The translations under genes were made by a program, and so were the position numbers. Under the pieces are notes generated by a model that was not told where the DNA came from, made no database searches, and was given only the letters and a program-made list of their open reading frames with translations. DNA of 64,000 nt from an uncultured Acetobacteraceae bacterium. Lineage in GTDB: Bacteria > Pseudomonadota > Alphaproteobacteria > CACIAM-22H2. Where the stretch lies: positions 8,681 to 72,680 of the forward strand of contig CAYSUY010000001.1 of the NCBI GenBank assembly GCA_964434345.1, in the 5' to 3' direction. This document shows, piece by piece, positions 1-64,000 of this stretch (positions are counted from its first letter, which is position 1; the number at the start of each line of letters is the position of its first letter).

Positions 1-1142
1 TTCGCAACGAGGTGCCGCTGCGCTCGTTGACGGCTGCCTTCGACGCCTGGAAGGCGGTGACGTCGGCAATGGCCGAGTGCGGCAATCTCCAGGCCGAACT
101 GGACCAGAATTTCCGTCTCAAGCAGCCGGCTGCCTTCGCGGCGACGCCGTCGCTTTATCAGATCGGCGGCGTGTCCAACGGCACGATGACGCCGCTCGTG
201 AACGCCGGGACCATCCGGCCGCTCGACGATCTGGTGGCGAAATACGGCAGGCACCTGACGCCGAACCAGCTCGTGCGCATCGACGGCAAGGTGATGGCCG
301 TCGCGATGATGGTCAACGCGCAGCACCTGGTCTATCGCGAGGACATCCTGAAGGATCTGGGGATCGCCGTTCCGACCACCTATGACGAGGTGCTCGCGGC
401 CGCCGAGAAGATCAAGGCGTCGGGCAAGGTCCAGTATCCGCTGGGCGCGACCTTCAAGGCGGGCTGGGACCTGGCGCAGGATTTCAACAACATGTTCGCC
501 GGATACGACGGCGTGTTCGTGAAGCCCGACAACACCCCGGGCGTGAATTCGGATGCGGGCGTCAAGGCGCTTGAGACGATGAAGCGTCTTTCCGCGTACA
601 TGGACCCCGAGTTCCTCGTCTCGGACTCGACCTTTGTCCAGAAGCAGTTCCAGCAGGGCAAGATCGCGATGGCCAATCTCTGGGCATCGCGCCTGGGCGC
701 CCTCGAGGATTCGAAGGAAAGCCAGGTCGTCGGCAAGATCGGCGTGGCGGCGGCTCCGGCGGCGGTCAAGGGCGGCAGGCCCTCGACCACGCTGTGGTGG
801 GACGGGATCGTGATCGCCCGCAACATTCCCGACGCCGAAGCCGACGCCGCCTTCCGCGTCGCGATGGAGGGCCTCGACGAGGAGATGGTCAAGGCCAACA
901 ACGCATCCGCGGTCTGGCTGGTGGCCGGCTATGTCCCGAACAAGCTGGCACAGGGTTCGATCGATTCCGCCCGGGGCGGGGCGCCGAACTATGCGTCGAC
1001 CACCGCGATGGGCCTGATCCACAACGCCGTCGGCGAGAAACTCGCCGACTTCATGTCCGGCAAGAAGGACGCCCGGACCACCCTCGCGGAGATCGAGGCC
1101 GCGTATCTCGTCAAGGCGAAGGAGCAGGGGTTGGTGAAGTAA
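1..1142 (+). CDS. ABC transporter periplasmic solute-binding protein (sugar/CUT1-type, family 1), 5' end cut by window edge
   Basis: Frame of ORF 12..1142 stays open back to base 3, so the N-terminus and signal peptide lie upstream. The sequence has family-1 SBP character and is followed directly by MalF/MalG-type permease genes. Confidence 0.8.
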   Translation, partial: RNEVPLRSLTAAFDAWKAVTSAMAECGNLQAELDQNFRLKQPAAFAATPSLYQIGGVSNGTMTPLVNAGTIRPLDDLVAKYGRHLTPNQLVRIDGKVMAVAMMVNAQHLVYREDILKDLGIAVPTTYDEVLAAAEKIKASGKVQYPLGATFKAGWDLAQDFNNMFAGYDGVFVKPDNTPGVNSDAGVKALETMKRLSAYMDPEFLVSDSTFVQKQFQQGKIAMANLWASRLGALEDSKESQVVGKIGVAAAPAAVKGGRPSTTLWWDGIVIARNIPDAEADAAFRVAMEGLDEEMVKANNASAVWLVAGYVPNKLAQGSIDSARGGAPNYASTTAMGLIHNAVGEKLADFMSGKKDARTTLAEIEAAYLVKAKEQGLVK

Positions 1143-1176
1143 GGCGCCGGCGTCGGGAGGCACGGGAGGCGCGACG

Positions 1177-2205
1177 ATGCGGACGCGGAGCTTCGTCCTG
1201 TTCGTCGCGCCGTCCCTGGTGATGATGGCGCTGTTCATCGCCGCGCCTCTCGTCTCGGTGCTCGTGCAGAGCGTCCATCAGACGCGGACGGTCTTCCAGG
1301 ACACGATCGTCGAGAGTTGCACGCCCGGCTTCCTCGCCCCGACCTGCGTGCGCGAGACGCGTCGCATCCCCGTTCTCGGCGCCGATGGCCGCCCCGTGAC
1401 AGAGACCGTGCCGGTCGGCCTCGAGGCGTACCGACGGCTTCTGGAACCGGAACGCGTGATGGCCGCGCTGGCGCCTGGCGGCGGGGGGCTGGAGGCGATC
1501 CTGGCGATCGACTTCTACCGGGCGCTGCGCTTCACCCTGGTCTTCACCCTGGCGACGCTGCCGCTGGTGATCGGGCTCGGCCTTGCGATCGCGCTCGCGG
1601 TGGATGGTCTGGCGCGCGCATGGCGTGGCCCTGTCATCTTCGCGACCCTGCTTCCCTTCGTCATCACTCCGGTCGTGGGCGCGCTGTCGATACGCTGGCT
1701 GTTTCTGGGCGACGGGATCCTGACCCGGCTGATCGAATGGGTCCTCGCGCGCGACATCGCGATCTTCGCGCAGGGCTGGACGATCGAAGTGCTGATGCTG
1801 TTCTACCGCGTCTGGCATGTCGCGCCCTTCGCCTTCGTCGTGTTCTACGCCGGGCTGCAGACGGTCGACCGCGACACGCTCGAATCGGCGATCGTCGACG
1901 GGGCGTCGCGCTTCGAGCGGCTCACTGCCGTCATCGTGCCGCATCTCGCGCCGCTGATCGTCTTCGTCGCCCTGATCCATCTCATGGACAGCTACCGGGT
2001 CTTCGACGAGGTCGTCGGCTTCTCCAGCCAGGCGCATGTGATCTCGCTGCAATGGCTGACCTTCAGCTTCCTGATGCCGGACGAGACGGGGAACCGCGCG
2101 ATCACCCGCGCGGCGGCCTCGTCGATGCTGACCATGATCGGGATCGTCGTGCTCCTGATCGTGCCGCTGCGCCGCGCGTGGCGCGACCAGCGCGGCCGAA
2201 GGTGA
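1177..2205 (+). CDS. ABC transporter permease (MalF/UgpA-like)
   Basis: 342 aa with multiple hydrophobic spans. EAA-loop-like segment ESAIVDGASRFERLTAVIVPHL. Starts 34 nt after the SBP gene. Confidence 0.9.
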   Translation: MRTRSFVLFVAPSLVMMALFIAAPLVSVLVQSVHQTRTVFQDTIVESCTPGFLAPTCVRETRRIPVLGADGRPVTETVPVGLEAYRRLLEPERVMAALAPGGGGLEAILAIDFYRALRFTLVFTLATLPLVIGLGLAIALAVDGLARAWRGPVIFATLLPFVITPVVGALSIRWLFLGDGILTRLIEWVLARDIAIFAQGWTIEVLMLFYRVWHVAPFAFVVFYAGLQTVDRDTLESAIVDGASRFERLTAVIVPHLAPLIVFVALIHLMDSYRVFDEVVGFSSQAHVISLQWLTFSFLMPDETGNRAITRAAASSMLTMIGIVVLLIVPLRRAWRDQRGRR

Positions 2206-2209
2206 GCGC

Positions 2210-3139
2210 ATGAGCACGCCCAGGGCCCTGGCACGTCCGGCCTGGCTGCGCATCGCCGCGGCGGCTTTCCTGGCACTCTGGCTGCTCGTCGCCCTGTTCC
2301 CGCTCTGCTGGACGGCTCTGATGTCGTTCCGCAACCCCGTGGATGCGTTGTCCTCGAATCCCCTCGACGTCATCTTCGGCGCGACGACGTTCGCGCATTA
2401 CCATGCCGTCTGGGTGACGCATGGCTTCTGGCGGAACTTCCTGAACTCCATGATGGTCACCGCGGGCGTCGTGACGGTCTCCCTGTCGGTGGGAACCCTC
2501 GCCGGCTACGCCTTCGCGCGCAGCGACGGACGCCTTGCCTTCGGGTTGCTGGTCCTGGCCCTGATCTTCCGCGCGCTGCCGCATTCCGTGCTCGTCACCG
2601 GATACCTGCCGGTGTTCCTCGACACGCGCGATATCCTGGCGCCGCTCTGGACCGCCTGGCCCACCGCGTGGCTCTTCGCGTCCCTGTCGCCGGCGCCGCC
2701 GACGCTCTACGGCCAGCCCTGGGCCGTCATCGCGGTTCTCGTGGCGATCAACCAGCCCTTCACGATCTGGATGATGCGTTCCTTCTTTCGCAACGTGCCC
2801 ACCGAGATCGACGAGGCGGCGCGCGTGGATGGATGCACGCATTTCGGCGCGTTTCGCAGGGTCGTCATGCCGGTGATGTGGCCAGGCGTGATCACGACCG
2901 GCCTGTTTTCCTTCCTGCTCGCCTACAACGACTATCTCGTGACGGCGCTGCTGCTCGACGCGCAGTCGCAGACCATGGTGCCCGCCATCTCGCAGTTCAT
3001 GAACCGCGAGACACGGGCGGCCGACCAGATCGAGGCGATCGCGGCGGCGGTGTCGATCACCGCGCCGCTCTTCGTCCTGGTCATGGCGTTCCAGAAGCAG
3101 ATCGTCTCCGGCCTGACTGCCGGAGCCGTGAAAGGATGA
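2210..3139 (+). CDS. ABC transporter permease (MalG/UgpE-like)
   Basis: 309 aa polytopic protein. EAA loop EAARVDGCTHFGAFRRVVMPV. Starts 4 nt after the previous permease gene. Confidence 0.9.
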   Translation: MSTPRALARPAWLRIAAAAFLALWLLVALFPLCWTALMSFRNPVDALSSNPLDVIFGATTFAHYHAVWVTHGFWRNFLNSMMVTAGVVTVSLSVGTLAGYAFARSDGRLAFGLLVLALIFRALPHSVLVTGYLPVFLDTRDILAPLWTAWPTAWLFASLSPAPPTLYGQPWAVIAVLVAINQPFTIWMMRSFFRNVPTEIDEAARVDGCTHFGAFRRVVMPVMWPGVITTGLFSFLLAYNDYLVTALLLDAQSQTMVPAISQFMNRETRAADQIEAIAAAVSITAPLFVLVMAFQKQIVSGLTAGAVKG

Positions 3140-3143
3140 GGAC

Positions 3144-3680
3144 ATGAGCGGAGCACGGCCAGAGCAGGCGCATCTGACGCGCGACAACGATCTGACCAGG
3201 ACGGCGGACACGAAGCGCGTGATCGAGGCCATGATCGATGGCCTCAACGACCATCAGATCAACGGCATGGCCGCATTCTTCCACCCGGCGTTCCGCTGGA
3301 TGGGCAATGCCGGGTGCGGCACGAAGAACGGTCTGCGGGAGTTCCAGGAAAACTGGCAGCGTCCCTTCCAGGCGGCTTTTTCCGACAAGGTCGCCATCGA
3401 CGAGGCGCGCATCTTCCAGGGCGAATGGGGCGCGTCCTTCGGGGCGCAGCACGCGATCCATTCGGGACCCTTCATGGGGATCCCGGCCACCGGGAAGCGG
3501 GTCGAGATCCGCTACATGGATTTCTGGAAGGTGGTCGACGGCAAGATCGTCGACAATTGGGTGATGGTCGATTTCCCCCATGTTCTCCGCCAGCTCGGCG
3601 TCGACGTCTTCGGCGGCGAAGGGTGGGAGGCCTTCGATCGCGGCGAGCGGGTCCCGCCGCGTCCCGACCACGACAAGTGA
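3144..3680 (+). CDS. SnoaL-like / predicted ester cyclase family protein (single domain)
   Basis: 178 aa. The C-terminal pattern GIPATGKRVEIRYMDFWKVVDGKIVDNWVMVD is typical of SnoaL-like ester cyclases. Starts 4 nt after the permease stop. Confidence 0.7.
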   Translation: MSGARPEQAHLTRDNDLTRTADTKRVIEAMIDGLNDHQINGMAAFFHPAFRWMGNAGCGTKNGLREFQENWQRPFQAAFSDKVAIDEARIFQGEWGASFGAQHAIHSGPFMGIPATGKRVEIRYMDFWKVVDGKIVDNWVMVDFPHVLRQLGVDVFGGEGWEAFDRGERVPPRPDHDK

Positions 3681-3706
3681 CGCCCCCGAAAGCGAAGGAT
3701 GCGCCG

Positions 3707-4681
3707 ATGCCGATGACCGGTTTCGACCCGAGATGGAAGGATTTCCCCGACTACATCATCGGGATCACGAAGGAGATCTGGGAGGATCGCGGGATCGCGA
3801 CCCTTCATCGCTACTATGCCGAGGACATCGTCGTGCGCTCGCCGAGTTCGGTCGTGCGCGGCAATCGCGGCGTGATCGCCGCGACGATGGCGACCCTCGC
3901 GGAGTTCCCGGATCGTACGCTGCTCGGAGAGGACGTGATCTGGTCCGATCATCCGGAGCATGGGCTTCTGTCGTCCCATCGGCTGCTGTCCACCGCGACG
4001 CATGCGCGCGACGGCGTCTACGGCAAGGCCACCGGGCGAAAGCTGGTCTACAGGATCGTTGCCGACTGCGCCGCCCGCGACAACCAGATCTACGACGAGT
4101 GGCTGATACGCGACCAGGGGGCGATCGTGCGGCAGCTCGGCCTCGATCCGCGGGCCTATGCGGCCGCGCGGATCGCCGCGGAAGGCGGAGCGGAGCGCTG
4201 CGCGCGGCCGTTCTCGCCCGCGAACGACATTGCGGGCGACTATCGCGGTCGCGGCAACGATCATCCTGTCGGCCAGCGCTATGCGGATCTGCTGGGCCGC
4301 CTGATGGATGCGGATTTCGCCGCGATCCCGCAGGTCTACGATCGTGCCGCACAACTGGAGCATCCCGGTGGCGTCACCGGCCATGGCTGGGCGGATGCGG
4401 ATGCGTTCTGGCTGGGGCTGCGGTCGTCCTTCCCGTCTGCGCGGTTCGAGGTGCACCATGTGATCGGCCGCGACGATCCCGGCTTCTCGCCGCGCGCCGC
4501 GCTGCGCTGGTCCCTGACCGGGACCCATGACGGGTGGGGTGCGTTCGGCGCGCCGAGCGGAGCCGATGTCCATGTCATGGGCCTGTCCCATGCGGAATTC
4601 GGCCCGTGGGGCCTGCGGCGCGAATATGTGCTTTACGACGAGACCGCGATCTGGAAGCAGATCGTGATGAAGACGGGTTGA
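3707..4681 (+). CDS. tandem (two-domain) SnoaL-like / ester cyclase family protein
   Basis: Real start taken at the ATG at 3707 (SD GAAGGA upstream) inside track ORF 3314..4681. Two internal repeats each end in the same pattern as the upstream gene (GKATGRKLVYRIVADCAARDNQIYDEWLIRD and GAPSGADVHVMGLSHAEFGPWGLRREYVLYD). Confidence 0.65.
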   Translation: MPMTGFDPRWKDFPDYIIGITKEIWEDRGIATLHRYYAEDIVVRSPSSVVRGNRGVIAATMATLAEFPDRTLLGEDVIWSDHPEHGLLSSHRLLSTATHARDGVYGKATGRKLVYRIVADCAARDNQIYDEWLIRDQGAIVRQLGLDPRAYAAARIAAEGGAERCARPFSPANDIAGDYRGRGNDHPVGQRYADLLGRLMDADFAAIPQVYDRAAQLEHPGGVTGHGWADADAFWLGLRSSFPSARFEVHHVIGRDDPGFSPRAALRWSLTGTHDGWGAFGAPSGADVHVMGLSHAEFGPWGLRREYVLYDETAIWKQIVMKTG

Positions 4682-4737
4682 TGCGGACGACGCGGCCGGT
4701 GCATCCGGCCGTCAATGACCATGACCAGGAGGAAACG

Positions 4738-6057
4738 ATGAAATTTCGACGCAGGACTACGATTCTCGGTGCCGCGGCCATGGCCGCGGCGGCGCTCCAT
4801 CCATCGGCCGGCCAGGCGCAGATCGCGCCGGCGCTGTCGCGGGTCAAGACCGGCCGCCCGCATGCCGGCGAGGAGGTCAAGATCCTCTGCGTCGTCGCGA
4901 CCCAGTTCACCGCGCATCAGGCGCGCGCGGCCGCGTTCACCGACGCGACCGGGATCAAGGTCAGCTACACCTTCGTGCCCTTCGCCAACATGCGCGAGGC
5001 GCTGACCGCCGAGATGGTGGGGGGCGCCGGCGGCTACGACATGGTCACCGCGATGGACCAGTGGATCCCGTCGCTGACCAACCTGCTCGATCCCATCGAT
5101 GCGCGGCTCGCAGACAAGAAGATCGACACGGGCGCCTATCCGGGCGCGTTCCTTGGCGTCGGCCGGGTGGGCGGCAAGCTCTATGGACTGCCGACCCGCG
5201 GCCATGTGCAACTCATGTTCTATCGCAAGGATCTCTTCGCGAAGCATGGTCTGAAGGCGCCGGCGACCTGGGACGACGTCGTTGCCGCGGGCAAGCTTCT
5301 CCAGGAGAAGGAAAACATCGCGGGCATCGCGCTGCCCTACGGCAAGAACAACGGCCAGAACCTGATGGTCTGGTACAATTTCCTGTGGGGTCGCGGCGCG
5401 GACGTCTTCGACGCGCAGGGCATGCCGGCCTTCGCGTCCGAAGCCGGGCTCAAGGCGACGCAGGACTACATCGACATGCTGCGGACCCACAAGATCACCC
5501 CGCCGGCTGCCGTGTCCTTCACGGAACAGGATGCGGTCAACTCCATGCGCGGCGGCAATTCGGCGATGGTGCCGGTGTGGTGGTGGGTGCGCGGTGGTCT
5601 GCTCGATCCCAAGGTCTCGAAACTGACCGAGGATCAGGTCGGGGCCGCGCCGCTGCCGAATTTCGGCGCGGGCGCGCGCTCCACCTACATCAACTGCTGG
5701 ATCTACGGACTGACCGGACGGTCGCGCCGCAAGGACGCCGCGATGGAGTATCTCTCCTACGTCACGCATCCGGCGATCGAGCGCGACATCCTGCTCGATC
5801 CGAAGGAAAGCGACGTGGTGGCGGTGCAGACCTCGAACATGCTCGATCCGGACGTGAACCGGCGTTTCGGCGGGATCCACGAGATGGCCGCGCAGGCGTT
5901 GCAGAACACCAAGGCCGTGCCCTACTCGGCCGACTGGCCCCAGATGATGGAGGCGATCGAGACCGCCATGTCCGAGGCCGCGTCGGGCGCGAAGTCGGTT
6001 CCGGACGCCTTCAAGGGCGCCGAGGCGGCTGTCCGTCGAATCGCGCGTCGCGGGTGA
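4738..6057 (+). CDS. ABC transporter periplasmic solute-binding protein (sugar-type, family 1) with twin-arginine-like signal peptide
   Basis: Start at the ATG at 4738 (SD AGGAGGAA upstream). N-terminus MKFRRRTTILGAAAMAAAALHPSAGQAQ. Followed by two permease genes. Confidence 0.85.
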   Translation: MKFRRRTTILGAAAMAAAALHPSAGQAQIAPALSRVKTGRPHAGEEVKILCVVATQFTAHQARAAAFTDATGIKVSYTFVPFANMREALTAEMVGGAGGYDMVTAMDQWIPSLTNLLDPIDARLADKKIDTGAYPGAFLGVGRVGGKLYGLPTRGHVQLMFYRKDLFAKHGLKAPATWDDVVAAGKLLQEKENIAGIALPYGKNNGQNLMVWYNFLWGRGADVFDAQGMPAFASEAGLKATQDYIDMLRTHKITPPAAVSFTEQDAVNSMRGGNSAMVPVWWWVRGGLLDPKVSKLTEDQVGAAPLPNFGAGARSTYINCWIYGLTGRSRRKDAAMEYLSYVTHPAIERDILLDPKESDVVAVQTSNMLDPDVNRRFGGIHEMAAQALQNTKAVPYSADWPQMMEAIETAMSEAASGAKSVPDAFKGAEAAVRRIARRG

Positions 6058-6112
6058 CGAGGGTGCGCCGGGACCGGTCATCGCCGGTCCCGGCTGCGCC
6101 GGAGCGCGGGGC

Positions 6113-6997
6113 ATGAAGGACCGGGTCGTCAAATATCTGCTGATCCTGCCAGCGGGTTTCGTCGTCGTGGGGACCACGATCTGGCCGCTCGCGTCGGCCC
6201 TGATCGCGAGTTTTCGTGACTGGCGTCTGAAGCGCTCGCCATTGCCGGGGCGGTTCGTCGGCCTGGACAACTACGTGTTCGCCTTCGAGGAGCCGGAATT
6301 CATCAACGCGCTGAAGGTCACGGCGTGGTTCGTGGCGATCGACGTCGTGCTGACGCTGGCGTTGGCGCTCGGGCTCGCGCTGCTGCTGCGGCGCGCCGGT
6401 TTCCTGCAGAGCCTGACCAAGGCGGTGCTGATCATCCCCTTCGCGATGAGTCCCGCCCTCATCGGCGTGTCCTTCCGCTTCATGTTCAACGGCGAGCACG
6501 GCGTGATCGCAAAGGGGCTGGGCGCCTTCGTTCCCGGCCTTGCCGACGTGATCTGGCTCGCCCATCCGGTCTTCGCGCTGCTCGCCCTCGTATTCTCCGA
6601 TGTCTGGCACTGGTTCCCTTACATGACGCTCGTCATTCTCGGGGGACTGGCGGCGATCCCGGGGGAAACCGAGGAGGCGGCGCGCATCGACGGCGCAAGC
6701 GAGGGGCAGGTGCTGCGCCATGTCGTCCTGCCGCAACTCTCCGGCGTGCTTGCGGTCGTCGCGGTCCTCAAGACCATCTTCGCGCTCAAGATGTTCGACC
6801 AGGTCGTGACCCTCACCGGCGGCGGCCCCGGGATCTCCACCCAGACCCTCGCCCACTACATCTTCACGATCGGGTTCGTGCACTACGACATGGGCCTGGC
6901 TTCGGCACTCGCCTGGATGCTGACGATCGTGCTCGGCGTCGTCGGCGCGTTCTATCTGCGCCTCATCCTGCCGGGCGGGCGGGGCGCCCATGGCTGA
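6113..6997 (+). CDS. ABC transporter permease (MalF-like)
   Basis: 294 aa polytopic protein. EAA loop EAARIDGASEGQVLRHVVLPQ. Confidence 0.9.
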   Translation: MKDRVVKYLLILPAGFVVVGTTIWPLASALIASFRDWRLKRSPLPGRFVGLDNYVFAFEEPEFINALKVTAWFVAIDVVLTLALALGLALLLRRAGFLQSLTKAVLIIPFAMSPALIGVSFRFMFNGEHGVIAKGLGAFVPGLADVIWLAHPVFALLALVFSDVWHWFPYMTLVILGGLAAIPGETEEAARIDGASEGQVLRHVVLPQLSGVLAVVAVLKTIFALKMFDQVVTLTGGGPGISTQTLAHYIFTIGFVHYDMGLASALAWMLTIVLGVVGAFYLRLILPGGRGAHG

Positions 6998-7823
6998 GCG
7001 ACGCGCATCCTGGGGCGCGGTGGGGCGTGTCGCCGCCGCGACGGCCTTGCTGCTCGTCTTCGCGCTCATCGTCTTCCCGGTCGCGTGGCTCGTGCTCACG
7101 GCCTTCAAGCTTCCGCGCGACGTCTACGAGATCAAATGGCTGTTCGACCCGACCGTCGAGAATTTCCTGATCATCTTCCAGTCGCCCTGGCATCTCGGCA
7201 GGCGGATCCTCAACAGCGCGGTCGTCGCGGCGACGACGGTGGGGATCGCCATCCCCGTCGCGGCGCTCGCCGCCTATTCCTTCTCGCGCTTCGACTTCCT
7301 CCTCAAACGCGGGTTGTTCTACGCGATCCTCGCCACGCAATTCGTGCCCGCGGTCGTGATCATCCTTCCGTTCTACCTGATGTTCCGTGATCTCGGCCTG
7401 CTCGACACGCGGAGCGGACTCGTCATCGTCAACCTCGCGATCGTGACGCCCTTCGCGGTCTGGATGCTCAAGGGATTCTTCGACGCGGTGCCCGTGGAAT
7501 GCGACGAGGCGGCGCTGATCGACGGCGCCTCCCGGCTCGCGATCATCCGCCTCGTCGTCGTTCCGATGGCGTGGCCCGGCGTGATCGTAGCGGCGGTGTT
7601 CTGCTTCATCCTGGCCTGGAACGAGTTCATCTTCGCGTTGATCCTGACCCGCAACGACGCGGTCACGCTCCAGGTCGGACTCGCGAGTTTCCGGACCGAG
7701 CGCGGCGACGTCTGGGAACTGATGGCCGCCGCCGGGATCCTCATCACCATTCCCGCGGCCATCGCGGCGACCCTGATCCAGAAGCATTTCGTGAGCGGCC
7801 TGACCGGCGGGGCTGTGAAGTGA
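6990..7823 (+). CDS. ABC transporter permease (MalG-like)
   Basis: 277 aa polytopic protein. EAA loop EAALIDGASRLAIIRLVVVPM. Overlaps the previous gene by 8 nt. Confidence 0.9.
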   Translation: MAERRASWGAVGRVAAATALLLVFALIVFPVAWLVLTAFKLPRDVYEIKWLFDPTVENFLIIFQSPWHLGRRILNSAVVAATTVGIAIPVAALAAYSFSRFDFLLKRGLFYAILATQFVPAVVIILPFYLMFRDLGLLDTRSGLVIVNLAIVTPFAVWMLKGFFDAVPVECDEAALIDGASRLAIIRLVVVPMAWPGVIVAAVFCFILAWNEFIFALILTRNDAVTLQVGLASFRTERGDVWELMAAAGILITIPAAIAATLIQKHFVSGLTGGAVK

Positions 7824-7861
7824 ATTCCCGCGACGCAGGATACGCAGAGAGAGGACGGACC

Positions 7862-8833
7862 ATGTTCGACATCGCCAGCCGCATCGTGCGCTACGGGGAT
7901 CTCAGGCCTTGCCGTACCGCGTTCATCGATGCGCACACGCCGGGATCGGACCAGAAGGAGAATTTCTCGATCATCGGTGCCGGTGTCTCCGAATCCGCCG
8001 ACCAGCACGTGCATATCCGGGCCACCCCTGGCTTCAACATCGGTGCGGCGGGGCAACCGCCGAAGTGCCGGAACAGCCTGCATTCGCATCGCACTGCCGA
8101 GGTGTTCTTCGTCCTCAAGGGGCGCTGGCGCTTCTTCTGGGGACGCTGGGGACGCGCCGGCGAAGTGGTGCTCGAGGAGGGGGACATCTTCAACATCCCG
8201 ACGGGGATCTTTCGCGGGTTCGAGAATGTCGGCACCGATTACGGGATGATCATGTCGATCCTCGGCGGCGACGATGCAGGCGGCGGCGTGATCTGGGCGC
8301 CGCAGGTGATCGAGGACGCGCGCGCGCACGGGCTGGTTCTCGGGGCGAACGGACAACTCTACGACACCAGGAAGGGCGAGACCCTGCCGCCCGGCATCGC
8401 GCCGATGCCCGTTCTGACCGAGGCCGAGCTTGCCGCCTTCCCGGAGACGCCGGTCGATCAGGTCGTGCGGGCCCATGTGGCGCGCTACTGGGATCTGATG
8501 GCCCTCGCGGCGCGCCGGCCGGCCAAGGTCATCGCCGCCGACGGTGTGCTGCGCGATCGTCCTGGCTTCGAGGTGGAGCTGATCACCCGCGGATCGCTTG
8601 CCGAGACGCCCTACGCGACTTCGCGTCACGAGGTCCTGATGGCCATGCGCGGGCATTGGCGTCTGTCCTGGGAGGGCGGAGAGACGGTGCTGGCTCCCGG
8701 CGACATCTGCGCCGTGCCGCCCGACTTCCGCCACGCCCTCGCGCCGTCGATGACAGGCGAGGCCAGCCTCTACCGCGTGACGAATACCGACGATCCCGCC
8801 GGCGCGACCGGCCGCCTGCTGGGAGACGCATGA
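7862..8833 (+). CDS. bicupin (two cupin-fold segments) protein, function unknown
   Basis: Start at the ATG at 7862 within track ORF 7499..8833. Two cupin-like cores: HSHRTAEVFFVLKGRWRF..GDIFNIP and SRHEVLMAMRGHWRLSWEGGETVLAPGDICAVPP. Confidence 0.65.
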   Translation: MFDIASRIVRYGDLRPCRTAFIDAHTPGSDQKENFSIIGAGVSESADQHVHIRATPGFNIGAAGQPPKCRNSLHSHRTAEVFFVLKGRWRFFWGRWGRAGEVVLEEGDIFNIPTGIFRGFENVGTDYGMIMSILGGDDAGGGVIWAPQVIEDARAHGLVLGANGQLYDTRKGETLPPGIAPMPVLTEAELAAFPETPVDQVVRAHVARYWDLMALAARRPAKVIAADGVLRDRPGFEVELITRGSLAETPYATSRHEVLMAMRGHWRLSWEGGETVLAPGDICAVPPDFRHALAPSMTGEASLYRVTNTDDPAGATGRLLGDA

Positions 8834-8834
8834 C

Positions 8835-9974
8835 ATGACCGAGATCCTCACCACCCATGTCGGATCCCTCCCGCGCGGCGGGCAGGTCGCGGATCTGCTC
8901 TTCGGGCGCGAGAAGGGTCTGCCGTTCGACGCCGTCGCGTATGACGGCATCATGGTCGAGGCGACGCGCGAGATCCTGGCGCGGCAACGCGCCGCCGATG
9001 TCGACATCCCCTCCGATGGCGAGACGTCGAAGATCTCCTACGCGACCTACATCAAGGATCGGTTGACCGGCTTCGACGGCGATTCTCCCCGCCGGCCACC
9101 CCAGGACCTCGACGATTATCCGGTGTTCCGCGACCGTCTCGCGCGCGCCGGCGGCACGCCCAGCTATCGCCGGCCGCGCTGCGTCGGGCCGATCACGGTC
9201 AAGACGCTCGAACCGCTCGAGAAGGACATTGCGGCGATGAAGGCCGCGATGGCGGCGGCCGGCTACGAGACCGGCTTCATGAACGCGGCCAGCCCCGGCG
9301 TGATCGCGCTGTTCCAACCGTCGGACTACCACGCGAGTCTCGACGCCTATCTTGCCGACCTCGCCGCCGCGATGCGCCGGGAATACGAGGCGATCGTCGC
9401 CGCCGGCCTGATCTTGCAGATCGACGCCCCCGATCTCGGCCTCGGGCGCCACATGATGTATCGCGACCTCGACGAGGCGGCCTTCCTGCGCCGCGCCGCG
9501 CTGCATGTCGAGGCGATCAACGAGGCGCTGCGCAACGTGCCGCGCGACCGGGTGCGCATGCATGTCTGCTGGGGCAATTACGAAGGACCGCATACGCGGG
9601 ACATCGCCCTCAAGTCGCTGCTGCCGGTGATCCTGGCGGCGAAGCCCGGCGCGCTGCTGTTCGAAGGTGCCAATCCGCGCCATGCCCATGAATGGAGCGT
9701 CTGGCGGGAGGCGCGCATCCCGGATGATCTGGTCCTGATCCCCGGCTGCATCGACTCCACCACCAATTTCGTCGAGCATCCGGAACTCGTGGCGGAGCGG
9801 CTCGAACGCTATGCGCAGACGGTGGGCGCCGACCGGGTCGTCGCAGGAACGGATTGCGGATTTTCGACCTTCGCCGGTTACGGTGTCATCGATCCGGACA
9901 TCTGCTGGACCAAGCTCCGCAGCCTCAAGCAGGGTGCAGCGATCGCCTCCGCGCGTCTGAGATCGAGGCGCTAG
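8835..9974 (+). CDS. cobalamin-independent methionine synthase (MetE C-terminal domain)-like Zn enzyme
   Basis: 379 aa. N-terminal THVGSLPR. Zn-ligand-type motifs RMHVCWGN (H-x-C) and GTDCGF near the C-terminus. Starts 1 nt after the bicupin stop. Confidence 0.75.
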   Translation: MTEILTTHVGSLPRGGQVADLLFGREKGLPFDAVAYDGIMVEATREILARQRAADVDIPSDGETSKISYATYIKDRLTGFDGDSPRRPPQDLDDYPVFRDRLARAGGTPSYRRPRCVGPITVKTLEPLEKDIAAMKAAMAAAGYETGFMNAASPGVIALFQPSDYHASLDAYLADLAAAMRREYEAIVAAGLILQIDAPDLGLGRHMMYRDLDEAAFLRRAALHVEAINEALRNVPRDRVRMHVCWGNYEGPHTRDIALKSLLPVILAAKPGALLFEGANPRHAHEWSVWREARIPDDLVLIPGCIDSTTNFVEHPELVAERLERYAQTVGADRVVAGTDCGFSTFAGYGVIDPDICWTKLRSLKQGAAIASARLRSRR

Positions 9975-9978
9975 CCCA

Positions 9979-10000
9979 GGCGAGGTCCGGCGACCTCGCC
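9979..10000 (+). terminator. GC hairpin just after the metE-like stop (no U-tract)
   Basis: GGCGAGGTC-cggc-GACCTCGCC, a perfect 9-bp stem starting 5 nt after the stop at 9974. No T-run follows, so intrinsic-terminator status is uncertain. Confidence 0.3.
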
Positions 10001-10071
10001 GCGAGCGCCTGCATTGTCGACACAGGCATGTCCGCCGTAAACTCGCACCGGGGATCAGGACGAGGGCGGCC

Positions 10072-10776
10072 ATGATGGGCAGGCGGGTGTTACTTGGCGG
10101 AGCGGCTGCGAGCGTCGCTGCTGCGGCGGCGGCGCAGGAGGCATCCTTGCGTCCAGGCTTTGCGGACGCGCTGCTGGTCGTCGACGTGCAGAATTGCTTC
10201 ATGCCCGGCGGCAGCCTCGCGGTGCCGCGCGGCGACGAGGTCGTGCCGGTGATCAACGCGATCGCCGGCCGCTTCCGCATCGTCGTGCTGACGCAGGACT
10301 GGCATACGCCGGGCCATGCCTCCTTCGCATCCGCGCATCCCGGCAAGCAGCCCTTCGACGTCGTCCGGCTGTCCTACGGCAACCAGGTCCTGTGGCCGGA
10401 TCACTGCATCCAGGGCACGCCCGGTGCCGAGTTCCACAAGGATCTACACGTCCCGCAGGCGCAGCTTGTGTTGCGCAAGGGCTACAACGCGAAGATCGAC
10501 AGCTACTCCGCCTTCCTCGAGGCCGACCGGCGCACCAAGACGGGCCTCGAGGCCTGGCTGAAGGCCAAGGGCATCAAGCGGGTCTTCTGCTGCGGTCTCG
10601 CGACGGATTTCTGCGTCGCCTGGACCGCACTGGATGCGCGCCGACTCGGTTTCGAGGCCGTCGTCATCGAGGATGCCTGCCGCGCCATCGACCTCGATGG
10701 CTCGCTCGCCAAGGCCTGGGCGGCCATGGCGAAGGCCGGCGTGGAGCGCGCCCAGTCGGCGCTGCTCGGAACCTGA
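10072..10776 (+). CDS. pncA: nicotinamidase/pyrazinamidase (isochorismatase family)
   Basis: Motifs LLVVDVQNCF (Asp), KGYNAKIDSYSAF (Lys) and FCCGLATDFCV (Cys). The long-ORF N-terminus MMGRRVLLGGAAASVAAAAAAQEA looks like a signal peptide. An in-frame TTG at 10147 preceded by AGGAGG (10136-10141) is an alternative start. Confidence 0.85.
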   Translation: MMGRRVLLGGAAASVAAAAAAQEASLRPGFADALLVVDVQNCFMPGGSLAVPRGDEVVPVINAIAGRFRIVVLTQDWHTPGHASFASAHPGKQPFDVVRLSYGNQVLWPDHCIQGTPGAEFHKDLHVPQAQLVLRKGYNAKIDSYSAFLEADRRTKTGLEAWLKAKGIKRVFCCGLATDFCVAWTALDARRLGFEAVVIEDACRAIDLDGSLAKAWAAMAKAGVERAQSALLGT

Positions 10777-10798
10777 CACGAGATCCCTGGAGGCCCCG

Positions 10799-11578
10799 AT
10801 GCAAGATCCCTCGCGATTGCTGCGCCTGGACGGCGAGGTCGCCATCGTGACCGGTGGTGCCCGCGGCATCGGCGCCGCGGCCTCGGCTCTGCTGGCGGCG
10901 GCCGGCGCCACGGTCGTCGTCGCGGATCGCGACGAGCCGGCGGCGCGCGCCCATGCCGACGATCTGCGTGGTCAGGGCCTGGCCGCCCATGCCGCGGGCC
11001 TCGACGTCACCGACGAGGCGTCGGTTGCCGCCACCTTCGGCGCCGTGCGCGCCACCCATGGTCGCCTCGACATCCTGGTCAACAACGCGGGCATCGCGCT
11101 GCGCCGGCCCACGGTCGAACTTGCGCGCGCGGATTGGGACAAGGTGGTCGCAGTGAACCTGACGGGCGTGTTCCTCTGCGCCCAGGCGGCCGCGCGGATC
11201 ATGCTCGCCGATGCCGCCGCTGGCCGGATCGTGAACACCGCGTCGATCATGGGGCTGTCGGGAGGCGGGCTGTATCCCAACATCTCCTATCAGGCGACAA
11301 AGGGCGCGGTCGTCAACCTGACCCGCGCGCTTGCGGTGGAGTGGGCGGCGAACGGCATCCGCGTGAACGCGGTCGCGCCGACCTGGGTGAAAACGGAGCT
11401 TACCCGCCCCCTCTTCGAAAGCGCTGACCTGCGCGCACGCATGGAGGCGGTGACGCCGCTGGGCCGTTTCCCGGATCCCGAGGACGTCGCGGCATCGATC
11501 CTGTTCCTGGCGAGCCGCGCCTCTTCCCTCGTCACCGGACATGTGCTGGCGGTCGACGGGGGCTTCCTCGCGCAGTGA
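10799..11578 (+). CDS. short-chain dehydrogenase/reductase (SDR)
   Basis: Start at the ATG at 10799 (SD GGAGG upstream). Motifs TGGARGIG, NNAG and YQATKGA (YxxxK). Confidence 0.9.
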   Translation: MQDPSRLLRLDGEVAIVTGGARGIGAAASALLAAAGATVVVADRDEPAARAHADDLRGQGLAAHAAGLDVTDEASVAATFGAVRATHGRLDILVNNAGIALRRPTVELARADWDKVVAVNLTGVFLCAQAAARIMLADAAAGRIVNTASIMGLSGGGLYPNISYQATKGAVVNLTRALAVEWAANGIRVNAVAPTWVKTELTRPLFESADLRARMEAVTPLGRFPDPEDVAASILFLASRASSLVTGHVLAVDGGFLAQ

Positions 11579-11594
11579 CCGGCCTGGTCCCGGC

Positions 11595-12140
11595 TTACGC
11601 CGGCAGCGGCAGAAGATAATCGGCTTCGGGCGAGTAGATCGCACCGTCCGTGCGCCTGTGGCTCGAGAACAGGGTGAAGCGGTCGACGTCGAACGGACCC
11701 GCGCGGAAGAGTGCGTGATGGGCGAAATAGCCCTGGGCGCGCAGGACGGATACGCCGGCGCAGCGGGCAAGCGTCACATGCGGGCGGAAGCGGCGCCCCT
11801 CGGGCGGCGACCCGGCGCGGACGAGCGCCGATTCGATGTTGCGTTGGAGGTGCATCAGCGGATCGCTCTTTTCGACGCCGGCCCAGAGCACGCGCAGTTC
11901 GTCGCCCGTCGAGAAATGACCGACGCCCGACAGGGTCAGCGCGAAGCCGGGCGCACGAACGCGCATGAGCGCCTCGTGCATGTCTTCCGCGTCGCCCTCG
12001 CTGACCTCGCCGATGAAGCGCAGCGTCAGGTGGAGGTTGTCCGGTGGCTCCCAATCCGCTCCCGGAACGCCTCCGAAGATCCCGGTCAGCGCAAGGCGGA
12101 TATCCTCTGGCAGTTCGAGGCCGACGAACAGGCGGATCAT
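11595..12140 (-). CDS. thpR: RNA 2',3'-cyclic phosphodiesterase (2H phosphoesterase, LigT/ThpR)
   Basis: 181 aa. Two H-x-T-L motifs (HLTLRF and HVTLAR) at the expected spacing. Confidence 0.85.
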   Translation of the reverse strand: MIRLFVGLELPEDIRLALTGIFGGVPGADWEPPDNLHLTLRFIGEVSEGDAEDMHEALMRVRAPGFALTLSGVGHFSTGDELRVLWAGVEKSDPLMHLQRNIESALVRAGSPPEGRRFRPHVTLARCAGVSVLRAQGYFAHHALFRAGPFDVDRFTLFSSHRRTDGAIYSPEADYLLPLPA

Positions 12141-12241
12141 GGCGCACGGAACCTTCGATCTGAGGCGTCGAGGGTCCGGCGATTCGCGATCCGCGGCAAG
12201 CCTTGCGCGGCGCGCGGCCGTGGGAGGAACATGCGCAGGTC

Positions 12242-13450
12242 ATGACCGTCCCCGATTTCCGTTCCCCGGCATTCCTGCGCGATCACATCGCGTGGATGAT
12301 TGGCTTCCTCCATCCGCGTTGCATCGACCCGCGCGGCGGCTTTTTCCACTATTACGCGCTCGATGGCGGGCTGCGCGACCCGGACAAGCGCGCGTTGGTG
12401 AGTTCGGCGCGCATGGTGGTCTCCTTCGCGATGGCGGCGCGCGTGCTGGAAACCGATCGTTTCGACGGTGCCATCCGGCATGGCCTGCGATTCCTGCGCG
12501 ACGTACATCGCGATCCGCGAACCGGCGGATATGCCTGGATGGTCGCCTTCCGCGACGGCGCCTGGCGCGCGAGCGAACCGGAGAACCAATGCTACGGCCT
12601 CGTCCACGTGATGCTCGCCTACGCGCATGCCGCGATGGCCGGGGTCGCCGAGGCGCGCGGCTGGCTCGAGGAACTCGACGCCACGTTGGACGCGCGTCTC
12701 TGGGAAGAGGCGCATGGACTTTACGCAGATGTCGCAAGCGCTGATTGGTCGGTCACCGATCCCTATCGCGGCCAGAACGCGAACATGCATGGCTGCGAGG
12801 CGCTGCTCGCCGCGCATGCCGCCACCGGCGCGGCCCGCTATCTCGACCGCGCGGCGCGGATCGCCGGATCCCTGTGCCTCAGCCTCGCAGATCAGACCGG
12901 TGGGCTGGTCTGGGAGCATTACCACCCTGGCTGGATCCCGGACTGGAGCTACGCCAAGGGCGATTTCAGCAACGGATACCGGCCCTGGGGTTTCCAGCCC
13001 GGACATCAGACCGAATGGACCAAACTGCTCCTGCAGCTCCATGCCCGGCGTCCAGAGGGCTGGATGCTCGCGCGTGCCCGCGACCTGTTCGACACGGCCA
13101 TCGCGCGGGCCTGGGACCCCGTCCATGGCGGTCTCGTCTACAGTCTCGAGCCGGATCTCTCGGTCGCCAACGCGGACAAGTATTTCTGGGTCCAGATCGA
13201 GTCCGCGGCGGCGGCGGGATTGCTGGCGCGGGCGACCGGCGAGGGCGCCTATTGGGAGCGCCATGACATGCTCTGGCGCTATTGCTGGACCCATCTGGTC
13301 GACCACGCGCAGGGCTCGTGGCACAAGCTGCTCGGGCCGGACAACGCTCGCATCGCCACCGACAAGGGCAGCGGCGGCAAGGATTATCACGTCATCGGGG
13401 CGTGCTTCGATCTGCTCTCGCCCTGCCCGCCGCAGCGACCGCCGGCCTGA
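12242..13450 (+). CDS. N-acylglucosamine 2-epimerase (AGE) superfamily sugar epimerase/isomerase
   Basis: Start at the ATG at 12242 (alternative 12203). Alpha/alpha-barrel repeat strings: NANMHGCEALLAAH, GGLVWEHY, GHQTEWTKLLLQL, KYFWVQIESAAAAGLL. Confidence 0.75.
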   Translation: MTVPDFRSPAFLRDHIAWMIGFLHPRCIDPRGGFFHYYALDGGLRDPDKRALVSSARMVVSFAMAARVLETDRFDGAIRHGLRFLRDVHRDPRTGGYAWMVAFRDGAWRASEPENQCYGLVHVMLAYAHAAMAGVAEARGWLEELDATLDARLWEEAHGLYADVASADWSVTDPYRGQNANMHGCEALLAAHAATGAARYLDRAARIAGSLCLSLADQTGGLVWEHYHPGWIPDWSYAKGDFSNGYRPWGFQPGHQTEWTKLLLQLHARRPEGWMLARARDLFDTAIARAWDPVHGGLVYSLEPDLSVANADKYFWVQIESAAAAGLLARATGEGAYWERHDMLWRYCWTHLVDHAQGSWHKLLGPDNARIATDKGSGGKDYHVIGACFDLLSPCPPQRPPA

Positions 13451-13459
13451 GTTACGGGT

Positions 13460-14506
13460 TCAGGGGCACGGGTTTGGATTGCCCGCGTGGATCGCCTCGA
13501 TCCGCGCCAGCACGTCGCTGGAGAGGTCGAGATCGATCGAACGGGCGTTCGTGTCCAGCTGGTCCAGCGTCGTGGCGCCGATGATGGTGGCGGTGACGAA
13601 GGCGCGCGAATTGACGAAGGCGAGGGCCATCTGGGCCGGATCGAGACCGGCTTCGCGGGCCAGTGCCACATAGGCCGTGGTCGCCGCCTCCTGGCGCGGC
13701 TTGTCGTAGCGTTTGAAGCGCTGGAACAGGGTCAGCCGTGCGCCGGCCGGCCGCGCGCCACCGAGATATTTGCCGGCGAGCAGTCCCATCGCCAGGGGCG
13801 AGTAGGCGAGCAGGCCGCAGCGCGCGCGAATGGCCATCTCGGCGAGGCCGATCTCGAAGACGCGGTTGAGAAGGCTGTAGGGGTTCTGGATTGCCTGCAC
13901 GCGCGGCACACCGGATTGCGCGGCGCAGTTGAGATGCTCGGCGAGGCCCCACGGGGTTTCGTTGGACACGCCCACATGCCGGACCTTGCCGGCGGTCACG
14001 AGGTCGGCGAGGACACCGAGTGTCTCCTCGATCGGCACGCCGTCGCGTGCGGGCTCGTGGACGTAGTCCTGACGTCCGAAGACGTTCGTGCCGCGATCCG
14101 GAGAATGGGTCTGGTAGAGGTCGATGTAGTCGGTGCGCAGGCGACGCAGCGAGCCGTCGACCGCGGCCATGATCGCGGCGCGGTCGAGCCTGCCTTTGCC
14201 GTCGCGCATGTGCGGTGAACTGTTGTTCGCACCGACCACCTTGCTGCCGATGATCACCCGCGCGCGCATGCCCGGACGCTGCGCCAGCCAGGATCCGATA
14301 TGCCGTTCGGTGTCGCCCTGCGTCTCCGCGGTCGGCGGCACGGGGTACATCTCGGCGGTGTCGATGAAGTTGACGCCGTGCGTCTCGACCGCGCGGTCGA
14401 GCTGGGCATGGGCGTCGGCTTCGGAATTCTGCACGCCCCAGGTCATCGTGCCGAGGCAGATGACGGAAACGTCGAGATCGGTCGTGCCGAGGCGGCGGTA
14501 CTTCAT
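13460..14506 (-). CDS. aldo/keto reductase (Tas-like NADP-dependent oxidoreductase)
   Basis: 348 aa. N-terminus MKYRRLGTTDLDVSVICLGTMTWG..NFIDTAEMYPVPP. SD GAAGGA upstream. Confidence 0.9.
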   Translation of the reverse strand: MKYRRLGTTDLDVSVICLGTMTWGVQNSEADAHAQLDRAVETHGVNFIDTAEMYPVPPTAETQGDTERHIGSWLAQRPGMRARVIIGSKVVGANNSSPHMRDGKGRLDRAAIMAAVDGSLRRLRTDYIDLYQTHSPDRGTNVFGRQDYVHEPARDGVPIEETLGVLADLVTAGKVRHVGVSNETPWGLAEHLNCAAQSGVPRVQAIQNPYSLLNRVFEIGLAEMAIRARCGLLAYSPLAMGLLAGKYLGGARPAGARLTLFQRFKRYDKPRQEAATTAYVALAREAGLDPAQMALAFVNSRAFVTATIIGATTLDQLDTNARSIDLDLSSDVLARIEAIHAGNPNPCP

Positions 14507-14536
14507 CGGAGGCGTCCTTCGCGGGCGGAGCGTTGC

Positions 14537-15655
14537 TCAGGCGAGCAACGCGAGGACGCCGGTATAGCCGTAGAGGCGCGCGCCGAAAATCTCTCCGTCG
14601 CAGAACAGACCGGCCAGCGGCATGTCGCCGATCCCTGCGCGCAGGATGTCGAGTTCGCCGGCCGGATCGGCAAACAGGTTCGGCCCGCGCGCGATGCAGC
14701 TGTAATAGAGCGCGGCGCGCGCAGCGGGTGCCTTGCGCCGCGCGCGCGCCGCCATGGCGCGCAGATCCTGCGCCGCGCCGGCCCGGTCGCGGCGGACGAA
14801 GATCAGTTCCCGGCCCGGCTCCGCGGCGTCGCCGATCGCGACGGTGCCGTTCGACGGGTCGATGCCCACGATGTTGCGCACGAGATAGTCTCCGTCGCCG
14901 CCACCGGCGATCGGCAGGGCGACATGCAGACGCCGCGCGGCGGCGTCGCGCTCCTCCGCCGGCAGGCGAAGCAGGTCGTCGTGCAACGCCTCGAGGGCGG
15001 GCCGATCGTCGAGCGTCTCGATCAGGCCGCCCTCTGCCCGCGTGATGCGATGCCGGCCCGGGCCCAGCGGCGCGCAGCCCTGCGTCACGTCGACAGCGGC
15101 GACGATCCCGGGGGCGAACACCGCGCCGGATACCGGCCCCATCCCCGCGGCACCCGCAACCTGGGGCAGAGGGACGCGCGACGATCCCAGGCCACCGATC
15201 GTGTTGCATCGGGCGAGGTCGGCGAGATCGTCGAGACGATCGGAGAGGCCGGCGTCCCGCCCGTCCCCATGGACGATGGCGGTGCAGCCGGGGCGCGCGG
15301 TGACCCAGGCGGCGAGGCCCGGCTCGAGTCCGCCCCGCGACGTGGGATCGATCAGGCGCACGGAGCCCGCGGGGATCGCCGCGGTCATGACCGAAAGCGC
15401 GGGCTCGTCGAAATGGATCTGCCCGTCGCCCATGATCCCGAGGCCGGCCGTGCCGACCCAGGCGGCGATGCCGGTCACGCCGCGCAGATGGGCCACGATC
15501 GCGTCGAATTCCCCGGCGAGATGGTCGCTTGCATAGACGAAGCCGAGCGTGGCACCCGCGCGCGGATCGAGCCGCGCGAGGCAGGCATCGGCGAGCTGGT
15601 TCCAGTCTTCGGATCCGGATGCGTTGGCGGTCTGGAACATGGGCGCCCCGGTCAT
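14537..15655 (-). CDS. FIST (N+C) domain putative sensory protein
   Basis: 372 aa with FIST-like strings (GFVYASDHL..GIAAWVGTAGLGIMG; C-terminal LAGLFCDGEI). The start overlaps the tesA stop (ATGA). Confidence 0.7.
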   Translation of the reverse strand: MTGAPMFQTANASGSEDWNQLADACLARLDPRAGATLGFVYASDHLAGEFDAIVAHLRGVTGIAAWVGTAGLGIMGDGQIHFDEPALSVMTAAIPAGSVRLIDPTSRGGLEPGLAAWVTARPGCTAIVHGDGRDAGLSDRLDDLADLARCNTIGGLGSSRVPLPQVAGAAGMGPVSGAVFAPGIVAAVDVTQGCAPLGPGRHRITRAEGGLIETLDDRPALEALHDDLLRLPAEERDAAARRLHVALPIAGGGDGDYLVRNIVGIDPSNGTVAIGDAAEPGRELIFVRRDRAGAAQDLRAMAARARRKAPAARAALYYSCIARGPNLFADPAGELDILRAGIGDMPLAGLFCDGEIFGARLYGYTGVLALLA

Positions 15656-16371
15656 GCGCCGAGCAGACGACGTATCGCGGGCAGGATGCGGTCGACCAGG
15701 ACCGCGACCCCCGCAGGATTGGGGTGTATCCCGTCCTGCTGGTTCAACTCGGGGCGCGCAGCGACGCCGTCGAGGAAGAAGGGATAGAGCGCGACCGCAT
15801 GCCGGGCGGCGAGGGCCGGGAACACCGCGGCGAAACGCTCCGCGTAGTCGCGGCCGAGATTGGGAGGTGCGGCCATGCCGGCGAGCAGGACCTGCACGTC
15901 GCGGGCGCGCAGGCGCGCGACGATCCGATCGAGATTGGCTTCCATGCGCTCGGGCGGCAGGCCGCGCAGCCCGTCATTCGCGCCGAGCGCGACGACGGCG
16001 TGGCTGGGGGGCGTGTCGCCGATCATCCAGTCGAGCCGCGCGAGACCGCCGGCGCTGGTGTCGCCCGAGACGCCGCCATTGATCACCTCGACGGCGATCC
16101 CGGCCGCGGACAGCGCCTGCTGCAGCCGGGCGGGAAAGGCCTCCGCCTGCGGCAGGCCATAGCCGGCAGTCAGGCTGTCACCGAGCAGGAGCAGGCGCGC
16201 CGCGGCGGTGCGTGGCTGCGCCGCGGCGCGCCAACCGGTCGCCAGCGCCGCCGCTGCCAGGACGGCGCGACGCGCATTGACAAGCGCGGCGCGGCGGCCA
16301 TATCGGGGCGCGGCGTCGCGCCGGTCGGGCGATCCGGGTTGTCTCCAGCGGGCGGTGCGTTCCATGTCCAT
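15652..16371 (-). CDS. tesA: SGNH/GDSL arylesterase-thioesterase-lysophospholipase (TesA-like), exported
   Basis: Block I is LLLLGDSLTAGYGL; blocks GANDG and DGIHPN are also present. Start at Met at 16371 (alternative 16365) inside track ORF 15652..16599. Divergent from ybbA-ybbP as in E. coli. Confidence 0.8.
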   Translation of the reverse strand: MDMERTARWRQPGSPDRRDAAPRYGRRAALVNARRAVLAAAALATGWRAAAQPRTAAARLLLLGDSLTAGYGLPQAEAFPARLQQALSAAGIAVEVINGGVSGDTSAGGLARLDWMIGDTPPSHAVVALGANDGLRGLPPERMEANLDRIVARLRARDVQVLLAGMAAPPNLGRDYAERFAAVFPALAARHAVALYPFFLDGVAARPELNQQDGIHPNPAGVAVLVDRILPAIRRLLGA

Positions 16372-17080
16372 CCAGCAGCGCGATCCGATCGTCGAACTCG
16401 ACGGGGTGCGTCTCACACTTGCGTCGCTCGCGGGCGAGGTCAATATCCTGCGCGGCATAGATCTTCGGGTCCTGCGTGGCGAGACGCTGGCCGTCGTCGG
16501 TCCATCGGGCTCGGGCAAGTCGACCATGATGATGGTGATGGCGGGCCTGGAGCGCGCATCGTCCGGCAGCGTGCGCATCGCCGGACAGGATCTCGACACG
16601 CTCGACGAGGACGGGCTGGCACTGTTCCGCCGCCGGCACGTCGGGATCGTCTTCCAGGGATTTCATCTGATCCCCACCATGACGGCGCGCGAGAACGTCG
16701 CGGTGCCGCTCGAATTCGCCGGGCTGCCCGATGCATTCGCCCGCGCCCAGTCCGCGCTGGCGGCGGTCGGCCTCGCGCATCGTCTGGACCATTACCCTGG
16801 CCAGCTGTCCGGCGGCGAGCAGCAGCGCGTCGCCCTGGCCCGCGCGCTCGTCGTCGAGCCCGATCTGCTGCTCGCCGACGAACCGACCGGCAATCTCGAT
16901 CAGGCCACCGGCCAGCAGATCGTCGCGCTGCTCTTCGACCTGGCGCGGGAACGTGGCGCGACGCTGGTCCTGATCACGCACGACGCAGAGCTGGCGCGGC
17001 GCTGCGGACGGATGGTCCGCCTGCAGGATGGCCGGGTCCTGGAGGACGCGCGCGCCGACGCCACGCGGGCCGGGTCATGA
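16364..17080 (+). CDS. ybbA: ABC transporter ATP-binding protein (YbbA/LolD-like)
   Basis: Start at MSIQQ (16364). Walker [10 protein letters not shown], signature LSGGEQQR, Walker B LLLADEPT. Confidence 0.9.
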
Positions 17081-19602
17081 GCGTGCTGGCGACGTGGCGC
17101 CTCGCGCTGACCCTCGCCCGGCGGGAGATGCGTGGCGGCATCAAGGGGTTCCGGGTCTTCATCGCCTGTCTCGCCCTGGGTGTGGGGGCGATCGCGGGCG
17201 TGGGGTCGCTGGCCGATGCCGTGACGCGCGGCCTGCGCGATGACGGTCGCCGGCTCCTGGGCGGCGACGTCGAGCTGTCCTTCACCCATCGCGAGGCGAC
17301 GTCCGAGCAGCGGGCGCATCTCGCGGCCGCAGGGCGCGTCGCCGTCGTGGCCGAGATGCGGGCGATGGCGCGCGCGCCGGACGGGCGGAGCCTGAGCGAA
17401 CTGAAGGCCGTCGATGGGGCGTATCCCCTGGTCGGCGGGTTGCGTCTTGCGACCGGGGCACCGCTCGCCGAGACGATCGCGGTGCGCGACGGCCTCTGGG
17501 GGGCCGTGGTCGAGCCCGCCGTCCTGGCGCGGCTCGCGCTTCAGGTCGGCGACCGGCTGCGGATCGGCGACCAGGATTATGCGATCCGCGGCGTGATCGA
17601 CAGCGAACCCGATCGCGGGGCCAATGTCTTCACGCTGGGGCCGCGGGTGCTGGTGTCGCTGGACAGTCTCGGCGGGACCGGGCTTGTGCAGCCTGGCAGC
17701 CTGATCCGCTGGCAGTATCGCGTCGCTCTCGCCGATCCCTTGGGGGCGGAGCGTTTCCTGGCTGACCTCAAGACCCGGTTTCCGACGGCGGGCTGGCGGA
17801 TCCGGTCGGTCGCCGACGCGGCGCCCGGCCTGCAGCGCTGGGTCGATCGCATCGCGATGTTTCTCACCCTCGTCGGCCTGACGGCCCTTCTGGTCGGCGG
17901 CGTCGGGGTCGCCAACGCCGTGCGCAGCTTCGTCGAAGGCCGGATCGCGACCATCGCGACCCTGAAATGCATCGGCGCGACCGGCGGGCTCGTCCTCGTC
18001 ACCTATCTGGTCCAGGTGATGGCCATGGCCGTGCTCGGTATCGCCCTTGGGCTTGCGATCGGCGCATCGATCCCGCTGATCGCCGCGCCCTTCGTGGCGG
18101 GAGCGCTCGGCGTCGGTGTCGCGGGCGGCGTCTATCCCACGGCCCTCGGCCTCGCGGCGATCTATGGTGTCCTCGTCGCCTTCGCCTTCGCCCTCTGGCC
18201 GATCGCGCGGGCGCGGGACGTTCCGGCGGCCGCGCTTTTCCGGTCCCTGATCGCGCCGCCGCAGGCCTGGCCGCGCGCGGATGTCGCGCTCGCCACGCTC
18301 GTCGCGGTTGCCGCGCTCGCGGGGCTCGCCGTGGCGACCTCTCTGGACCGCCGGCTCGGGGCCGGTTTCGTTGCCGGTGCCCTGGCGTGCTTCATCCTGT
18401 TCCGCCTCGCGGCGGCGGCGATCGGACGCCTCGCGCGCGCCGCCCCGGCACCGCGCAGCCCGATGCTTCGGCTCGCGCTCGCGAATCTCCACCGGCCCGG
18501 CGGCAATCTTCCTGGCATCGTGCTCTCCCTCGGCCTCGGACTCACGGTTCTGGCGATCATCTCGCTCGTGCACGGCAATTTTGCGCGCGCCCTGCAGACG
18601 CAGCTGCCGGCCATCGCGCCCAGCTTCTTCTTCATCGACATCCAACCCGATCAGGTCGACGAATTCGACGCGGTGCTTCGCGATGCGCCGGGCATCGGGG
18701 TTGTCCAGCGGGTGCCGAATCTTCGCGGGCGCATCACGAAGCTCAACGGCGTGCCGGTCGACCAGGCCGTGGTCGCTCCCGAAGCGCAATGGGCAATCGG
18801 CTCGGATCGCGGTCTCACCTATGCGCGCACCCTGCCGCCCGACGCGCGACTGGTCGCGGGCGAATGGTGGGCGCCGGATTACAGCGGGCCGCCTCTTGTC
18901 TCCTTCGACGCTCAGATCGCCGCCGGCATGGGTCTGCGCCTTGGCGACACGATCACCCTCAACGTGCTGGGGCGCGAACTGACGGCGCGGATCGCCAATC
19001 TCCGGGCGATCGACTGGACCACGCTCGGGATCAACTTCACGCTCATCCTGGCGCCGGGAGCGTTGGAGGGGGCGCCGCAGACCTGGATCGCGACCGCCCA
19101 GGTGGACCGCGCGCACGAGGATGCGCTCGAGCGCCTGCTGGTGGAACGTCTGCCCAATGTCTCGGCGATCCGTATCCGTGATGCCCTTGGCGCGGTCGAG
19201 TCGATGCTGGACGGGATCGCGCGCGCCGCGCGCCTCACCGCCGGCGTCACGTTGCTGGCGGGTGCGCTCACCCTGGCCGGGGCGATCGCGGCGACCCAGC
19301 GCCGCCGCATCTACGATGCGGTCATTCTCAAGGTCCTGGGCGCGCGGCGTCGGGAAATCCTGCGCGCCCTGCTCGTGGAGTTCGGCCTGATCGGCGTCGC
19401 CGTATCGGTGCTCGCGACCATGTTCGGCGGGATAGCGGCATGGATCCTGGTCACCCGCTATCTCAAGGTCGATTTCGCGTGGCTGCCGTCGACCCTGTTC
19501 ACGGTGGTGGCGACATCGACCGCGGCGGTGATCCTGATCGGGCTCGCCGGGACATGGCGCGCGCTCGGCCACAAGCCGGCGGCCTCGCTCCGGCAGGGAT
19601 GA
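17077..19602 (+). CDS. ybbP: FtsX-family ABC transporter permease (YbbP-like, duplicated MacB-type permease)
   Basis: The ATG at 17077 overlaps the ybbA stop (ATGA). 841 aa with two sets of FtsX-like transmembrane clusters. The upstream 516 codons of track ORF 15529..19602 are shadow frame. Confidence 0.85.
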   Translation: MSVLATWRLALTLARREMRGGIKGFRVFIACLALGVGAIAGVGSLADAVTRGLRDDGRRLLGGDVELSFTHREATSEQRAHLAAAGRVAVVAEMRAMARAPDGRSLSELKAVDGAYPLVGGLRLATGAPLAETIAVRDGLWGAVVEPAVLARLALQVGDRLRIGDQDYAIRGVIDSEPDRGANVFTLGPRVLVSLDSLGGTGLVQPGSLIRWQYRVALADPLGAERFLADLKTRFPTAGWRIRSVADAAPGLQRWVDRIAMFLTLVGLTALLVGGVGVANAVRSFVEGRIATIATLKCIGATGGLVLVTYLVQVMAMAVLGIALGLAIGASIPLIAAPFVAGALGVGVAGGVYPTALGLAAIYGVLVAFAFALWPIARARDVPAAALFRSLIAPPQAWPRADVALATLVAVAALAGLAVATSLDRRLGAGFVAGALACFILFRLAAAAIGRLARAAPAPRSPMLRLALANLHRPGGNLPGIVLSLGLGLTVLAIISLVHGNFARALQTQLPAIAPSFFFIDIQPDQVDEFDAVLRDAPGIGVVQRVPNLRGRITKLNGVPVDQAVVAPEAQWAIGSDRGLTYARTLPPDARLVAGEWWAPDYSGPPLVSFDAQIAAGMGLRLGDTITLNVLGRELTARIANLRAIDWTTLGINFTLILAPGALEGAPQTWIATAQVDRAHEDALERLLVERLPNVSAIRIRDALGAVESMLDGIARAARLTAGVTLLAGALTLAGAIAATQRRRIYDAVILKVLGARRREILRALLVEFGLIGVAVSVLATMFGGIAAWILVTRYLKVDFAWLPSTLFTVVATSTAAVILIGLAGTWRALGHKPAASLRQG

Positions 19603-19745
19603 CCAAAGCGATGCCGGTCGACAAAACCCTTTTATTTTCCATGGGTAAGATCGGTCGATCGTCCCGGAAGCGCTATTGAATCGCATGTGCACGCGCCCAT
19701 ATGCTGGCACGACCCTGAACAGGGGAGCGATGGGAGAAGAATCCG

Positions 19746-20462
19746 ATGAATAATCCGTACCTGAACCAGACGGCGCCCGGCACGACCGCGGATGTCGCGA
19801 TCGATTCGGGCCTGCGTGCGCACATGCTGCGCATCTACAACTACATGGCTTCGGCGGTGCTGCTCTCGGGCATCGTCTCCTACCTGATCGTCAGCTCGCC
19901 GGCGCTGACCAATCTGCTCATCAAGTCGCCGTTGCGCTGGGCCTTCGTGCTCGCCCCGCTGGCCTTCGTGCTGGTGATGTCGTGGCGCTTCGAGCGGATG
20001 TCCAAGACGGCGTTGCAGGGCCTCTACTGGGCCTACGCGGTCTGCATCGGCGTCTCCTTCGCGACGATCCTCTACGTCTACACCGGTGCGAGCGTCGCAC
20101 GCGCGTTCTTCATGGCCGCGGGCCTGTTCGCGGGGCTCAGCCTCTACGGCTACACGACCAAGGCCGACCTGTCGAAGATCGGCACGCTGCTGATGGTCGG
20201 CATGGTGGTGGTGTTCATCGCGAGCATCGTCAACATCTTCCTTGGTTCGTCGGCGCTGCAGTTCGCGGTGTCGGTGATCGGCCTGATCGTCTTCCTCGGC
20301 CTCACGGCCTGGGACACGCAGCGGATCAAGGAGACCTATCTCGAGTTCCGCGGCACGGAGATCGAGGGCAAGATCGCCGTGATGGATGCACTGGGCCTGT
20401 ACATGAACTTCGTGGCGATCTTCCAGTTCCTGGTGTCGCTGATCGGCCAGCGCGACGAGTGA
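19746..20462 (+). CDS. Bax-inhibitor-1/YccA family membrane protein
   Basis: 238 aa with 7 hydrophobic spans. Strings LRIYNYM and WDTQRIKE are typical of the BI-1/YccA family. Confidence 0.85.
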   Translation: MNNPYLNQTAPGTTADVAIDSGLRAHMLRIYNYMASAVLLSGIVSYLIVSSPALTNLLIKSPLRWAFVLAPLAFVLVMSWRFERMSKTALQGLYWAYAVCIGVSFATILYVYTGASVARAFFMAAGLFAGLSLYGYTTKADLSKIGTLLMVGMVVVFIASIVNIFLGSSALQFAVSVIGLIVFLGLTAWDTQRIKETYLEFRGTEIEGKIAVMDALGLYMNFVAIFQFLVSLIGQRDE

Positions 20463-20504
20463 CGCTGATGTCCGCCCTCTTCGGGGGGCGGTCCGCGAAA
20501 GAGA

Positions 20505-20537
20505 CCCCGGCAGGGCGACCTGCCGGGGTTTTTCTTT
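20505..20537 (+). terminator. Rho-independent terminator of the BI-1/YccA gene
   Basis: CCCCGGCAGG-gcga-CCTGCCGGGG (10-bp perfect stem) followed by TTTTTCTTT, 43 nt after the stop codon. Confidence 0.75.
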
Positions 20538-20656
20538 GACGCGGAGCCGGGGTGCCGGATGGTGAAATCGCGGATGGACAGGCCGGTGCGCCGCGATCAT
20601 CCTGCCCCGGATCCCGTTCTTGGGGCACACGTCGTTCCAACGCTGGCAGGTTCGAG

Positions 20657-21778
20657 ATGCAACGCCTTCCCGCCGATATCGGCACTCCGGTCGACGAGGT
20701 CGACACGCCGGCGCTGATCGTCGACCTCGACGCCTTCGAGCGCAATCTCGCGAAGATGGCCGGCCTGGCGCGTGCCGCCGGCGTCCGGTTGCGGCCCCAT
20801 GCCAAGACCCATAAATCGCCTGCGGTCGCGTTGCGGCAGATCGCCCATGGCGCGGTCGGGCAATGCGTCCAGAAGGTGGGCGAGGCGGAGGTCCTGGTGC
20901 GCGGCGGCATCCGCGACGTGCTGGTCAGCAACGAGGTCTTCGGCCAGCAGAAATTCCGGCGGCTCGCCGCGCTCGCGCGGGAGGCGACGGTCGCGGTCTG
21001 TTTCGATGCCGTCGAGCAGATCGAGCAGGCGTCGCGTGCGGCGCGCGAGTTCGGCGTCGAGATCGGCGGGTTGGTGGAGATCGATGTCGGCATGCAGCGC
21101 TGCGGCGTGCTGCCCGGTGCTCCGGCGCTCGAGATCGCGCGCCGGATCGCTGATGCGCCGGGCCTCGTCTTCAAAGGTATCCAGGCTTATCACGGCACGG
21201 CGCAGCATCTGCCCAGCCACCGCGAGCGGGTCGACGCCATCCGCAAGGCCTCCGAGGCGGTCGGCATGACGCGTGACGCGCTCGCGGCCGTGGGACTGTC
21301 GTGCGACATCGTCGGAGGGGCGGGGACGGGGACCTTCCGGCAGGAGGCCGCAAGCGGCCTGTGGAACGAATTGCAGGTCGGATCCTACGCGTTCATGGAC
21401 ACCGACTACGCGGTGATCGGCGACGAGCACGGCGGCAACCGTTACACCGAGTTCGAGCACAGCCTGTTCGTGCTCGCGACGGTCATGAGCGCGCCGGCGT
21501 CGGATCGCGTCGTGGTCGATGCCGGCCTCAAATCCTACAGCCTGGAAAAAGGTCCGCCCTGGGTCCACGGCCGGACAGGTCTCGAGCCCTACGGCGTCTC
21601 GGACGAGCACGCCCGCGTCCGTGTCACGGGCGTTCCGGCGCCGCGTCTGGGAGACAAGCTGATGCTGATCCCCGGGCATTGTGACCCGACCATCAACCTG
21701 CATGACTGGTATGTCGGCGTCCGCAACGGCCGGGTCGAGGCGCTGTGGCCGATCGCGGCGCGCGGGGCAAGCGCCTAG
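20657..21778 (+). CDS. DSD1-family PLP enzyme (D-serine dehydratase / D-threonine aldolase-like, alanine-racemase N-terminal fold)
   Basis: Start at the ATG at 20657. TPALIVDLDAFERN.. and PHAKTHK (PLP lysine). C-terminal GHCDPT. Confidence 0.8.
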   Translation: MQRLPADIGTPVDEVDTPALIVDLDAFERNLAKMAGLARAAGVRLRPHAKTHKSPAVALRQIAHGAVGQCVQKVGEAEVLVRGGIRDVLVSNEVFGQQKFRRLAALAREATVAVCFDAVEQIEQASRAAREFGVEIGGLVEIDVGMQRCGVLPGAPALEIARRIADAPGLVFKGIQAYHGTAQHLPSHRERVDAIRKASEAVGMTRDALAAVGLSCDIVGGAGTGTFRQEAASGLWNELQVGSYAFMDTDYAVIGDEHGGNRYTEFEHSLFVLATVMSAPASDRVVVDAGLKSYSLEKGPPWVHGRTGLEPYGVSDEHARVRVTGVPAPRLGDKLMLIPGHCDPTINLHDWYVGVRNGRVEALWPIAARGASA

Positions 21779-21895
21779 AGCGTGATCCGCGCTGACGGAC
21801 GCGCGAACCATGCCCTGGCTCTCCGCCTTGTCGCGCGTGGGACATCTTCGGCGATTTCGCCGTGGACGATCCCGCTGCAGGCGAGGCTAGGCCTC

Positions 21896-21923
21896 TTGTA
21901 AAGCTTGACTTACAATATATTAT
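21896..21923 (+). promoter_or_regulatory. candidate sigma70-type promoter in an AT-rich island upstream of the ubiC-like gene
   Basis: TTGTAA (21896-21901), 16-nt spacer, TATTAT (21918-21923). GGAGG at 21954-21958 precedes GTG 21961 / ATG 21964. Also contains the palindrome TTGTAA-N8-TTACAA. Confidence 0.3.
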
Positions 21924-21963
21924 TGACCGGCTCTTAACCGAGTTTCTGAAGTTGGAGGCCGTG

Positions 21964-22530
21964 ATGGGCGCCCTGCACGCAGCCTGGGGGTATCTTCCGC
22001 CCGAGGCCTCGCCCCTCACACTGGGGTGCCTGATGGAGTCCGGGTCGCTGACGGAGCGTCTGGTCGCGAGCGGTCGTCGCTTCTCCGTCCGGGTTCTGTG
22101 GTTCGGCCCGGATTCTGCGGCCCCGGACGAGGCGCCGCTGATCGGTTGTTCCGCCGACACACCCATGACCGCGCGGCATGTGGCGCTTCAACTCGATGGC
22201 GAGGACTGCGTCGTCGCGCGCAGTTTCTGCCGCCTCGACTGCCCCGTGTGGCACCCCATCCTTGACCGCGGGGGGCGGTCCCTCGGTCTGACGTTGTTCT
22301 CCGGCGAGGTTCCGCTCACGCGCGGCGAACTCGAATACGCGCTGCCGGCGCCCGGGCATCCGCTCAATGAACTTGCGGCGGCGTGCGAGCCCTCTGTCCT
22401 CGGATACCCTGCGCGCCGTTGTCGGTTCGTGCTGGATGGCGCGCCACTCGTCGTCTGCGAGGCCTTTTTGCCGGCCCTGGAGGCGAGCCTCGCCACCGCT
22501 GGCGGGAGCGGCCTCCGGCGGCGGGCCTGA
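21964..22530 (+). CDS. ubiC: chorismate pyruvate-lyase (UbiC)-like protein
   Basis: GSLTERL near the N-terminus, ARRCRFVL and LVVCEAFLPAL near the C-terminus, mirroring E. coli UbiC (DSMTKRF, GRRSRLRL, LLLTELFLPASP; recalled from memory). The upstream part of track ORF 21862.. is AT-rich and unlikely to be coding. Confidence 0.55.
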   Translation: MGALHAAWGYLPPEASPLTLGCLMESGSLTERLVASGRRFSVRVLWFGPDSAAPDEAPLIGCSADTPMTARHVALQLDGEDCVVARSFCRLDCPVWHPILDRGGRSLGLTLFSGEVPLTRGELEYALPAPGHPLNELAAACEPSVLGYPARRCRFVLDGAPLVVCEAFLPALEASLATAGGSGLRRRA

Positions 22531-22548
22531 GCGGCCTCGGGTCGGGTT

Positions 22549-23673
22549 TCAGAACCGGATGACCTGACGCCGGGTCTTGCCGTCCGCGAGCCGGTCGAAG
22601 GCCGCGTTGATGTCGTCGAGCGCCAGCGTCTCGCCAAGCAGCCTGTCGACGGGCAGCCGTCCTTGGCGGTACAGCGCGACATAGCGCGGGATGTCCCGCG
22701 ACGGGACGCAAGATCCGACATAGCTTCCCTTGAGCGTCCGTTCCTCGGCGACCAGCGCCACTGGCGGCAGGCTCAGACGCTGGGTCGGGTTCGGAAGACC
22801 CGCCGTGATCGTCGTACCGCCCCGCCGGGTGATGCTCCAGGCGAGTTCGAGGGCCTTCGCGGATCCCGCCATCTCGAAGGCGTAATCGACGCCCCCCGCG
22901 GTCAGGTCGCGCACATGCGCGGCGGCTTCCGGATTTCGCGCGTCGACCATGTCGCTGGCGCCGAGCGTCCCGGCGAAGGCGAGTTTTTCCGGTTCGATGT
23001 CGATGGCGACGATCCGCGCCGCACCGCAGGCCGCGGCGCCGAGCAGGGCCGCGAGGCCGACGCCGCCAAGTCCGATCACCGCGACCGTGGAGCCTGGCGT
23101 CATGCGCGCGGTGTTGGCCACCGCTCCGACCCCGGTCAGGACGGCGCAGCCGAACAGCGCCGCCTCGACCGGTGGCAGGTCGGCCGGCACCTTGACCAGC
23201 GAGCGCCGTGACACCACGGCATACTCGGCGAAGGCCGAGACGCCGAGATGGTGGTGGATCGGACGTCCGTCGCGGGCGATCCGTCGCCCGCCGCCCAGCA
23301 TCTCTCCCGCGCCATTGGCCTTGGCGGCGGGTTCGCAGAGAGCGGGCCGGCCTTCGGCGCATGGGGCACAGCAGCCGCAACTCGGCACGAAGACCAGCGC
23401 CACGCGATCCCCGGGCGCGAGATCCACGACGCCGTCTCCCAGGCCCTCGACCACGCCCGCCGCTTCGTGTCCAAGCGCCATCGGGGTCGGGCGGGGACGA
23501 TCGCCATTGATGACGGACAGGTCCGAATGACACAGGCCAGCCGCGGTGATGCGGACCAGGACCTCGCCGCGGCCCGGTGGGGCGAGGTCGATCTCGGCGA
23601 TGGTCAGCGGGCGCGACAGCGCATAGGGGCGCGGCCGGCCCATCTCCTCGAGGATCGCGGCGCGAATCTTCAT
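22549..23673 (-). CDS. zinc-dependent alcohol dehydrogenase (MDR family)
   Basis: Start at MKIRAA (23673). Motifs GHEAAGVVEGLG, structural-Zn cysteines CGCCAPCAEGRPALC, and NAD fold GLGGVGLAA. Confidence 0.9.
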   Translation of the reverse strand: MKIRAAILEEMGRPRPYALSRPLTIAEIDLAPPGRGEVLVRITAAGLCHSDLSVINGDRPRPTPMALGHEAAGVVEGLGDGVVDLAPGDRVALVFVPSCGCCAPCAEGRPALCEPAAKANGAGEMLGGGRRIARDGRPIHHHLGVSAFAEYAVVSRRSLVKVPADLPPVEAALFGCAVLTGVGAVANTARMTPGSTVAVIGLGGVGLAALLGAAACGAARIVAIDIEPEKLAFAGTLGASDMVDARNPEAAAHVRDLTAGGVDYAFEMAGSAKALELAWSITRRGGTTITAGLPNPTQRLSLPPVALVAEERTLKGSYVGSCVPSRDIPRYVALYRQGRLPVDRLLGETLALDDINAAFDRLADGKTRRQVIRF

Positions 23674-23686
23674 GGGTGGTGTCCCT

Positions 23687-24547
23687 TCAATCCAGGCGAA
23701 ATCCGCGCGCGCGGACATAGGCGCCGAAATCGGTGCGCTGCGGCTCGGCGTAGTGGCGGGCCTTTTCCTCCGACCAGCCATAGACGGGGGCGACCCCGAA
23801 ACGCGCGGTGTCGCGCTGGCGGCGATACGGATGGATCGCATGGCGTCGCGCGTCGTAGGCGTCGACCTGATCGCGCGCCGCGCTGTCGTCGAAGCGCTCG
23901 TGATGGACCGTCGCCGCGAGGGGCAGGCGCGGGCTGAGCACCCCCGGATTGGCCGGCCAGCCGAGCGTCAGCGCGGCGACCGGAAAGACGAGTTCAGGCA
24001 GGTCCAGGAGTTCGCTTGCGGCCTGCGGCGCGTTGCGGATCTGGCTGATCGGGCAGCAGCCAAGCCCTGCAGCTTCGGCCGCGGCGACCAGCCAGGCGAG
24101 GGCGATCGCCGCGTCCACGCTGGCGTTGAAGAACGCGTCGAGATGGTCGTTGGCGAAGGAATGGCCACGCCAGGCGTGTATCTGTCGCTGGCGCCGATGG
24201 TTGCCGCAGGCGACGATCCAGACCGGTGCCGTGCCCATCCATGCGTCGCCGCCGCAGAGTTCGGTCAGGCGCGCGCGCGTCGCGGCCCCGGTGACCACGA
24301 CGAGGTCGCGCTGCTGCAGGTCGCTCTTGGTCGGCGCCGACAGGGCCGTGGCGCAGATCAGGTCGACCAGCGCGGGATCCACCGGGCGGTCGGCATAGGC
24401 GCGAATGACGCGATGGCCGGCAAGTCCGGCAAGGCGCGCGCCCGCGTCCGTGTCCGCGGGCGCCGCTTCGGCCAGTCCGTCTGCATCGCCGAAACGGCGG
24501 GCGAGCGCGGCCGCGAGCGCCGCCGTGTCGCCATCGGTCATGGACAT
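23687..24547 (-). CDS. nitroreductase-family flavoprotein
   Basis: 3'-terminal 286 codons of track ORF 23687..26074, start MSMTDGD. SAPTKSDLQQRDLVVV and GLGCCPISQIRN are nitroreductase-like. Confidence 0.7.
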   Translation of the reverse strand: MSMTDGDTAALAAALARRFGDADGLAEAAPADTDAGARLAGLAGHRVIRAYADRPVDPALVDLICATALSAPTKSDLQQRDLVVVTGAATRARLTELCGGDAWMGTAPVWIVACGNHRRQRQIHAWRGHSFANDHLDAFFNASVDAAIALAWLVAAAEAAGLGCCPISQIRNAPQAASELLDLPELVFPVAALTLGWPANPGVLSPRLPLAATVHHERFDDSAARDQVDAYDARRHAIHPYRRQRDTARFGVAPVYGWSEEKARHYAEPQRTDFGAYVRARGFRLD

Positions 24548-24558
24548 CGTTCCGTCCC

Positions 24559-25314
24559 TCAGACGCAGCGGCCGCCATCGACCTCGAGCGCCGCGCCGGT
24601 GATGAAACTGGCCTCCTCGGAGCAGAGATAGAGGGCTGCGTTGGCGATGTCCTCCGGCCGCGACAGCCGTCCGAGCGGGACGCTGGCCGTGAAGCGCGCG
24701 CGGTTCTCCGGCGTGTCGCCGCCCATGAAATCGGCCAGCATCGCGGTCTCGCCGGCGACCGGGCAGAGGCAATTGACGCGGATCCGGTCGGGCGCGAATT
24801 CGACCGCCATCGACTTCGTCATGGTGATCGCCGCACCTTTCGAGGCGTTGTAGACGGTCAGTCCGGGGCGCGGACGCAGGCCGGCCGTGGAGGCGGTGTT
24901 GAGGATCACGCCGCCGCCCTGGCGGCGGAAGATCGGTACCACCGCCAGCGCCGCCAGATAGATCGCCTTGACGTTGACCGCGAAGATCCGGTCGAAGGCG
25001 TCCTCGCCGACCGTCAGCATCGACTGGTTGCGGTGCGTGTAGCCGGCGTTGTTGACCATGATGTCGACGCGACCGAAGCTTTCCAGCGCCGCTCCGACAA
25101 GCGCTCCGACCTCGGCGGTCTTCGCCACATCGGCGTGCCGGAAGATCGCGTCCGCGCCGGTCGCGCGGATCGCTGCCGCGACCCTCTCGCCGTTGGTCAC
25201 GTCGATGTCGTTGACGACGATCCGCGCGCCTTCGGCTGCGAAGCGCGTCGCCATGCCCTCGCCGAACCCGGAACCGGCGCCCGTGATGATCGCGACCTTG
25301 TCCTTGAGACGCAT
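24559..25314 (-). CDS. short-chain dehydrogenase/reductase (SDR)
   Basis: Start at MRLKDKVAIITGAGSGFG (25314). Motifs NNAG and YNASKGA. Confidence 0.9.
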   Translation of the reverse strand: MRLKDKVAIITGAGSGFGEGMATRFAAEGARIVVNDIDVTNGERVAAAIRATGADAIFRHADVAKTAEVGALVGAALESFGRVDIMVNNAGYTHRNQSMLTVGEDAFDRIFAVNVKAIYLAALAVVPIFRRQGGGVILNTASTAGLRPRPGLTVYNASKGAAITMTKSMAVEFAPDRIRVNCLCPVAGETAMLADFMGGDTPENRARFTASVPLGRLSRPEDIANAALYLCSEEASFITGAALEVDGGRCV

Positions 25315-25417
25315 GGATCTGTCCTCCGCCGTGACGATGCCCGAAGGATCGCCGAGGCGAGCCACCGGCCGCAAGTTCCGGTTGGCGCGCCGCCCGCGCT
25401 GCGCGCATGATCGCCGC

Positions 25418-26047
25418 ATGAGCGACGCGTCCTCTCACGACATCCGCACGCTGCCCGACCTGCTCGCGCTGTTCGGGCCCGTCAGCAGCCTCGCCGCGGT
25501 CAAGGCAATCCCGCGCCTCGACACGCATTGCCGGCGCTTCATCGCGCTGTCGCCGTTCCTCGTGATCGGCTCCACGGATCGGGAGGGGCGCGCGGACACG
25601 AGTCCCAAGGGCGATCCGCCGGGTTTCGTGCGCGTGATCGACGACCGGACGATCGCGATACCGGACCGCCCCGGGAACAATCGTCTCGATACCTTGCGCA
25701 ACATCGTCGAGAACCCCGACGTTGCCGTGATCTTCTTCGTTCCGGGCGTCGACGAGACGCTGCGCCTCAACGGCCGTGCGCGCCTCTCGACCGATCCCTC
25801 CCTGCTCGCGACGATGGCGGTGAACGGCCGGACCCCGGTCCTTGCGATCGTCGTCGAACTGCGCGAGGCCTATTTGCACTGCGCCAAGGCGCTCAAGCGC
25901 TCGCGACTCTGGGACCCGAAGGTCCAGGTCGAGCGGACGGAACTGCCCAGCCTGGGCCGGATGATCCTGGACCAGGCGCGTTCGACCGAGGATGTCGCGG
26001 CGGTCGAGGCACGCATCGAGCAGGCGTATCGCGACAAGCTCTATTGA
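25418..26047 (+). CDS. pyridoxamine 5'-phosphate oxidase-like FMN-binding flavoprotein
   Basis: Start at the ATG at 25418. 209 aa with PPOX-type split-barrel strings (FLVIGSTDREGRADTSPKGD, AIPDRPGNNRLDTLRNI, FFVPGVDETLRLNG). Confidence 0.7.
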   Translation: MSDASSHDIRTLPDLLALFGPVSSLAAVKAIPRLDTHCRRFIALSPFLVIGSTDREGRADTSPKGDPPGFVRVIDDRTIAIPDRPGNNRLDTLRNIVENPDVAVIFFVPGVDETLRLNGRARLSTDPSLLATMAVNGRTPVLAIVVELREAYLHCAKALKRSRLWDPKVQVERTELPSLGRMILDQARSTEDVAAVEARIEQAYRDKLY

Positions 26048-26097
26048 CGGATCGGCCAGCCGATCCCCGACCATTCGTCGCCACCTGGAGCAAGACC

Positions 26098-28422
26098 ATG
26101 CCCATCGCCGAAGACAAGATCATCGACGCCCTGCGCAAGGACGGCAGCCTCGCCGACATCGCCCGCGCGATCGGCGCGGACGCGGCGGAACTCGCGTCCG
26201 CGCGCGATGCCCTGCTCGCTGAGCGCGCGCGCATCACCGACATGCGCCTGCCTGCGGCGGTACGCGGGCCGGTCGAGATCCTGCGCGACCGCAGCGGCAT
26301 CCCGCATATCTGGGGCGGCGCCACCACGGACGTGTATTTCGGTCTCGGTGTCGCGATGGCGCAGGACCGGCTCTGGCAGATGGATCGCCTGCGGCGCCGC
26401 GCGCTCGGGCGTCAGGCCGAGATCCTCGGGCCGTCCTTCGTCGCGTCCGACAGCGCGCACCTTACCGTCGGCATCGACCTGATCGCCGCGCGCGAACCGG
26501 CCCTGATCGACGGCCGTACCTACGAGGTGCTCGCCGCCTTCGTCGCGGGCATCAATCGCGGCATCGAGGCGATGGGTACGCGACTGCCGATCGAGTTCGC
26601 GCTTCTCGGCTATGCGCCGACGCCGTTCTCGGTGAGCGACGTCGTGGCGATCGCGCGCGGAATCTGGTGGTCGCTCAACGGCCGTATCGACCGATTGCTC
26701 GCTGCCGAATGCGCACGCTTCTTTCCCGAAGGGCTGCGCAGCACCTTCCTGACGCCCGAGGCGTCGGAGAACCTGGTCCTGCCGGATGGCGGTTCGCTCG
26801 CGGCCGGCAGCGACGGCGACACCGGCTCGAACAACTGGGCGATCGCCGGACGGTGCACGGCGAGCGGCAAGCCGATCCTCGCAGGCGATCCGCACCAGCC
26901 CTTCTGGGTGCCGTCGAGCTGGTACGAATACGCCGTTCACGGGCCGGAGGACGACGCGGCCGGCGCCGGGCATCCCGGCTTCCCCGGCATGTGGTGGGGC
27001 TCGAACGGGACCGTCGCCTGGGCGATCACGAACAACATGGCTTCGACGCGCGACCTCTATCGCGAGCATGTCGATCCCTCCGATGCCGGCCGATACCGCG
27101 ACGGCGACGTCTGGCGCCGCTTCGAGACGCGCAGCGTGGAGATCCCGGTGCGCGGCGCGGCGTCCAGGTCGCTCGACATCAGGTCCACGACGCGTGGACC
27201 GGTCGTGAACGCCCTGCTGCCCGCCTTCGAGGAGCGGGGCGATCCACCGCTGTCGCTGCGCTGGGTCGGCCATGAGCATCTCGACGATCTGCGGGCGAGC
27301 ATCGCGGTGTCGCGCGCCAGGGACTGGCGGGGTTTCCGCGACGCGCTGCGGGACTGGTCGGTCGCTGTCTTCAACTTCGTCTACGCCGACGCGGACGGGA
27401 ATGTCGGCTATCAGATGGCCGGGCGGATGCCGGTGCGCGGGCGGATCCATTACGGCTTCCGCGACGCCGCCGAGCCGGCCGATCGCTGGACCGGCTATAT
27501 CCCCTTCGAGGGGATGCCGCACAGCTACAACCCCGGGCGCGGCTATGTCGCCTCGGCCAATCAGCGCATCGTTCCCGCGGACTACCCGCACCCCATCTAC
27601 GGCGCCTATTCGCAAGGCCATCGCGGCATTCGTCTCGATCAGGCGCTGGGCGGCGTCTCGGCTGCGGAGGCGCCGGCCACCGTGGCGCTGCAGAACGACG
27701 TGAAGAGCGTGCGCGCCGAGCGTCTATGCGGCCATATCGTCGGCCTGCTCGCCGGATCGGGCGACGCGGATGCGACCCTGCTGGCCGGAGCGCTGGCGGG
27801 CTGGGATCACCGCCAGACCTGCGACAGCGACGCGCCGACGCTGTTCGAGACCTTCATGTTCCACTGGCAGCGGCGTGTCCTCGCCGAGCATGTGCCCGCG
27901 CGACTGACGGATACCGCGATGCAGCAGACGGGACTATGCACCGTCCTGCTCGAGCGGCCGGAGCAGTCCTATTTCCGCTCCGGAACGATCCGCGCGGTCG
28001 CGGTCGAGGTGGCGCGTCAGGCCGTCGCGACGCTCCGCGAGCGGCTTGGTCCGGATCGCGCGGGATGGCGTTGGGGCAAGATCCATCTTGCCCATTGGCG
28101 CCATCCGCTATCGGCGGAGGCCGTCGCCGACGCCTTCGATGTCGGGCCGGCACCGGTCGATGGCGGCTCGCATACCGTCTGCAACACCGGCGGCGAGTTG
28201 CCGCCGCATGCGGCTTCATCCGGTGCGGAGTACCGGATCGTCGTCGACTTCGCGGCGCCGCAATCGTTCCGCGCGGTCCAGAACATCGGAAATTCGGGTG
28301 TCCCGGGCAGCCCGCATTATCGCGACCAGTTCGACGACTGGTGCCGCGGCGCCTATCACGTCGTCGAACTGCGCCGCGAACGGATCGACCCCGCGAGCAC
28401 GGTGGTCCTGGCGCCGGAGTGA
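26098..28422 (+). CDS. penicillin acylase / acyl-homoserine-lactone acylase family Ntn hydrolase, no signal peptide
   Basis: Start at the ATG at 26098. ILRDRSGIPHIWG (alpha subunit), DRLWQMD, and the G|SNNWAIAG autoprocessing site with the nucleophile Ser. 774 aa. Confidence 0.85.
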   Translation: MPIAEDKIIDALRKDGSLADIARAIGADAAELASARDALLAERARITDMRLPAAVRGPVEILRDRSGIPHIWGGATTDVYFGLGVAMAQDRLWQMDRLRRRALGRQAEILGPSFVASDSAHLTVGIDLIAAREPALIDGRTYEVLAAFVAGINRGIEAMGTRLPIEFALLGYAPTPFSVSDVVAIARGIWWSLNGRIDRLLAAECARFFPEGLRSTFLTPEASENLVLPDGGSLAAGSDGDTGSNNWAIAGRCTASGKPILAGDPHQPFWVPSSWYEYAVHGPEDDAAGAGHPGFPGMWWGSNGTVAWAITNNMASTRDLYREHVDPSDAGRYRDGDVWRRFETRSVEIPVRGAASRSLDIRSTTRGPVVNALLPAFEERGDPPLSLRWVGHEHLDDLRASIAVSRARDWRGFRDALRDWSVAVFNFVYADADGNVGYQMAGRMPVRGRIHYGFRDAAEPADRWTGYIPFEGMPHSYNPGRGYVASANQRIVPADYPHPIYGAYSQGHRGIRLDQALGGVSAAEAPATVALQNDVKSVRAERLCGHIVGLLAGSGDADATLLAGALAGWDHRQTCDSDAPTLFETFMFHWQRRVLAEHVPARLTDTAMQQTGLCTVLLERPEQSYFRSGTIRAVAVEVARQAVATLRERLGPDRAGWRWGKIHLAHWRHPLSAEAVADAFDVGPAPVDGGSHTVCNTGGELPPHAASSGAEYRIVVDFAAPQSFRAVQNIGNSGVPGSPHYRDQFDDWCRGAYHVVELRRERIDPASTVVLAPE

Positions 28423-28429
28423 CCTCGTC

Positions 28430-28996
28430 TCAGAACAGGTGGACCGCGTGAGGGGCAAGGAGGCCGATCGCCGTGAAGGCGGCGCCGACGCCTCCGAGCC
28501 CCAGCGCCACCGCCGCGAGCAGGGAGATCCCGGTGATGATCATGGCCGAGGCCATGACGATCGCGATCTGGAACAGCGCCGACGCGACCTCGTAGTGATG
28601 ATGGGCGGCGGCCGCCGTGTCGCGCTTTTCCTCCGCCTTTTTCGCGCGCGCGGCCAGTTCCCTGCGACCTTCCTGGGTTTCCGGCTCGCTGTCATGGCGG
28701 TTCGCCGTGGCGCGCCAGGTCGCGATGCGGGCCGCCGCAGCGGCACGGATCTCCGCATCGGCGATTGCGGGCGCGGTCGTCTCGAGGTCCTCGGCGGCCG
28801 TACGCAGTGTCGTCATCCGGATCGTTTTCGCCTGGAAGAAGGCCCAGAGATTGGACGCCTCGATGTTCTGCTGGATCGTGATCGTCTGGGCGGCCTTTCC
28901 CAGCGTCTCCGAGATCGCCAGCAGAAGCGCAAGCACCGAGATCAGAAGCGCGATCTTCTTGTTGCTGACGTCATGATGCCCGTGCCCGCCGCTCAT
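28430..28996 (-). CDS. DUF4337-like membrane protein
   Basis: 188 aa. His-rich N-terminus MSGGHGHHD, then a TM segment, NIEASNLWAFFQAKTIR, a coiled region and a C-terminal TM. This matches my memory of the DUF4337 family. Confidence 0.6.
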   Translation of the reverse strand: MSGGHGHHDVSNKKIALLISVLALLLAISETLGKAAQTITIQQNIEASNLWAFFQAKTIRMTTLRTAAEDLETTAPAIADAEIRAAAAARIATWRATANRHDSEPETQEGRRELAARAKKAEEKRDTAAAAHHHYEVASALFQIAIVMASAMIITGISLLAAVALGLGGVGAAFTAIGLLAPHAVHLF

Positions 28997-29135
28997 GGGT
29001 CACTCTCCCCTGCGAATCGACTTGTCATGATCGGTGGGCTTACCGGTTTGGCGGACGCCGCGGCAAGAGGGGCTCGGGCCCCGATCGGGTCTCCAGGCTC
29101 GCGACACGACGGGATTTTATGATAAACCCCGGGAC

Positions 29136-29834
29136 ATGGACCCCATGAGAGCCCCAGCGCCGGACCTCAGCCCGACCGAGATCGCGTCGGCCGCGGGTCA
29201 TGCCCTGAACAACGTTCTCGCCTACCTTTACGCGGCGTCGAGCTATCTCGACGACGGCGATGTCGATGCGGCACGTGCGCGCACCGCCATCGAGGACGCG
29301 TGTCACGGCGCGCGTTCCCTGTCCGCTGCGCTGTCGCTGCTCGGGATGACGCGGGACAATGTCGCCGACGTGCCTGCCTTCGGCCATGTCATCGATGCGA
29401 CGACCCTCGACCGGGCACTCGAGGCGATCGGAGAGACGCTCGCTGTCGCTGGCGGTGCCCCCGATTTCGAGCGGGGTGCGTACGCGACGACGCTCGATCG
29501 TGACACGATCGGCGCCGTTCTTCTCTGCGGGGCGACGGCGTTGCGGCGGTCCGCAGGCGTGTCGTGTGTCCTGCGGCTTGGCCTGACGACGGTGCCTGCG
29601 GCGGAACCGGGCGCGTCGCGCCTTGCGATACGGCTCTGGGCGACGCTGCCCTCGGGGGAGGCGCCGCCGCGGCGGACGAGCCACGGCCCCTGCGAACTGG
29701 CGCTGTCCCATGTCGCGCCGATCCTGCCCACGCTCGATGCGGCGCTCGTCCAGGACGGTGATGGCGCGATCGAACTGACGATCGACCTGCGTATCCAGGC
29801 CGACATGTCCGAAACGGCCGGAGCGCCGCGATGA
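29136..29834 (+). CDS. soluble histidine-kinase-like protein with H-box but degenerate ATPase motifs
   Basis: AGHALNNVLAYL resembles the H-boxes of the neighbouring kinases (AHDFNNLLG, AHEFNNILG). The C-terminal half has the layout of a CA domain, but the N, G1 and G2 boxes are not recognisable. The stop overlaps the response-regulator start (ATGA). The start codon is uncertain (29136 or 29145). Confidence 0.5.
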   Translation: MDPMRAPAPDLSPTEIASAAGHALNNVLAYLYAASSYLDDGDVDAARARTAIEDACHGARSLSAALSLLGMTRDNVADVPAFGHVIDATTLDRALEAIGETLAVAGGAPDFERGAYATTLDRDTIGAVLLCGATALRRSAGVSCVLRLGLTTVPAAEPGASRLAIRLWATLPSGEAPPRRTSHGPCELALSHVAPILPTLDAALVQDGDGAIELTIDLRIQADMSETAGAPR

Positions 29835-30559
29835 GCGGTGCCGATTCGCCCGCCGTACTGGTCGTGGAAGACGACCCGACGATCCAGGCGATGATCGCGC
29901 GGTGTCTGAAGCTCTACGGGTATCGCGTACGGACTGCGCTACGACGGGACGAGATCTTCGGCGCGGTGGACAGCCGCAGCTGCGCGGCGATCGTCCTCGA
30001 CCTTGGGCTGCCTGGCGACGACGGCGTCGAGATCGCGCGCGCCTTGAGGCTGCGCAGCGAGATTCCCATCCTGATGCTGACGGGCCGCGCCGGTATCCAC
30101 GAACGTGTCGTTGGGTTGGAGGCCGGCGCCGACGACTACATCGTCAAGCCCTTCGCCGACGAGGAACTCGTCGCAAGGCTCCGCGCCGTTCTGCGCCGCG
30201 CGCCGCGCGTCGCGTCACGCGTGGCCACGCCGCAAACGCTTCGCGTCGGCCAGTCGGTGATCGCCTTCGAGACGCGCGAGATCGTCGGTCCCGCCGGACG
30301 CCAGCGTCTGACCGAACAGGAGCTCACCCTTTTGCGCGCCCTGGCCGACTGCGATGGCGTGCTGGGCCGGGCGGCGGCCTATCGCTTCGTGTTCCAGCGC
30401 GACTGGGAACCGAGCGACCGCGCGCTCGATGTGCATGTCGCCAATCTGCGCCGCAAGTTCAAGCTGGCGGGCGCGGACCCGGAGGCGATCGCGACCTTGC
30501 GTGGACAGGGCTACCGATTGCGCGGCGCGGTCGCGCTTCCCCCCGACGCCGGGACCTGA
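29831..30559 (+). CDS. OmpR-family response regulator (REC + winged helix)
   Basis: VLVVEDDP, IVLDLGLPGDDG, MLTGR, YIVKPF. C-terminal LTEQELTLLRAL...DVHVANLRRK...RGQGYRL. Confidence 0.9.
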   Translation: MSGADSPAVLVVEDDPTIQAMIARCLKLYGYRVRTALRRDEIFGAVDSRSCAAIVLDLGLPGDDGVEIARALRLRSEIPILMLTGRAGIHERVVGLEAGADDYIVKPFADEELVARLRAVLRRAPRVASRVATPQTLRVGQSVIAFETREIVGPAGRQRLTEQELTLLRALADCDGVLGRAAAYRFVFQRDWEPSDRALDVHVANLRRKFKLAGADPEAIATLRGQGYRLRGAVALPPDAGT

Positions 30560-30681
30560 CGCCCGCATCGCTTCACCAAACTTAACGGGTCTATCCGGCG
30601 GGCATGACGTAGATGGAATTGGCGCCGATGCCCTGTACGGGTGGCGTGCGACATGTCCAATGCGTGGGAAGGACGACGCAC

Positions 30682-33309
30682 ATGATCCCCTGGGTGATGC
30701 GGCCGGTCTCGATGTCGATCAAGGCGTTGCGTCTCGTGGCGTCGGCGATCGTGCTGGCTGGTCTCGCGCTTGTCTGGGGCACCGTCATCGTGTCCCAGCA
30801 CATGAGCTACGAGGACAGCGTCCGCGCGAGCGAGACGGAGACCCGTCTCCTGGCCGCGACCTTCGCCGAGCACGCGGAGGCGACGATACGGCTGATCGAC
30901 ACCGCGTCGATCATGCTGGCGCAGGCCTGGACCACGGATCGCGCCGGCTTCGACGCGACGGTCGCGAACTGGAACACCAATCTCGCGCATCTCGCCTTGC
31001 AGGTGGCGGTCGCCGATCGCGACGCGGTCGTGGCCTACAGCAATCTCGGCACGCCGACGTCGGTCGTGAACCTCTCCGATCGCGAGCACATCCGCGTGCA
31101 TCTCGACCGCAAGCACGACGGCATCTTCGTCTCCCGGCCTCTGATCGGGCGCGTGTCGCGCAAATGGTCGATCCAGTTCACGCGGGTGATCGAGCGCGGG
31201 GGCGAGATCGACGGGGTCCTGGTGATCTCTCTCGACCCGGAGTATTTCCTCAATTTCTACAAGAGCCTTCCGCTGCAGGACGCGGCGATGGTGTCGATGG
31301 TGCGCCACACCGGCGAGCTTATGGTCCAGGCACCGGGAAACCGCGATCTCGGGACGATCGCGTCGGGCGTTCCCTTCCTGGCGGCCGAGGCGCCGCTCTA
31401 TGGAAACTATCTCTCGGCCCTGGGGCCGGATGGCGTCGAGCGCGTCAACGCCTATCACCGGCTGCCCCAATATGGCCTGACGCTCACGGCCGGCGTGGCG
31501 CTTGCGGAGGCTCTGGCGCCATTTCACGAGCAGCGCAGGATGCGTTTCCTGACGGCGCTCACGGTCAGCCTGACCCTGATCGCGATGGCGCTCCTCGCCT
31601 TGCGCGAGGTCGAGGCCGGGCGTCGGCGTGCCCAGCGCCTCAGCGCCGAGAACGAAGGGCTGGAGACACGGGTCGCCGAACGCACGGCCGAACTCTTCCT
31701 CAGCCTCGAGAAGATCGAAAAGCTGAACATCTTCATGGAACGGCTGCTGCATTCGAGCCCGGCGGTCCTCTACACGCTGTCCTATCCGAAACTCAACCTG
31801 ACATTCATCAGCAGCAATGTCGGCGAGAAGCTGGGCTGGTCGCCCACGGACTTCCTCGGCGATCGCGGCCTGTGGAACCGCTGCATCCACCCCGAGGACC
31901 AGGAGCGCGCGGCGATCGATCTCGAGCGGCTCGCGCGGACGGGCACGCACAGCATGCGTCTGCGCTTTCGGGCGAAGGACGGCAAGTATCTCTGGATGAA
32001 CCACGAGTTGAGCCTGGTGCGCGACGGCCATGGTGGCGCGGTGGAGATAACCGGTGCCTTCTGGGACGTCAGCGCCCATGTCGTGCTCGAACAACAGCTG
32101 CACGAGCGCCAGAAGCTCGAGGCGATCGGCCAGCTGACCGGCGGCCTTGCGCACGACTTCAACAATCTGCTGGGGATCGTGGTCGGCAATCTCGACCTGA
32201 TCGGCGAGGGGCTCGATCAGGAACATCCGCTCCACAAGCCCTACCAGGCGGCGCTCGACGCGACCATGCGCGGCGTGGAGATCACGCGTCTGCTGCTTGC
32301 GGTCGCGCGGCGGCAGCCGCTCGAGGTCGCGCGCTACGACCTCAACCAGCTCGTCGAGCAGATGATGCCGCTGGTCCGGTCATCGGTCGGGTCCGCGATC
32401 ACGGTGCGGGTGCAGTTCGCCGCCGGGCCGCTGGTCGCCGCACTCGACGCGGCAAGCCTGAGCAACGTCGTCCTCAACCTCGTGATCAACGCGCGCGACG
32501 CGATGCGCGATCGGCCTGGGCCGAAGATCCTGACGCTGCGCACACGTGCGAAGTCCATAGAGGCGGGAAGCGATCCCGACCTCAAGGAAGGACGCTATGC
32601 GGTGCTGGAGGTCGGCGACACGGGGACCGGCATGAGCCCGGCCGTGCGGGCCCAGGCCTTCGAGCCGTTCTTCACGACCAAGGAACGCGGCAAGGGCACC
32701 GGTCTCGGCCTGTCGATGGCGCATGGATATGCGACCCAACTGGGCGGCACGATCCGGATCGAGAGCACCGAGGGTGTCGGGACCACGATGCGCGTCTTCC
32801 TGCCGATGCTCGCCGACCCGGCGGCCGTGCTCGGATCGGCTGCCGACGCGGAGCCTCAGCCCGTCGCTCTCGCCGCGCCAGCAGTGGCGGCTCCGGCCAG
32901 TATCCCCGCACCCGCTGCGGGGCGCGCGGACGACAGGCCGGTTGCGCCGGCGCCGCGCAAGCGGGTCCTGGTCGTCGACGATGAACCCGGCCTCTGCACC
33001 TTGGCGTGCGACTGGATCAGCGCCCTCGGCTACGACGTGGCCGGCGCGCAGTCTCCGCAGGACGCGCTGGCACGCCTGGACGACGAACGCTTCGACCTGC
33101 TGTTCACGGATGTCGTGATGCCCGGCGACATGGACGGGCTTGCGTTGGCGGCAGAGGCAAAGTCGCGACGGCCAGATCTGCGTGTGCTGCTGGCCTCGGG
33201 CTATGCGCGCGTGCTGCTCGAGAACCGCAGCCTGCCAGGACCGCTGTTGAGCAAGCCCTATCGGAAGAAGGAAGTGGCCCAGGCTGTCGAGGCCGCCCTG
33301 CGGACCTGA
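30682..33309 (+). CDS. hybrid sensor histidine kinase (TM - Cache-like periplasmic domain - TM - PAS - HisKA - HATPase - REC)
   Basis: Start at the ATG at 30682 (SD GGAAGGA upstream; ORF opens at 30613). H-box GGLAHDFNNLLG, NLVINARDAM, DTGTGM, GTGLGLS. Receiver: VLVVDDE..FTDVVMPG..SKP. Confidence 0.85.
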   Translation: MIPWVMRPVSMSIKALRLVASAIVLAGLALVWGTVIVSQHMSYEDSVRASETETRLLAATFAEHAEATIRLIDTASIMLAQAWTTDRAGFDATVANWNTNLAHLALQVAVADRDAVVAYSNLGTPTSVVNLSDREHIRVHLDRKHDGIFVSRPLIGRVSRKWSIQFTRVIERGGEIDGVLVISLDPEYFLNFYKSLPLQDAAMVSMVRHTGELMVQAPGNRDLGTIASGVPFLAAEAPLYGNYLSALGPDGVERVNAYHRLPQYGLTLTAGVALAEALAPFHEQRRMRFLTALTVSLTLIAMALLALREVEAGRRRAQRLSAENEGLETRVAERTAELFLSLEKIEKLNIFMERLLHSSPAVLYTLSYPKLNLTFISSNVGEKLGWSPTDFLGDRGLWNRCIHPEDQERAAIDLERLARTGTHSMRLRFRAKDGKYLWMNHELSLVRDGHGGAVEITGAFWDVSAHVVLEQQLHERQKLEAIGQLTGGLAHDFNNLLGIVVGNLDLIGEGLDQEHPLHKPYQAALDATMRGVEITRLLLAVARRQPLEVARYDLNQLVEQMMPLVRSSVGSAITVRVQFAAGPLVAALDAASLSNVVLNLVINARDAMRDRPGPKILTLRTRAKSIEAGSDPDLKEGRYAVLEVGDTGTGMSPAVRAQAFEPFFTTKERGKGTGLGLSMAHGYATQLGGTIRIESTEGVGTTMRVFLPMLADPAAVLGSAADAEPQPVALAAPAVAAPASIPAPAAGRADDRPVAPAPRKRVLVVDDEPGLCTLACDWISALGYDVAGAQSPQDALARLDDERFDLLFTDVVMPGDMDGLALAAEAKSRRPDLRVLLASGYARVLLENRSLPGPLLSKPYRKKEVAQAVEAALRT

Positions 33310-33355
33310 CAGCGCGTCATGGCGCCGCCGCCGCCGCGACGCCGGGAGATGCGCT

Positions 33356-35893
33356 TCAGGCTCGGCTGGTCGCGGGCTGCGCCAGCGGCAGGCGGATCGT
33401 CACGCTGCTCCCCTGTCCCGGTGTGCTCCGGATGTCGACGCTGCCGTTGTGGCGCACCGCGAAGCTGAACACGGTGGTGAGGCCGAGGCCGACGCGATAG
33501 GGCGCGCGCGTGGTGAAGAACGGGTCGAAGGCGCGCTGCTGCACTTCGGGCGACATGCCCGGGCCGTCGTCGCTGACCTCGATCGCGACCGAACCGGCGC
33601 CCTTGCCGACGGCGGCCGGCTCCTCGAAACAGCGGATCACGATCGTTCCCTGTCCAGGATGTGCGTCGGCCGCGTTGTGGAGCAGCGCGATCAGCGCACC
33701 ACGCAGGCCGTCGGCGCCGACGGTCGCGCGCAGGGTCCGCCCCGACGGCTCGCGCCGCAGCGTCATGCGCTTGGGCAGGGCATTGGCGAGGACAGGCCAG
33801 ATGTCGGCGAGCAGGTCGTCGATGGACAAGGCCTCGCCCATGGGAGCGCCTTCGCGCTGCGCGGAGGCCAGCATCGCGCGCGAGATGTCGGCGCCGCGTT
33901 CAGCCGCCGACTGCGCGTCGCGCAGCCGCTTCGCGAGGAGATCGGGTTGCGTGATCTCCTCGATGGCCGAGTCGATGTTGCCGAGAACGATACCGAGGAT
34001 GTTGTTGAATTCGTGCGCGATCCCGGCGGTGATCGAGAAGATGGCCGCCGCCTTTTCACGCTCGAGCCGGTCTCGTTCGAGCCGCAGATGGTCGCGCATG
34101 TCGTCGAGCTTGATCCAGAGGCGGCGACCTTCCGCCCCCGAGACGACGCGACCATAGAGCCGGGCGGGCAGCGCGATGCCGCCACGGCCGCGGAGCACGA
34201 TCTCGATCGGCCCGAGGCTGCCCGCCGCAACCCCGCGTTTCAGCTCCGCAGCGAGTGCCGGATGCCAATCGGCCGCGAGGAGCGTCGAGATGTCGGCGCC
34301 GATGGCGCCGTCGCGGTCGAGACCGAGTGCAAGCGCCAGTTCGGGGCCGACATCCGTCAGCTTGCCGTCGGTGTCGCACATGAGGAAGCCGAGCGACGCG
34401 GACAAGGGACCGCCGCTCAGAAGCGCGCGCAGTTCGAGTGCCCTCCGGCGCATGTCCAGCTGCGCGGTGACGCGGCTGAGGACGCGCGCCGCGTTGAGCG
34501 GTTTCTCGATGAAGTCGACGGCGCCCGCGGTCAGGGCGCGCGCTTCGGTCGCGATGTCCTGGTCGGCAGAGACCAGGATCACCGGGATCTCGGCGGTGAC
34601 GATCTCGGCCTTGAGCGCCTTGCACAACGAGATCCCCGACAGATCGCCCATGTTGATGTCGGCGACCACGAGGTCGGGTGTCGTCTGCCGGGCAAGCTCC
34701 AGGGCCTGCTCCCCCGACAGGGCGAAACGCAGACGCCCGACCGGAGCCAGGATGCGGGCCATGATCCGAATCGCCCCGGGATGGTCGTCGACGATCAGGA
34801 CCGCGGGTTCGGTCGCATGGCGTACCGGTCCGCTCCGGTCATCCTGCGGCGCGAGCAGCGCGCGGGCGCCACCGAAGTCGAGAGCGTCGAGGCGCTGACG
34901 GAACAGCGTCTCGATCTCGTCCGCATACGTCCGCGGCAGGAGTCGCGCGGCCGCCTGGGTCAGCAGCGGTGCCGAAGGATCCCAATCCGCCATGGCGGCG
35001 ACCAGCCGGGCGAACCCGTCGGCATCGAGATCCTTGCCCACGGCCGGCTCGTCTGCCCCGAGTGCCGCGAGCGCGTCGTCGATCCGGTCGCCGGCGCGGC
35101 GCATCACGGCGGAGAGCGTCACGGCCAGACGTTCGGCTGGCTTGCCGCCATCGACGTCGTCCTCCAGGGCGGCGACGTCGCGGGCGACGGCATCAAGACC
35201 GAGATTCAGGGCCTCTCCGCGGATCCGGTGGAGCCGCCCGGCGGCAAGCGTACGCTCCCCCGACTTGAATGCGTCTGCGATGTCGCGTGTCGCCGTTCCC
35301 AGGCCATCGCGCATGCCGCGGAGCAGCGATCGCAGCAACGCGTCGTCGCCGCCGCAGCGCATCGATGCGGCGTCGCGGTCGAAGCCCTGCGTGCTCGCGG
35401 GCGCGGCAGTTCCAGGGACGGGAAGCGGCGCCACGACCCGGGCATCGTCGGATGCGACCAGCAGTTCCTTGATGCAGTCGAGGACCTCGGCGGCCCGGTA
35501 GGGTTTGCGCAACAGCCGCGGGTGGGATCCGAGCGCGACGCAGCGCGCCGTGATCTCGGGAGTGACCGTCGCCGACATCGCGACGATGGCGGGCTTGCGG
35601 CCCTGGCGCATCTCGCGGATCTGTTCGATCGCCGCGAAGCCGTCGATGCCCTCCATCACGAGATCCATCAGCACGACATCGAAATCCGCGCCTGCCCGGC
35701 GCGTCGCGGCAATGGCCGCCGCGCCGCTGGTCACCGTCTCGACCCGTGCGCCCTGTCGTTCCAGCATCAGGCGAAGGATCACGCAGGCCGTCTCGGAATC
35801 GTCCACGACCAGGATCCGGCGGCCCGCGAGGGGCGAATCCTGGCCGCGCGGGGATGCGCCGGCGGCTGGCTTGTCCTGGGGTGGACGATTCAT
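33356..35893 (-). CDS. multidomain phosphorelay protein REC - HPt - REC - PAS-like - HisKA - HATPase
   Basis: Start at MNRPPQ (35893). REC1: ILVVDDSE..VLMDLVMEG..RKP. HPt: GGDDALLRSLL...AAGRLHRIRGEALNLG. REC2: VLIVDDHP..VVADINMGD..EKP. H-box AGIAHEFNNILG, HNAADAH, DDGPGM, GLGLTTV. Confidence 0.85.
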   Translation of the reverse strand: MNRPPQDKPAAGASPRGQDSPLAGRRILVVDDSETACVILRLMLERQGARVETVTSGAAAIAATRRAGADFDVVLMDLVMEGIDGFAAIEQIREMRQGRKPAIVAMSATVTPEITARCVALGSHPRLLRKPYRAAEVLDCIKELLVASDDARVVAPLPVPGTAAPASTQGFDRDAASMRCGGDDALLRSLLRGMRDGLGTATRDIADAFKSGERTLAAGRLHRIRGEALNLGLDAVARDVAALEDDVDGGKPAERLAVTLSAVMRRAGDRIDDALAALGADEPAVGKDLDADGFARLVAAMADWDPSAPLLTQAAARLLPRTYADEIETLFRQRLDALDFGGARALLAPQDDRSGPVRHATEPAVLIVDDHPGAIRIMARILAPVGRLRFALSGEQALELARQTTPDLVVADINMGDLSGISLCKALKAEIVTAEIPVILVSADQDIATEARALTAGAVDFIEKPLNAARVLSRVTAQLDMRRRALELRALLSGGPLSASLGFLMCDTDGKLTDVGPELALALGLDRDGAIGADISTLLAADWHPALAAELKRGVAAGSLGPIEIVLRGRGGIALPARLYGRVVSGAEGRRLWIKLDDMRDHLRLERDRLEREKAAAIFSITAGIAHEFNNILGIVLGNIDSAIEEITQPDLLAKRLRDAQSAAERGADISRAMLASAQREGAPMGEALSIDDLLADIWPVLANALPKRMTLRREPSGRTLRATVGADGLRGALIALLHNAADAHPGQGTIVIRCFEEPAAVGKGAGSVAIEVSDDGPGMSPEVQQRAFDPFFTTRAPYRVGLGLTTVFSFAVRHNGSVDIRSTPGQGSSVTIRLPLAQPATSRA

Positions 35894-35909
35894 CGAGGTC
35901 TGAAGCACA

Positions 35910-36278
35910 TCACGACCGGGAAAGTAACATGGCGGATATCCGGCGCATCTCTGCGATCGTCGCCGGCATGATCGCGGCGAGCGATTCGGCCTGCGCGAAG
36001 ATCGGCCCCGCGACCGCGGTTTCGACTTGCTGCGCGATCGCGGCGGCCCCTGTCGCGCCGAATTGCGACAGCAAGCCCTTGATCCGGTGCGCCTGGCGTC
36101 GAATCGCGTCGGCATCCTGGGTGGCGATGGCGGCGCGCATCGCGCCGAGCGACCCGTCGAGATCCGCGGTGAAGGTCGCGAAGGCGTCCGCGAATATGTC
36201 AGGTCCCATCAGATCGACCAGTTCCGCGAGTATCGCCTCGTCGGTCTCCAGTTCCCCGCCCGCGTCCTTTGTCTGCAT
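35910..36278 (-). CDS. stand-alone HPt (histidine phosphotransfer) protein
   Basis: 122 aa. RRQAHRIKGLLSQFGA is the H-x-x-K-G HPt motif. Lies 16 nt upstream of the REC-HPt-REC-kinase gene. Confidence 0.8.
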   Translation of the reverse strand: MQTKDAGGELETDEAILAELVDLMGPDIFADAFATFTADLDGSLGAMRAAIATQDADAIRRQAHRIKGLLSQFGATGAAAIAQQVETAVAGPIFAQAESLAAIMPATIAEMRRISAMLLSRS

Positions 36279-36344
36279 GGTCGCCCCGCCTTCTCGCTGA
36301 CTTCCGTTCGGGGCACGTTACCAAAGGGGCCACGGCCCGATTGA

Positions 36345-36386
36345 TAAGAAGTGTAAACGCCGACCGGTCCGGCTTTACGCTTCTTA
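36345..36386. promoter_or_regulatory. 42-bp AT-rich imperfect palindrome in the divergent hpt / REC-EAL intergenic region (candidate operator or leader hairpin)
   Basis: TAAGAAGTGTAAA (36345-36357) and TTTACGCTTCTTA (36374-36386) are 13-nt inverted arms with one mismatch (G.U-compatible). The GC-rich centre is itself near-palindromic. Lies 37 nt upstream of the ATG at 36424. Confidence 0.4.
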
Positions 36387-36423
36387 ATGGTGGCGAAGGC
36401 ATGCGCCGCGTTAGGTTGTCACC

Positions 36424-37677
36424 ATGACGAAGGTCAGCCTGAAGCCATCGGCCCGTCCGACCAAGCGGACGGTGCTGGTCGTCGACGACGAACCCGGCAT
36501 CGCCCAGATGATGGTCGAGGCGGCGGAGGATTTCGGCTTCGAGGCGCATGCCGTTCACGACTGGCGCTCGGCCGAGGCGGAGGCTGCGGATGCCGACGTG
36601 ATCCTGCTGGATCTCATGATGCCCGGGGTCGACGGCGTCGCCGCGTTGCGCGCCCTCGCCGCCGCCGGCGTCAAGTCCCGGATCGTGCTGGTGAGCGGCC
36701 TCGATCGCCGTGTCATCGATAGCGCCAGGCGGGTCGCGCGCATGCAGAATCTCGACGTCGTCGATGTGCTCCGCAAGCCTTTCCGGCCGATCGACCTGAT
36801 GGCGGTGCTGTCCGGACTTGCCGATCGTCCGCGCGAAACCGGACAGGTTTCCGTCCCACCAGCGAGTTCCGTGGTCAGCCTGGACGACATCCGTCGGGCC
36901 ATATCGGGCGGCGAATTCGTCCTCGATTTCCAGCCCCAGGTAAGACTGTCGGATCGCTGCTGGGTGGGGCTCGAGGCGCTGGTACGCTGGAACCACCCGC
37001 AGAGGGGCCGGCTGCGGCCCGACATGTTCATCCCCCTCGTAGAAAGATCCGACCTCGCGCTGCCCTTCACCTACGCGATGATCGGGCAATCCCTGGCGGC
37101 GCTGCGGACGATCTCCGAGCGTACCGGGTTTCGGGGGGGGCTCGCCGTGAACGTGCCGCCATCGGCGTTGACCACGACGGATTTTCCCGACCGTGTGCTG
37201 GCCCTCCTGGCCGAGGTCGACATCGAACCCTCGCGGCTGACGATCGAGATCACCGAAACCTCGATGTCCACCGATCCGACGCTCAGCCTCGACATCCAGA
37301 CCCGTCTGCGCATGCACGAGGTTCGGCTTTCGATCGACGATTTCGGCACTGGCCATTCGAGCCTGGAGCGCCTGCACGAGGCGCCGTTCGACGAGATGAA
37401 GATCGACATGGTCCTGATCCGCAACGCGGACCACGACGCCTCGCTGCGCAAGATCGCCGAGAGCGTGGTGGCGTTGGGGCGTAGCCTGTCGATGACGGTC
37501 GTCGCCGAAGGCGTCGAGTCGGCTGCGACCATGGACTGGCTGACATCCATCGGTTGCGATGTCGCCCAGGGCTATCTCGTCGGCATGCCGTTGAACCTGG
37601 ATGGCGTGTGCGACTGGGCTGCCGCCCGCGCGGCTGCCGATGTGGATGCGGCCGAAGACTTTCCCGCCGATCGATGA
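36424..37677 (+). CDS. response regulator with EAL domain (c-di-GMP phosphodiesterase type)
   Basis: REC: [26 protein letters not shown] domain: [31 protein letters not shown]. Confidence 0.9.
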
Positions 37678-37688
37678 AGGAGCAGACA

Positions 37689-39038
37689 ATGACCCAGGCC
37701 CGGACCTATCGAGACCTGCCGCGGCGTCGTTTTCTCGGCGCCGGCGGCGGCGCGGCCCTTGCCGCCGTCGCGCCGGGCGCCGGAGCGCAGACGCCCGCCG
37801 CGCCGCGTCGTGCGAAGCGTCTGCGGATCCTCAAGTCGAACCATTTCGTCCCCGCCTTCGACGAATGGTTCAACAACTCGTTCATCAAGGAATGGGGCGA
37901 CAGGAACGACACCGAGGTGCTGGTCACGAATGTCGGCATGACGAGCATCGAAGGCCGGGCCGAGATCGAGAGCCGTCGCGGATTCGGTCATGACATCTGC
38001 ATGTTCTTGAGCCCGCCCGCGTCGTACGAGGATTTCGTCATCGACCACCGGGATATCTACGCGGAGTGCGAACGCCGCTACGGCAAGCCTCTGGACATCG
38101 CCATCCGCAGCACCTTCAACCCGGTCACGGACAAGTTCTTCGGCTTCTCCGACGCCTATGTCCCCGACCCCGTGAACTACCGCAAGGACCTCTGGGACGA
38201 CGTCGGTGTCGCGCCCGGCAGCTGGGACAGCATATTGGAGGGTGGGCGCCGCATCCGCCGCAAGCATGGCATTACCGTCGGCATCGGCATGTCGAACGAA
38301 CTCGACAGCAGCATGGCTTTGCGATCCCTCCTGGTGGCGTTCGGCGCCGCCGAGCAGACCGCCGACAGTCGTCCCAATCTGCGGTCGCGCGAGGCTCTCG
38401 AGGCGCTGAAATTCGCCAAGGCCCTCTACACCGAGACGATGACCGACGAGATCTTCTCCTGGGACGCATCGTCGAACAACCGCCAGATGCTGGCGGGGAA
38501 GAGCTCCGTCACACTCAACGCGATCTCGATCACGCGCACCGGCGAGAGCGAGAAGATCCTTCTCGCCGACAAGATCTTCCTCGCGAAGCCGGCCGCGGGG
38601 CCGGCGGCGGCTTTGGGCGTGATCCATCTCATGAACGCCTATGTCGTCTGGAAATTCTCTCCGAACATCGACGGGGCGAAGCAGTTCCTGGTCGATCTCG
38701 TCGGACAGTCGCGGCGCGCCTTCGAGGCCAGCGGGTTCTACAATTTCCCGACCTATCCGCAGCTGGTGCCGGATCTCGTCGCGCAGATGGCCTATGACCG
38801 CAACGCCACGCCCGCCGACAAGTACGCGGTCCTCTCGGATGCCGCGACCTGGACCATCAATGTGGGCTATCCTGGGTACGCGAACGCGGCCATCGACGAG
38901 ATCTGGAAGACATGGCTGATCCCGAAGATGTTCGCGGACGCGGCCAGCGGGCGTCTGACCCCGGATGCCGCGCTCGACACCTACGCCGCGCAGATCGATA
39001 CGATCTACAGGAAGTGGCGTGAACTGAAGAAGGTATGA
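37689..39038 (+). CDS. periplasmic solute-binding protein (family 1) with Tat signal, no cognate permease nearby
   Basis: The ATG at 37689 is preceded by AAGGAG. N-terminus MTQARTYRDLPRRRFLGAGGGAALAAVAPGAGAQ. Body is SBP-like. Confidence 0.75.
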   Translation: MTQARTYRDLPRRRFLGAGGGAALAAVAPGAGAQTPAAPRRAKRLRILKSNHFVPAFDEWFNNSFIKEWGDRNDTEVLVTNVGMTSIEGRAEIESRRGFGHDICMFLSPPASYEDFVIDHRDIYAECERRYGKPLDIAIRSTFNPVTDKFFGFSDAYVPDPVNYRKDLWDDVGVAPGSWDSILEGGRRIRRKHGITVGIGMSNELDSSMALRSLLVAFGAAEQTADSRPNLRSREALEALKFAKALYTETMTDEIFSWDASSNNRQMLAGKSSVTLNAISITRTGESEKILLADKIFLAKPAAGPAAALGVIHLMNAYVVWKFSPNIDGAKQFLVDLVGQSRRAFEASGFYNFPTYPQLVPDLVAQMAYDRNATPADKYAVLSDAATWTINVGYPGYANAAIDEIWKTWLIPKMFADAASGRLTPDAALDTYAAQIDTIYRKWRELKKV

Positions 39039-40219
39039 CGATGATGTTCCGCGGTTGCGACGATGCGGTCCGGACGGCCCGCCGATACGGCGTGCTGGCC
39101 GCGTTGCTGTTCCTCGCCGTCTTCGTCTCGGCGACGCTCGGTTCCATGGAGCGGGCACGTGCGGATCATGCGGCTGCGACCTCGCACTCGAAGCGCCAAT
39201 GGCGGGTCTTCATCGTGAGCAGCTACGACCGCAGCTATATCTGGTCGCAGCAGACGCAGCGTGGCGTGAACGCCGCGATGCGCAAGCTCGGGTACCTCGC
39301 GAACGACGCCGAGGAGCGGGAACTCGATACCCGCGACGCGGTCGAGAATGCGCATGTCGTGATCCGGAAGGCGTGGATGGACACCAAGCGTCGCGACGGC
39401 AGGGCGGACATAGCCCGGGCGACGTCGCGGATCACCGCAGAGATCAAGGCGTTCAAGCCGGACATACTGATGCTCGGCGACGACAACGCCGCGAATTTCA
39501 TCGGCAACCAGTTCGTCGACACCGATCTGCCGATCGTGTTCTGGGGCATAAACGGCCTGCCGCTCAAATATGGGCTCATCCAGCGCATGGACGCGCCGGG
39601 ACGCAACGTCACCGGTGTCTGGCAGCCGGGCTACCACAAGGAAAGCCTCGACCTCCTGAAGAAACTCGTCCCGACGGCTCAGACGTTCGCGATCCTCGCC
39701 TGCGATTCGGAATCGACACGTCCGAACGTGAAACTGATCGAGGAACTGGCGGCGCGCGGGGCCTTGCCGCTGCGCCTGGTCGACAAGGTGATGACCAACT
39801 CCTACGCGACCTGGAAGGCGCGCGCGCTCGAATTCGCGGGCAAGGTCGACGCGCTCTACGTCCTCAATCATGACACGCTGCGCGACGACGACGGCAACCA
39901 TGTGAGCTATCTCGCCGCGGGGCGCTGGTATCTGGAGAACGTCAAGGTTCCCGAGGCGTCTCACGAGGACCAGTTCGTGCTCGAGGGCATGCTGCTGACC
40001 GCGAACGATTCGGGTTTCAACCAGGGTCACCTCGCCTTCGAGATGGCGCACGACATCCTGTCGCGCGGCCTGTCGCCCGCGCGCATGGCGGTCCGCACGC
40101 CCGAGCGCGGGCCGTACATGGTGAACCGGATGCGCGCCCGGGCGCTCGGCATCGATCTCGACGACGCGATCTATCTCATCGACGACCTGATCGACAGGTC
40201 CCTGGCGCTCGAGCAGTGA
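39035..40219 (+). CDS. ABC_sub_bind-type periplasmic binding protein (membrane-anchored or exported)
   Basis: KPDILMLGDDNAANF..DLPIVFWGINGLPLKYGLI..APGRNVTGV and KESLDLLKKLVPTAQTFAILA..GKVDALYVLNHDT match the family pattern. The ATG overlaps the previous stop (ATGA). Confidence 0.7.
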   Translation: MTMMFRGCDDAVRTARRYGVLAALLFLAVFVSATLGSMERARADHAAATSHSKRQWRVFIVSSYDRSYIWSQQTQRGVNAAMRKLGYLANDAEERELDTRDAVENAHVVIRKAWMDTKRRDGRADIARATSRITAEIKAFKPDILMLGDDNAANFIGNQFVDTDLPIVFWGINGLPLKYGLIQRMDAPGRNVTGVWQPGYHKESLDLLKKLVPTAQTFAILACDSESTRPNVKLIEELAARGALPLRLVDKVMTNSYATWKARALEFAGKVDALYVLNHDTLRDDDGNHVSYLAAGRWYLENVKVPEASHEDQFVLEGMLLTANDSGFNQGHLAFEMAHDILSRGLSPARMAVRTPERGPYMVNRMRARALGIDLDDAIYLIDDLIDRSLALEQ

Positions 40220-42783
40220 CGCGCGGGCGCCGGGGATTGGGGATCCGCGGGACGAGCCTCTTCAACAGGCTGTTTCTCGCCTTCGTCGCGTCCGGGATCA
40301 TCGTCGCGGCGCCGCTCATCCTGCTGTCCTATCGGGTCAACATGGCCGGTGCGCTGCTGCGTCTGGAGCAGACGGTCGGGCAGCAACTCTTCATCCTCGG
40401 CAAGAGCTTCGAGCAGGAATTCAGCCAAGGCCTCGTCCGTTCCCTGCTGGCGATCGAACACTCCGAGGCGCTTGCCGCCTACCATCTGTCCTCCGAGGAC
40501 GAGCGGTTGGTCACCCGCAAGGCGCTCGAAAACAGCCTCCTTCGCATGGAGGAGGAATACAGCATCTATTCGGGGATCTATTATCTCGATCGCGACGGGA
40601 ATTTCGTCAGCGGCGTCGAGAACGGACAGCGCAGCAGCCTCGCGCGGCGCGCCGGCGACGAGGGCACGCTGAACGTATTGTCGTCCTGGCGCAGGACGCC
40701 GTTCCGGGAACTGTTCCTCAAGGTGCGCACGACGCCGGTGCTGCTCTCTTCCGGCAACATGGAATGGTTCATGCCGCCGCGCGAGGTCTTCGTCGAGGGG
40801 CCTTTCTTCGACGAAGAGGGGCGCCTGTCCTTCCTCGCCGGGCGCGCGACAGTGGACCCCGACAGCGGCGGGTTCGGCGGCGTGGTCGTCATCCGCGCGA
40901 CGCTCGACGAGTTCCTCCGGCGCCTGCGCGAGGTGGTGATCTACGATCACCGCCCGATCAATATCGTCGACCAGTATGGCAACGCGCTGCTGCTCGGCGA
41001 CGACGGGAAGCCCCTGGCGGTCCCTCCCGCCGGTCTTCCGGTCGCCCGTTCGGCGGAAGTGCAACTCGACCGTACCGGCGATTCGCTCGTCGCGTGGCTC
41101 GACCTGTCGATCATTCCCAACCAGTTCTTCGCGCGGCTGACCTATCTCGTACCGGCGGCGCTGATCCAGCGCGACACCCGCCCCGATGTCTGGTTCCTGA
41201 TCGGGCCGCTCGGCGCCGCGATCCTGCTGGTCGGCGCGCTGGCCTTCGCGGTCTCGCGGCGGATTTCGATGCCGATCATCCGGCTCGCCCGGGCCAGCGC
41301 CGATGTCGCGCGTGGCGGCGCGCAGGGCGGAGTCGACGTCAAGGCGGATGGCGAGATCGGTGTCCTGATCGACAGCTTCAACGACATGTCCGCACAGCTC
41401 CAGGCGGCCCAGCTCAGTCGTGCGAGCGCGCTGTCCGTGCTGCGCGACACCGCGGCGCGTCTGAGCGGAGGACGCGACGGCGCTCCCTTCGCCGATACCG
41501 AGGCGTCCGGCACCGCGCAGGATCCAGCAGGCAGCGACGTCCGCGATCTCCGGCGCATCGAGCGGCTGCTGAAGCAACTGATCGCCGAGCGCGAGGAAAC
41601 CCTGCAGTCGCTCGAGGCCGCGAAGGAGACGGCGGACCGGGCGAACCTCGCCAAGGACGATTTCCTTGCCACGATGAGCCACGAGATCCGCACGCCGCTG
41701 AACGCGATCATCGGCATCGCGGACATCCTGCACGCCTCGAAGCTCGGCCCCGAGCAAGCCAATCTTCTGCGGACGATGCAGAGTTCGGGCAACCAGCTGA
41801 TGCGACTGATCAACGACGTGCTCGACTTCTCGCGCCTGCAGTCCGGACATGTCGAACTCGAGCCCACCGCCGTGGATCTCGAGCCCTTCCTCGATCGTCT
41901 GCTTCAGGTCATCACCGGCCTGCCCGGTGCCGATCGTCTGCGCATCGCCACGCATGTCGCGCCCGACGTTCCGCGTCGTCTGATGATCGACGAGGCGCGG
42001 CTGAACCAGATCCTCATCAACCTGATGGGAAACGCGGTGAAATTCACGCCATCGGGCGGCATCGACCTGCGGATCTCGATGGCTGCCGGTACGCCTGCGG
42101 CGCTGCGGTTCGCGGTGATCGACACGGGAACCGGGATCGCCCCGGCCTATCGCGAGCAGATCTTCGAGCCGTTCCGCCAGGGGCGCGCCGAGCGCCTGCG
42201 TCCCCATGCCGGCACCGGGCTCGGCCTCTCCATATGCCGGCGTCTCGCCCAGGCGATGGAGGGGCGGCTGGAACTCGAAACGACGGGCCCGTCGGGATCC
42301 TGCTTCGTCCTGACTCTGCCGCTTGCGGTCGCACCCGCGGCATCGGCCGTCGCGCCATCGACGGAAGGCGAGCAGGCGGAGGGGCAGCCCGGCCTCGACA
42401 TCCTGGTGGCGGAGGATACGCCGGCCAACCAGACCGTGATCCGCATCATGCTGAACAAGTTGGGGCATCGCGTCACGATGGTCGCGAACGGTCAGGAGGC
42501 CGTGGACCGCTTCGCCCAGGACCGGTTCGATCTCGTCTTCCTCGATATCCAGATGCCGGTGATGGATGGGTTCGAGGCCGCGACCCGCATCCGCGCGAGC
42601 GGCGACCGGGGGCGCACGGTGCCGCTGGTCGCGCTGACGGCGTTCAGCCAGGCCGCTGATCGTGAACGCGCCTATGAATGCGGTCTCGGCCAGTTCGTGT
42701 CGAAACCGGTGCGTATCGCGCAGATCGCGCAGGTCATCGCGGCGGCTCGCTCGGCCGACGGGCCGACCGCAATCAGGACGTGA
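40216..42783 (+). CDS. hybrid sensor histidine kinase (TM - periplasmic domain - TM - HAMP - HisKA - HATPase - REC)
   Basis: The GTG at 40216 overlaps the previous stop (GTGA). H-box MSHEIRTPLN, NLMGNAVKFT, DTGTGI, GTGLGLS. Receiver: ILVAEDTP..VFLDIQMPVMDG..SKP. Confidence 0.85.
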   Translation: MTRGRRGLGIRGTSLFNRLFLAFVASGIIVAAPLILLSYRVNMAGALLRLEQTVGQQLFILGKSFEQEFSQGLVRSLLAIEHSEALAAYHLSSEDERLVTRKALENSLLRMEEEYSIYSGIYYLDRDGNFVSGVENGQRSSLARRAGDEGTLNVLSSWRRTPFRELFLKVRTTPVLLSSGNMEWFMPPREVFVEGPFFDEEGRLSFLAGRATVDPDSGGFGGVVVIRATLDEFLRRLREVVIYDHRPINIVDQYGNALLLGDDGKPLAVPPAGLPVARSAEVQLDRTGDSLVAWLDLSIIPNQFFARLTYLVPAALIQRDTRPDVWFLIGPLGAAILLVGALAFAVSRRISMPIIRLARASADVARGGAQGGVDVKADGEIGVLIDSFNDMSAQLQAAQLSRASALSVLRDTAARLSGGRDGAPFADTEASGTAQDPAGSDVRDLRRIERLLKQLIAEREETLQSLEAAKETADRANLAKDDFLATMSHEIRTPLNAIIGIADILHASKLGPEQANLLRTMQSSGNQLMRLINDVLDFSRLQSGHVELEPTAVDLEPFLDRLLQVITGLPGADRLRIATHVAPDVPRRLMIDEARLNQILINLMGNAVKFTPSGGIDLRISMAAGTPAALRFAVIDTGTGIAPAYREQIFEPFRQGRAERLRPHAGTGLGLSICRRLAQAMEGRLELETTGPSGSCFVLTLPLAVAPAASAVAPSTEGEQAEGQPGLDILVAEDTPANQTVIRIMLNKLGHRVTMVANGQEAVDRFAQDRFDLVFLDIQMPVMDGFEAATRIRASGDRGRTVPLVALTAFSQAADRERAYECGLGQFVSKPVRIAQIAQVIAAARSADGPTAIRT

Positions 42784-43825
42784 TCGCCGCGAACGGGGTC
42801 GCAACCGGGATCGCCGGAGGCCGGTCGAGCCAGGCTGGCACGGGAAGACCGCGCGCGCGCAGGAACCCCGGATCGAACAGCTTCGAGGCGTAGCGCGCGC
42901 CGCCATCGCAGAGGATGGTCACGATAGTGTGGCCGGGGCCGAGTGCGCGCGCCAGCGCCATCGCGCCCGCGACGTTGATGCCGGAGGATGCTCCGACGAA
43001 CAGCCCCTCCTCGGCGAGGAGATCGAAGACGATGCGCACGGCCTCGTCGTCCGCGATCCGGAAGGAATGATCGACGCGGAGCCCTTCCAGGTTGCGCGTG
43101 ATGCGGCCCTGACCGATGCCCTCGGTGATCGACGACCCCTCGGATTTCAGGACGCCGGTCGTGTAGTAGCTGTGCAGCGCCGCGCCATGCGGATCGGCAA
43201 GCGCGATCTTCACGCCGGGCTTCAGGCGCCGGAGCCCGATCGCGGTGCCCGCGAGGGTGCCGCCGGATCCGACCGCGCACACGAAGCCATCCACCTTGCC
43301 GCCGGTCTGCCGGAAGATCTCCGGCGCGGTGGTCAGGACATGCGCCTCGCGATTGGCGACGTTGTCGAACTGGTTGGCCCAGAGCGCGCCGGCAGGATCG
43401 ACTTGTCCTATGGCCTCGGCGAGACGCTGCGACACCTTCACGTAGTTGTCCGGATTGGCGAAGGGGACCGCCGGCACGAGCCGCAATTCGGCGCCGATAA
43501 GGCGGAGGAAGTCCTTCTTTTCCTGGCTCTGCGTGTCGGGCATCACGATGACGCTGCGATAGCCGCGTGCATTGGCGACCAGGGCAAGGCCGATTCCCGT
43601 GTTCCCGGCCGTTCCCTCGACGATGACGCCACCGGGCTTGAGAAGGCCCTTTGCCTCTGCGTCCAGGACCATCTGCAGGGCAGGGCGGTCCTTCACCGAG
43701 CCGCCGGGGTTGAGGAACTCGGCCTTGCCGAGGATCTCGCAGCCGGTCTGCGCGCTGGCCCGGCGCAGACGGATCAGGGGCGTGTTGCCGATGGTGCCGG
43801 CGAAGCCATCACGGATCTCGGTCAC
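42773..43825 (-). CDS. cysteine synthase / cystathionine beta-synthase-family PLP enzyme
   Basis: GNTPLIRL, NPGGSVKDR (PLP Lys), GTAGNTGIGLA, AVGSGGTLAG. 350 aa. The 3' end overlaps the convergent kinase gene by 11 nt. Confidence 0.85.
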   Translation of the reverse strand: MTEIRDGFAGTIGNTPLIRLRRASAQTGCEILGKAEFLNPGGSVKDRPALQMVLDAEAKGLLKPGGVIVEGTAGNTGIGLALVANARGYRSVIVMPDTQSQEKKDFLRLIGAELRLVPAVPFANPDNYVKVSQRLAEAIGQVDPAGALWANQFDNVANREAHVLTTAPEIFRQTGGKVDGFVCAVGSGGTLAGTAIGLRRLKPGVKIALADPHGAALHSYYTTGVLKSEGSSITEGIGQGRITRNLEGLRVDHSFRIADDEAVRIVFDLLAEEGLFVGASSGINVAGAMALARALGPGHTIVTILCDGGARYASKLFDPGFLRARGLPVPAWLDRPPAIPVATPFAAITS

Positions 43826-43866
43826 TGACGTTGCTCCTCATGCATCGACGGCGGCTGACAGGGGCG

Positions 43867-44529
43867 TCAGCCCGCCCGGGCATAGCCGAGGCTGACGAGG
43901 CCGATGGCGCGCATGACGGCGGCCTGGGCCGGGTCGACGACCGGAAGGCCAAGGCGGCGCTCGATCTCGGGTCGATAGCCGCCCATGCTGGCGCAGCCGA
44001 GGATCAGCACGTCGGCGCCGTCGCGGTCGCGCAGCTCGGTTCCGACCTCGACGATGCGATCGATCACCCTTGGGCCGTCGAGCAACGCGGTAACGCCGAT
44101 CTCGAGGGGCCGGTCGCCCGCGAGCAGGCTTTCGAGCCCCAACTGGCGAACCGCCCGGATATGGCGCGGGATCGAGCCGCGCTTGATCGCCACGATCCCG
44201 AATTTCCGTCCGAGGCCGATCGCGGCGAGATAGGCGGATTCCCCGATCCCGACCACCGGCTGGCGGACGCGCTCGCGCGCGAGGTGGAGCCCCGGGTCGG
44301 AGAAGCAGCCGATGACATAGGCGTCGGCCGGATGGCTCTCGAAATAGCGCGCGGTCGGCAGGACGACGCTTTCCACATGCTCCTGGGTCTCGATACCGGG
44401 CGGCCCCTCGGCCAGGGTGGCGCAGACCACCTCGGGGCCACCGGGCAGGCGTGTCGGCGCGAGCGCCGCATCCATGGAGGCCGTGACGCTTGCCGAACTG
44501 TTGGGGTTGAGGACCAGGATACGCGACAT
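43867..44529 (-). CDS. Asp/Glu/hydantoin racemase family protein
   Basis: 220 aa. ILVLNPNSS, with two catalytic-type cysteines in IGCFSDPG and LGCASMG. Confidence 0.8.
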   Translation of the reverse strand: MSRILVLNPNSSASVTASMDAALAPTRLPGGPEVVCATLAEGPPGIETQEHVESVVLPTARYFESHPADAYVIGCFSDPGLHLARERVRQPVVGIGESAYLAAIGLGRKFGIVAIKRGSIPRHIRAVRQLGLESLLAGDRPLEIGVTALLDGPRVIDRIVEVGTELRDRDGADVLILGCASMGGYRPEIERRLGLPVVDPAQAAVMRAIGLVSLGYARAG

Positions 44530-44662
44530 CGGTGCAACTCCACATCTCGTGCCGGCGCGATGTTGTCAGTGCGCCGGGACTGACGCAAGGCGGGCGGGCA
44601 GGTCATCGGCCGCGCCGGGACGCAGCGTGTGCCGTGCCGGGTCGCGCGCGTATACTGCCGCC

Positions 44663-45511
44663 ATGGATCGGCAGCGTCTTCGGATCGGACAGGCCAGGCT
44701 GACGCGGCGGCGCGCGCTCGCAAGTGCGCTCGCGGGAGCGTTCGCGCCCGCCGCGGCCGCGCAGGTCACAGACCTCCGTGGCTTCGATCCCCTGTGGCGT
44801 GACGCCGAAGCCGCCATCCGCGCCTTCTTCGGCCCCGTGCAGTTCCAGCGCACGGGCATCGCGCTCGACCTGCCCGAGCAGACCGACAGCGGCAGTACGG
44901 TGCCCCTGACGCTGCGGATCGACGCGGCGATGACCGAGGCCGACCATCCCGACGTGGTCCATGTCCTCGCGCACGGCAATCCGACCCCGCACGTGTTCTC
45001 GGCGTGGTTCAGCCCGGCCAATGGTCGCGCCGAACTCTCGACCCGCATTCGGCTCGAGCGGACCCAGGCGGTCACCGCGGTCGTGCGGATGAGCGACGGC
45101 CGGCATCTGCGGGTGGACCGGGAGGTCGGCGTGAGTTTCGGCGCCTGCGCCCAGATCGGCGAAGGATCGAACGACGATGTGATCGCATTCGCGCCGCGCA
45201 CGCGCGTCAGCGTCCCGGCCCGCGCCGGCCGGGACGAAATCGTCCCCGTGCGCACGCTGATCTCGCATCCGATGGAAACCGGGTTGCGGCTGAACGCCGC
45301 CGACGAGTGGATCCGCCAGCGGATCGTGTCGCGCTTCCGCTGTGCGTTCGCCGGTCGCCCGCTGTTCCGGGCCCGGCTCTACCCCGCCGTGGCGAGCAAC
45401 CCGTATTTCCATTTCCATGCCCGGGTCAGGGAAAGCGGGGTCTTCGACTTCGACTGGTACGACACGCTGGACATGACCTTCGCCGACCGCGCCGCCATCG
45501 AGGTCGGATAG
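44663..45511 (+). CDS. fused SoxY-like/SoxZ-like thiol carrier protein, copy 1, twin-arginine signal
   Basis: Start at MDRQRL..LTRRRALASALAGAFAPAAAAQ (44663). SoxY-like half: DLPEQTDSGSTVPL..., ending in the VSFGACAQ cysteine motif. SoxZ-like half: VRTLISHPMETGLRLNA...NPYFHFH. Confidence 0.7.
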   Translation: MDRQRLRIGQARLTRRRALASALAGAFAPAAAAQVTDLRGFDPLWRDAEAAIRAFFGPVQFQRTGIALDLPEQTDSGSTVPLTLRIDAAMTEADHPDVVHVLAHGNPTPHVFSAWFSPANGRAELSTRIRLERTQAVTAVVRMSDGRHLRVDREVGVSFGACAQIGEGSNDDVIAFAPRTRVSVPARAGRDEIVPVRTLISHPMETGLRLNAADEWIRQRIVSRFRCAFAGRPLFRARLYPAVASNPYFHFHARVRESGVFDFDWYDTLDMTFADRAAIEVG

Positions 45512-45640
45512 CCGCGCGGCCGCGCGAGGGGATGGATGTCCGCCGCGGCCTCGCCTATGGTCGGAGCAGGTCACCGGGGCGCGTCAACGCGGCCCCTTGC
45601 GTCGCAACGGGGCTCGCAGCCCCAGTCCGGGGAGGAAAAA

Positions 45641-46102
45641 ATGAACCTGACGCTCAGCGTCAACGGCAAATCGCACCAGGTCGATGTCGAGCCCGAAACG
45701 CCTCTGTTGTGGGTGCTCCGCGACACGATCGGATTGACGGGCACGAAATATGGCTGCGGCATCGCGCAGTGCGGCGCCTGCATGGTCCATATCGACGGGC
45801 AGGCGGTGAAGTCCTGCAACGTCAACGCCGCCGCCGCCGTCGGCAAGCGCATCACGACGATCGAGGGCCTGTCGCCGGACAGCAGCCATCCGGTCCAGAA
45901 GGCCTGGCTGGAGCATACGGTGCCGCAATGCGGCTATTGCCAGTCGGGACAGATCATGTCGGCCGCCGCGCTCCTGCAGCGCACGCCGAATCCGACCGAC
46001 CGCCAGATCGACGACGCGATGTCGGAAAATCTCTGCCGCTGCGGCACCTATCTGCAGATCCGCGAGGCGATCCACGCCGCCGCGAAGCTCGGCCGGTCGT
46101 GA
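45641..46102 (+). CDS. (2Fe-2S)-binding small subunit of a xanthine-oxidase-family Mo hydroxylase (IorA / aldehyde oxidoreductase small subunit type), copy 1
   Basis: The ATG at 45641 follows [28 protein letters not shown] and [21 protein letters not shown] cluster motifs. 153 aa. Confidence 0.9.
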
Positions 46103-46113
46103 GGGAGGCGCGC

Positions 46114-48291
46114 ATGGACAAGATCGATCTTTCCCGTCGGGCCTTCATCCGCACGGCGGTGGCCGCCGGCGGCGGCATGATGCTGGGCTTCAACATTCCG
46201 GCCACGCATGACGCCGCGGCCGCGACGGTCCAGCCTGAGTTGTGGAAGCCGCCGGCTGGCGGCGTCGAGGTCAACGCCTGGCTGACCATCGATGCGGAGG
46301 GCGTGGTCACGATCCGGGTCCCGCATACCGAGATGGGGCAGGGTGGCATGACGTCCGTCGCGCAACTCGTCGCGGAGGAACTCGACGTTCCCTGGGAGAA
46401 GGTCCGCGCGGTGCTTGCCGACGCGAACCGCCACGTGACGCGCGGCAACGAATACAAGGACATGTCGACGGGCGGCTCGAACCTCGTGCGCAACCGTCAT
46501 CCGCACATCATGCAGGCCGGCGCCTCCGCGCGCGAGCGACTGCGCGAGGCGGCGGCGCGCAAATGGGGCGTCGATCGCGCCCAGGTGACGGCGAAGCAGG
46601 GCGTCCTGACGGCCGGTGCCAATCGCGGCACCTATGGCGAGTTCGCGACCGCCGCCGCCCAGATCGCTTTGCCGCAGGAGCCCAAGATCAAGGCCTATGG
46701 CGACTGGTGGCTGCTCGGCAAGGATGTGCCGCGCATGGATGTCGCGCCGAAGGTCAACGGCAGCGCGATCTATCCGATCGACGTGCGCGTGCCGGGCATG
46801 GTCTATGCCGCCGTGCGCGCCTGTCCGGTTCCCGGCGGCAGGCTCAAGAGCTTCGATTTCGCCGCGGTCAAGGCGCGTCCGGGCGTGATCGCCGCGATCG
46901 AGCTCAAGCAGACCAAGGCCAATCTCGGCAACAGCGACATGCGCAGCGCCGTCGCCGTGGTCGCGGACAGCTTCTACCGCGCCAAGGTCGCCCTCGATCT
47001 GATGCCGATCGAATGGGATCTCGGTCCCGGCGCGCAGAACAGCTACGCGGCGATGGACGCGCAGGCCCGCGACCTGATGGACAAGGAGGCCAAGCACGCC
47101 GAGGAGGTCCGCGGCGATCCGCGGCCGCTGCTCGCGTCGCCGGCCGGGAAGGTCGTGACGGGAAGCTATGCGCGCCCCTACGAGACCCACGCGCCGATGA
47201 GCCCGCCGGCCGCGGTGGCGCATGTCACGGCCGAGCGCGTCGATGTCTGGAGCTTCACGCAGAACGTCGCCGCGACGCTGCTTCTGGCCGCCGATCAGGC
47301 CGGACGCAACCCCAAGGATGTCTTCGTCCACGGGACGTTCCAGGGCGGTGCGTTCGGACAGGGCAACGCCGTCGACATCACCCGCCAGGCGGTCGAACTC
47401 TCGAAGCAGCTCGGCAAGCCGGTCAAGGTGATCTGGACGCGCGAGGAGGACACCGCCCAGGCCCGCTCTCGCCCGCCCATCTGGGCGCGGTTCCAGGCCG
47501 TGCTCGGCGCGGACGGCCTGCCGACGGCGATGCTCAGCCGCGCAGTCGGCGAGACCTTCAACCCGGCCTATGCCGATCGCGGGATCGCGAACATGCCCTA
47601 CAACGTGCCGCATTTCCGGTACGAGCGGCATGTCGTGCCGACCAACATTCCGGTCGGTCCGAACCGCGCGCCGGGCAACAACGCCAACGGCTTCACGATC
47701 GAGCAGTACGTCGACGAGCTGGCGCTCGCCGGCGGCTGGGATCCGCTGGAGTGGCGCATCAAGATGACCGAGGGCAACGAGCGCTGGCAGCGGGTGCTGC
47801 TCAAGCTCAAGGAAGTCTCGGGCTTCACCACCAAGCTGCCGCGCGGCCAGGGAATGGGCATCGCGGTGGTCGAATCCCACGGCTCGACCGTGGGTGTCTG
47901 CGCGACCGTCGAGGTCACGCGGCGCGGCCAGCTCTCGGTCGAGAAGATCCTCGTCGTCACCAACAGTGGCTACGTGATCAATCCACGCGCCGCGAACGAA
48001 CAGGTCTATGGCTGTGTCGCGTGGGAGCTGAGCCATACGCTCCAGGGCGGTCTCGATCTGCGCGAGGGCCGTTTCCGCAACACCAATTTCGACGGCTACA
48101 AGCTCACGCGCATGGCCGACATGCCGCCGGTCGAAAGCGTCTACGCGATGTCGCAGGACGGCTGGTGGGGCGGCTTCGGCGAAACGGCCGGGCCGCCGAC
48201 GCCGCCGGCGATCGCCAACGCGATCTTCTTCGCGACCGGCAAGCGTATCCGCTCGACACCGATCCTCCAGCACAATCTCAGCTGGGCCTGA
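46114..48291 (+). CDS. molybdopterin-binding large subunit of a xanthine-oxidase-family hydroxylase (IorB-type), Tat signal, copy 1
   Basis: The ATG at 46114 follows GAGGGAGG. N-terminus MDKIDLSRRAFIRTAVAAGGGMMLGF. 725 aa, alignable by eye to copy 2 (GASARERLR, VKVIWTREE). Confidence 0.9.
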   Translation: MDKIDLSRRAFIRTAVAAGGGMMLGFNIPATHDAAAATVQPELWKPPAGGVEVNAWLTIDAEGVVTIRVPHTEMGQGGMTSVAQLVAEELDVPWEKVRAVLADANRHVTRGNEYKDMSTGGSNLVRNRHPHIMQAGASARERLREAAARKWGVDRAQVTAKQGVLTAGANRGTYGEFATAAAQIALPQEPKIKAYGDWWLLGKDVPRMDVAPKVNGSAIYPIDVRVPGMVYAAVRACPVPGGRLKSFDFAAVKARPGVIAAIELKQTKANLGNSDMRSAVAVVADSFYRAKVALDLMPIEWDLGPGAQNSYAAMDAQARDLMDKEAKHAEEVRGDPRPLLASPAGKVVTGSYARPYETHAPMSPPAAVAHVTAERVDVWSFTQNVAATLLLAADQAGRNPKDVFVHGTFQGGAFGQGNAVDITRQAVELSKQLGKPVKVIWTREEDTAQARSRPPIWARFQAVLGADGLPTAMLSRAVGETFNPAYADRGIANMPYNVPHFRYERHVVPTNIPVGPNRAPGNNANGFTIEQYVDELALAGGWDPLEWRIKMTEGNERWQRVLLKLKEVSGFTTKLPRGQGMGIAVVESHGSTVGVCATVEVTRRGQLSVEKILVVTNSGYVINPRAANEQVYGCVAWELSHTLQGGLDLREGRFRNTNFDGYKLTRMADMPPVESVYAMSQDGWWGGFGETAGPPTPPAIANAIFFATGKRIRSTPILQHNLSWA

Positions 48292-48300
48292 CGTCGTCTC

Positions 48301-48335
48301 GCCACGACCGGCGCGTTCCGCGCGCCGGTCGTGGC
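48301..48335 (+). other. intercistronic GC stem-loop between the Mo subunit and the SoxXA-fusion gene
   Basis: GCCACGACCGGCGCG-ttccg-CGCGCCGGTCGTGGC, a 15-bp perfect stem starting 10 nt after the stop at 48291. No U-tract follows. Confidence 0.45.
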
Positions 48336-48373
48336 CTCCTCCCGCCGCGCCGCCGCACGCCTTGTTCCGCCGC

Positions 48374-49525
48374 ATGATCCGTGTGCTGCTGGTCGTGCTT
48401 TTCTGCTTGAGCGCAGCCGGCCCGGTCCGCGCCGGGAACGCCGAACTCGAACCGCTGACCGCGATGCCCGGCGATCCGGTGCGCGGCCGCGCGATCGTGC
48501 GCGATCCGGGCAAGGCGAGTTGCCTGATCTGCCATGCGATGCCGATCCCCGAGGAGCCCGACCATGGCGGGATCGGTCCACCGCTCGCCGGAATCGGCAA
48601 GCGGACGACACCGGGCGAACTGCGCCGTCGCCTCGTCGATCCGACCGTCCGCGAGCCGGAGACCGTGATGCCCGCCTATCATCGCGTCGACGGTCTCAAT
48701 CGGGTCCTGGAGCGCTATCGGGGACAGCCGATCTACAGCGCGCAGGAGGTCGAGGATGTCGTCGCCTATCTCGCGACGCTGGTGGACGACGCGCCGCTTC
48801 CGGCACCGCCGCCCGTGGGGCCGGAGACCGGCGCGGCGCGGTCCGGCACCTTCTATCTGGGCGATGCCACGCGGCGTCTTCAGGACGATGATTTCCTCAA
48901 TCCCGGCATGTTCGCGGTCGAGCGCGGGGGCGAGGTCTTCCGTCGCGCCGACGGCGAGGGCGGAGTGTCCTGCGCCTCGTGCCATGACGAAGCGGCGATG
49001 CGGGGAGTGGCGACGCGCTACCCGCGCTTCGACGGCGCGCGCGGCGGCCTGATCGACCTGCCCGCCGCCCTCGACGCGATGCGGCGCACGAAGATGCGCG
49101 CGTCCCCGTTGGGCCGGGAGAGCGAGGACATGCTGGCGCTGTCGGCGTTCATCGCGCGCCAGTCCAACGGCCTTTTCAGGTCGGTTCCGGTCGATGGTCC
49201 GGTGCGGCCCCATTTCGAGGCCGGTCGCGCGTTCTTCGAGACCCGCCGTGGTCAACTGAACCTGTCCTGCGCGCACTGCCATGACGCGCTCGCTGGCGCG
49301 AAGCTGCGCGGCGACACGATCAGCCAGGGGCAGATCGACGGTTTTCCGATCCATCGCCTCATGTGGCGTTCCATGGCCTCCACGCACCGCATGTTCGCCT
49401 GGTGCAACAGCGCCCTGCGCGCCGAACCGTTCGAGAGCGGAAGTCCGGAGTATCTGGCACTCGAACTCTACCTGGCCTGGCGCGGGCGTGCGCTGCCGAT
49501 CGCGGTTCCCGGCGTGCGGCGTTGA
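48374..49525 (+). CDS. SoxX-SoxA fusion c-type cytochrome (three CxxCH), Sec signal
   Basis: Start at ATG 48374 (alternative TTG 48362). SoxX-like half: CLICH, MPAYH, EDVVAYLATL. SoxA-like half: NPGMF, CASCH, LSCAHCH, QGQIDGFPIHRLMW, HRMFAWCN..LRAEPF, LELYLAWRG. Confidence 0.75.
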   Translation: MIRVLLVVLFCLSAAGPVRAGNAELEPLTAMPGDPVRGRAIVRDPGKASCLICHAMPIPEEPDHGGIGPPLAGIGKRTTPGELRRRLVDPTVREPETVMPAYHRVDGLNRVLERYRGQPIYSAQEVEDVVAYLATLVDDAPLPAPPPVGPETGAARSGTFYLGDATRRLQDDDFLNPGMFAVERGGEVFRRADGEGGVSCASCHDEAAMRGVATRYPRFDGARGGLIDLPAALDAMRRTKMRASPLGRESEDMLALSAFIARQSNGLFRSVPVDGPVRPHFEAGRAFFETRRGQLNLSCAHCHDALAGAKLRGDTISQGQIDGFPIHRLMWRSMASTHRMFAWCNSALRAEPFESGSPEYLALELYLAWRGRALPIAVPGVRR

Positions 49526-49635
49526 CGCCATTCCGGGACCGGGGAGGCGCGATCGGGGGTTGCTCTCGCCCAGGGCTTTTCGCACCATGGTCGCGCGGCG
49601 CGTGGTGACGCGCGGGGGAACAGGGGTTGGCGCAC

Positions 49636-50931
49636 ATGATTCTTCGGCTTCTCATCGGCCTGGTGGCCGCTCTTGCCGTGGGCGTCGGCGGATTTTTCGG
49701 ATGGGCGGCGCGTCACGGATCGATCGCTCCACTCGCCGCTCCGCCGGCTCCGAAGTCGTTCGACGCGGCGCTCGTCGAGCGGGGCAAGAGCCTCGCGGCG
49801 CTCGGCTATTGCGTCGTCTGCCATACGCGGTCCGACGGACCGGCGCTGGCCGGCGGGCGGGGGCTGCCGACACCATTCGGAACGGTCTACGCCACCAACA
49901 TCACCCCCGATCCCGAGACGGGGATCGGGCTCTGGTCCGAGGCGGCGTTCCGTCGCGCGATGCACGACGGCATCGGCCGCGACGGCCGGCATCTCTATCC
50001 GGTCTTTCCCTATGATCATTTCACGAAGGTCACCGACGAGGACGTGCGGGCGATCTACGCCTATCTCATGACGCAGAAGCCCGTGCGCTATACGCCGCCC
50101 GCCAACGAACTCGGCTTTCCGTTCGGTGTCCGTCAGTTGATGGCCGGTTGGAATCTCCTGTTTTTCGAGAGCGGCCGCTTCGTCCCTGATCCGAAGCGCG
50201 ACGAGGCCTGGAACCGCGGCGCCTATCTTGCCGAGGGCCTCGGCCATTGCGGATCCTGCCACACGCCGCGCAACGCCCTGGGCGGTCTCATCAAGGACCG
50301 GAAATTCGCCGGCGCGACGATCGAGGGCTGGCATGGCACGGCGCTCGACGCCTCGTCGCCGTCACCGATCCCATGGACCGCCGACGCGCTGCTCAACTAC
50401 CTCCTCGACGGGCGCGAGGCGCAGCATGGCATCGCGGCGGGACCGATGACGCCGGTCGTCGATCTGCTTGCCGACCAGGAGGAAAGCGATATCGCCGCGC
50501 TGGCAGCCTATATCCTGTCGTTCCAGACCGGGCGGCCGGACAACTCCGCCGACGCGAAGGCCTTCGCGGAGTCGCGCCAACTCGTCAATACGCCCGGCGC
50601 GGCCGTACCCGACATGGATCCCGCGCTGCGGCCCGGCTATGCGATCTTCATGCAGTCCTGCGCGAACTGCCATCGCAAGGGCGAACGCTTCACGCCGCTC
50701 GCGCTGACCTCGACCGTGAACGGGCCCGATCCCCGGAACGTCATCCAGATCGTGCAGCACGGCCTGCGGCCGCCCCGCGCGTCGCGTGGCTTCACCATGC
50801 CGGCCTTCGGGTGGATGTCGGACAAGGAGATGGCCGACCTCGTGCGCTTCCTGCGCGCGCAGTTCAGCCGCAATGCGCCATGGTCCGATGTCGAGGGCGC
50901 GATCCGCGAGGTACGCAGCCAGCGCCACTGA
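49636..50931 (+). CDS. membrane-anchored tri-haem cytochrome c (dehydrogenase cytochrome subunit type)
   Basis: Start at ATG 49636 (ORF opens at TTG 49627). N-terminal TM MILRLLIGLVAALAVGVGGFFGW. Three CxxCH motifs (CVVCH, CGSCH, CANCH). Confidence 0.85.
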   Translation: MILRLLIGLVAALAVGVGGFFGWAARHGSIAPLAAPPAPKSFDAALVERGKSLAALGYCVVCHTRSDGPALAGGRGLPTPFGTVYATNITPDPETGIGLWSEAAFRRAMHDGIGRDGRHLYPVFPYDHFTKVTDEDVRAIYAYLMTQKPVRYTPPANELGFPFGVRQLMAGWNLLFFESGRFVPDPKRDEAWNRGAYLAEGLGHCGSCHTPRNALGGLIKDRKFAGATIEGWHGTALDASSPSPIPWTADALLNYLLDGREAQHGIAAGPMTPVVDLLADQEESDIAALAAYILSFQTGRPDNSADAKAFAESRQLVNTPGAAVPDMDPALRPGYAIFMQSCANCHRKGERFTPLALTSTVNGPDPRNVIQIVQHGLRPPRASRGFTMPAFGWMSDKEMADLVRFLRAQFSRNAPWSDVEGAIREVRSQRH

Positions 50932-50946
50932 CCGCGGCGCCGCGGA

Positions 50947-51627
50947 TCACATCCGCGGCACCGCGCGGCGGCATTGCGCGAGGCGCAGCGCGCTGCGTTG
51001 GGTCGTGCACGAGGTATTGCTCTCGTCCGACATCAGCGCCACGTCGGCGCGCTCGAACAATTCGGTGGCCCTGGCCAGATCCTGCGCCACGCCCGTGCCG
51101 TTCGCGTACATCGTGCCGAGACGGAACAGCGCCTGCGGATGGTCCTGCGCCGCCGCCCGCGTGAACCACCGCGCCGCAGCGGCTGCATCGGGTCGTAACC
51201 CGTCGCGGCCTTCGGCGAGGAGCGTGCCGAGGTCGAACTGGGCGAGCATGTCGCCCGCCTCGGCCGCTGCCCTGTACCAGTCGGCCGCTGCCGCTGCATC
51301 GCGCTCCACACCGTCGCCCTCGGCGAGCATCTGGGCGAGGTTGAACGCCGCGCGTGCATAGCCTTGCGCAGCCGCGAGCCGGTAGAATCGCGCTGCGGCG
51401 CCGCGATCGCGCGTCACGCCCCGCCCCTGGTCGAGCAGGATGGCGGCGTTGAACTGGGCGACGATGTCCCCGCGCTCGGCCCGCTCCCGCCAGACCGCGA
51501 AGGCGGCTGCATGATCGCCGCGCCGATACGCGTCTTCGGCCGCATCGGACGCGCTGGCGCCGGTCGCGGCGAGGGCCGCGAAGAGAAGGCCCGCAAAGAG
51601 CCGTGACTGGAGACGTCGTGCCCGCAT
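50947..51627 (-). CDS. Sel1-like (TPR-type) repeat protein with signal peptide
   Basis: Start at MRARRLQSRLFAGLLFAALAATGASA (51627). Repeated ~36-aa units: A.FN.A.ML..G.GV.RD...A..WYR.AAE.G. Confidence 0.7.
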   Translation of the reverse strand: MRARRLQSRLFAGLLFAALAATGASASDAAEDAYRRGDHAAAFAVWRERAERGDIVAQFNAAILLDQGRGVTRDRGAAARFYRLAAAQGYARAAFNLAQMLAEGDGVERDAAAAADWYRAAAEAGDMLAQFDLGTLLAEGRDGLRPDAAAAARWFTRAAAQDHPQALFRLGTMYANGTGVAQDLARATELFERADVALMSDESNTSCTTQRSALRLAQCRRAVPRM

Positions 51628-51659
51628 GGTGCCGCTCGCCCCTGCACGGCCGATGCCCG

Positions 51660-52475
51660 TCAGGCGAGGGCGATGGCCGCGCTGTTGGTGTAGACGGAGC
51701 CGTCGGTGTCGAGCCAGCGGAACTCGTAGATCCCGCCGCCACGCACCCGGTCGTGGAATGCAAAATATGGGTTGGTCGCGATCGCCGGGTAGGGCCGCGC
51801 GCGGAAGACCGTTCGGCCCTCGAAGCGGCACTCGAACTCCTCGATGATGCGCAGCGGGATCCAGGTATTGAAGGCATTGAGGCGCAAGCCCGTTTCCATC
51901 GGATGCGAGATCAGCGTGCGTATCGCGATGACATCGCCGAGGCGCGCGGTCGACGGAACCATCACCCGCGAAACCGGCTTGAAATCCCTGATCTCGGCGT
52001 CGGATCCGGTGCCAACATTGGCGCAGGCGCCGTAATTGACGGTCAGCGCCTGATCCGCGCGCCAGACCTCGCCGTTCTGCATCTGGGCGACCGCAGTGAC
52101 CGTCTGGGCGCTTTCCAGACGGATGCGGGTCGAGAACTCCGCACGCCCGCAATCCGGCGCGAACCATGCCGACACGACATTGGGCCTCGGGTTGCCGTCC
52201 ACCATGACATGGACGGCGCGTGGCACCTCGTCTTGGGCCGTGACCGTCATCGGGACTGAACTGCCGGTATCGGAATGGGAGGGCAGGTCGAGGCGGACGC
52301 GCCCGCTGCGCGCCGTGGCGGGTCCGACCAGGCGCTGGATCGCGTACTCGACGTCGCGCGGCAGGGCGATGCCCGCGCGCGCGCCGAAAAGCGCGAGCGC
52401 CGCTCCGCCCAGCGCTGCTCCGCTCAGCGCCGCGCGTCGTCCCCGGCCGTGTCGCGCTCCCGCCGTCATCGACAT
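51660..52475 (-). CDS. fused SoxY-like/SoxZ-like thiol carrier protein, copy 2, twin-arginine signal
   Basis: Start at MSMTAGARHGRGRRAALSGAALGG (52475). Alignable to copy 1, sharing the identical RTLISHPMETGLRLNA, STRIRLE and NPYF.FH. Cysteine motif VNYGACAN. Confidence 0.7.
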   Translation of the reverse strand: MSMTAGARHGRGRRAALSGAALGGAALALFGARAGIALPRDVEYAIQRLVGPATARSGRVRLDLPSHSDTGSSVPMTVTAQDEVPRAVHVMVDGNPRPNVVSAWFAPDCGRAEFSTRIRLESAQTVTAVAQMQNGEVWRADQALTVNYGACANVGTGSDAEIRDFKPVSRVMVPSTARLGDVIAIRTLISHPMETGLRLNAFNTWIPLRIIEEFECRFEGRTVFRARPYPAIATNPYFAFHDRVRGGGIYEFRWLDTDGSVYTNSAAIALA

Positions 52476-52521
52476 GCGCGTAGGCAGGACGGCCGGTTCG
52501 TGGCCGTCCCGCCGATCGCGC

Positions 52522-54834
52522 TCAGCCCATGTACTTCGTGAAGGGCTTGCGGGTGATCCATTTGCCGGTGGCCCGGAAATAGGCATGCACGAAGGCCGGC
52601 GGCGGCGGACCCATCGGCGGTTCACCCGCCTCCGAGAACCGCTCATGGCCGGAATTGCCGCCGAAATGGACGTGGATCTCCTGCGGCAGCAACGGATCGG
52701 CCTGCCGCATCGCGCGGTAGCCGTCGAGATTGCCTTCGACGATCGCGCCGTTCGAGACGTTGAGTTCCTCGTGCAGCGACGAACTCAGCGCCATGATCAC
52801 GCCGCCCTCCATCTGCGCGCGAACCGCATCCGGATTGATGACGCTGCCGAGGTCGAAGGCGACATCGACGCGCGGGATCGCCACGTTGCCGCGACGCGAC
52901 ACCTCGACCGTCACGATCGTCGCCACGGTCGAACCGCTGAACGGCACCGGCGCGCCGTCCTGGGTCGTCGCCATCGCCCAGTTGCCGATGGCGACGCCCT
53001 GCGCCGTGCCACGCGGAAGGCTCTGGCCCCAGTTCGCCTTCTGCGCGACCTCGTCGAGCGTCTTGATCCAGCCCTTGTCGGGGAAATTCGCCAGGAGCCG
53101 GCGGCGGTACTCGACCGCGTCGATCTTGGCGGTTTCCGCGCAGTTGTTGATGAAGGTCTCCAGGAAGAAGCAATTGCTCACGAACACCGGGCCACGGAAC
53201 GGACCGGTCATGATGTTGGTGGCGAAAGGTTTCGTGCGCCCCCGGAAATTCGGGATCGCGAACTGGTACGGCGTATCCGTCAGGTTGCGTCCGATGGGGC
53301 GCGACGCCGCCTGGTTGATGTCGACCGCCTTCGGCATGCCGTCGTCGCCGAGCGTCGCCGTGATCTTCGCGGCGGCGATGTCGCGATAGCGGCCCTGACG
53401 CGTCGTCTCCTCACGCGTCCAGATCACCTTGACCGGCTTGCCGGCCATCTTCTTCGCGATCGCGACTACCGTGCGGACGTCGTCGCCGTAGATACGGCGA
53501 CCGCAACCGACCCCGACATACGTCGCATGGACATGCACCTTCTCGGGATGCAGGCCCGTTTCGTCGGCTGCGACGTACATCGCCTGCTGCGCGTGCTGGG
53601 TGGAGATCCAGACGTCGCAGCGATCGGCGGTCACGAGCGCCGTGCCGTTGAGCGGCTCCATCAGGAAATGGTCCTGATAGGGAGTCATGAACTCCATCTC
53701 GACGCGCCGTCCCGTCTTGAGCGCCTCGTCGACATCGCCCTTGGCACGCAGGACGTTGCCGCGGCTGGTGTCCTTTGCCGCGTCGCCCAGCGCGGCGTAG
53801 ATCGACTGGGTCGTCGTCCATTTGGCCCCGTCGCCGGCGTCCCAGTCCACGGGCAGCATGTCCAGCGCGACCTTGGCCTGCCAGAAATGATCGGCGATCA
53901 CCGCCACGGCAGCCTGCGGACCGTTGGTGGTCGCCGACATGCCCATCGGCGCGGTGACGCGGTCGGGAAGGCCGCGCCCGCCCTCGGCGGGATCGACCAC
54001 CACGACTGCGCGAACGCCCGGCATCGCCTTGATCGCATCGAAATTGACGCTCTTCAGCTTGCCGCCATGGGCGGGTACGTGACGCACCGTCGCGTACACC
54101 ATGCCCGGCACCTGGACGTCGAGCCCGTAGATCGCGCTGCCGTCGAGGATGTGCTGGAGGTTGATGCGCTTGCGCGACGTCTTGCCGAGGAATGTCCACT
54201 CGGCGCGCGGCTTGAGGTCGGGCTCCTTGTCGAGTTTCACCGCGGCGGCCTCGGCGGCCACCTCGCCATAGGTGAGCCGGCGGTTGCTCGCGGCGTGGAC
54301 GAGGGTGCTGTTCTCGGCCTTCACCTGATCGACGGGAACGCCCCAGCGCGTGGCCGCCGCGACGCGCAGACGCTCGCGGGCGCTGGCGCCGATCTGGAGC
54401 AGTTGCTCCATCATCTCCTTGCCGGTCGAACGGCCCGAGAAATAGGCGAGGCCACCGGTCTTCGAGTAGAGATTGTTCTCCCTGAGGTTCCGGTTCGGCG
54501 GCATGTACTCGCCGCGCACGAGGTTCCAGTCGCAACCGAGTTCCTCGGTGACGATCATCGCCATGCCGGTGTGAACGCCGTTGCCCAACTCGCTCTTGAC
54601 GGTGCGGATGGTCACGGTGTTGTCCGGAGCGATCGAGACGACGCCGGTGAATTCGGCGCCCGTGCTCTGCTGGCCCGGATTGCGCGAGCCCAGCGCTGCG
54701 GCGGCCTGTTCGGCGGGCAGGATCCCGACCGTCAGTCCACCGGCCATGGCGGCGGCGCTGACCAGGAAAGTGCGGCGCCCGAGTTCGACGGTCGATCCGA
54801 CGGAGGGAGCGAAATCGGTCTGATGCTTTGTCAT
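52522..54834 (-). CDS. molybdopterin-binding large subunit of a xanthine-oxidase-family hydroxylase (IorB-type), Tat signal, copy 2
   Basis: Start at MTKHQTDF..LGRRTFLVSAAAMAGG (54834). 770 aa, occupying the 3' part of track ORF 52522..55230. Confidence 0.9.
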   Translation of the reverse strand: MTKHQTDFAPSVGSTVELGRRTFLVSAAAMAGGLTVGILPAEQAAAALGSRNPGQQSTGAEFTGVVSIAPDNTVTIRTVKSELGNGVHTGMAMIVTEELGCDWNLVRGEYMPPNRNLRENNLYSKTGGLAYFSGRSTGKEMMEQLLQIGASARERLRVAAATRWGVPVDQVKAENSTLVHAASNRRLTYGEVAAEAAAVKLDKEPDLKPRAEWTFLGKTSRKRINLQHILDGSAIYGLDVQVPGMVYATVRHVPAHGGKLKSVNFDAIKAMPGVRAVVVVDPAEGGRGLPDRVTAPMGMSATTNGPQAAVAVIADHFWQAKVALDMLPVDWDAGDGAKWTTTQSIYAALGDAAKDTSRGNVLRAKGDVDEALKTGRRVEMEFMTPYQDHFLMEPLNGTALVTADRCDVWISTQHAQQAMYVAADETGLHPEKVHVHATYVGVGCGRRIYGDDVRTVVAIAKKMAGKPVKVIWTREETTRQGRYRDIAAAKITATLGDDGMPKAVDINQAASRPIGRNLTDTPYQFAIPNFRGRTKPFATNIMTGPFRGPVFVSNCFFLETFINNCAETAKIDAVEYRRRLLANFPDKGWIKTLDEVAQKANWGQSLPRGTAQGVAIGNWAMATTQDGAPVPFSGSTVATIVTVEVSRRGNVAIPRVDVAFDLGSVINPDAVRAQMEGGVIMALSSSLHEELNVSNGAIVEGNLDGYRAMRQADPLLPQEIHVHFGGNSGHERFSEAGEPPMGPPPPAFVHAYFRATGKWITRKPFTKYMG

Positions 54835-54845
54835 CGCGACCTCCC

Positions 54846-55298
54846 TCAGACGAGTTCCGCGGCGCGGCGGACCGCGGCGCGGATCTTCAGGTAGGTGCCG
54901 CAGCGGCACAGATTGTTCATCGCTTGGTCGATATCGGCGTCCGACGGCTTGGAGTTGCGGGCGAGCAGGCCGACAGCGGCCATGATCTGACCCGACTGGC
55001 AGAAGCCGCATTGCGGGACGTCGAGTTCTGCCCAGGCGCGCTGCACCGCATGCGTCCGGTCGGGAGACAGGCCCTCGATGGTGACGATCGACTTGCCGAC
55101 GGCCTGGGCCGCCGGGATGTTGCACGAGCGCGCGGCCTGACCGTCGATGGTGACGGTGCAGGCGCCGCATTGGTTGATGCCGCAGCCATATTTCGTGCCG
55201 GTCATCGCCAGATGGTCCCGGAGCACCCACAGCAGCGGCGTTTGCGGATCGGCGTCGACCGAAACGGTCTTGCCGTTCACCTTGAGATCGAATGCCAT
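54846..55298 (-). CDS. (2Fe-2S)-binding small subunit, copy 2
   Basis: 150 aa. [45 protein letters not shown] upstream. Confidence 0.9.
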
Positions 55299-55520
55299 TC
55301 GCGTCCCTCCATTCCCTTTGTCGCGATGCGCGCCCCGAGGGGGCGCAGGACAGGACCTCCCACCCGAGGCCCGGCGGGATCCTGTACGGATCTTCTCGCC
55401 GACGAAGACGCTACAACCGGGACCGGCGTCGCGCCATGCGGAAACGGTATTCCGCTCCCGCGTCAGGTGCGGGGGCGGGCAGGAACGTCATGCGCGATGG
55501 GCCCGGTCTTCCCGGGGGCC

Positions 55521-56648
55521 TTACCCCAGCGTGAAGGCCTCGTGTACGGCCGACTGGACGGCGCCACCGAGCACCGCTCCGCCGCCGGCGACATAGACCC
55601 AGTCACCGATCGTCACCGCCGCGACGGCGTGCCGCGGCGTGATCATCGGCGCATGGCTCTGCCAGGCGTCGGTCGCCGGGTCATAGCTTTCCATCTGTCC
55701 AAAGACCTTGGCGTCGAGCGTCCTGCCGCGTTCGATGATTCCGCCCTCGCCGCCCATGCAGAAGAAGCGGCCGCGATACACGACCATGCCGTGGCCGGAG
55801 CGGGCGGTGGGCAGCGGCGCGCGCTCTTCCCATGTGTCCCTCTGGGGGAGGTAAACGTGATGGAGATCGGTGTTGTACTGGAAGGTGTTGAAGCGTCCGC
55901 CCACGACATGGACGAGACCCGCATGCGCCACGCAGCCGACATGGTCGCGCGCGCCGGGCAGCGGGCGGCGCAGTTCCCACGCGTCCGCGACGGGGTCATA
56001 GACCTCGTGCCAGCCGATGCTCGCGCGCTCCGGCGCCGGATCGGTGGCCCCGCCGATCAGATGCACCTTGCCGTCGAGGATCACGGCCGCCGCCGCGCCG
56101 CGCGGGCGCGGCAGCGGCGCGATCTCGCGCCAGCGATCCTCCTTGACCTCGTAGGCGAAGGCCTTGTCGTCGCAGCGCCGGTTCTGCTCGATGAAGCCCC
56201 CCATCGCGTAGACGCGCCCGGCATCCGCCGCGACCGCGACATGGTTGGCACCGCGCGGCAGCGGCGCGGCGTCGAGCCAGGCGTTCGCGACGGGGTCGTA
56301 GACCGTGTGATAGGCGCGGTTCACCCGGCCTTCGCCATAGCCGCCCACGACATGCATCCGTCCGTCCCAGACCGTGGCCCAGGCCATCTCGCTGCGCGGG
56401 ATCGGCATGTCGGCGCGGGACACCCATCGGCCCGCGGGTCCGGCGGGGGCCGGGCTTGCCGACACGCGCTGCGCCTCCTGCTCGGGCGTCAGGTGATGCG
56501 GCGCGCCACCCTGCATGAGGTTGTGGAAGCGATGCGGCGACGGCGCGGCCGGTCGCAGGGCGGGGCCGTGATTGGCGTGCTGGGCCCGCGCCAGGGACGG
56601 GGCCAGCAGCGTGGCGCCCGCGGCGCCGAGCAGGAAGCGGCGATTCAT
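55521..56648 (-). CDS. Kelch-repeat beta-propeller protein with Tat signal and His-rich N-terminal segment
   Basis: N-terminus MNRRFLLGAAGATLLAPSLARA, followed by 6 His within about 35 aa. Repeated motifs: GR.Y..GG... / Y DP..D.W. Confidence 0.8.
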   Translation of the reverse strand: MNRRFLLGAAGATLLAPSLARAQHANHGPALRPAAPSPHRFHNLMQGGAPHHLTPEQEAQRVSASPAPAGPAGRWVSRADMPIPRSEMAWATVWDGRMHVVGGYGEGRVNRAYHTVYDPVANAWLDAAPLPRGANHVAVAADAGRVYAMGGFIEQNRRCDDKAFAYEVKEDRWREIAPLPRPRGAAAAVILDGKVHLIGGATDPAPERASIGWHEVYDPVADAWELRRPLPGARDHVGCVAHAGLVHVVGGRFNTFQYNTDLHHVYLPQRDTWEERAPLPTARSGHGMVVYRGRFFCMGGEGGIIERGRTLDAKVFGQMESYDPATDAWQSHAPMITPRHAVAAVTIGDWVYVAGGGAVLGGAVQSAVHEAFTLG

Positions 56649-56718
56649 GATCCCTACCTCGCACGAAACTTGACCCGGCGAGGGTAGCGCCGCGCGGCGG
56701 TGACCGGAAGCGCGCCCG

Positions 56719-57666
56719 TCATCGATATTCGATGCGCGGATCGATATAGGCGTAGAGGACGTCGACCAGCAGGTTCATCAGCACGTAGATCACCAGGATG
56801 AACAGGATGCAGCCCTGGATCAGCGGATAGTCGCGCGATCCGATGGCCTGGATCAGCAGTCGCCCGAGGCCCGGATAGGTGAACACGGCCTCGGTGACGA
56901 CCGTGCCGCCGATGAAATTGGCCAGCATCAGTCCGACGATCGTGACGAAGGGCAGCAATGCGTTGCGCATCACGTGCCGCCCGACGACGTCGCGCTCCGG
57001 CAGTCCCTTCGACCGCGCCGTGCGGACGTAGTCGGCCTTGAGTTCGCTCAGCAGCGAGGCGCGCAGGAAGCGCGCGAAGATGCCCGACACGTACGTGCCG
57101 AGGGTCAGGGCCGGCATTGCCGTGTTGCGCAGCGCCTGAAGCGGCGAATCGAAGAAGGACACATAGGCCGAGGCCGACGGCAGCCAGCGCAGTTCGACCG
57201 AGAAGAGTAGGATGAGCAGGATCCCGAGCCAGAAGGTGGGCACGCCCAGCGCCAGCGCACTCCATCCGCTCAGCGCGCGGTCGATCCAGGAACCCGGCCA
57301 GATCGCGCTGGCGATCGCCACGGGGATCCCGAGCAGCAGGCCCACGAGGGTCGCGCAGAAGCCAAGCTGGAGGGTCGCCGGGACGCGCTGCATGATGAGA
57401 TGCAGCACGGGTTCGCGCGCATGCAGCGAGGCCCCGAGATCGCCGGTCATGGCGCTGGTCAGCCAGGCCCAGTACTGGACCAGGACCGGCCGGTCGAGGC
57501 CGAGGCGCTGCGTAACCTCGCGGATCTGCTCGGGATTGGCGTTCTCGCCGACGATGCTCGCGACCGGTCCGCCGGGCACGGCATAGATCATCGCCCAGAT
57601 CCCGAGGGATGCGAGCAGCAGCACCGGCAGCAATTGCAGCAGCCGGCGGACGATGTAGCCGGTCAT
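56719..57666 (-). CDS. peptide/nickel-type ABC transporter permease (DppB/OppB-like)
   Basis: 315 aa. N-terminus MTGYIVRRLLQLLPVLL, and YVRTARSKGLPERDVVGRHVMRNALLP. Confidence 0.9.
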   Translation of the reverse strand: MTGYIVRRLLQLLPVLLLASLGIWAMIYAVPGGPVASIVGENANPEQIREVTQRLGLDRPVLVQYWAWLTSAMTGDLGASLHAREPVLHLIMQRVPATLQLGFCATLVGLLLGIPVAIASAIWPGSWIDRALSGWSALALGVPTFWLGILLILLFSVELRWLPSASAYVSFFDSPLQALRNTAMPALTLGTYVSGIFARFLRASLLSELKADYVRTARSKGLPERDVVGRHVMRNALLPFVTIVGLMLANFIGGTVVTEAVFTYPGLGRLLIQAIGSRDYPLIQGCILFILVIYVLMNLLVDVLYAYIDPRIEYR

Positions 57667-58547
57667 CTTCCGCTCCCTTCGGAGGACGCGCCCGCGACCT
57701 CGCGGCGATCCTCGAGAACGGTCGCGAGGGTCCGGCCAAGCGTATCGAGCGACAGGATGGTCAAGGTGAGCGCGATCCCCGGCAGCACGGCGTAGGTCGG
57801 TGCCTCGTAGAGGAAGGACTTCCCGGTACGCAGAAGATCGCCCCAGCTCGGCGTGGGCGGCGGAATGCCGACGCCGAGGAAGGACAGCGCGGCCTCGAGC
57901 AGGATGGCGACCGAGGAGAGCACGACGACCTGGACCAGGATCGGGCTCCAGGAATTGGGCAGCACGGTCCTGAACATCGTGTAGGCCGAAGATCCACCGA
58001 GCGCCTCGACGGCAAGCACGAAATCGCGCTGGCGCAGCGACAGGACCTGGGCACGGGTGATGCGTGCGAAGCTGGGCACGCCGGTGATCCCCACGGCGAC
58101 CAGGGCGGCGAGCTGGCTGCGCCCGAGCACAGCGATCATCGCCATGGCGAAGAGGATCCCCGGAAGCGCCAGCAGCACGTCGATGATCCGCATCAGCACC
58201 GCGTCGCGCCAGCCGCCGAAGAAACCGGCGACGAGGCCGATCGGGATGCCGATGCAGGCGGCGATGGCGACCGCGCCCGCGGCCGTGATCAGGGATGTGC
58301 GCGCGCCGTAGATGACGCGGGCCAGCAGATCGCGTCCGAGTTCGTCGGCGCCGAACCAGTAGCGCGCCGAGGGCGGCTCGAGGCTGGCGCTGACATCCTG
58401 CAGAAGCGGATCGATCGGCAGGACCCAGGGCGCGAGGAAGGCGAGCAGCAGGGTGAGGAGCAGAAACGATCCGCTCAGCAACGCGCCAGGATGGGAGAAC
58501 AGCCGCTTCGCGGTTTCGATGCGGCGCTGCGTACGGCGTGCGGTCAT
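57663..58547 (-). CDS. peptide/nickel-type ABC transporter permease (DppC/OppC-like)
   Basis: Start at Met at 58547, overlapping the ATPase stop (ATGA). WFGADELGRDLLARVIYGAR, RDFVLAVEALGGS. Confidence 0.9.
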   Translation of the reverse strand: MTARRTQRRIETAKRLFSHPGALLSGSFLLLTLLLAFLAPWVLPIDPLLQDVSASLEPPSARYWFGADELGRDLLARVIYGARTSLITAAGAVAIAACIGIPIGLVAGFFGGWRDAVLMRIIDVLLALPGILFAMAMIAVLGRSQLAALVAVGITGVPSFARITRAQVLSLRQRDFVLAVEALGGSSAYTMFRTVLPNSWSPILVQVVVLSSVAILLEAALSFLGVGIPPPTPSWGDLLRTGKSFLYEAPTYAVLPGIALTLTILSLDTLGRTLATVLEDRREVAGASSEGSGR

Positions 58548-60604
58548 CGCGCGGCTCCCGCGAGGATGGACGCGTCGAGCGGTCCCGCATGGTGGCACGC
58601 GCTGCGCGTCGTGCCGCCGGGCTGTGCGACGAAGGCCGGGCGTTCGCGCGCGCAGATCTCCGTCGCGCGGAAGCAGCGCGGATGGAAGGCGCAGCCCGAG
58701 GGCGGACGCGCGGGGCTCGGGATGTCGCCCTGCAGGACGATCCGCTTGCGCCGGCTCCGGGACGCCGGATCGGGCACGGGCACGGCCGAGAGCAGGGACT
58801 GGGTGTAGGGATGCGTGGGACGCTCGTAGAGATCGGTCTTGCCGCTCTCCTCGACGATGCGGCCGAGATACATCACGGCGACCCGGTCCGAGATGTGGCG
58901 CACCACCGACAGGTCATGCGCGACGAAGAGGTAGGCGAGGCGCAACTCGCGCTGCAGGTCCTGAAGCAGGTTGATCACTTGCGCCTGGATCGAGACGTCG
59001 AGCGCCGCGACCGGCTCGTCGAGGATCAGCAGGCGTGGCTGGAGCGCGAGGGCGCGCGCGATGCCGATGCGCTGGCGTTGCCCGCCCGAAAATTCGCTGG
59101 GGAAGCGGTCCAGCATGGTGCGCGACAGGCCCACCAGTTCGAACAATTCGGCGATCCGCTTCTCGCCGCCCATCTCGTCGAACAGACCATGGATGTGCAG
59201 CGGCTCGGCCACGATGTCGCCGACCGTGCGCACGGGGTTCAGCGAGGCGTAGGGGTCCTGGAAGATATACTGCATGTTCCGCCGCACGCGGCGCATGTCG
59301 GCACGCGGCAGGTTCGTGATGTCCTGGCCGTCGAAGGCGACGCTGCCGCCGGTGGCGCGCACCAGGCCCATGATGGCCCGCGCGGTCGTCGTCTTGCCGC
59401 AGCCGGACTCGCCGACGAGCCCGAGCGTCTCGCCGGCGCGCAGGTCGAGGCTGACGCCGTCCACCGCGCGCACGGTCCCGACCTGACGGCGCAGCAGCCC
59501 GGCGCGGATCGGAAAATGAACGCGGAGATCGTCGACCCGCAGCAGGGGCGTCCCGGCAGCGGGTTTCTCGACCCGTGCCGGTGTCAGAGGGCGCGGTTCG
59601 GGGCGCCGCGCGGCGGTGTCGGCGGTCTCGGCCTCGGCTGCGAAATGGCAGGCGCTGGCATGGCCCTCGGCTCCGACCGCGACGAGCGCCGGCGCTTCTG
59701 CTGCGCAGATCGGCCGGTCGCGGCCGATCGGGCAGCGGGGATGGAAGGCGCAGCCGGACGGCATGCGGGCGGGTGCCGGCGGCTGTCCGGAGATCGGCAC
59801 CAGTCGTTCGTCGGCGCCGTCGATGCGCGGCAGGCTGCGCAGCAGGCCGATCGTGTAGGGATGGCGCGGCCGGGCGAAGATCTCCTCCACGCGTCCGGTC
59901 TCGACGATGCGTCCGCCATACATCACGGCGACGCGATGTGCGACCTCTGCGATGACGCCGAGATCATGCGTGATCAAGATCACCGCGGCACCGGACTCCG
60001 CCTGGCGACGGGCAAGGACCGACAGGACCTGTGCCTGGACGGTGACGTCGAGCGCCGTGGTCGGTTCGTCGGCGATGATGAGCCGCGGCTGGCCCGCCAT
60101 CGCCATCGCGATCACCGCGCGCTGGCGCATGCCGCCGGAGAATTGATGCGGGAACTGCCCGGCGCGCGCCGCCGGGTCGGGAATGTCGACTTCGCGCAGC
60201 AGGTCGATCGCGCGACCCGTGGCGGCGGCGCTGCCGATGCGGCCATGCGCGACCTGCCCCTCGATCACCTGACGCCCGATCGGCAGCACGGGATTGAGCG
60301 TCGTCGTCGGGTCCTGGAAGATCATGCCGACATCGTTGCCGCGCATGCGCCGCAAGGTCTCGCGGTCGGCTGTGGTGATCTCCACGCCGCCGAGCCGTAT
60401 CGACCCGGAGACGCGGGCGGTCGCCGGCAGCAACCCGGTGATCGCGAGCGATGTCACGCTCTTGCCGGAGCCGGACTCGCCGACGATCCCCAGGACCTCG
60501 TTGGCGTGGACGTCGAAATCGACGCCACGCACGGCCGGGACGCTGCGTCCGGATCCGGTGAAGGCGACGTCGAGGCCGCGAACGGAAAGGATGGGCTCAG
60601 CCAT
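58544..60604 (-). CDS. ABC transporter ATP-binding protein with duplicated ATPase domains (fused DppD/DppF type)
   Basis: 686 aa. Two Walker A motifs (GESGSGKS, GESGCGKT), two signatures (FSGGMRQR, FSGGQRQR), and oligopeptide C-terminal CAFHPRC motifs in both halves. Confidence 0.9.
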   Translation of the reverse strand: MAEPILSVRGLDVAFTGSGRSVPAVRGVDFDVHANEVLGIVGESGSGKSVTSLAITGLLPATARVSGSIRLGGVEITTADRETLRRMRGNDVGMIFQDPTTTLNPVLPIGRQVIEGQVAHGRIGSAAATGRAIDLLREVDIPDPAARAGQFPHQFSGGMRQRAVIAMAMAGQPRLIIADEPTTALDVTVQAQVLSVLARRQAESGAAVILITHDLGVIAEVAHRVAVMYGGRIVETGRVEEIFARPRHPYTIGLLRSLPRIDGADERLVPISGQPPAPARMPSGCAFHPRCPIGRDRPICAAEAPALVAVGAEGHASACHFAAEAETADTAARRPEPRPLTPARVEKPAAGTPLLRVDDLRVHFPIRAGLLRRQVGTVRAVDGVSLDLRAGETLGLVGESGCGKTTTARAIMGLVRATGGSVAFDGQDITNLPRADMRRVRRNMQYIFQDPYASLNPVRTVGDIVAEPLHIHGLFDEMGGEKRIAELFELVGLSRTMLDRFPSEFSGGQRQRIGIARALALQPRLLILDEPVAALDVSIQAQVINLLQDLQRELRLAYLFVAHDLSVVRHISDRVAVMYLGRIVEESGKTDLYERPTHPYTQSLLSAVPVPDPASRSRRKRIVLQGDIPSPARPPSGCAFHPRCFRATEICARERPAFVAQPGGTTRSACHHAGPLDASILAGAAR

Positions 60605-60693
60605 GTCGGGCGCTTGGTCCGGAACGCGGGAGGGCGAGGGAATGGCTGTTTCGCCTGGCCACGCCGGAGAACCGGGCGTGCACAGGGATATCC

Positions 60694-60741
60694 AGAGAAA
60701 GGAGGCGCCGCCGCGCCGCCGGGGATCCGGCGGCGCGGCGG
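60694..60741 (-). terminator. terminator/attenuator-like hairpin between the SBP gene and the ATPase gene
   Basis: On the minus strand: CCGCCGCGCCGCCGG-atcc-CCGGCGGCGCGGCGG (15-bp perfect stem), then CGCCUCCUUUCUCU. Begins 11 nt after the SBP stop. Confidence 0.45.
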
Positions 60742-60751
60742 TCCGGGCTCG

Positions 60752-62293
60752 TCAGCGGAAGCCCATCGTGCGGCAGACGAGGATGTTGTCGATATCGAGC
60801 GTCACACCGCCGATGTTCTTCGCGGCGACGATCAGGCCGATGTCGTAGCTGTTGGTCGCGACGCCGAACGACGTCTCGACGAGCACCTTGTTGAGGTTGT
60901 CGTAGGCGGCCTTGACCTCCGGCCCCGAACCGAGCGCGCTGTCGACGCGCTGGATCGCGGCGACGTATTCGGGATGCGGGTGCGGATTGCCGAGGATCGG
61001 ATTGTTGACGGTCCGGTAGATGCTGTTCGTGGTCAGGCGGCTGGGGAATTTCTGCACGTTGCCGACCCCGCCGAACGTCGCCGCGAACTTGCCGGTCAGC
61101 AGCGCGTCGACGTATTCGGCGCCCTGCTTCACGTCGAGATCGACCTTGAGGCCGACGCGGGTCAGCGTGCCCTGGACGATCTGCGTGATCGCGACGCTGT
61201 CCTGGTTGCCGCCATCGACCAGGATCTTCCAGTCCTGCATCTCGGCGTCGGGCAGGCCGGACTCCTTGAGTAGGGCGCGGGCCTTGTCGAGATCGAAGGC
61301 AAAGCGGGTGTTGTACGAGGCGTCGAAGGCCGGATTGGCCGGCGCCCAGGGCAGGGCCGTGACCTGACCCAGGCCGGCATACCCGACGCGCAGGATCGCG
61401 GCGCGGTCCATGAGATGGTTGAAGGCCTGCCGGAACTTCGCGTTGCGGAACGGCCCGCGCGTGGTGTTGATGCGGAACACCTGGACGAGCGGCCCGGGCC
61501 CCTGGAACACCTGATATCCGGCATTGCGCAGGCGAGCCGCGGCGCGCGCGCCACCGCCATAGATCAGGTCGACCGAGCCGGATTCGAGCGCCGCGCTGGC
61601 GGAATCGTTGTCGCTGAAGATCGTGAACACGACCTCGCTGGCCACCGGTTCGCCACTGCGCCAATAGGCCTTGTTCGCCGTCAGCACCAGTCGCTGGCCG
61701 AGGACACGCTCGGACACGACGAAGGGACCGGTGCCGCCGGCCTTCGTCTCGACCGTGTCGATCACGGTGGGGTCGATGATCGCGATGAACTGGAGCAGGT
61801 CGGTGATCTGCTTTTCGGGCACCGGCGCCTTGAAGTTCAGCCGGATCGTGCGGGGGTCGACGACGGTCCAGTCCTGCACGATCGACATCGTCGGGAAGAT
61901 GTTCTTGCCCTTCGCGGGATCGGCGCATTTCTTGAGGTTGACGGCCACCGCCTCGGCGTCGAGCGCGCCTCCGGCGTGGAACTTGACGTCGCCACGCAGG
62001 GTGAGCGTCACCGACTTGCTGTCGGGTGCCACGCTCCACGCCGAGGCGAGGTTCGGGACCGCCTTGCCGTCCGGGGTGTACTCGATGAGGCTGTCGTAGC
62101 AGTTCTTCATGATCGGCATGTTGATCGACGAGAACTGGTGCGGATCGAAATTGGCGATGTCTGCGAGCAGCGCGACGCGCAGCCGCCCGCCCCGCAGCGC
62201 CTGCGCCGAGGCCGGGGCGAAGGGCAGCGCCGCCGCCGCGCCGATCATCAGCGTTCCCTTGAGGCCGTCCCGTCGCGTGAATCCCTTGCTCAT
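60752..62293 (-). CDS. peptide/nickel-type ABC transporter substrate-binding protein (family 5)
   Basis: Start at MSKGFTRRDGLKGTLMIGAAAALPFAPASAQA (62293; SD GGAGGGA upstream). 513 aa, family-5 SBP character. Confidence 0.85.
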   Translation of the reverse strand: MSKGFTRRDGLKGTLMIGAAAALPFAPASAQALRGGRLRVALLADIANFDPHQFSSINMPIMKNCYDSLIEYTPDGKAVPNLASAWSVAPDSKSVTLTLRGDVKFHAGGALDAEAVAVNLKKCADPAKGKNIFPTMSIVQDWTVVDPRTIRLNFKAPVPEKQITDLLQFIAIIDPTVIDTVETKAGGTGPFVVSERVLGQRLVLTANKAYWRSGEPVASEVVFTIFSDNDSASAALESGSVDLIYGGGARAAARLRNAGYQVFQGPGPLVQVFRINTTRGPFRNAKFRQAFNHLMDRAAILRVGYAGLGQVTALPWAPANPAFDASYNTRFAFDLDKARALLKESGLPDAEMQDWKILVDGGNQDSVAITQIVQGTLTRVGLKVDLDVKQGAEYVDALLTGKFAATFGGVGNVQKFPSRLTTNSIYRTVNNPILGNPHPHPEYVAAIQRVDSALGSGPEVKAAYDNLNKVLVETSFGVATNSYDIGLIVAAKNIGGVTLDIDNILVCRTMGFR

Positions 62294-62401
62294 GCGAATC
62301 TCCCTCCGCTTTCGCGCGGCCATCCCAACCGACGGCCGTTCGAGGTCAGCTTTGGGAAACGGGATCGCCCTTGTCAAACCCCCGTTCCAGCCGCCGAAAC
62401 G

Positions 62402-63883
62402 TCAGCCGCGCCGGCTCGTGACCGGCTCGAGTGGCCAGATCGGCCGCGGCAGCCGGCGCCAGGGCAGGGTCTCGACCTGGGACTGACCGGGGCCGGTCGT
62501 GTCGACGCGGATCACCCGGGAGGCGATCGGCGCGAAATACTGGAAGTTCGACGCGGTCTTCAGCACCGCCATCTTGTAGTCGCGCGGCTCGATACCGAAG
62601 GCCCGGTAGACGTCGGGCACGTTGCCGGCAAGGCCGCGCAATTCGCTGACCAGCAGGGTCGTCGGTCCGACATCGAAGACGACCGTGCAGCCCATATCGA
62701 CCTCCGGCTGCGTATGATCGGCGACGCGCACGATGCCGCCACCGACATGCCGGACGATCCCGGTCACCTCCAGCGGCCGAAAGAACTCCGTGGCCGCGTG
62801 GCCGCCCACCGGAAGCGTCACCGTCGCGCCGACGCCGGCCGCGGCGAGCCGCAGCGCGGTGACCGGCTCGATCAGCGGAACCAGCGCACGGCCGGCGATC
62901 TTCAGCCGCAGCATCGATTCCAGGATCAGGTTGCTGTCGCCCGCGGCGCCGCCGAACACGGTGTCGCCCGTGTCGCTCAGCACGACGACGCCAGCGGCCT
63001 CCGCGTCCGCCATGCGGACCGCGTCGTCGATCGATACCGCCTCGCGGATCTGGAAGGCATCGCGCATCGACCAGGCGAGGTCGGCGAGCTCGTCCGCCAG
63101 ACGTTCGGCGAGGGGCTGGTCGCCATCCGTCACGACGACCGTCGCCCAGCCGCCCTCGGCGACGTCGAGCCAGGGCTGCATCGGATAGTTGGAGGCCTGG
63201 AGAACGCGCGGATCGGCGGCCTCCATCGCGCGGGCCCGATCGAACCAGGTCTTCATTGGATGGCGCGAGGTCAGGAACTGTTCCTGATGCGTGACCATCG
63301 GGATCTTGCGCCATGCCATCGTCGGTCGCACCTCGCCGGCCGCGATGCGGATCAGCAATTCGGCACCGATGCGTCCGGTGTCGAAGGGATCGTGCGGCTG
63401 CGTGCGATGGCCGACGATCGCCGTCGACAGGTCGACCATGCGCTGCGTCACGTTGGCATGATGATCGAGCGACACGACGATCGGCACGTCCGGCCCCAGA
63501 ACCTCCCGGCAGATCGCGAGCTGTGCTCCCTCGACGTCGTCGACCCCTTCCGCGGCGCAGGCGCCGTGCAGCTGCAGCGCAAGCCCGTCGATCCGTCCAG
63601 CGCGTCGCAGCCCGTCACGGATGCGCGCCTCGAAGAACAGCCGGCACTCCGTGGTGATGCGCCCGCCCGCCGTGGCCCAGCCGCGGGTGATCGGAACCGA
63701 TTCGATCGCGCGGCCCGACGCCTGTACCGCGGCGAGATATCCGCCGACCTGCCCGATGTCGCCCAGCTTCTCGAAGATCTCCGCACCGTCGTAGAGACCG
63801 AAGGCGCGGAAGTCGCGCATCGTCGTCGGCACCGGATTGAAGTCGTTGGTCTCCTGACCGATGTTGATCAGCGCGAGGCGCAT
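62402..63883 (-). CDS. M81-family metallopeptidase (MlrC-like)
   Basis: Start at MRLALINIGQETNDFNP (63883). HGA..EG..D.EG and SLDHHANV strings are typical of the MlrC N- and C-domain family. Confidence 0.8.
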   Translation of the reverse strand: MRLALINIGQETNDFNPVPTTMRDFRAFGLYDGAEIFEKLGDIGQVGGYLAAVQASGRAIESVPITRGWATAGGRITTECRLFFEARIRDGLRRAGRIDGLALQLHGACAAEGVDDVEGAQLAICREVLGPDVPIVVSLDHHANVTQRMVDLSTAIVGHRTQPHDPFDTGRIGAELLIRIAAGEVRPTMAWRKIPMVTHQEQFLTSRHPMKTWFDRARAMEAADPRVLQASNYPMQPWLDVAEGGWATVVVTDGDQPLAERLADELADLAWSMRDAFQIREAVSIDDAVRMADAEAAGVVVLSDTGDTVFGGAAGDSNLILESMLRLKIAGRALVPLIEPVTALRLAAAGVGATVTLPVGGHAATEFFRPLEVTGIVRHVGGGIVRVADHTQPEVDMGCTVVFDVGPTTLLVSELRGLAGNVPDVYRAFGIEPRDYKMAVLKTASNFQYFAPIASRVIRVDTTGPGQSQVETLPWRRLPRPIWPLEPVTSRRG

Positions 63884-63949
63884 GGCGTGTTTTCCCCTTC
63901 GAAAGCGGCGGCCCCCCGGGCCGCGTTGCACGCGGCGGACGCGGCGGCG

Positions 63950-64000
63950 TCACGCCAGATGATGGGTCTCGGCGAGGCCGTGGACGGGCGTCTCGATGCC
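63950..64000 (-). CDS. 3' end of an unidentified CDS running off the window
   Basis: 16 open codons (..GIETPVHGLAETHHLA-stop) with G/C at 14 of 16 third positions. Too short to identify. Confidence 0.25.
   Translation of the reverse strand, partial: GIETPVHGLAETHHLA

Follow-up and report, generated by a model that had tools for sequence, protein, structure and literature searches.

The canonical Sox system (SoxXA, SoxYZ, SoxB and SoxCD; e.g., in Paracoccus pantotrophus) relies on a periplasmic SoxY plus SoxZ carrier whose cysteine sits on a flexible arm, a C-terminal GGCGG. The stretch of DNA analyzed here (64 kb; hereafter, the window) and its relatives resemble this system in the carrier, in the SoxXA cytochrome, in the frequent linkage to FccAB (SoxEF) and in the presence of a molybdoenzyme in the cluster. 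In the new system, however, the arm is either an internal GAC or a C-terminal AACxE, SoxB is lacking, and in place of the sulfite-oxidase-family SoxCD there is a xanthine-oxidase-family Mo enzyme with two [2Fe-2S] clusters. Such an enzyme is known from AldFGH, the membrane-bound aldehyde dehydrogenase of acetic acid bacteria, and from periplasmic Mo hydroxylases of the IorAB/PaoABC type. These likewise lack an FAD subunit, conserve the catalytic Glu and combine a Tat-exported Moco subunit with a hitch-hiking subunit containing two [2Fe-2S] clusters and with a tri-haem cytochrome c. They are remote kin (E 2e-53, full-length alignment), and the window enzymes differ in being obligatorily linked to a carrier and often to SoxXA/FccAB. 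SoxY-SoxZ fusions beside a periplasmic dehydrogenase also occur in the quinoprotein-associated SoxYZ-like family (PP_2677 of the Pseudomonas putida ped cluster), but there the partner is a PQQ enzyme rather than a Mo-pterin one, and the rhodanese or SoxH-like relay genes are not conserved near the new system. Finally, the curated family TIGR04487 ("SoxY-related AACIE arm protein"), for which no published function was found in the literature searched, shares the partnership with an IorAB-like enzyme; its arm is a C-terminal AACxE, whereas the window carriers are fused to SoxZ and their arm is internal (GACA, then a linker).

All nine genes listed in an initial annotation of the window are intact open reading frames at the coordinates given there, and its domain calls and shared motifs likewise held in Pfam, NCBIfam and alignments (Table 1). 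The window contains two paralogous modules. Identity between modules A and B is 50% for the carriers (E 2e-82), 36% for the large subunits (E 4e-124) and 66% for the small subunits (E 3e-75), and all the shared strings reported earlier, including GASARERLR, were seen in the pairwise alignments. Both carriers and both large subunits start with twin-arginine leaders, and the small subunit of module A has no signal peptide. Each large subunit presents MoCoBD_1 and MoCoBD_2 with a hammerhead-domain match below threshold. The SoxX-SoxA fusion scores 179 bits with the curated NCBIfam model for SoxA and 67 bits with that for SoxX, exceeding the respective cut-offs of 110 and 61; it presents CxxCH at residues 50, 200 and 299 and an additional Cys344, as expected for the SoxA haem ligand. 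The tri-haem cytochrome c probably starts at the ATG at 49636; it presents CxxCH at residues 62, 208 and 345 and is likely the subunit of the Mo enzyme that accepts the electrons. The initial annotation saw no soxB or soxCD in the window, in agreement with our tblastn searches of all 64 kb, which detected no homologue of soxB, soxC, soxD, fccA/B or rhodanese. The Kelch-repeat gene upstream of module B had not been listed previously and is not conserved beside other modules; its membership in the system is doubtful.

Table 1. Coordinates of the features described in the window.
Feature	Position	Strand	Description and evidence
Carrier A	44663..45511	+	Tat-signal SoxY-like/SoxZ-like fusion, 282 aa; Pfam SoxY 1e-27, SoxZ 4e-21
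Carrier A arm motif G-A-C-A (Cys162)	45140..45151	+	From translation
Module A small subunit	45641..46102	+	Two [2Fe-2S] clusters, IorA-like; Fer2 + Fer2_2 (Pfam)
Module A large subunit	46114..48291	+	Xanthine-oxidase family, IorB-like, Tat-signal, 725 aa; MoCoBD_1/2
SoxX-SoxA fusion cytochrome	48374..49525	+	Three haem c sites; passes TIGR04484 and TIGR04485
Tri-haem cytochrome c	49627..50931	+	Cytochrom_C and Cytochrome_CBB3 domains; N-terminal hydrophobic anchor
Secreted Sel1-repeat protein	50947..51627	-	Final gene of module B operon; Sel1 x4, E 3e-29
Carrier B	51660..52475	-	Second Tat-signal SoxY-SoxZ fusion, 271 aa; Pfam SoxY 4e-23, SoxZ 1.5e-22
Carrier B arm motif G-A-C-A (Cys151)	52020..52031	-	From translation; aligns with carrier A Cys162
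Module B large subunit	52522..54834	-	Tat-signal, molybdopterin-binding, 770 aa; MoCoBD_1/2
Module B small subunit	54846..55298	-	[2Fe-2S]; Fer2 + Fer2_2
Kelch-repeat beta-propeller	55521..56648	-	Tat-signal, upstream of module B; Kelch repeats (Pfam)

Profile HMMs and structure both assign the carriers to SoxY plus SoxZ rather than to unrelated families. The two halves of the AlphaFold model of carrier A (pLDDT 79) match SoxZ (2oxh_A) and SoxY (2ox5_Y) with a TM of 0.87. Residues 161-164 form the only internal segment of this model with a pLDDT below 50, and Cys162 is invariant among 18 homologues. The GACA of carrier A is the internal equivalent of the C-terminal GGCGG swinging arm of SoxY. 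The best NCBIfam scores were obtained with TIGR04557, the quinoprotein-associated model (112 bits for carrier A, 108 for carrier B; cut-off 140), and with TIGR04487 (96 and 99 bits; cut-off 172), all of them below cut-off. For both carriers, TIGR04487 ranks among the top two curated models matching the SoxY half. The window carriers are closest to this AACIE arm family and not to the quinoprotein-associated fusions with which they had initially been compared.

We then sorted 76 classified carrier loci from a genome scan by the motif of their cysteine arm. Carriers with a [GA]AC arm (GAC or AAC) adjoined an IorAB-like fer2 plus moco pair in 36 of 41 loci, and the other five lie on contigs truncated at the carrier or close to it. 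In contrast, this pair was found in none of the 35 loci with other arm types (about 30 with the canonical GGCGG and five with the Halomonas-type SGCL; Fisher p = 1e-16 for arm type against Mo enzyme, uncorrected for phylogeny). No soxB, soxC or soxD was detected within 10 kb of the Mo-linked genome loci, whereas canonical loci possess them; the same three genes were found in 0 of 80 metagenome loci. Mo-hydroxylase-linked and canonical Sox loci are mutually exclusive within 10 kb. The carriers and SoxXA constitute a paralogous set distinct from those of canonical sox loci, which speaks against their simply serving such a locus. Among the 36 linked loci, a homologue of the tri-haem cytochrome adjoins the module in 17 and Sel1-repeat homologues occur in 10, mostly adjoining soxA. 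Each paralogous enzyme has a private carrier in the window, in loci L005 and L007 and in Alsobacter. Minimal modules also exist (Devosia enhydra, L023-L031), composed of fer2-moco-carrier with or without a cytochrome, and neither SoxXA nor FccAB was found within 8-10 kb of them. An xdhC/paoD-like gene was not seen among the conserved neighbors.

A third, unfused form (TIGR04487) is abundant in soil metagenomes, and its operon presents the fixed order fer2-moco-(fccA-fccB)-soxX-soxY'-soxZ'-soxA'. The moco gene was present in 14 of the 15 metagenome loci having sufficient upstream DNA and fccB in 48 of 80, with no other conserved gene in these loci. The same operon is annotated on plasmids of Methylobacterium and Neorhizobium; these and L070 encode TIGR04487 members scoring above cut-off, in fer2-moco-fccAB-soxX-soxY'-soxZ'-soxA' operons. 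Six of the eight genes of the commonest operon are sulfur-oxidation genes (FccAB, SoxX, SoxY', SoxZ' and SoxA'). Flavocytochrome c sulfide dehydrogenase was not part of the gene set initially described, which is accurate for the window but not for the system, of which it is a frequent member elsewhere.

The Mo subunits fall into four distant lineages (A, A', B and C), each of them carrier-linked, lineage A being about 36% identical to B and to C. In searches starting from the Mo subunits, each of the two window paralogues fell into a discrete carrier-linked subfamily: the large subunit of module A to clade A and that of module B to clade B. Linkage is lost abruptly outside these clades. Searching from A, matches at 67 and 65% identity were linked and those at 62, 61, 60 and 60% were not; searching from B, linkage was seen for the match at 55% but not for the ones at 52% and 49%. 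The unlinked sister enzymes are Tat-exported and carrier-less, indicating that periplasmic location alone does not demand a carrier. Carrier-less enzymes 60% identical to clade A lie among amidohydrolase and TonB-receptor genes. The closest solved structure to the large subunit of module A is 8gy3_C, the large subunit of a Gluconobacter membrane aldehyde dehydrogenase (E 2e-53). The catalytic Glu is kept, aligning at GFGET in module A and at AGEPP in module B, and our comparison revealed no active-site residue exclusive to carrier-linked clades.

The functional coupling of carrier and Mo hydroxylase, which the initial annotation had proposed from the window alone, is strongly supported by these results. 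The pairing is enriched across genomes, with adjacency in many species and in four deep Mo-subunit lineages; it follows the [GA]AC arm, is complementary to SoxB/SoxCD and vanishes in the nearest carrier-less Mo relatives. That it recurs only where SoxB and SoxCD are not nearby points to an undescribed sulfur-oxidation route, and no description of such a system was found in the literature searched.

Our tentative interpretation, to which we assign a probability of roughly 0.45, is that the two modules of the window each constitute a Sox-like pathway of periplasmic sulfur oxidation, independent of SoxB and SoxCD, in which the Mo hydroxylase oxidizes sulfane sulfur on the carrier cysteine. Sulfur would be borne on the cysteine of the internal flexible arm (GAC) of the SoxY-SoxZ fusion. 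The SoxXA paralogue would load this arm with sulfane sulfur by oxidative coupling, and flavocytochrome c sulfide dehydrogenase would contribute to loading in many of the other genomes; the arm might also react spontaneously with polysulfide. We infer that the loaded arm docks on the xanthine-oxidase-family enzyme (Mo subunit and subunit with two [2Fe-2S] clusters), which would oxygenate the bound persulfide with oxygen from water in two-electron hydroxylase-type steps, Mo-OH attacking the sulfur and the S-H hydride passing to Mo=S. Conjecturally, hydrolysis of the Cys-S-SO2- formed after two such steps could release sulfite and free carrier, in analogy to the reaction of persulfide dioxygenase; this would explain why SoxB is not needed. 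A third oxidation step might instead yield S-sulfocysteine. The iron-sulfur clusters would relay the electrons to the tri-haem cytochrome c in the membrane, from which they would enter the respiratory chain. Several observations count against this interpretation. No xanthine-oxidase-family enzyme is known to oxidize sulfur itself or a substrate tethered to a protein, and none was found in the literature searched. In addition, clade A is 60% identical to the carrier-less enzymes in amidohydrolase and TonB-receptor contexts, and no active-site residue was found that sets the linked clades apart. The minimal modules, with neither SoxXA nor FccAB in the surrounding 8-10 kb, leave the loading step unaccounted for, and the window itself is devoid of fccAB.

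Alternatively, the Mo enzyme might oxidize a small free sulfur compound, for example sulfite (as the H-SO3- tautomer) or polysulfide, released or consumed by SoxXA'/SoxY'Z'/FccAB, with the carrier as a pathway partner only. The operon consists mostly of sulfur-oxidation genes, the Mo subunits resemble ordinary small-molecule hydroxylases (Glu intact, no linked-clade signature), and SoxB, SorAB and SoxCD are absent from linked loci for handling sulfite or sulfonate. We nevertheless consider this unlikely. The minimal conserved unit comprises carrier, fer2 and moco without any other sulfur enzyme, the arm motif shifts exactly where the Mo enzyme replaces SoxB/SoxCD, and each paralogous enzyme keeps its private carrier; together, these features suggest direct recognition between carrier and enzyme.

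The initial annotation had put forward two roles for the carrier: presentation of a bound substrate, with the hydroxylase in the role of SoxCD, or re-sulfuration of the labile Mo=S by a carrier persulfide, the true substrate being organic. The former fits better, since six of eight genes in the commonest operon are devoted to sulfur oxidation and would otherwise serve one cofactor only, and since the Tat-exported sister clades manage without a carrier. Moreover, no candidate organic-substrate gene is conserved, and a single shared donor would suffice for two paralogues, yet each has its own carrier. Cofactor maintenance is therefore improbable, even though the minimal modules without another nearby sulfur gene, the lack of an xdhC/paoD-like gene among conserved neighbors and the organic-catabolism contexts of the relatives of clade A would all be in line with it. 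It is also conceivable, although very improbable, that an organic electrophile, for instance an aldehyde in the form of a thiohemiacetal, is bound by the cysteine of the carrier and then oxidized by the Mo enzyme, in parallel with the SoxYZ-like proteins of PQQ alcohol dehydrogenases. The Gluconobacter aldehyde dehydrogenase as nearest solved structure, the fused carriers known beside periplasmic PQQ dehydrogenases and the 108-112 bits of the window carriers on the PQQ-associated model are compatible with such an adduct. These scores, however, fall under the TIGR04557 cut-off, no PQQ dehydrogenase is conserved nearby, and the recurrent partners SoxX, SoxA and FccAB are enzymes of inorganic sulfur.

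The open reading frames named in the initial annotation were all found present and intact, and profile searches against Pfam and NCBIfam bore out its family assignments. Module A and module B each combine a two-[2Fe-2S] small subunit, a molybdopterin large subunit and a fused SoxY-SoxZ-like carrier. The Mo-pterin domains and two-cluster small subunit typical of the xanthine-oxidase/aldehyde-oxidoreductase family, IorAB type, are present in the window enzymes (MoCoBD_1, MoCoBD_2, Fer2 and Fer2_2 exceed the Pfam cut-offs in both modules), and the near-C-terminal catalytic glutamate is conserved in both paralogues. GFGET (module A) is matched by GLGEP in the nearest, remote, solved structure (8gy3_C, the Gluconobacter membrane aldehyde dehydrogenase large subunit; E 2e-53), and AGEPP of module B falls in the same column. 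Both window enzymes belong to the IorAB-type branch of this family. The tri-haem subunit of AldFGH-type membrane-bound aldehyde dehydrogenases has a counterpart following module A; module B and the operons of clade C (one of the carrier-linked clades described below) lack their own. The substrate of AldFGH-type enzymes is an aldehyde, whereas the gene context in the window consists of sulfur genes rather than alcohol or aldehyde genes.

Positions and annotation of the features discussed
Feature	Locus	Position	Strand	Remarks
Carrier A	Window	44663-45511	+	SoxY E 1e-27, then SoxZ 4e-21 (Pfam)
Small subunit A	Window	45641-46102	+	
Large subunit A	Window	46114-48291	+	
SoxX-SoxA cytochrome	Window	48374-49525	+	383 aa; TIGR04484 179 bits (cut-off 110); TIGR04485 67 bits (cut-off 61)
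Tri-haem cytochrome (gene after SoxX-SoxA)	Window		+	Three CxxCH motifs, hydrophobic N-terminus
Small subunit B	Window	55298-54846	-	
Large subunit B	Window	54834-52522	-	
Carrier B	Window	52475-51660	-	SoxY E 4e-23, then SoxZ 1.5e-22 (Pfam)
Sel1 protein (last gene of module B)	Window		-	Four repeats
Tat-signal Kelch-repeat beta-propeller	Window	55521-56648	-	222 bp upstream of small subunit B, same strand
Four genes just upstream of carrier A	Window	39035-44529		
Dipeptide/oligopeptide-type ABC transporter	Window	56719-60604	-	Permeases and fused double ATPase; appears unrelated to the modules
Second small-large subunit pair	L029	5823-8478		Clade U, 57% identical to module A
Second small-large subunit pair	L041	5829-8487		Clade U, 57% identical to module A
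soxX	L160	6684		
Extra IorB-like genes	L106	2-4356		
Extra IorB-like genes	L117	9697-11678		
Extra IorB-like genes	L159	8026-10379		

Identity between the two modules is 50% for the carriers, 66% for the small subunits and 36% for the large subunits, and the peptides that had been quoted as shared were found in these alignments. Twin-arginine leaders were detected on the carriers and large subunits and on neither small subunit; a leaderless small subunit accompanying a Tat-signal large subunit is the usual hitch-hiker arrangement. The SoxXA complex of canonical Sox has a counterpart in the window, a SoxX-SoxA fusion above the curated cut-offs. SoxX and SoxA likewise form one polypeptide in close relatives of the window (L005, L006 and L011), and most other Mo-linked loci, such as L001 and L007, encode the two proteins separately. 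No tblastn match to soxB, soxC, soxD, fccAB or rhodanese was obtained within the 64-kb window. The same two-module layout was found in a freshwater Rhodospirillales MAG (L005), with proteins 84-99% identical to those of the window, which therefore derives from an organism closely related to it.

The AlphaFold model of carrier A (pLDDT 79) presents two beta-sandwiches, and its halves superpose on Paracoccus SoxZ and SoxY (2ox5/2oxh; TM 0.87; 41% and 32% identity). The SoxYZ beta-sandwich pair of canonical Sox is thus present, but both domains are fused in one chain. Canonical SoxY ends in GGCGG, as it does in the canonical loci of our genome scan, and both window carriers differ from it: an internal G-A-C-A occupies the place of this C-terminal arm (Cys162 in carrier A, Cys151 in carrier B). 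The arm cysteine is invariant across 18 homologues. Residues 161-164 of carrier A constitute the only internal stretch with a predicted pLDDT below 50, as expected for a flexible arm. Another invariant cysteine (Cys227, within RFxC of the SoxZ half) was considered as a resolving cysteine and discarded as non-specific, since canonical Rhodobacterales SoxZ share it. Neither carrier reached a curated SoxY-type cut-off. The top models were TIGR04557, the quinoprotein-associated SoxYZ fusion family (112 and 108 bits, cut-off 140), and, for the SoxY half, TIGR04487, the 'SoxY-related AACIE arm protein' (96 and 99 bits, cut-off 172); TIGR04488 gave 78 and 74 bits (cut-off 125). Proteins of TIGR04487 carry a C-terminal A-A-C-x-E on a stand-alone SoxY-like protein, whereas in the window carriers, which are SoxZ fusions, G-A-C-A lies within an internal linker; the motifs are related but not identical. 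The window carriers are fused relatives, under its cut-off, of this curated and functionally orphan AACIE-arm family.

Three contexts of carrier homologues, on a 4.5-Mb JGI metagenome contig, in Roseitranquillus sediminis and in Alsobacter, all presented the order carrier, small subunit, large subunit, with one or more genes nearby for SoxX, SoxA, flavocytochrome c sulfide dehydrogenase, a tri-haem cytochrome, Sel1 or rhodanese proteins. Alsobacter possesses both modules in convergent orientation, like the window. A carrier alignment was then used to search a single genome of each species, and the resulting 77 loci were each typed by tblastn, using reference proteins confirmed against NCBIfam. 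One locus with only a carrier fragment (L034) was set aside and 76 loci were classified: (a) fused carriers with a GAC arm (variants GACAQ, GACADD, GACAxV and GACE); (b) stand-alone SoxY paralogues ending in AACIE, AACVES or GACLED, each with a separate SoxZ; (c) canonical loci with SoxY ending in GGCGG and with SoxZ, SoxA, SoxB, SoxC, SoxD and SoxV; and (d) Halomonas-type fusions with an SGCL arm adjoining fccAB and tsuA. The neighborhood survey suggested by the initial annotation found the pairing of carrier and Mo hydroxylase enriched: an IorAB-like pair of small and large subunits adjoins 36 of the 41 loci with a [GA]AC arm (classes a and b) and none of the 35 with other arms (classes c and d; Fisher p = 1e-16, uncorrected for phylogeny). 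In the other five loci of classes a and b, the contig ends at most ~0.8 kb from the carrier or exactly at the expected position of the pair (L038 compared to L039). Matches from Methylosinus trichosporium OB3b, Sinorhizobium fredii and an Indioceanicola plasmid proved to be canonical or Fcc-only loci and not of the Mo type.

None of the class a or b loci presented soxB, soxC or soxD within 10 kb, in contrast to the canonical loci, where these genes are present. The SoxB query, which scores 806 bits on TIGR04486, had no tblastn match in the window, in the Mo-linked loci or in the 80 metagenome loci described below, and SoxC had none in the window or any linked locus. The sole match to the SoxD query was a weak 106-residue stretch of cytochrome c (34% identity) located ~7 kb away in L047. 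Canonical Sox encodes SoxB and SoxCD (sulfite-oxidase family) in its cluster, and the window and linked loci have neither nearby. On the evidence of the loci themselves, the simple reading that the linked genes serve a canonical sox locus was rejected: canonical loci own a GGCGG SoxY, SoxZ, SoxA and SoxX, and the Mo-linked set forms a separate paralogous group about 37-42% identical to the canonical Sox proteins. All-against-all ORF clustering of the linked loci detected no extra conserved hydrolase, maturation factor or other gene, and no PQQ dehydrogenase among the conserved neighbors; the conserved extra partners are limited to SoxX, SoxA, FccAB, the tri-haem cytochrome and Sel1. Chance or hitch-hiking at a single locus was rejected, as the pairing was found in many orders of Alpha- and Betaproteobacteria and in four deep lineages of the Mo subunit. 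One MAG labelled Limisphaerales (L027) matches two Gemmobacter loci (L022 and L028) in gene order and closely resembles them in its identities to the window proteins, which suggests mis-binning or a recent transfer into a Verrucomicrobiota bin. Separately, the five SGCL-arm loci of Halomonas, Marinospirillum and Thiopseudomonas (L042, L048, L049, L051 and L068) have their fused SoxYZ after fccAB and a TsuA/YeeE-like transporter, lack a Mo enzyme and soxB, and represent another uncharacterized fused-carrier system.

The system also exists in unfused form. The SoxY paralogue of one class b locus (L070) passes TIGR04487 with 182.6 bits, and its neighbors pass the SoxZ and SoxA models. Scanning metagenomes with five AACIE-type proteins yielded at least 600 matching stretches, and 80 loci, mostly from soil, were analyzed. 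These share the operon fer2-moco-(fccA-fccB)-soxX-soxY'(AAC[LVI]E...)-soxZ'-soxA', where fer2 and moco encode the small and large Mo-enzyme subunits and primes denote paralogues. Fifteen metagenome loci extend 4.6 kb or more upstream, and 14 of them contain the Mo subunit; in 48 of the 80, fccB is the gene immediately before soxX. Among AACIE-type loci extending more than 4.6 kb upstream, only the metagenome contig L160 lacks both the Mo subunit and fccB ahead of soxX-soxY'-soxZ'. SoxB, SoxC and SoxD gave zero matches across the 80 loci, and ORF clustering revealed no further conserved gene or tri-haem cytochrome. Exactly this eight-gene operon is annotated in RefSeq on a Methylobacterium plasmid; the same operon is annotated on a Neorhizobium galegae plasmid, except for the Mo gene, which its incomplete gene table does not list. 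Some soil operons possess an extra IorB-like gene or pair, in tandem or downstream of soxA'.

A neighbor-joining tree of 158 large subunits (midpoint-rooted, without support values) recovered the topology ((A linked, U unlinked), A' linked), (B linked, C linked), where linked clades adjoin a carrier. Matches to the module A subunit in six contexts were 67% and 65% identical when a carrier was present and 62, 61, 60 and 60% identical when it was not; the latter relatives consist of small and large subunits among amidohydrolase, TonB-receptor and similar genes, without Sox or Fcc genes. The 55% match to the module B subunit, in Devosia enhydra, is a minimal fer2-moco-carrier unit, and the carrier is absent beside the 52% and 49% matches. 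These boundaries around A and B indicate that both window enzymes belong to discrete carrier-linked subfamilies inside a far larger IorB-like family. Tat leaders are also found on unlinked relatives. We found no residue common to all linked clades yet absent from the unlinked clade; the differences are derived in clade U (Gln in place of Met in TEMGQG, Ala in place of Asp, and two insertions close to the GGGFG loop). In L029 and L041, the clade U pair adjoins, divergently, a cytochrome-carrier-fer2-moco unit, and one carrier may serve two enzymes there.

An altered-arm SoxY paralogue always accompanied by a xanthine-oxidase-family enzyme, never with SoxB or SoxCD nearby, and with SoxXA paralogues and sulfide dehydrogenase as frequent partners, is most economically read as a Sox-like pathway. 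The system appears Sox-like in its working but lacks three defining features of Sox: the GGCGG arm, SoxB and SoxCD. We assign a probability of about 0.45 to a pathway where processing of the carrier-bound sulfur falls to the Mo hydroxylase. That this amounts to a widespread sulfur oxidation independent of SoxB and SoxCD, with the enzyme oxygenating a persulfide tethered on the cysteine arm of the SoxY paralogue, is a slightly more tentative proposal. In xanthine-oxidase-family hydroxylases, Mo-OH attacks an X-H center and Mo=S takes the hydride. By analogy with established mechanisms, a protonated persulfide and its oxidized tautomers would offer S-H bonds, and two rounds of oxidation would yield Cys-S-SO2-, whose hydrolysis, like that in the persulfide dioxygenase reaction, would free the carrier and give sulfite. 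Because such an adduct would release itself to sulfite, SoxB would not be required. The [2Fe-2S] clusters would hand the electrons on, in modules of type A to the tri-haem cytochrome and in type C to different c-type cytochromes.

The main difficulty for this model comes from minimal modules without SoxXA or FccAB, where the loading step is left unexplained. The same pathway acting on a free sulfur substrate appears unlikely. It is more doubtful still that the carrier re-sulfurates the Mo=S ligand in the periplasm: Tat-exported sister clades have no carrier, each paralogue retains a private one, and six of the eight operon genes would serve only maintenance. If cofactor maintenance is nevertheless the answer, the genes would define a periplasmic Mo=S repair system, itself new. 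An organic thiohemiacetal-type adduct on the carrier is quite improbable given that alcohol and aldehyde genes are absent.

Should the enzyme oxidize carrier-bound sulfur, dissimilatory sulfur oxidation would gain a third molybdoenzyme family. The enzyme would be the first of the xanthine-oxidase family demonstrated to act on sulfur and on a substrate attached to a protein, and the chemistry of the family would reach beyond carbon and beyond small molecules. The orphan 'AACIE-arm SoxY' family would also acquire a function, and sulfide handling by bacteria with SoxXA/SoxYZ-like genes and no SoxB or SoxCD nearby would be accounted for. The abundant unfused operon would be missed by surveys using soxB or soxCD as gene markers. 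The association is very clean and widespread, and implies chemistry so far unfamiliar in an enzyme family that is well studied. A full-text search, whose coverage leaves out most subscription journals, found no literature tying SoxY/SoxZ-type carriers to IorAB/xanthine-oxidase-family enzymes; a recurrent match, PMC3623810, only catalogues Tat substrates of Shewanella. The closest parallel in print is the SoxYZ-like fusion beside PQQ dehydrogenases, which is equally unexplained. Cultured carriers of the system include Alsobacter ponti SYSU M60028, Roseitranquillus sediminis MCCB 386, Devosia enhydra, Methylobacterium sp. NMS14P and Neorhizobium galegae VafX2.

Finally, the Kelch-repeat protein flanking module B is not conserved beside other modules, its sole other match being 33% identical and ~7 kb off in L032. 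The four genes upstream of carrier A encode an ABC_sub_bind-type periplasmic protein and a HAMP/HisKA/HATPase/receiver hybrid kinase, which are possible regulators, followed on the other strand by a PLP-dependent protein resembling cysteine synthase and an Asp/Glu/hydantoin racemase.

Follow-up and report, generated by a model that had tools for sequence, protein, structure and literature searches.

At 48374-49525 of the window, the 64-kb stretch of DNA analysed here, an open reading frame specifies a trihaem cytochrome, exported to the periplasm, in which SoxX and SoxA are genuinely one chain. Such fusions are already known; what makes this one interesting is its gene context. Comparison with related loci strongly supports SoxXA as a component of a Sox-like module without SoxB or SoxCD at the locus. 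The module has as constant members SoxX and SoxA, an IorAB-type molybdenum (Mo) hydroxylase and a SoxY/SoxZ carrier whose arm is not of the GGCGG kind; its optional members are an FccAB/SoxEF-like flavocytochrome (FCSD) and a trihaem quinone-reducing cytochrome, both sets of assignments being strongly supported. It is equally well supported that in the window one SoxXA serves two Mo-enzyme/carrier pairs. The features of the locus are as follows.

44663..45511, + strand: fused SoxY-SoxZ carrier 1 (Pfam SoxY 1.3e-27, SoxZ 3.9e-21)
45641..46102, + strand: small [2Fe-2S] subunit (IorA-like) of Mo hydroxylase 1 (Pfam Fer2_2 3.2e-31, Fer2)
46114..48291, + strand: large molybdopterin subunit (IorB-like) of Mo hydroxylase 1 (Pfam MoCoBD_1, MoCoBD_2; twin-arginine leader SRRAFI)
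48301..48335, + strand: intercistronic GC hairpin after iorB (arms 48301-48315 and 48321-48335; 15-bp stem, 5-nt loop, z = -2.8)
48374-49525, + strand: fused SoxX-SoxA open reading frame (ATG start, 383 aa)
48374..48784, + strand: signal peptide and SoxX domain of the fused protein (TIGR04485, 1h31_B, Foldseek)
48785..48838, + strand: Pro-rich linker DDAPLPAPPPVGPETGAA of the fused protein (pLDDT and comparison with unfused L007, L008 and L016)
48839..49525, + strand: dihaem SoxA domain of the fused protein (TIGR04484; alignments to 2c1d_A and 1h31_A; motif comparison, 86 loci)
49636..50931, + strand: trihaem membrane-associated cytochrome c subunit (Pfam Cytochrom_C, CBB3; 8gy3_A)
50947..51627, - strand: secreted Sel1-repeat protein (Pfam Sel1 2.1e-29)
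51660..52475, - strand: fused SoxY-SoxZ carrier 2 (Pfam SoxY 6.8e-23, SoxZ 2.2e-22; Cys loop VNYGACANVGTGSD)
52522..54834, - strand: large molybdopterin subunit of Mo hydroxylase 2 (Pfam MoCoBD_1, MoCoBD_2; IorB tree)
54846..55298, - strand: small [2Fe-2S] subunit of Mo hydroxylase 2 (Pfam Fer2_2 5.7e-28)

The start codon of carrier 1 is uncertain, 44663 being the ATG of MDRQRL, and the start of small subunit 1 is taken from the gene call in the syntenic locus L001. An additional in-frame TTG lies upstream of the SoxXA start, at 48362. Leader sequences, read from the translations, place all parts of the module in the periplasm.

The fused SoxX-SoxA protein

Both halves of the protein pass the NCBIfam equivalog cut-offs, the SoxX half with 67.3 bits over aa 47-136 (TIGR04485, cut-off 61) and the SoxA half with 179.2 bits over aa 177-383 (TIGR04484, dihaem type, cut-off 110). 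The SoxA half also matches Pfam SoxA-TsdA_cyt-c (2.5e-27) and the crystallized proteins of Paracoccus (2c1d_A, 1.2e-47) and Rhodovulum (1h31_A, 1.5e-46), and the SoxX half matches 1h31_B (6e-19). With an AlphaFold2 model of the fused chain (pLDDT 76, falling below 50 at linker residues 142-154), the best Foldseek matches are 1h31_A and 2c1d_A for the SoxA half, and 1h31_B (TM 0.75, target-normalised) and 2oz1 for the SoxX half. The first-pass annotation had read SoxX and SoxA in one polypeptide, and these scores and matches confirm it. All of the motifs that it quoted are found in the translation: CLICH (aa 50-54), MPAYH (99-103), CASCH (200-204), CAHCH (299-303), RMFAWC (339-344) and LELYLAWRG.

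The SoxX half contains a single CxxCH, which is CLICH, and a Met distal ligand, M99 within MPAYH, both invariant in 40 aligned fusions. In the SoxA half, CASCH, CAHCH and C344 all have counterparts in the aligned sequences of the crystal structures and are likewise invariant in the 40 fused homologues. C344 corresponds to Cys222 of Rhodovulum SoxA, the ligand of the catalytic haem, and alignment to 1h31 and 2c1d therefore bears out both the haem sites and the catalytic-haem Cys that had been proposed from the motifs. Compared with canonical SoxA, clear differences can be discerned at two positions. Where Rhodovulum SoxA has Cys114, the distal ligand of haem 1, the window protein has Met236, and here the earlier description of a SoxA-type half needs amending; the position is Cys in Binatia-type fusions and Met or Glu in the window clade. 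Haem 1 is missing from some characterised SoxA types, so Met at this position does not bar membership of the SoxA family. The second difference concerns a conserved Arg that precedes the catalytic Cys by four residues (R-F-x-G-C) and that we take to line the substrate pocket. It is replaced by Met340 in the window protein (H-R-M-F-A-W-C), and Met340 is invariant across the 40 fusions. In a motif comparison of 86 loci, the window type reads HRMF(A/V/E)WC and canonical SoxA reads HRRF.GC, with R-R-F-x-G-C in eight of eight SoxB-linked SoxA proteins.

How did the fusion come about? Relative to the unfused genes of L007, L008 and L016, the SoxA signal peptide is gone and the Pro-rich linker stands in place of the SoxX stop codon and the SoxA signal peptide: the fusion arose through loss of the soxX stop codon and of the soxA signal peptide. 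Among the best 120 protein clusters, about 83 are SoxX-SoxA fusions over their full length, and in our own sample each of the 14 fused genes whose context could be read is IorAB-linked. A sequencing or assembly frameshift joining two genes, which the first-pass annotation had named as a possible artefact, is refuted and has a negligible probability, because the identical 383-aa protein occurs in another assembly and further 383-aa relatives at 85-87% identity in others, the 40 aligned fusions among these many fused clusters share one continuous frame, and a frameshift would leave the SoxA signal peptide embedded where none is present. The fusion is real, and it has arisen several times within the Mo-linked module. 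It had been regarded as the unusual feature of the locus, a view that does not stand: the closest relatives of the SoxA half (L007, L008 and L016) are unfused, yet have the same gene context, and a fused sox(AX) is already known from SoxB-containing clusters with the gene order sox(AX)-Y-Z-B (PMC13500833). That protein is, like the window protein, a single SoxX/SoxA polypeptide, but unlike in the window SoxB is in its cluster. The fusion would simply fix a 1:1 pairing of SoxX and SoxA. It is reminiscent of the TsdBA fusion, the thiosulfate dehydrogenase of Marichromatium purpuratum (5LO9), in which a catalytic cytochrome of the SoxA/TsdA fold is fused to an electron-accepting cytochrome; however, the Foldseek match is weak (E 3e-4, TM 0.23, query-normalised), domain order and family differ, and TsdBA works without a carrier protein.

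Sox-type genes beside IorAB-type Mo hydroxylases

The first-pass annotation had placed SoxXA between a Mo-hydroxylase subunit and a cytochrome c, in an operon with SoxYZ-like carriers, with a GC hairpin upstream and no SoxB or SoxCD nearby. This layout is upheld throughout, and the cytochrome proves to be trihaem. With canonical Roseibium seeds, tblastn found no SoxB, SoxC or SoxD match longer than 80 aa at E<=1e-3 across the whole 64-kb window. The hairpin arms are 15 nt long and 100% complementary; they are identical in L001, and in L007 the corresponding position is taken by a hairpin whose sequence differs. We rejected the hairpin as an intrinsic terminator because no T-run follows it and the terminator scan does not call it. 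On the far side of the cytochrome, the Sel1-repeat gene is kept beside the second carrier in window-type loci (L001, L003, L007 and L028-L030).

The survey covered 86 non-redundant loci encoding a related SoxA, with SoxB scored per locus rather than genome-wide. An IorAB/aldehyde-dehydrogenase-type Mo hydroxylase lies beside the sox genes in 57 of the 86, and in 53 of the 63 with at least 5 kb of upstream flank. SoxB occurs in eight loci, and no locus of the 86 has both IorB and SoxB. None of the 57 IorB-linked loci contains SoxB, SoxC or SoxD, the eight SoxB finds elsewhere serving as positive controls. The linked loci span many phyla. IorB lies a median of 135 nt from the closest sox gene, and on the same strand as that gene in 52 of 57. 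FCSD is present in 30 of the 57 and the trihaem cytochrome in 12. Pairwise distances of SoxA and IorB are correlated (Mantel r 0.61, reached in 0 of 999 permutations), a value in which shared species history is left in.

Gene order is the same as in the window in a close relative at 85% identity. Distant fused relatives at 49-64% identity, in Binatia-type, alphaproteobacterial and other contigs, have the order IorA-IorB-SoxY-SoxZ-cytochrome c-FCSD-SoxXA, and in L061, L062 and L077 one SoxX/Y/Z/A set lies beside two or three tandem IorAB pairs. Directly upstream of IorAB in the Binatia-type loci is a copper amine oxidase. Amine oxidase and sulfatase genes are found nearby in some loci. Clustering of 6314 open reading frames from the 57 linked loci revealed no extra conserved partner, maturation factor or regulator, giving only generic ABC ATPases, short-chain dehydrogenases and antisense shadows of the core genes.

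The carriers of the module depart from canonical SoxY in their arm. SoxB-linked loci have VTIGGCGG, whereas IorB-linked loci have ..AC(L/I/V)(D/E).. or GAC, the internal GAC loop being the form found when SoxY and SoxZ are fused; GGCGG is limited to the SoxB loci and L068, a short contig that is SoxB-free over its available stretch. Carrier 1 of the window, which has a twin-arginine leader (TRRRALA), places its Cys in the internal loop VSFGACAQIGEGSN, a motif conserved in its relatives. Neither window carrier has the C-terminal GGCGG swinging arm; instead there are the internal loops ..FGACAQIGEGS.. and ..YGACANVGTGS... On TIGR04487, the model for the SoxY-related AACIE arm, the two fused carriers score 96 and 98.5 bits (cut-off 172), the Cys being kept in the G-A-C loop; on TIGR04557 they score 111.6 and 106.9 (cut-off 140), and on TIGR04488, the 'true SoxY' model, a window carrier scores 77.5 (cut-off 125). 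The unfused SoxY of L004 comes close to the TIGR04487 cut-off with 168.6 bits, and PGAP names the unfused Neorhizobium and Methylobacterium carriers SoxY-related AACIE arm protein. For Bradyrhizobium, a soxY2 locus was reportedly described by Masuda et al. in 2010. In Alsobacter, a rhodanese follows the fused SoxYZ.

By their sequence features (two predicted [2Fe-2S] clusters, MoCoBD domains with the catalytic Glu, a twin-arginine leader and a trihaem cytochrome), the neighbouring Mo genes are of the IorAB/membrane aldehyde dehydrogenase type. The nearest solved structure to IorB-like subunit 1 is the large subunit of the Gluconobacter membrane aldehyde dehydrogenase (8gy3_C, 1.2e-53), and the trihaem cytochrome matches the cytochrome c subunit of the same enzyme (8gy3_A, 4e-97) as well as its counterparts in the glucose, fructose and alcohol dehydrogenases; it is the likely route to quinone. 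The catalytic-type G694-E695 and W446-x-R448-E449-E450 (WTREE) are conserved in at least 95% of the 57 sox-linked IorB proteins. The window enzyme thus shares with 8GY3 and with IorAB, the isoquinoline 1-oxidoreductase, a small subunit with two [2Fe-2S] clusters, an exported molybdopterin subunit and a trihaem cytochrome c, but its large subunit is only distantly related to 8gy3_C, its operon is interleaved with SoxYZ and SoxXA genes, and it reaches no NCBIfam equivalog cut-off. JGI labels the IorB homologues 'isoquinoline 1-oxidoreductase beta subunit'. The IorB tree contains two separate lineages coupled to these sox sets, and the paralogous Mo hydroxylase 2 is kept alongside copy 1 in L001, L007 and L008. 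IorB relatives at 59-60% identity have no sox gene within 8 kb, and of three homologues examined at 59-67% identity two were sox-free over that distance, so that we rejected the idea that this IorB clade occurs only with sox genes. It is therefore the Sox-like set that depends on the Mo enzyme and not the reverse, and the Mo enzyme type needs no Sox partners as such.

With the canonical Sox systems of Paracoccus, Rhodovulum and Roseibium the window set shares homologous periplasmic SoxX, dihaem SoxA, SoxY and SoxZ, the catalytic-haem Cys and the carrier Cys, and SoxE/SoxF-like flavocytochrome genes are often present in both. It differs in having the IorAB-type Mo hydroxylase in place of SoxB/SoxCD in the cluster, and in fusing SoxY to SoxZ as well as SoxX to SoxA; the Mo-linked sets as a whole differ in the AC-x-D/E or internal GAC arm. 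A second comparison is with the SoxYZ carriers linked to PQQ dehydrogenases (PMC12997753; TIGR04557). There too a fused SoxY-SoxZ lies beside a non-Sox periplasmic dehydrogenase, with a rhodanese in some loci, but the partners are a PQQ alcohol dehydrogenase and a SoxH-like hydrolase, SoxXA is absent, and the window carriers fall below the family cut-off. In searchable full-text papers we found no link between Sox carriers and a xanthine-oxidase-family enzyme; a paper on SAR324 mentions Ior and an incomplete soxYZ-flavocytochrome set separately, unconnected.

Possible roles of the module

What might a SoxXA do without SoxB and SoxCD? The first-pass annotation suggested that it loads the adjacent carrier for the Mo enzyme rather than for a Sox cycle. 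The tie to the Mo enzyme gains strong support from synteny and carrier type (IorAB at 57 of 86 loci but at none of the eight SoxB-linked ones, and a distinct Cys arm), whereas the loading of the carrier stays a proposed step. The account that we prefer, with a little less than even confidence, is that SoxXA loads reduced sulfur on the carrier, the Mo enzyme oxidises the carried sulfur, and electrons pass to quinone through the trihaem cytochrome. SoxXA would oxidatively join a reduced sulfur species to the Cys of the fused SoxYZ. This species would probably be sulfide or polysulfide rather than thiosulfate, because the canonical SoxA Arg beside the catalytic Cys is Met here. The twin-arginine-exported Mo hydroxylase would then oxidise the carrier-bound sulfane sulfur in two-electron steps, with oxygen from water, standing in for SoxCD, and no SoxB would be needed to release the product, sulfite or sulfate. 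Both SoxXA and, by way of the two [2Fe-2S] clusters, Mo would pass electrons to quinone through the trihaem cytochrome; given the frequencies of FCSD and of this cytochrome among the linked loci, the electron route proposed for the window is not general. No xanthine-oxidase-family enzyme is known to oxidise sulfane sulfur, and the carrier Cys of the fused SoxYZ, being on an internal loop instead of a free C-terminal arm, may be limited in its reach into a deep Mo funnel. Extended beyond the window, the proposal becomes a widespread periplasmic sulfur oxidation without SoxB/SoxCD, in which a specialised SoxXA would load an AAC/GAC-arm SoxYZ paralogue, the Mo hydroxylase would oxidise the sulfur and electrons would go to quinone or cytochrome c; this wider claim is tentative and on the unlikely side.

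A serious rival, albeit one that we think rather improbable, is a persulfide relay: SoxXA, with FCSD where present, would load the carrier, and the carrier would restore the Mo=S ligand of a hydroxylase whose substrates are ordinary aldehydes or heterocycles. The one-sided dependence fits such a relay, Sox-like sets being nearly always beside IorAB and IorB relatives occurring also sox-free, as does the sharing of one Sox set among two or three IorAB pairs and of the window SoxXA between two. The rhodanese of Alsobacter points the same way, and the PQQ dehydrogenases, with their fused SoxYZ-like carrier, rhodanese-domain protein and SoxH-like hydrolase (PMC12997753; TIGR04557), offer a parallel. 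The copper amine oxidase upstream of IorAB in the Binatia-type loci yields aldehyde and H2O2, which is also consistent with maintenance of the ligand. However, for mere repair, SoxX and SoxA, frequently joined by a flavocytochrome, would make an oversized oxidative loading apparatus; neither the Gluconobacter aldehyde dehydrogenase nor PaoABC is known to need one. Each IorAB of the window, moreover, keeps a dedicated fused carrier, and both paralogous pairs are conserved in L001, L007 and L008, which looks more like a stoichiometric partnership.

Xanthine-oxidase-family chemistry is the hydroxylation of carbon centres, and the closest solved relative of the Mo enzyme is an aldehyde dehydrogenase. 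The carrier might therefore hold an organic substrate, either an organic thiol as a mixed disulfide formed by SoxXA or an aldehyde as a thiohemiacetal, whose tethered carbon the Mo hydroxylase would oxidise. The less cationic SoxA pocket (Arg to Met, Gly to Trp) and the amine oxidase and sulfatase genes near some loci would agree with this. Yet the FccAB/SoxEF-like sulfide dehydrogenase genes of 30 of the 57 loci point to inorganic sulfur, the unbiased clustering of open reading frames from those loci gave no conserved organic-catabolism neighbour, and Mo aldehyde oxidoreductases work without thiol adducts. We consider an organic substrate quite unlikely.

Less probable still is ordinary Sox thiosulfate oxidation, with SoxB encoded elsewhere and the Mo hydroxylase a mere neighbour that shares the cytochrome: both halves of SoxXA do pass the NCBI equivalog cut-offs, but the IorAB linkage extends across many phyla and two IorB lineages with no locus combining IorB and SoxB, the carrier arm is systematically unlike GGCGG and NCBI models a separate 'SoxY-related' family, the window type has Met for the active-site Arg, and the second soxY of Bradyrhizobium diazoefficiens, which may not be of the IorAB-linked kind, is dispensable for thiosulfate oxidation (PMC5748708).

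Consequences for the reading of sox genes

Surveys of genomes and metagenomes use Sox proteins as markers of thiosulfate oxidation. A large and phylogenetically broad subset of soxX, soxA, soxY and soxZ is tied to an IorAB-type Mo enzyme, with no SoxB at the loci, and automatic pipelines label most of this subset as ordinary sulfur-oxidation genes, PGAP separating some of the SoxY copies under the AACIE-arm name. What goes beyond the searchable papers is a widespread gene set that pairs Sox-type carriers with a periplasmic Mo enzyme, the fusion being already known.

If the Mo enzyme oxidises carrier-bound sulfur, the xanthine-oxidase family would gain a new reaction and the sulfur cycle a new branch. 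If instead the Sox-like proteins service the Mo enzyme, they would represent a new kind of cofactor maintenance, parallel to the SoxYZ-like 'relay' of PQQ dehydrogenases. The module has cultured carriers, among them Neorhizobium galegae VafX2, Roseomonas marmotae 1318, Methylobacterium sp. NMS14P, Bosea sp. Root381, Azospirillum sp., Filomicrobium insigne and Alsobacter ponti, so both ideas are directly testable. About 1000 soxA, soxX, soxY and soxZ paralogues outside sox clusters have been recorded and left unanalysed (PMC13500833). Were the SoxB/SoxCD-free route true, a function could be assigned to these 'orphan' paralogues, and sulfur cycling would have so far unrecognised participants among the heterotrophs of soil and fresh water (Binatia, Rokubacteria, Burkholderiales and Hyphomicrobiales).

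The SoxX-SoxA fusion

The open reading frame at 48374-49525 (+) runs uninterrupted through 383 codons, and an in-frame TTG at 48362, used as start, would lengthen SoxXA by four residues. The single reading frame with its leader, the two halves and every motif listed in the first-pass annotation were recovered in the translation. A Sec-type leader (MIRVLLVVLFCLSAAGPVRA) is followed by a SoxX part (residues 47-136, 67.3 bits against a cut-off of 61) and a SoxA part (residues 177-383, 179.2 bits against a cut-off of 110), both recognized by NCBI curated models, and Pfam detects a SoxA/TsdA cytochrome domain. PDB sequence searches match the C-terminal half to SoxA of Paracoccus pantotrophus (2c1d_A, 1.2e-47) and Rhodovulum sulfidophilum (1h31_A, 1.5e-46), and the N-terminal half to the SoxX chains of the same structures. 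An AlphaFold2 model built with 40 homologues as input (mean pLDDT 76) resolves two parts well, with low-confidence residues 142-154 between them; its best Foldseek matches are SoxA 1h31_A and 2c1d_A, and SoxX 1h31_B, 2oz1 and 2c1d_B.

Alignment to the characterized proteins, which the first-pass annotation had proposed, places C344 on Cys222 of Rhodovulum SoxA, the catalytic haem ligand. Met236 falls on Cys114, the haem 1 ligand, and Met340 on the arginine four residues ahead of the catalytic cysteine. Judged by its sequence, SoxXA is thus a SoxX plus SoxA family member with two departures in SoxA, the haem-1 ligand and the active-site arginine; from the first, a His/Met haem with a raised potential is predicted. 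At the haem-1 site (window 49073-49087, residues 234-238) Met is found in the window clade and Glu in proteins P0014 and P0016 and loci L020 and L024, while Cys is still present in the distant Binatia-type fusions.

Is the fusion real? The identical 383-residue protein is present in a large protein collection, with 383-residue relatives of 85-87% identity. Of the best 120 clusters, about 83 span both halves at 340-450 residues, annotated at source as 'SoxA' only. Forty fused homologues can be aligned over their whole length, and the three haem sites and RMF-x-WC are invariant among them. In the closest unfused relatives used for comparison (loci L007, L008 and L016) soxX stops right after ..VAYLxxL, and soxA, with its own signal peptide, begins a few bases later or overlaps by 4 nt. 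In the window the SoxA signal peptide is missing and an 18-residue Pro-rich linker connects the domains. A frameshift artefact, the danger foreseen in the first reading, is rejected, because it would have left a SoxA signal peptide embedded in the protein. In trees the fusion is placed at least three separate times (the window with L001; L003; the Binatia-type clade), and a fourth fused gene, L015, on a 1.7-kb contig, is placed elsewhere. The fusion therefore exists as claimed, but not as an unusual feature: fused sox(AX) in sox(AX)-Y-Z-B clusters is already listed in a 2026 survey (PMC13500833), and the fusion as such is ordinary and no discovery.

A conserved module with molybdenum hydroxylases

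The genes around SoxXA form two sets on opposite strands:

44663-45511, +, fused SoxY-SoxZ carrier 1
45641-46102, +, [2Fe-2S] subunit 1 (IorA)
46114-48291, +, molybdopterin subunit 1 (IorB), with twin-arginine leader
48301-48335, +, GC hairpin, 15 bp
48374-49525, +, fused SoxXA, between the hairpin and the trihaem cytochrome c
49636-50931, +, trihaem cytochrome c
50947-51627, -, Sel1-repeat protein
51660-52475, -, fused SoxY-SoxZ carrier 2
52522-54834, -, molybdopterin subunit 2
54846-55298, -, [2Fe-2S] subunit 2

The large Mo subunit is closest to that of the Gluconobacter membrane aldehyde dehydrogenase (8gy3_C, 1.2e-53), and the trihaem cytochrome is very close to the cytochrome subunit of the same enzyme (8gy3_A, 4e-97). 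The xanthine-oxidase family motifs, including the C-terminal Gly-Glu with the catalytic glutamate, are kept in 57 sox-linked homologues. SoxXA is a secreted trihaem fusion with the catalytic cysteine, and both carriers have a conserved cysteine; by their motifs and leaders, the two Mo hydroxylases look catalytically intact and destined for twin-arginine export, and the cytochrome is of the quinone-feeding type. Set 2 (51660-55298, -, with the Sel1 gene at 50947-51627) is a complete hydroxylase pair with its own fused SoxYZ, divergent from operon 1, and so one SoxXA appears to serve two enzyme-carrier pairs. SoxB, SoxC and SoxD seeds from the canonical Roseibium aggregatum cluster, verified with NCBIfam, have no match anywhere in the 64-kb window, in agreement with the absence noted at first reading.

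The hairpin reported upstream of SoxXA is real and lies directly 3' of the iorB stop codon, with no T-run and no terminator call in a scan. It is identical in L001 (9927-9961), and in L007 a hairpin of different sequence occupies the matching position (9431-9464). It is probably an intercistronic RNA element setting the relative expression of the flanking genes, and may act in RNA stability or attenuation between iorB and soxX(A).

Further out, a secreted Kelch-repeat beta-propeller protein (55521-56648, -) flanks the second IorA; the gene is intact in the window, whereas L001, the relative at 85% identity, has it broken into two ORFs (17694-18822). L001 also has a DDE transposase fragment between the cytochrome and Sel1 genes (12705-13052), which is missing from the window. 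Divergent PLP-dependent cysteine-synthase-like and Asp/Glu-racemase-family genes (42773-44529, -) precede the operon, as in L001; in L059 a PALP gene directly follows soxA.

Gene order is unchanged in the relative with 85% identity. Fused relatives at 49-64% identity from very different organisms have IorA-IorB-SoxY-SoxZ-cytochrome c-FCSD flavoprotein-SoxXA, and the unfused SoxA proteins closest to the window's SoxA half likewise adjoin IorAB, fused SoxYZ and the trihaem cytochrome. Scanning one genome per species gave more than 540 relatives, the best 80 of which were examined with 10-kb flanks by tblastn, using window and locus sequences as seeds. Among 86 non-redundant loci, 57 have IorB, 8 SoxB, none both, and 21, mostly short contigs, neither. 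Where at least 5 kb lies upstream (63 loci), the counts are 53, 4 and 6. The contextual tie to the Mo enzyme drawn in the first-pass annotation indicates a module that is real and conserved. IorB lies a median of 135 nt from the nearest sox gene, and the two have a common strand in 52 of the 57 loci. Two layouts recur: IorA-IorB-SoxY-SoxZ-(cytochrome c-FCSD)-SoxX/A, with soxX and soxA adjacent or fused, and IorA-IorB-SoxX-SoxY-SoxZ-SoxA. Unbiased clustering of all ORFs of linked loci found no additional conserved partner. As named in their records, carriers span Alpha-, Beta- and Gammaproteobacteria, Binatia, 'Deltaproteobacteria', Methylomirabilia, Rokubacteria, Bacteroidota and others, including the cultured Bosea sp. 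Root381, Filomicrobium insigne, Azospirillum sp. ST 5-10 and Alsobacter ponti. Replicons of Neorhizobium galegae, Roseomonas marmotae and Methylobacterium sp. NMS14P carry the module as well, under generic PGAP names, the carrier being a 'SoxY-related AACIE arm protein' in two. The linkage of the Sox-like set to IorAB is very strong, phylogenetically broad and exclusive of SoxB. In L061, L062, L077, L039 and L083 one soxX-Y-Z-A set has two or three IorA-IorB pairs in tandem ahead of it or on its flanks, so that several Mo enzymes share one carrier system.

Enzyme lineages and carrier types

Sox-linked IorB proteins form two deep lineages. The trihaem cytochrome always accompanies the first, to which both window copies belong, old paralogues kept as a pair in L001, L007 and L008; the second takes in the Binatia-type and X-Y-Z-A-type loci. 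Both lineages occur with window-type SoxA. SoxA distances correlate with IorB distances (Mantel r 0.61, 0 of 999 permutations as high), a figure that still contains shared species history. IorB1 homologues at 59-60% identity have no sox gene within 8 kb, and one at 67% identity has fused SoxYZ as the sole sox gene nearby; it is therefore the Sox-like set that needs the Mo enzyme and not the reverse. Neighbours of the sox-free homologues (L093, L094; P0239, P0223) are sulfatase, DUF6152 and TonB-receptor genes, which may represent a different, also uncharacterized IorAB context.

Carrier and SoxA features follow context. SoxY ends in VTIGGCGG in all SoxB-linked loci, and in V-T-x-(A/S/G)-(A/G)-C-(L/I/V)-(D/E)... 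in IorB-linked loci with unfused SoxY and SoxZ; IorB-linked fused carriers, the window's included, have an internal (S/N)(F/Y)GAC loop. The cysteine is retained throughout, and against the AACIE-arm model the carrier of L004 reaches 168.6 bits. The canonical SoxA motif is H-R-R-F-x-G-C, the window type H-R-M-F-(A/V/E)-W-C, and that of the X-Y-Z-A layout R-R-(L/I)-R-x-C. The arginine four residues ahead of the catalytic cysteine is reported in SoxAX structure papers to line the substrate pocket; its loss, with a tryptophan gained beside the cysteine, suggests a substrate other than sulfonate-bearing thiosulfate.

Possible roles of the Sox-like set

Tentatively, we favour a scheme in which SoxXA would put reduced sulfur onto the carrier and the Mo enzyme would oxidize it by successive hydroxylations, in place of SoxCD. 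The four-electron product, Cys-S-SO2-, could hydrolyse and free sulfite, and SoxB would then no longer be needed. Sulfite release by hydrolysis has been proposed for persulfide dioxygenases.

The main rival, which we consider rather unlikely, is that sulfur handed on by the carrier as persulfide maintains the Mo=S ligand in the periplasmic hydroxylase. The one-sided dependence of the Sox-like set on the Mo enzyme and the single Sox set common to several IorAB pairs speak for it, as do the rhodanese in Alsobacter, the parallel of the SoxYZ-like 'relay' beside PQQ dehydrogenases and the amine oxidase upstream of Binatia-type operons. In Alsobacter ponti the rhodanese-domain protein (L008, 2825-3736) is encoded after the fused SoxYZ that belongs to the second IorAB set, an arrangement reminiscent of the rhodanese paired with a SoxYZ-like carrier near PQQ dehydrogenases. 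The copper amine oxidase lies directly upstream of IorAB-SoxYZ-FCSD-SoxXA (L004, 2815-4764; equivalents in L010, L012-L014 and L026), preceded in Binatia-type loci by short-chain dehydrogenase and hydantoinase genes; its products, an aldehyde and H2O2, may be relevant to the substrate of the Mo enzyme or to damage to that enzyme. That the Mo enzyme oxidizes an organic substrate tethered to the carrier is improbable. By context and carrier type SoxXA stands outside the canonical Sox pathway. A conventional Sox function that relies on a SoxB encoded elsewhere is likewise improbable, slightly more so than the tethered organic substrate.

The known systems that come nearest are fused sox(AX) in SoxB-containing clusters, the three-subunit membrane aldehyde dehydrogenase, the PQQ-dehydrogenase-associated SoxYZ-like system and the TsdBA fusion. 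In none of these does a xanthine-oxidase-family enzyme occur together with SoxXA and SoxYZ. A full-text literature search found no description of this combination. The 2026 survey counts about 1000 unexplained soxA, soxX, soxY and soxZ paralogues outside sox clusters (PMC13500833), and many of these are plausibly this module.
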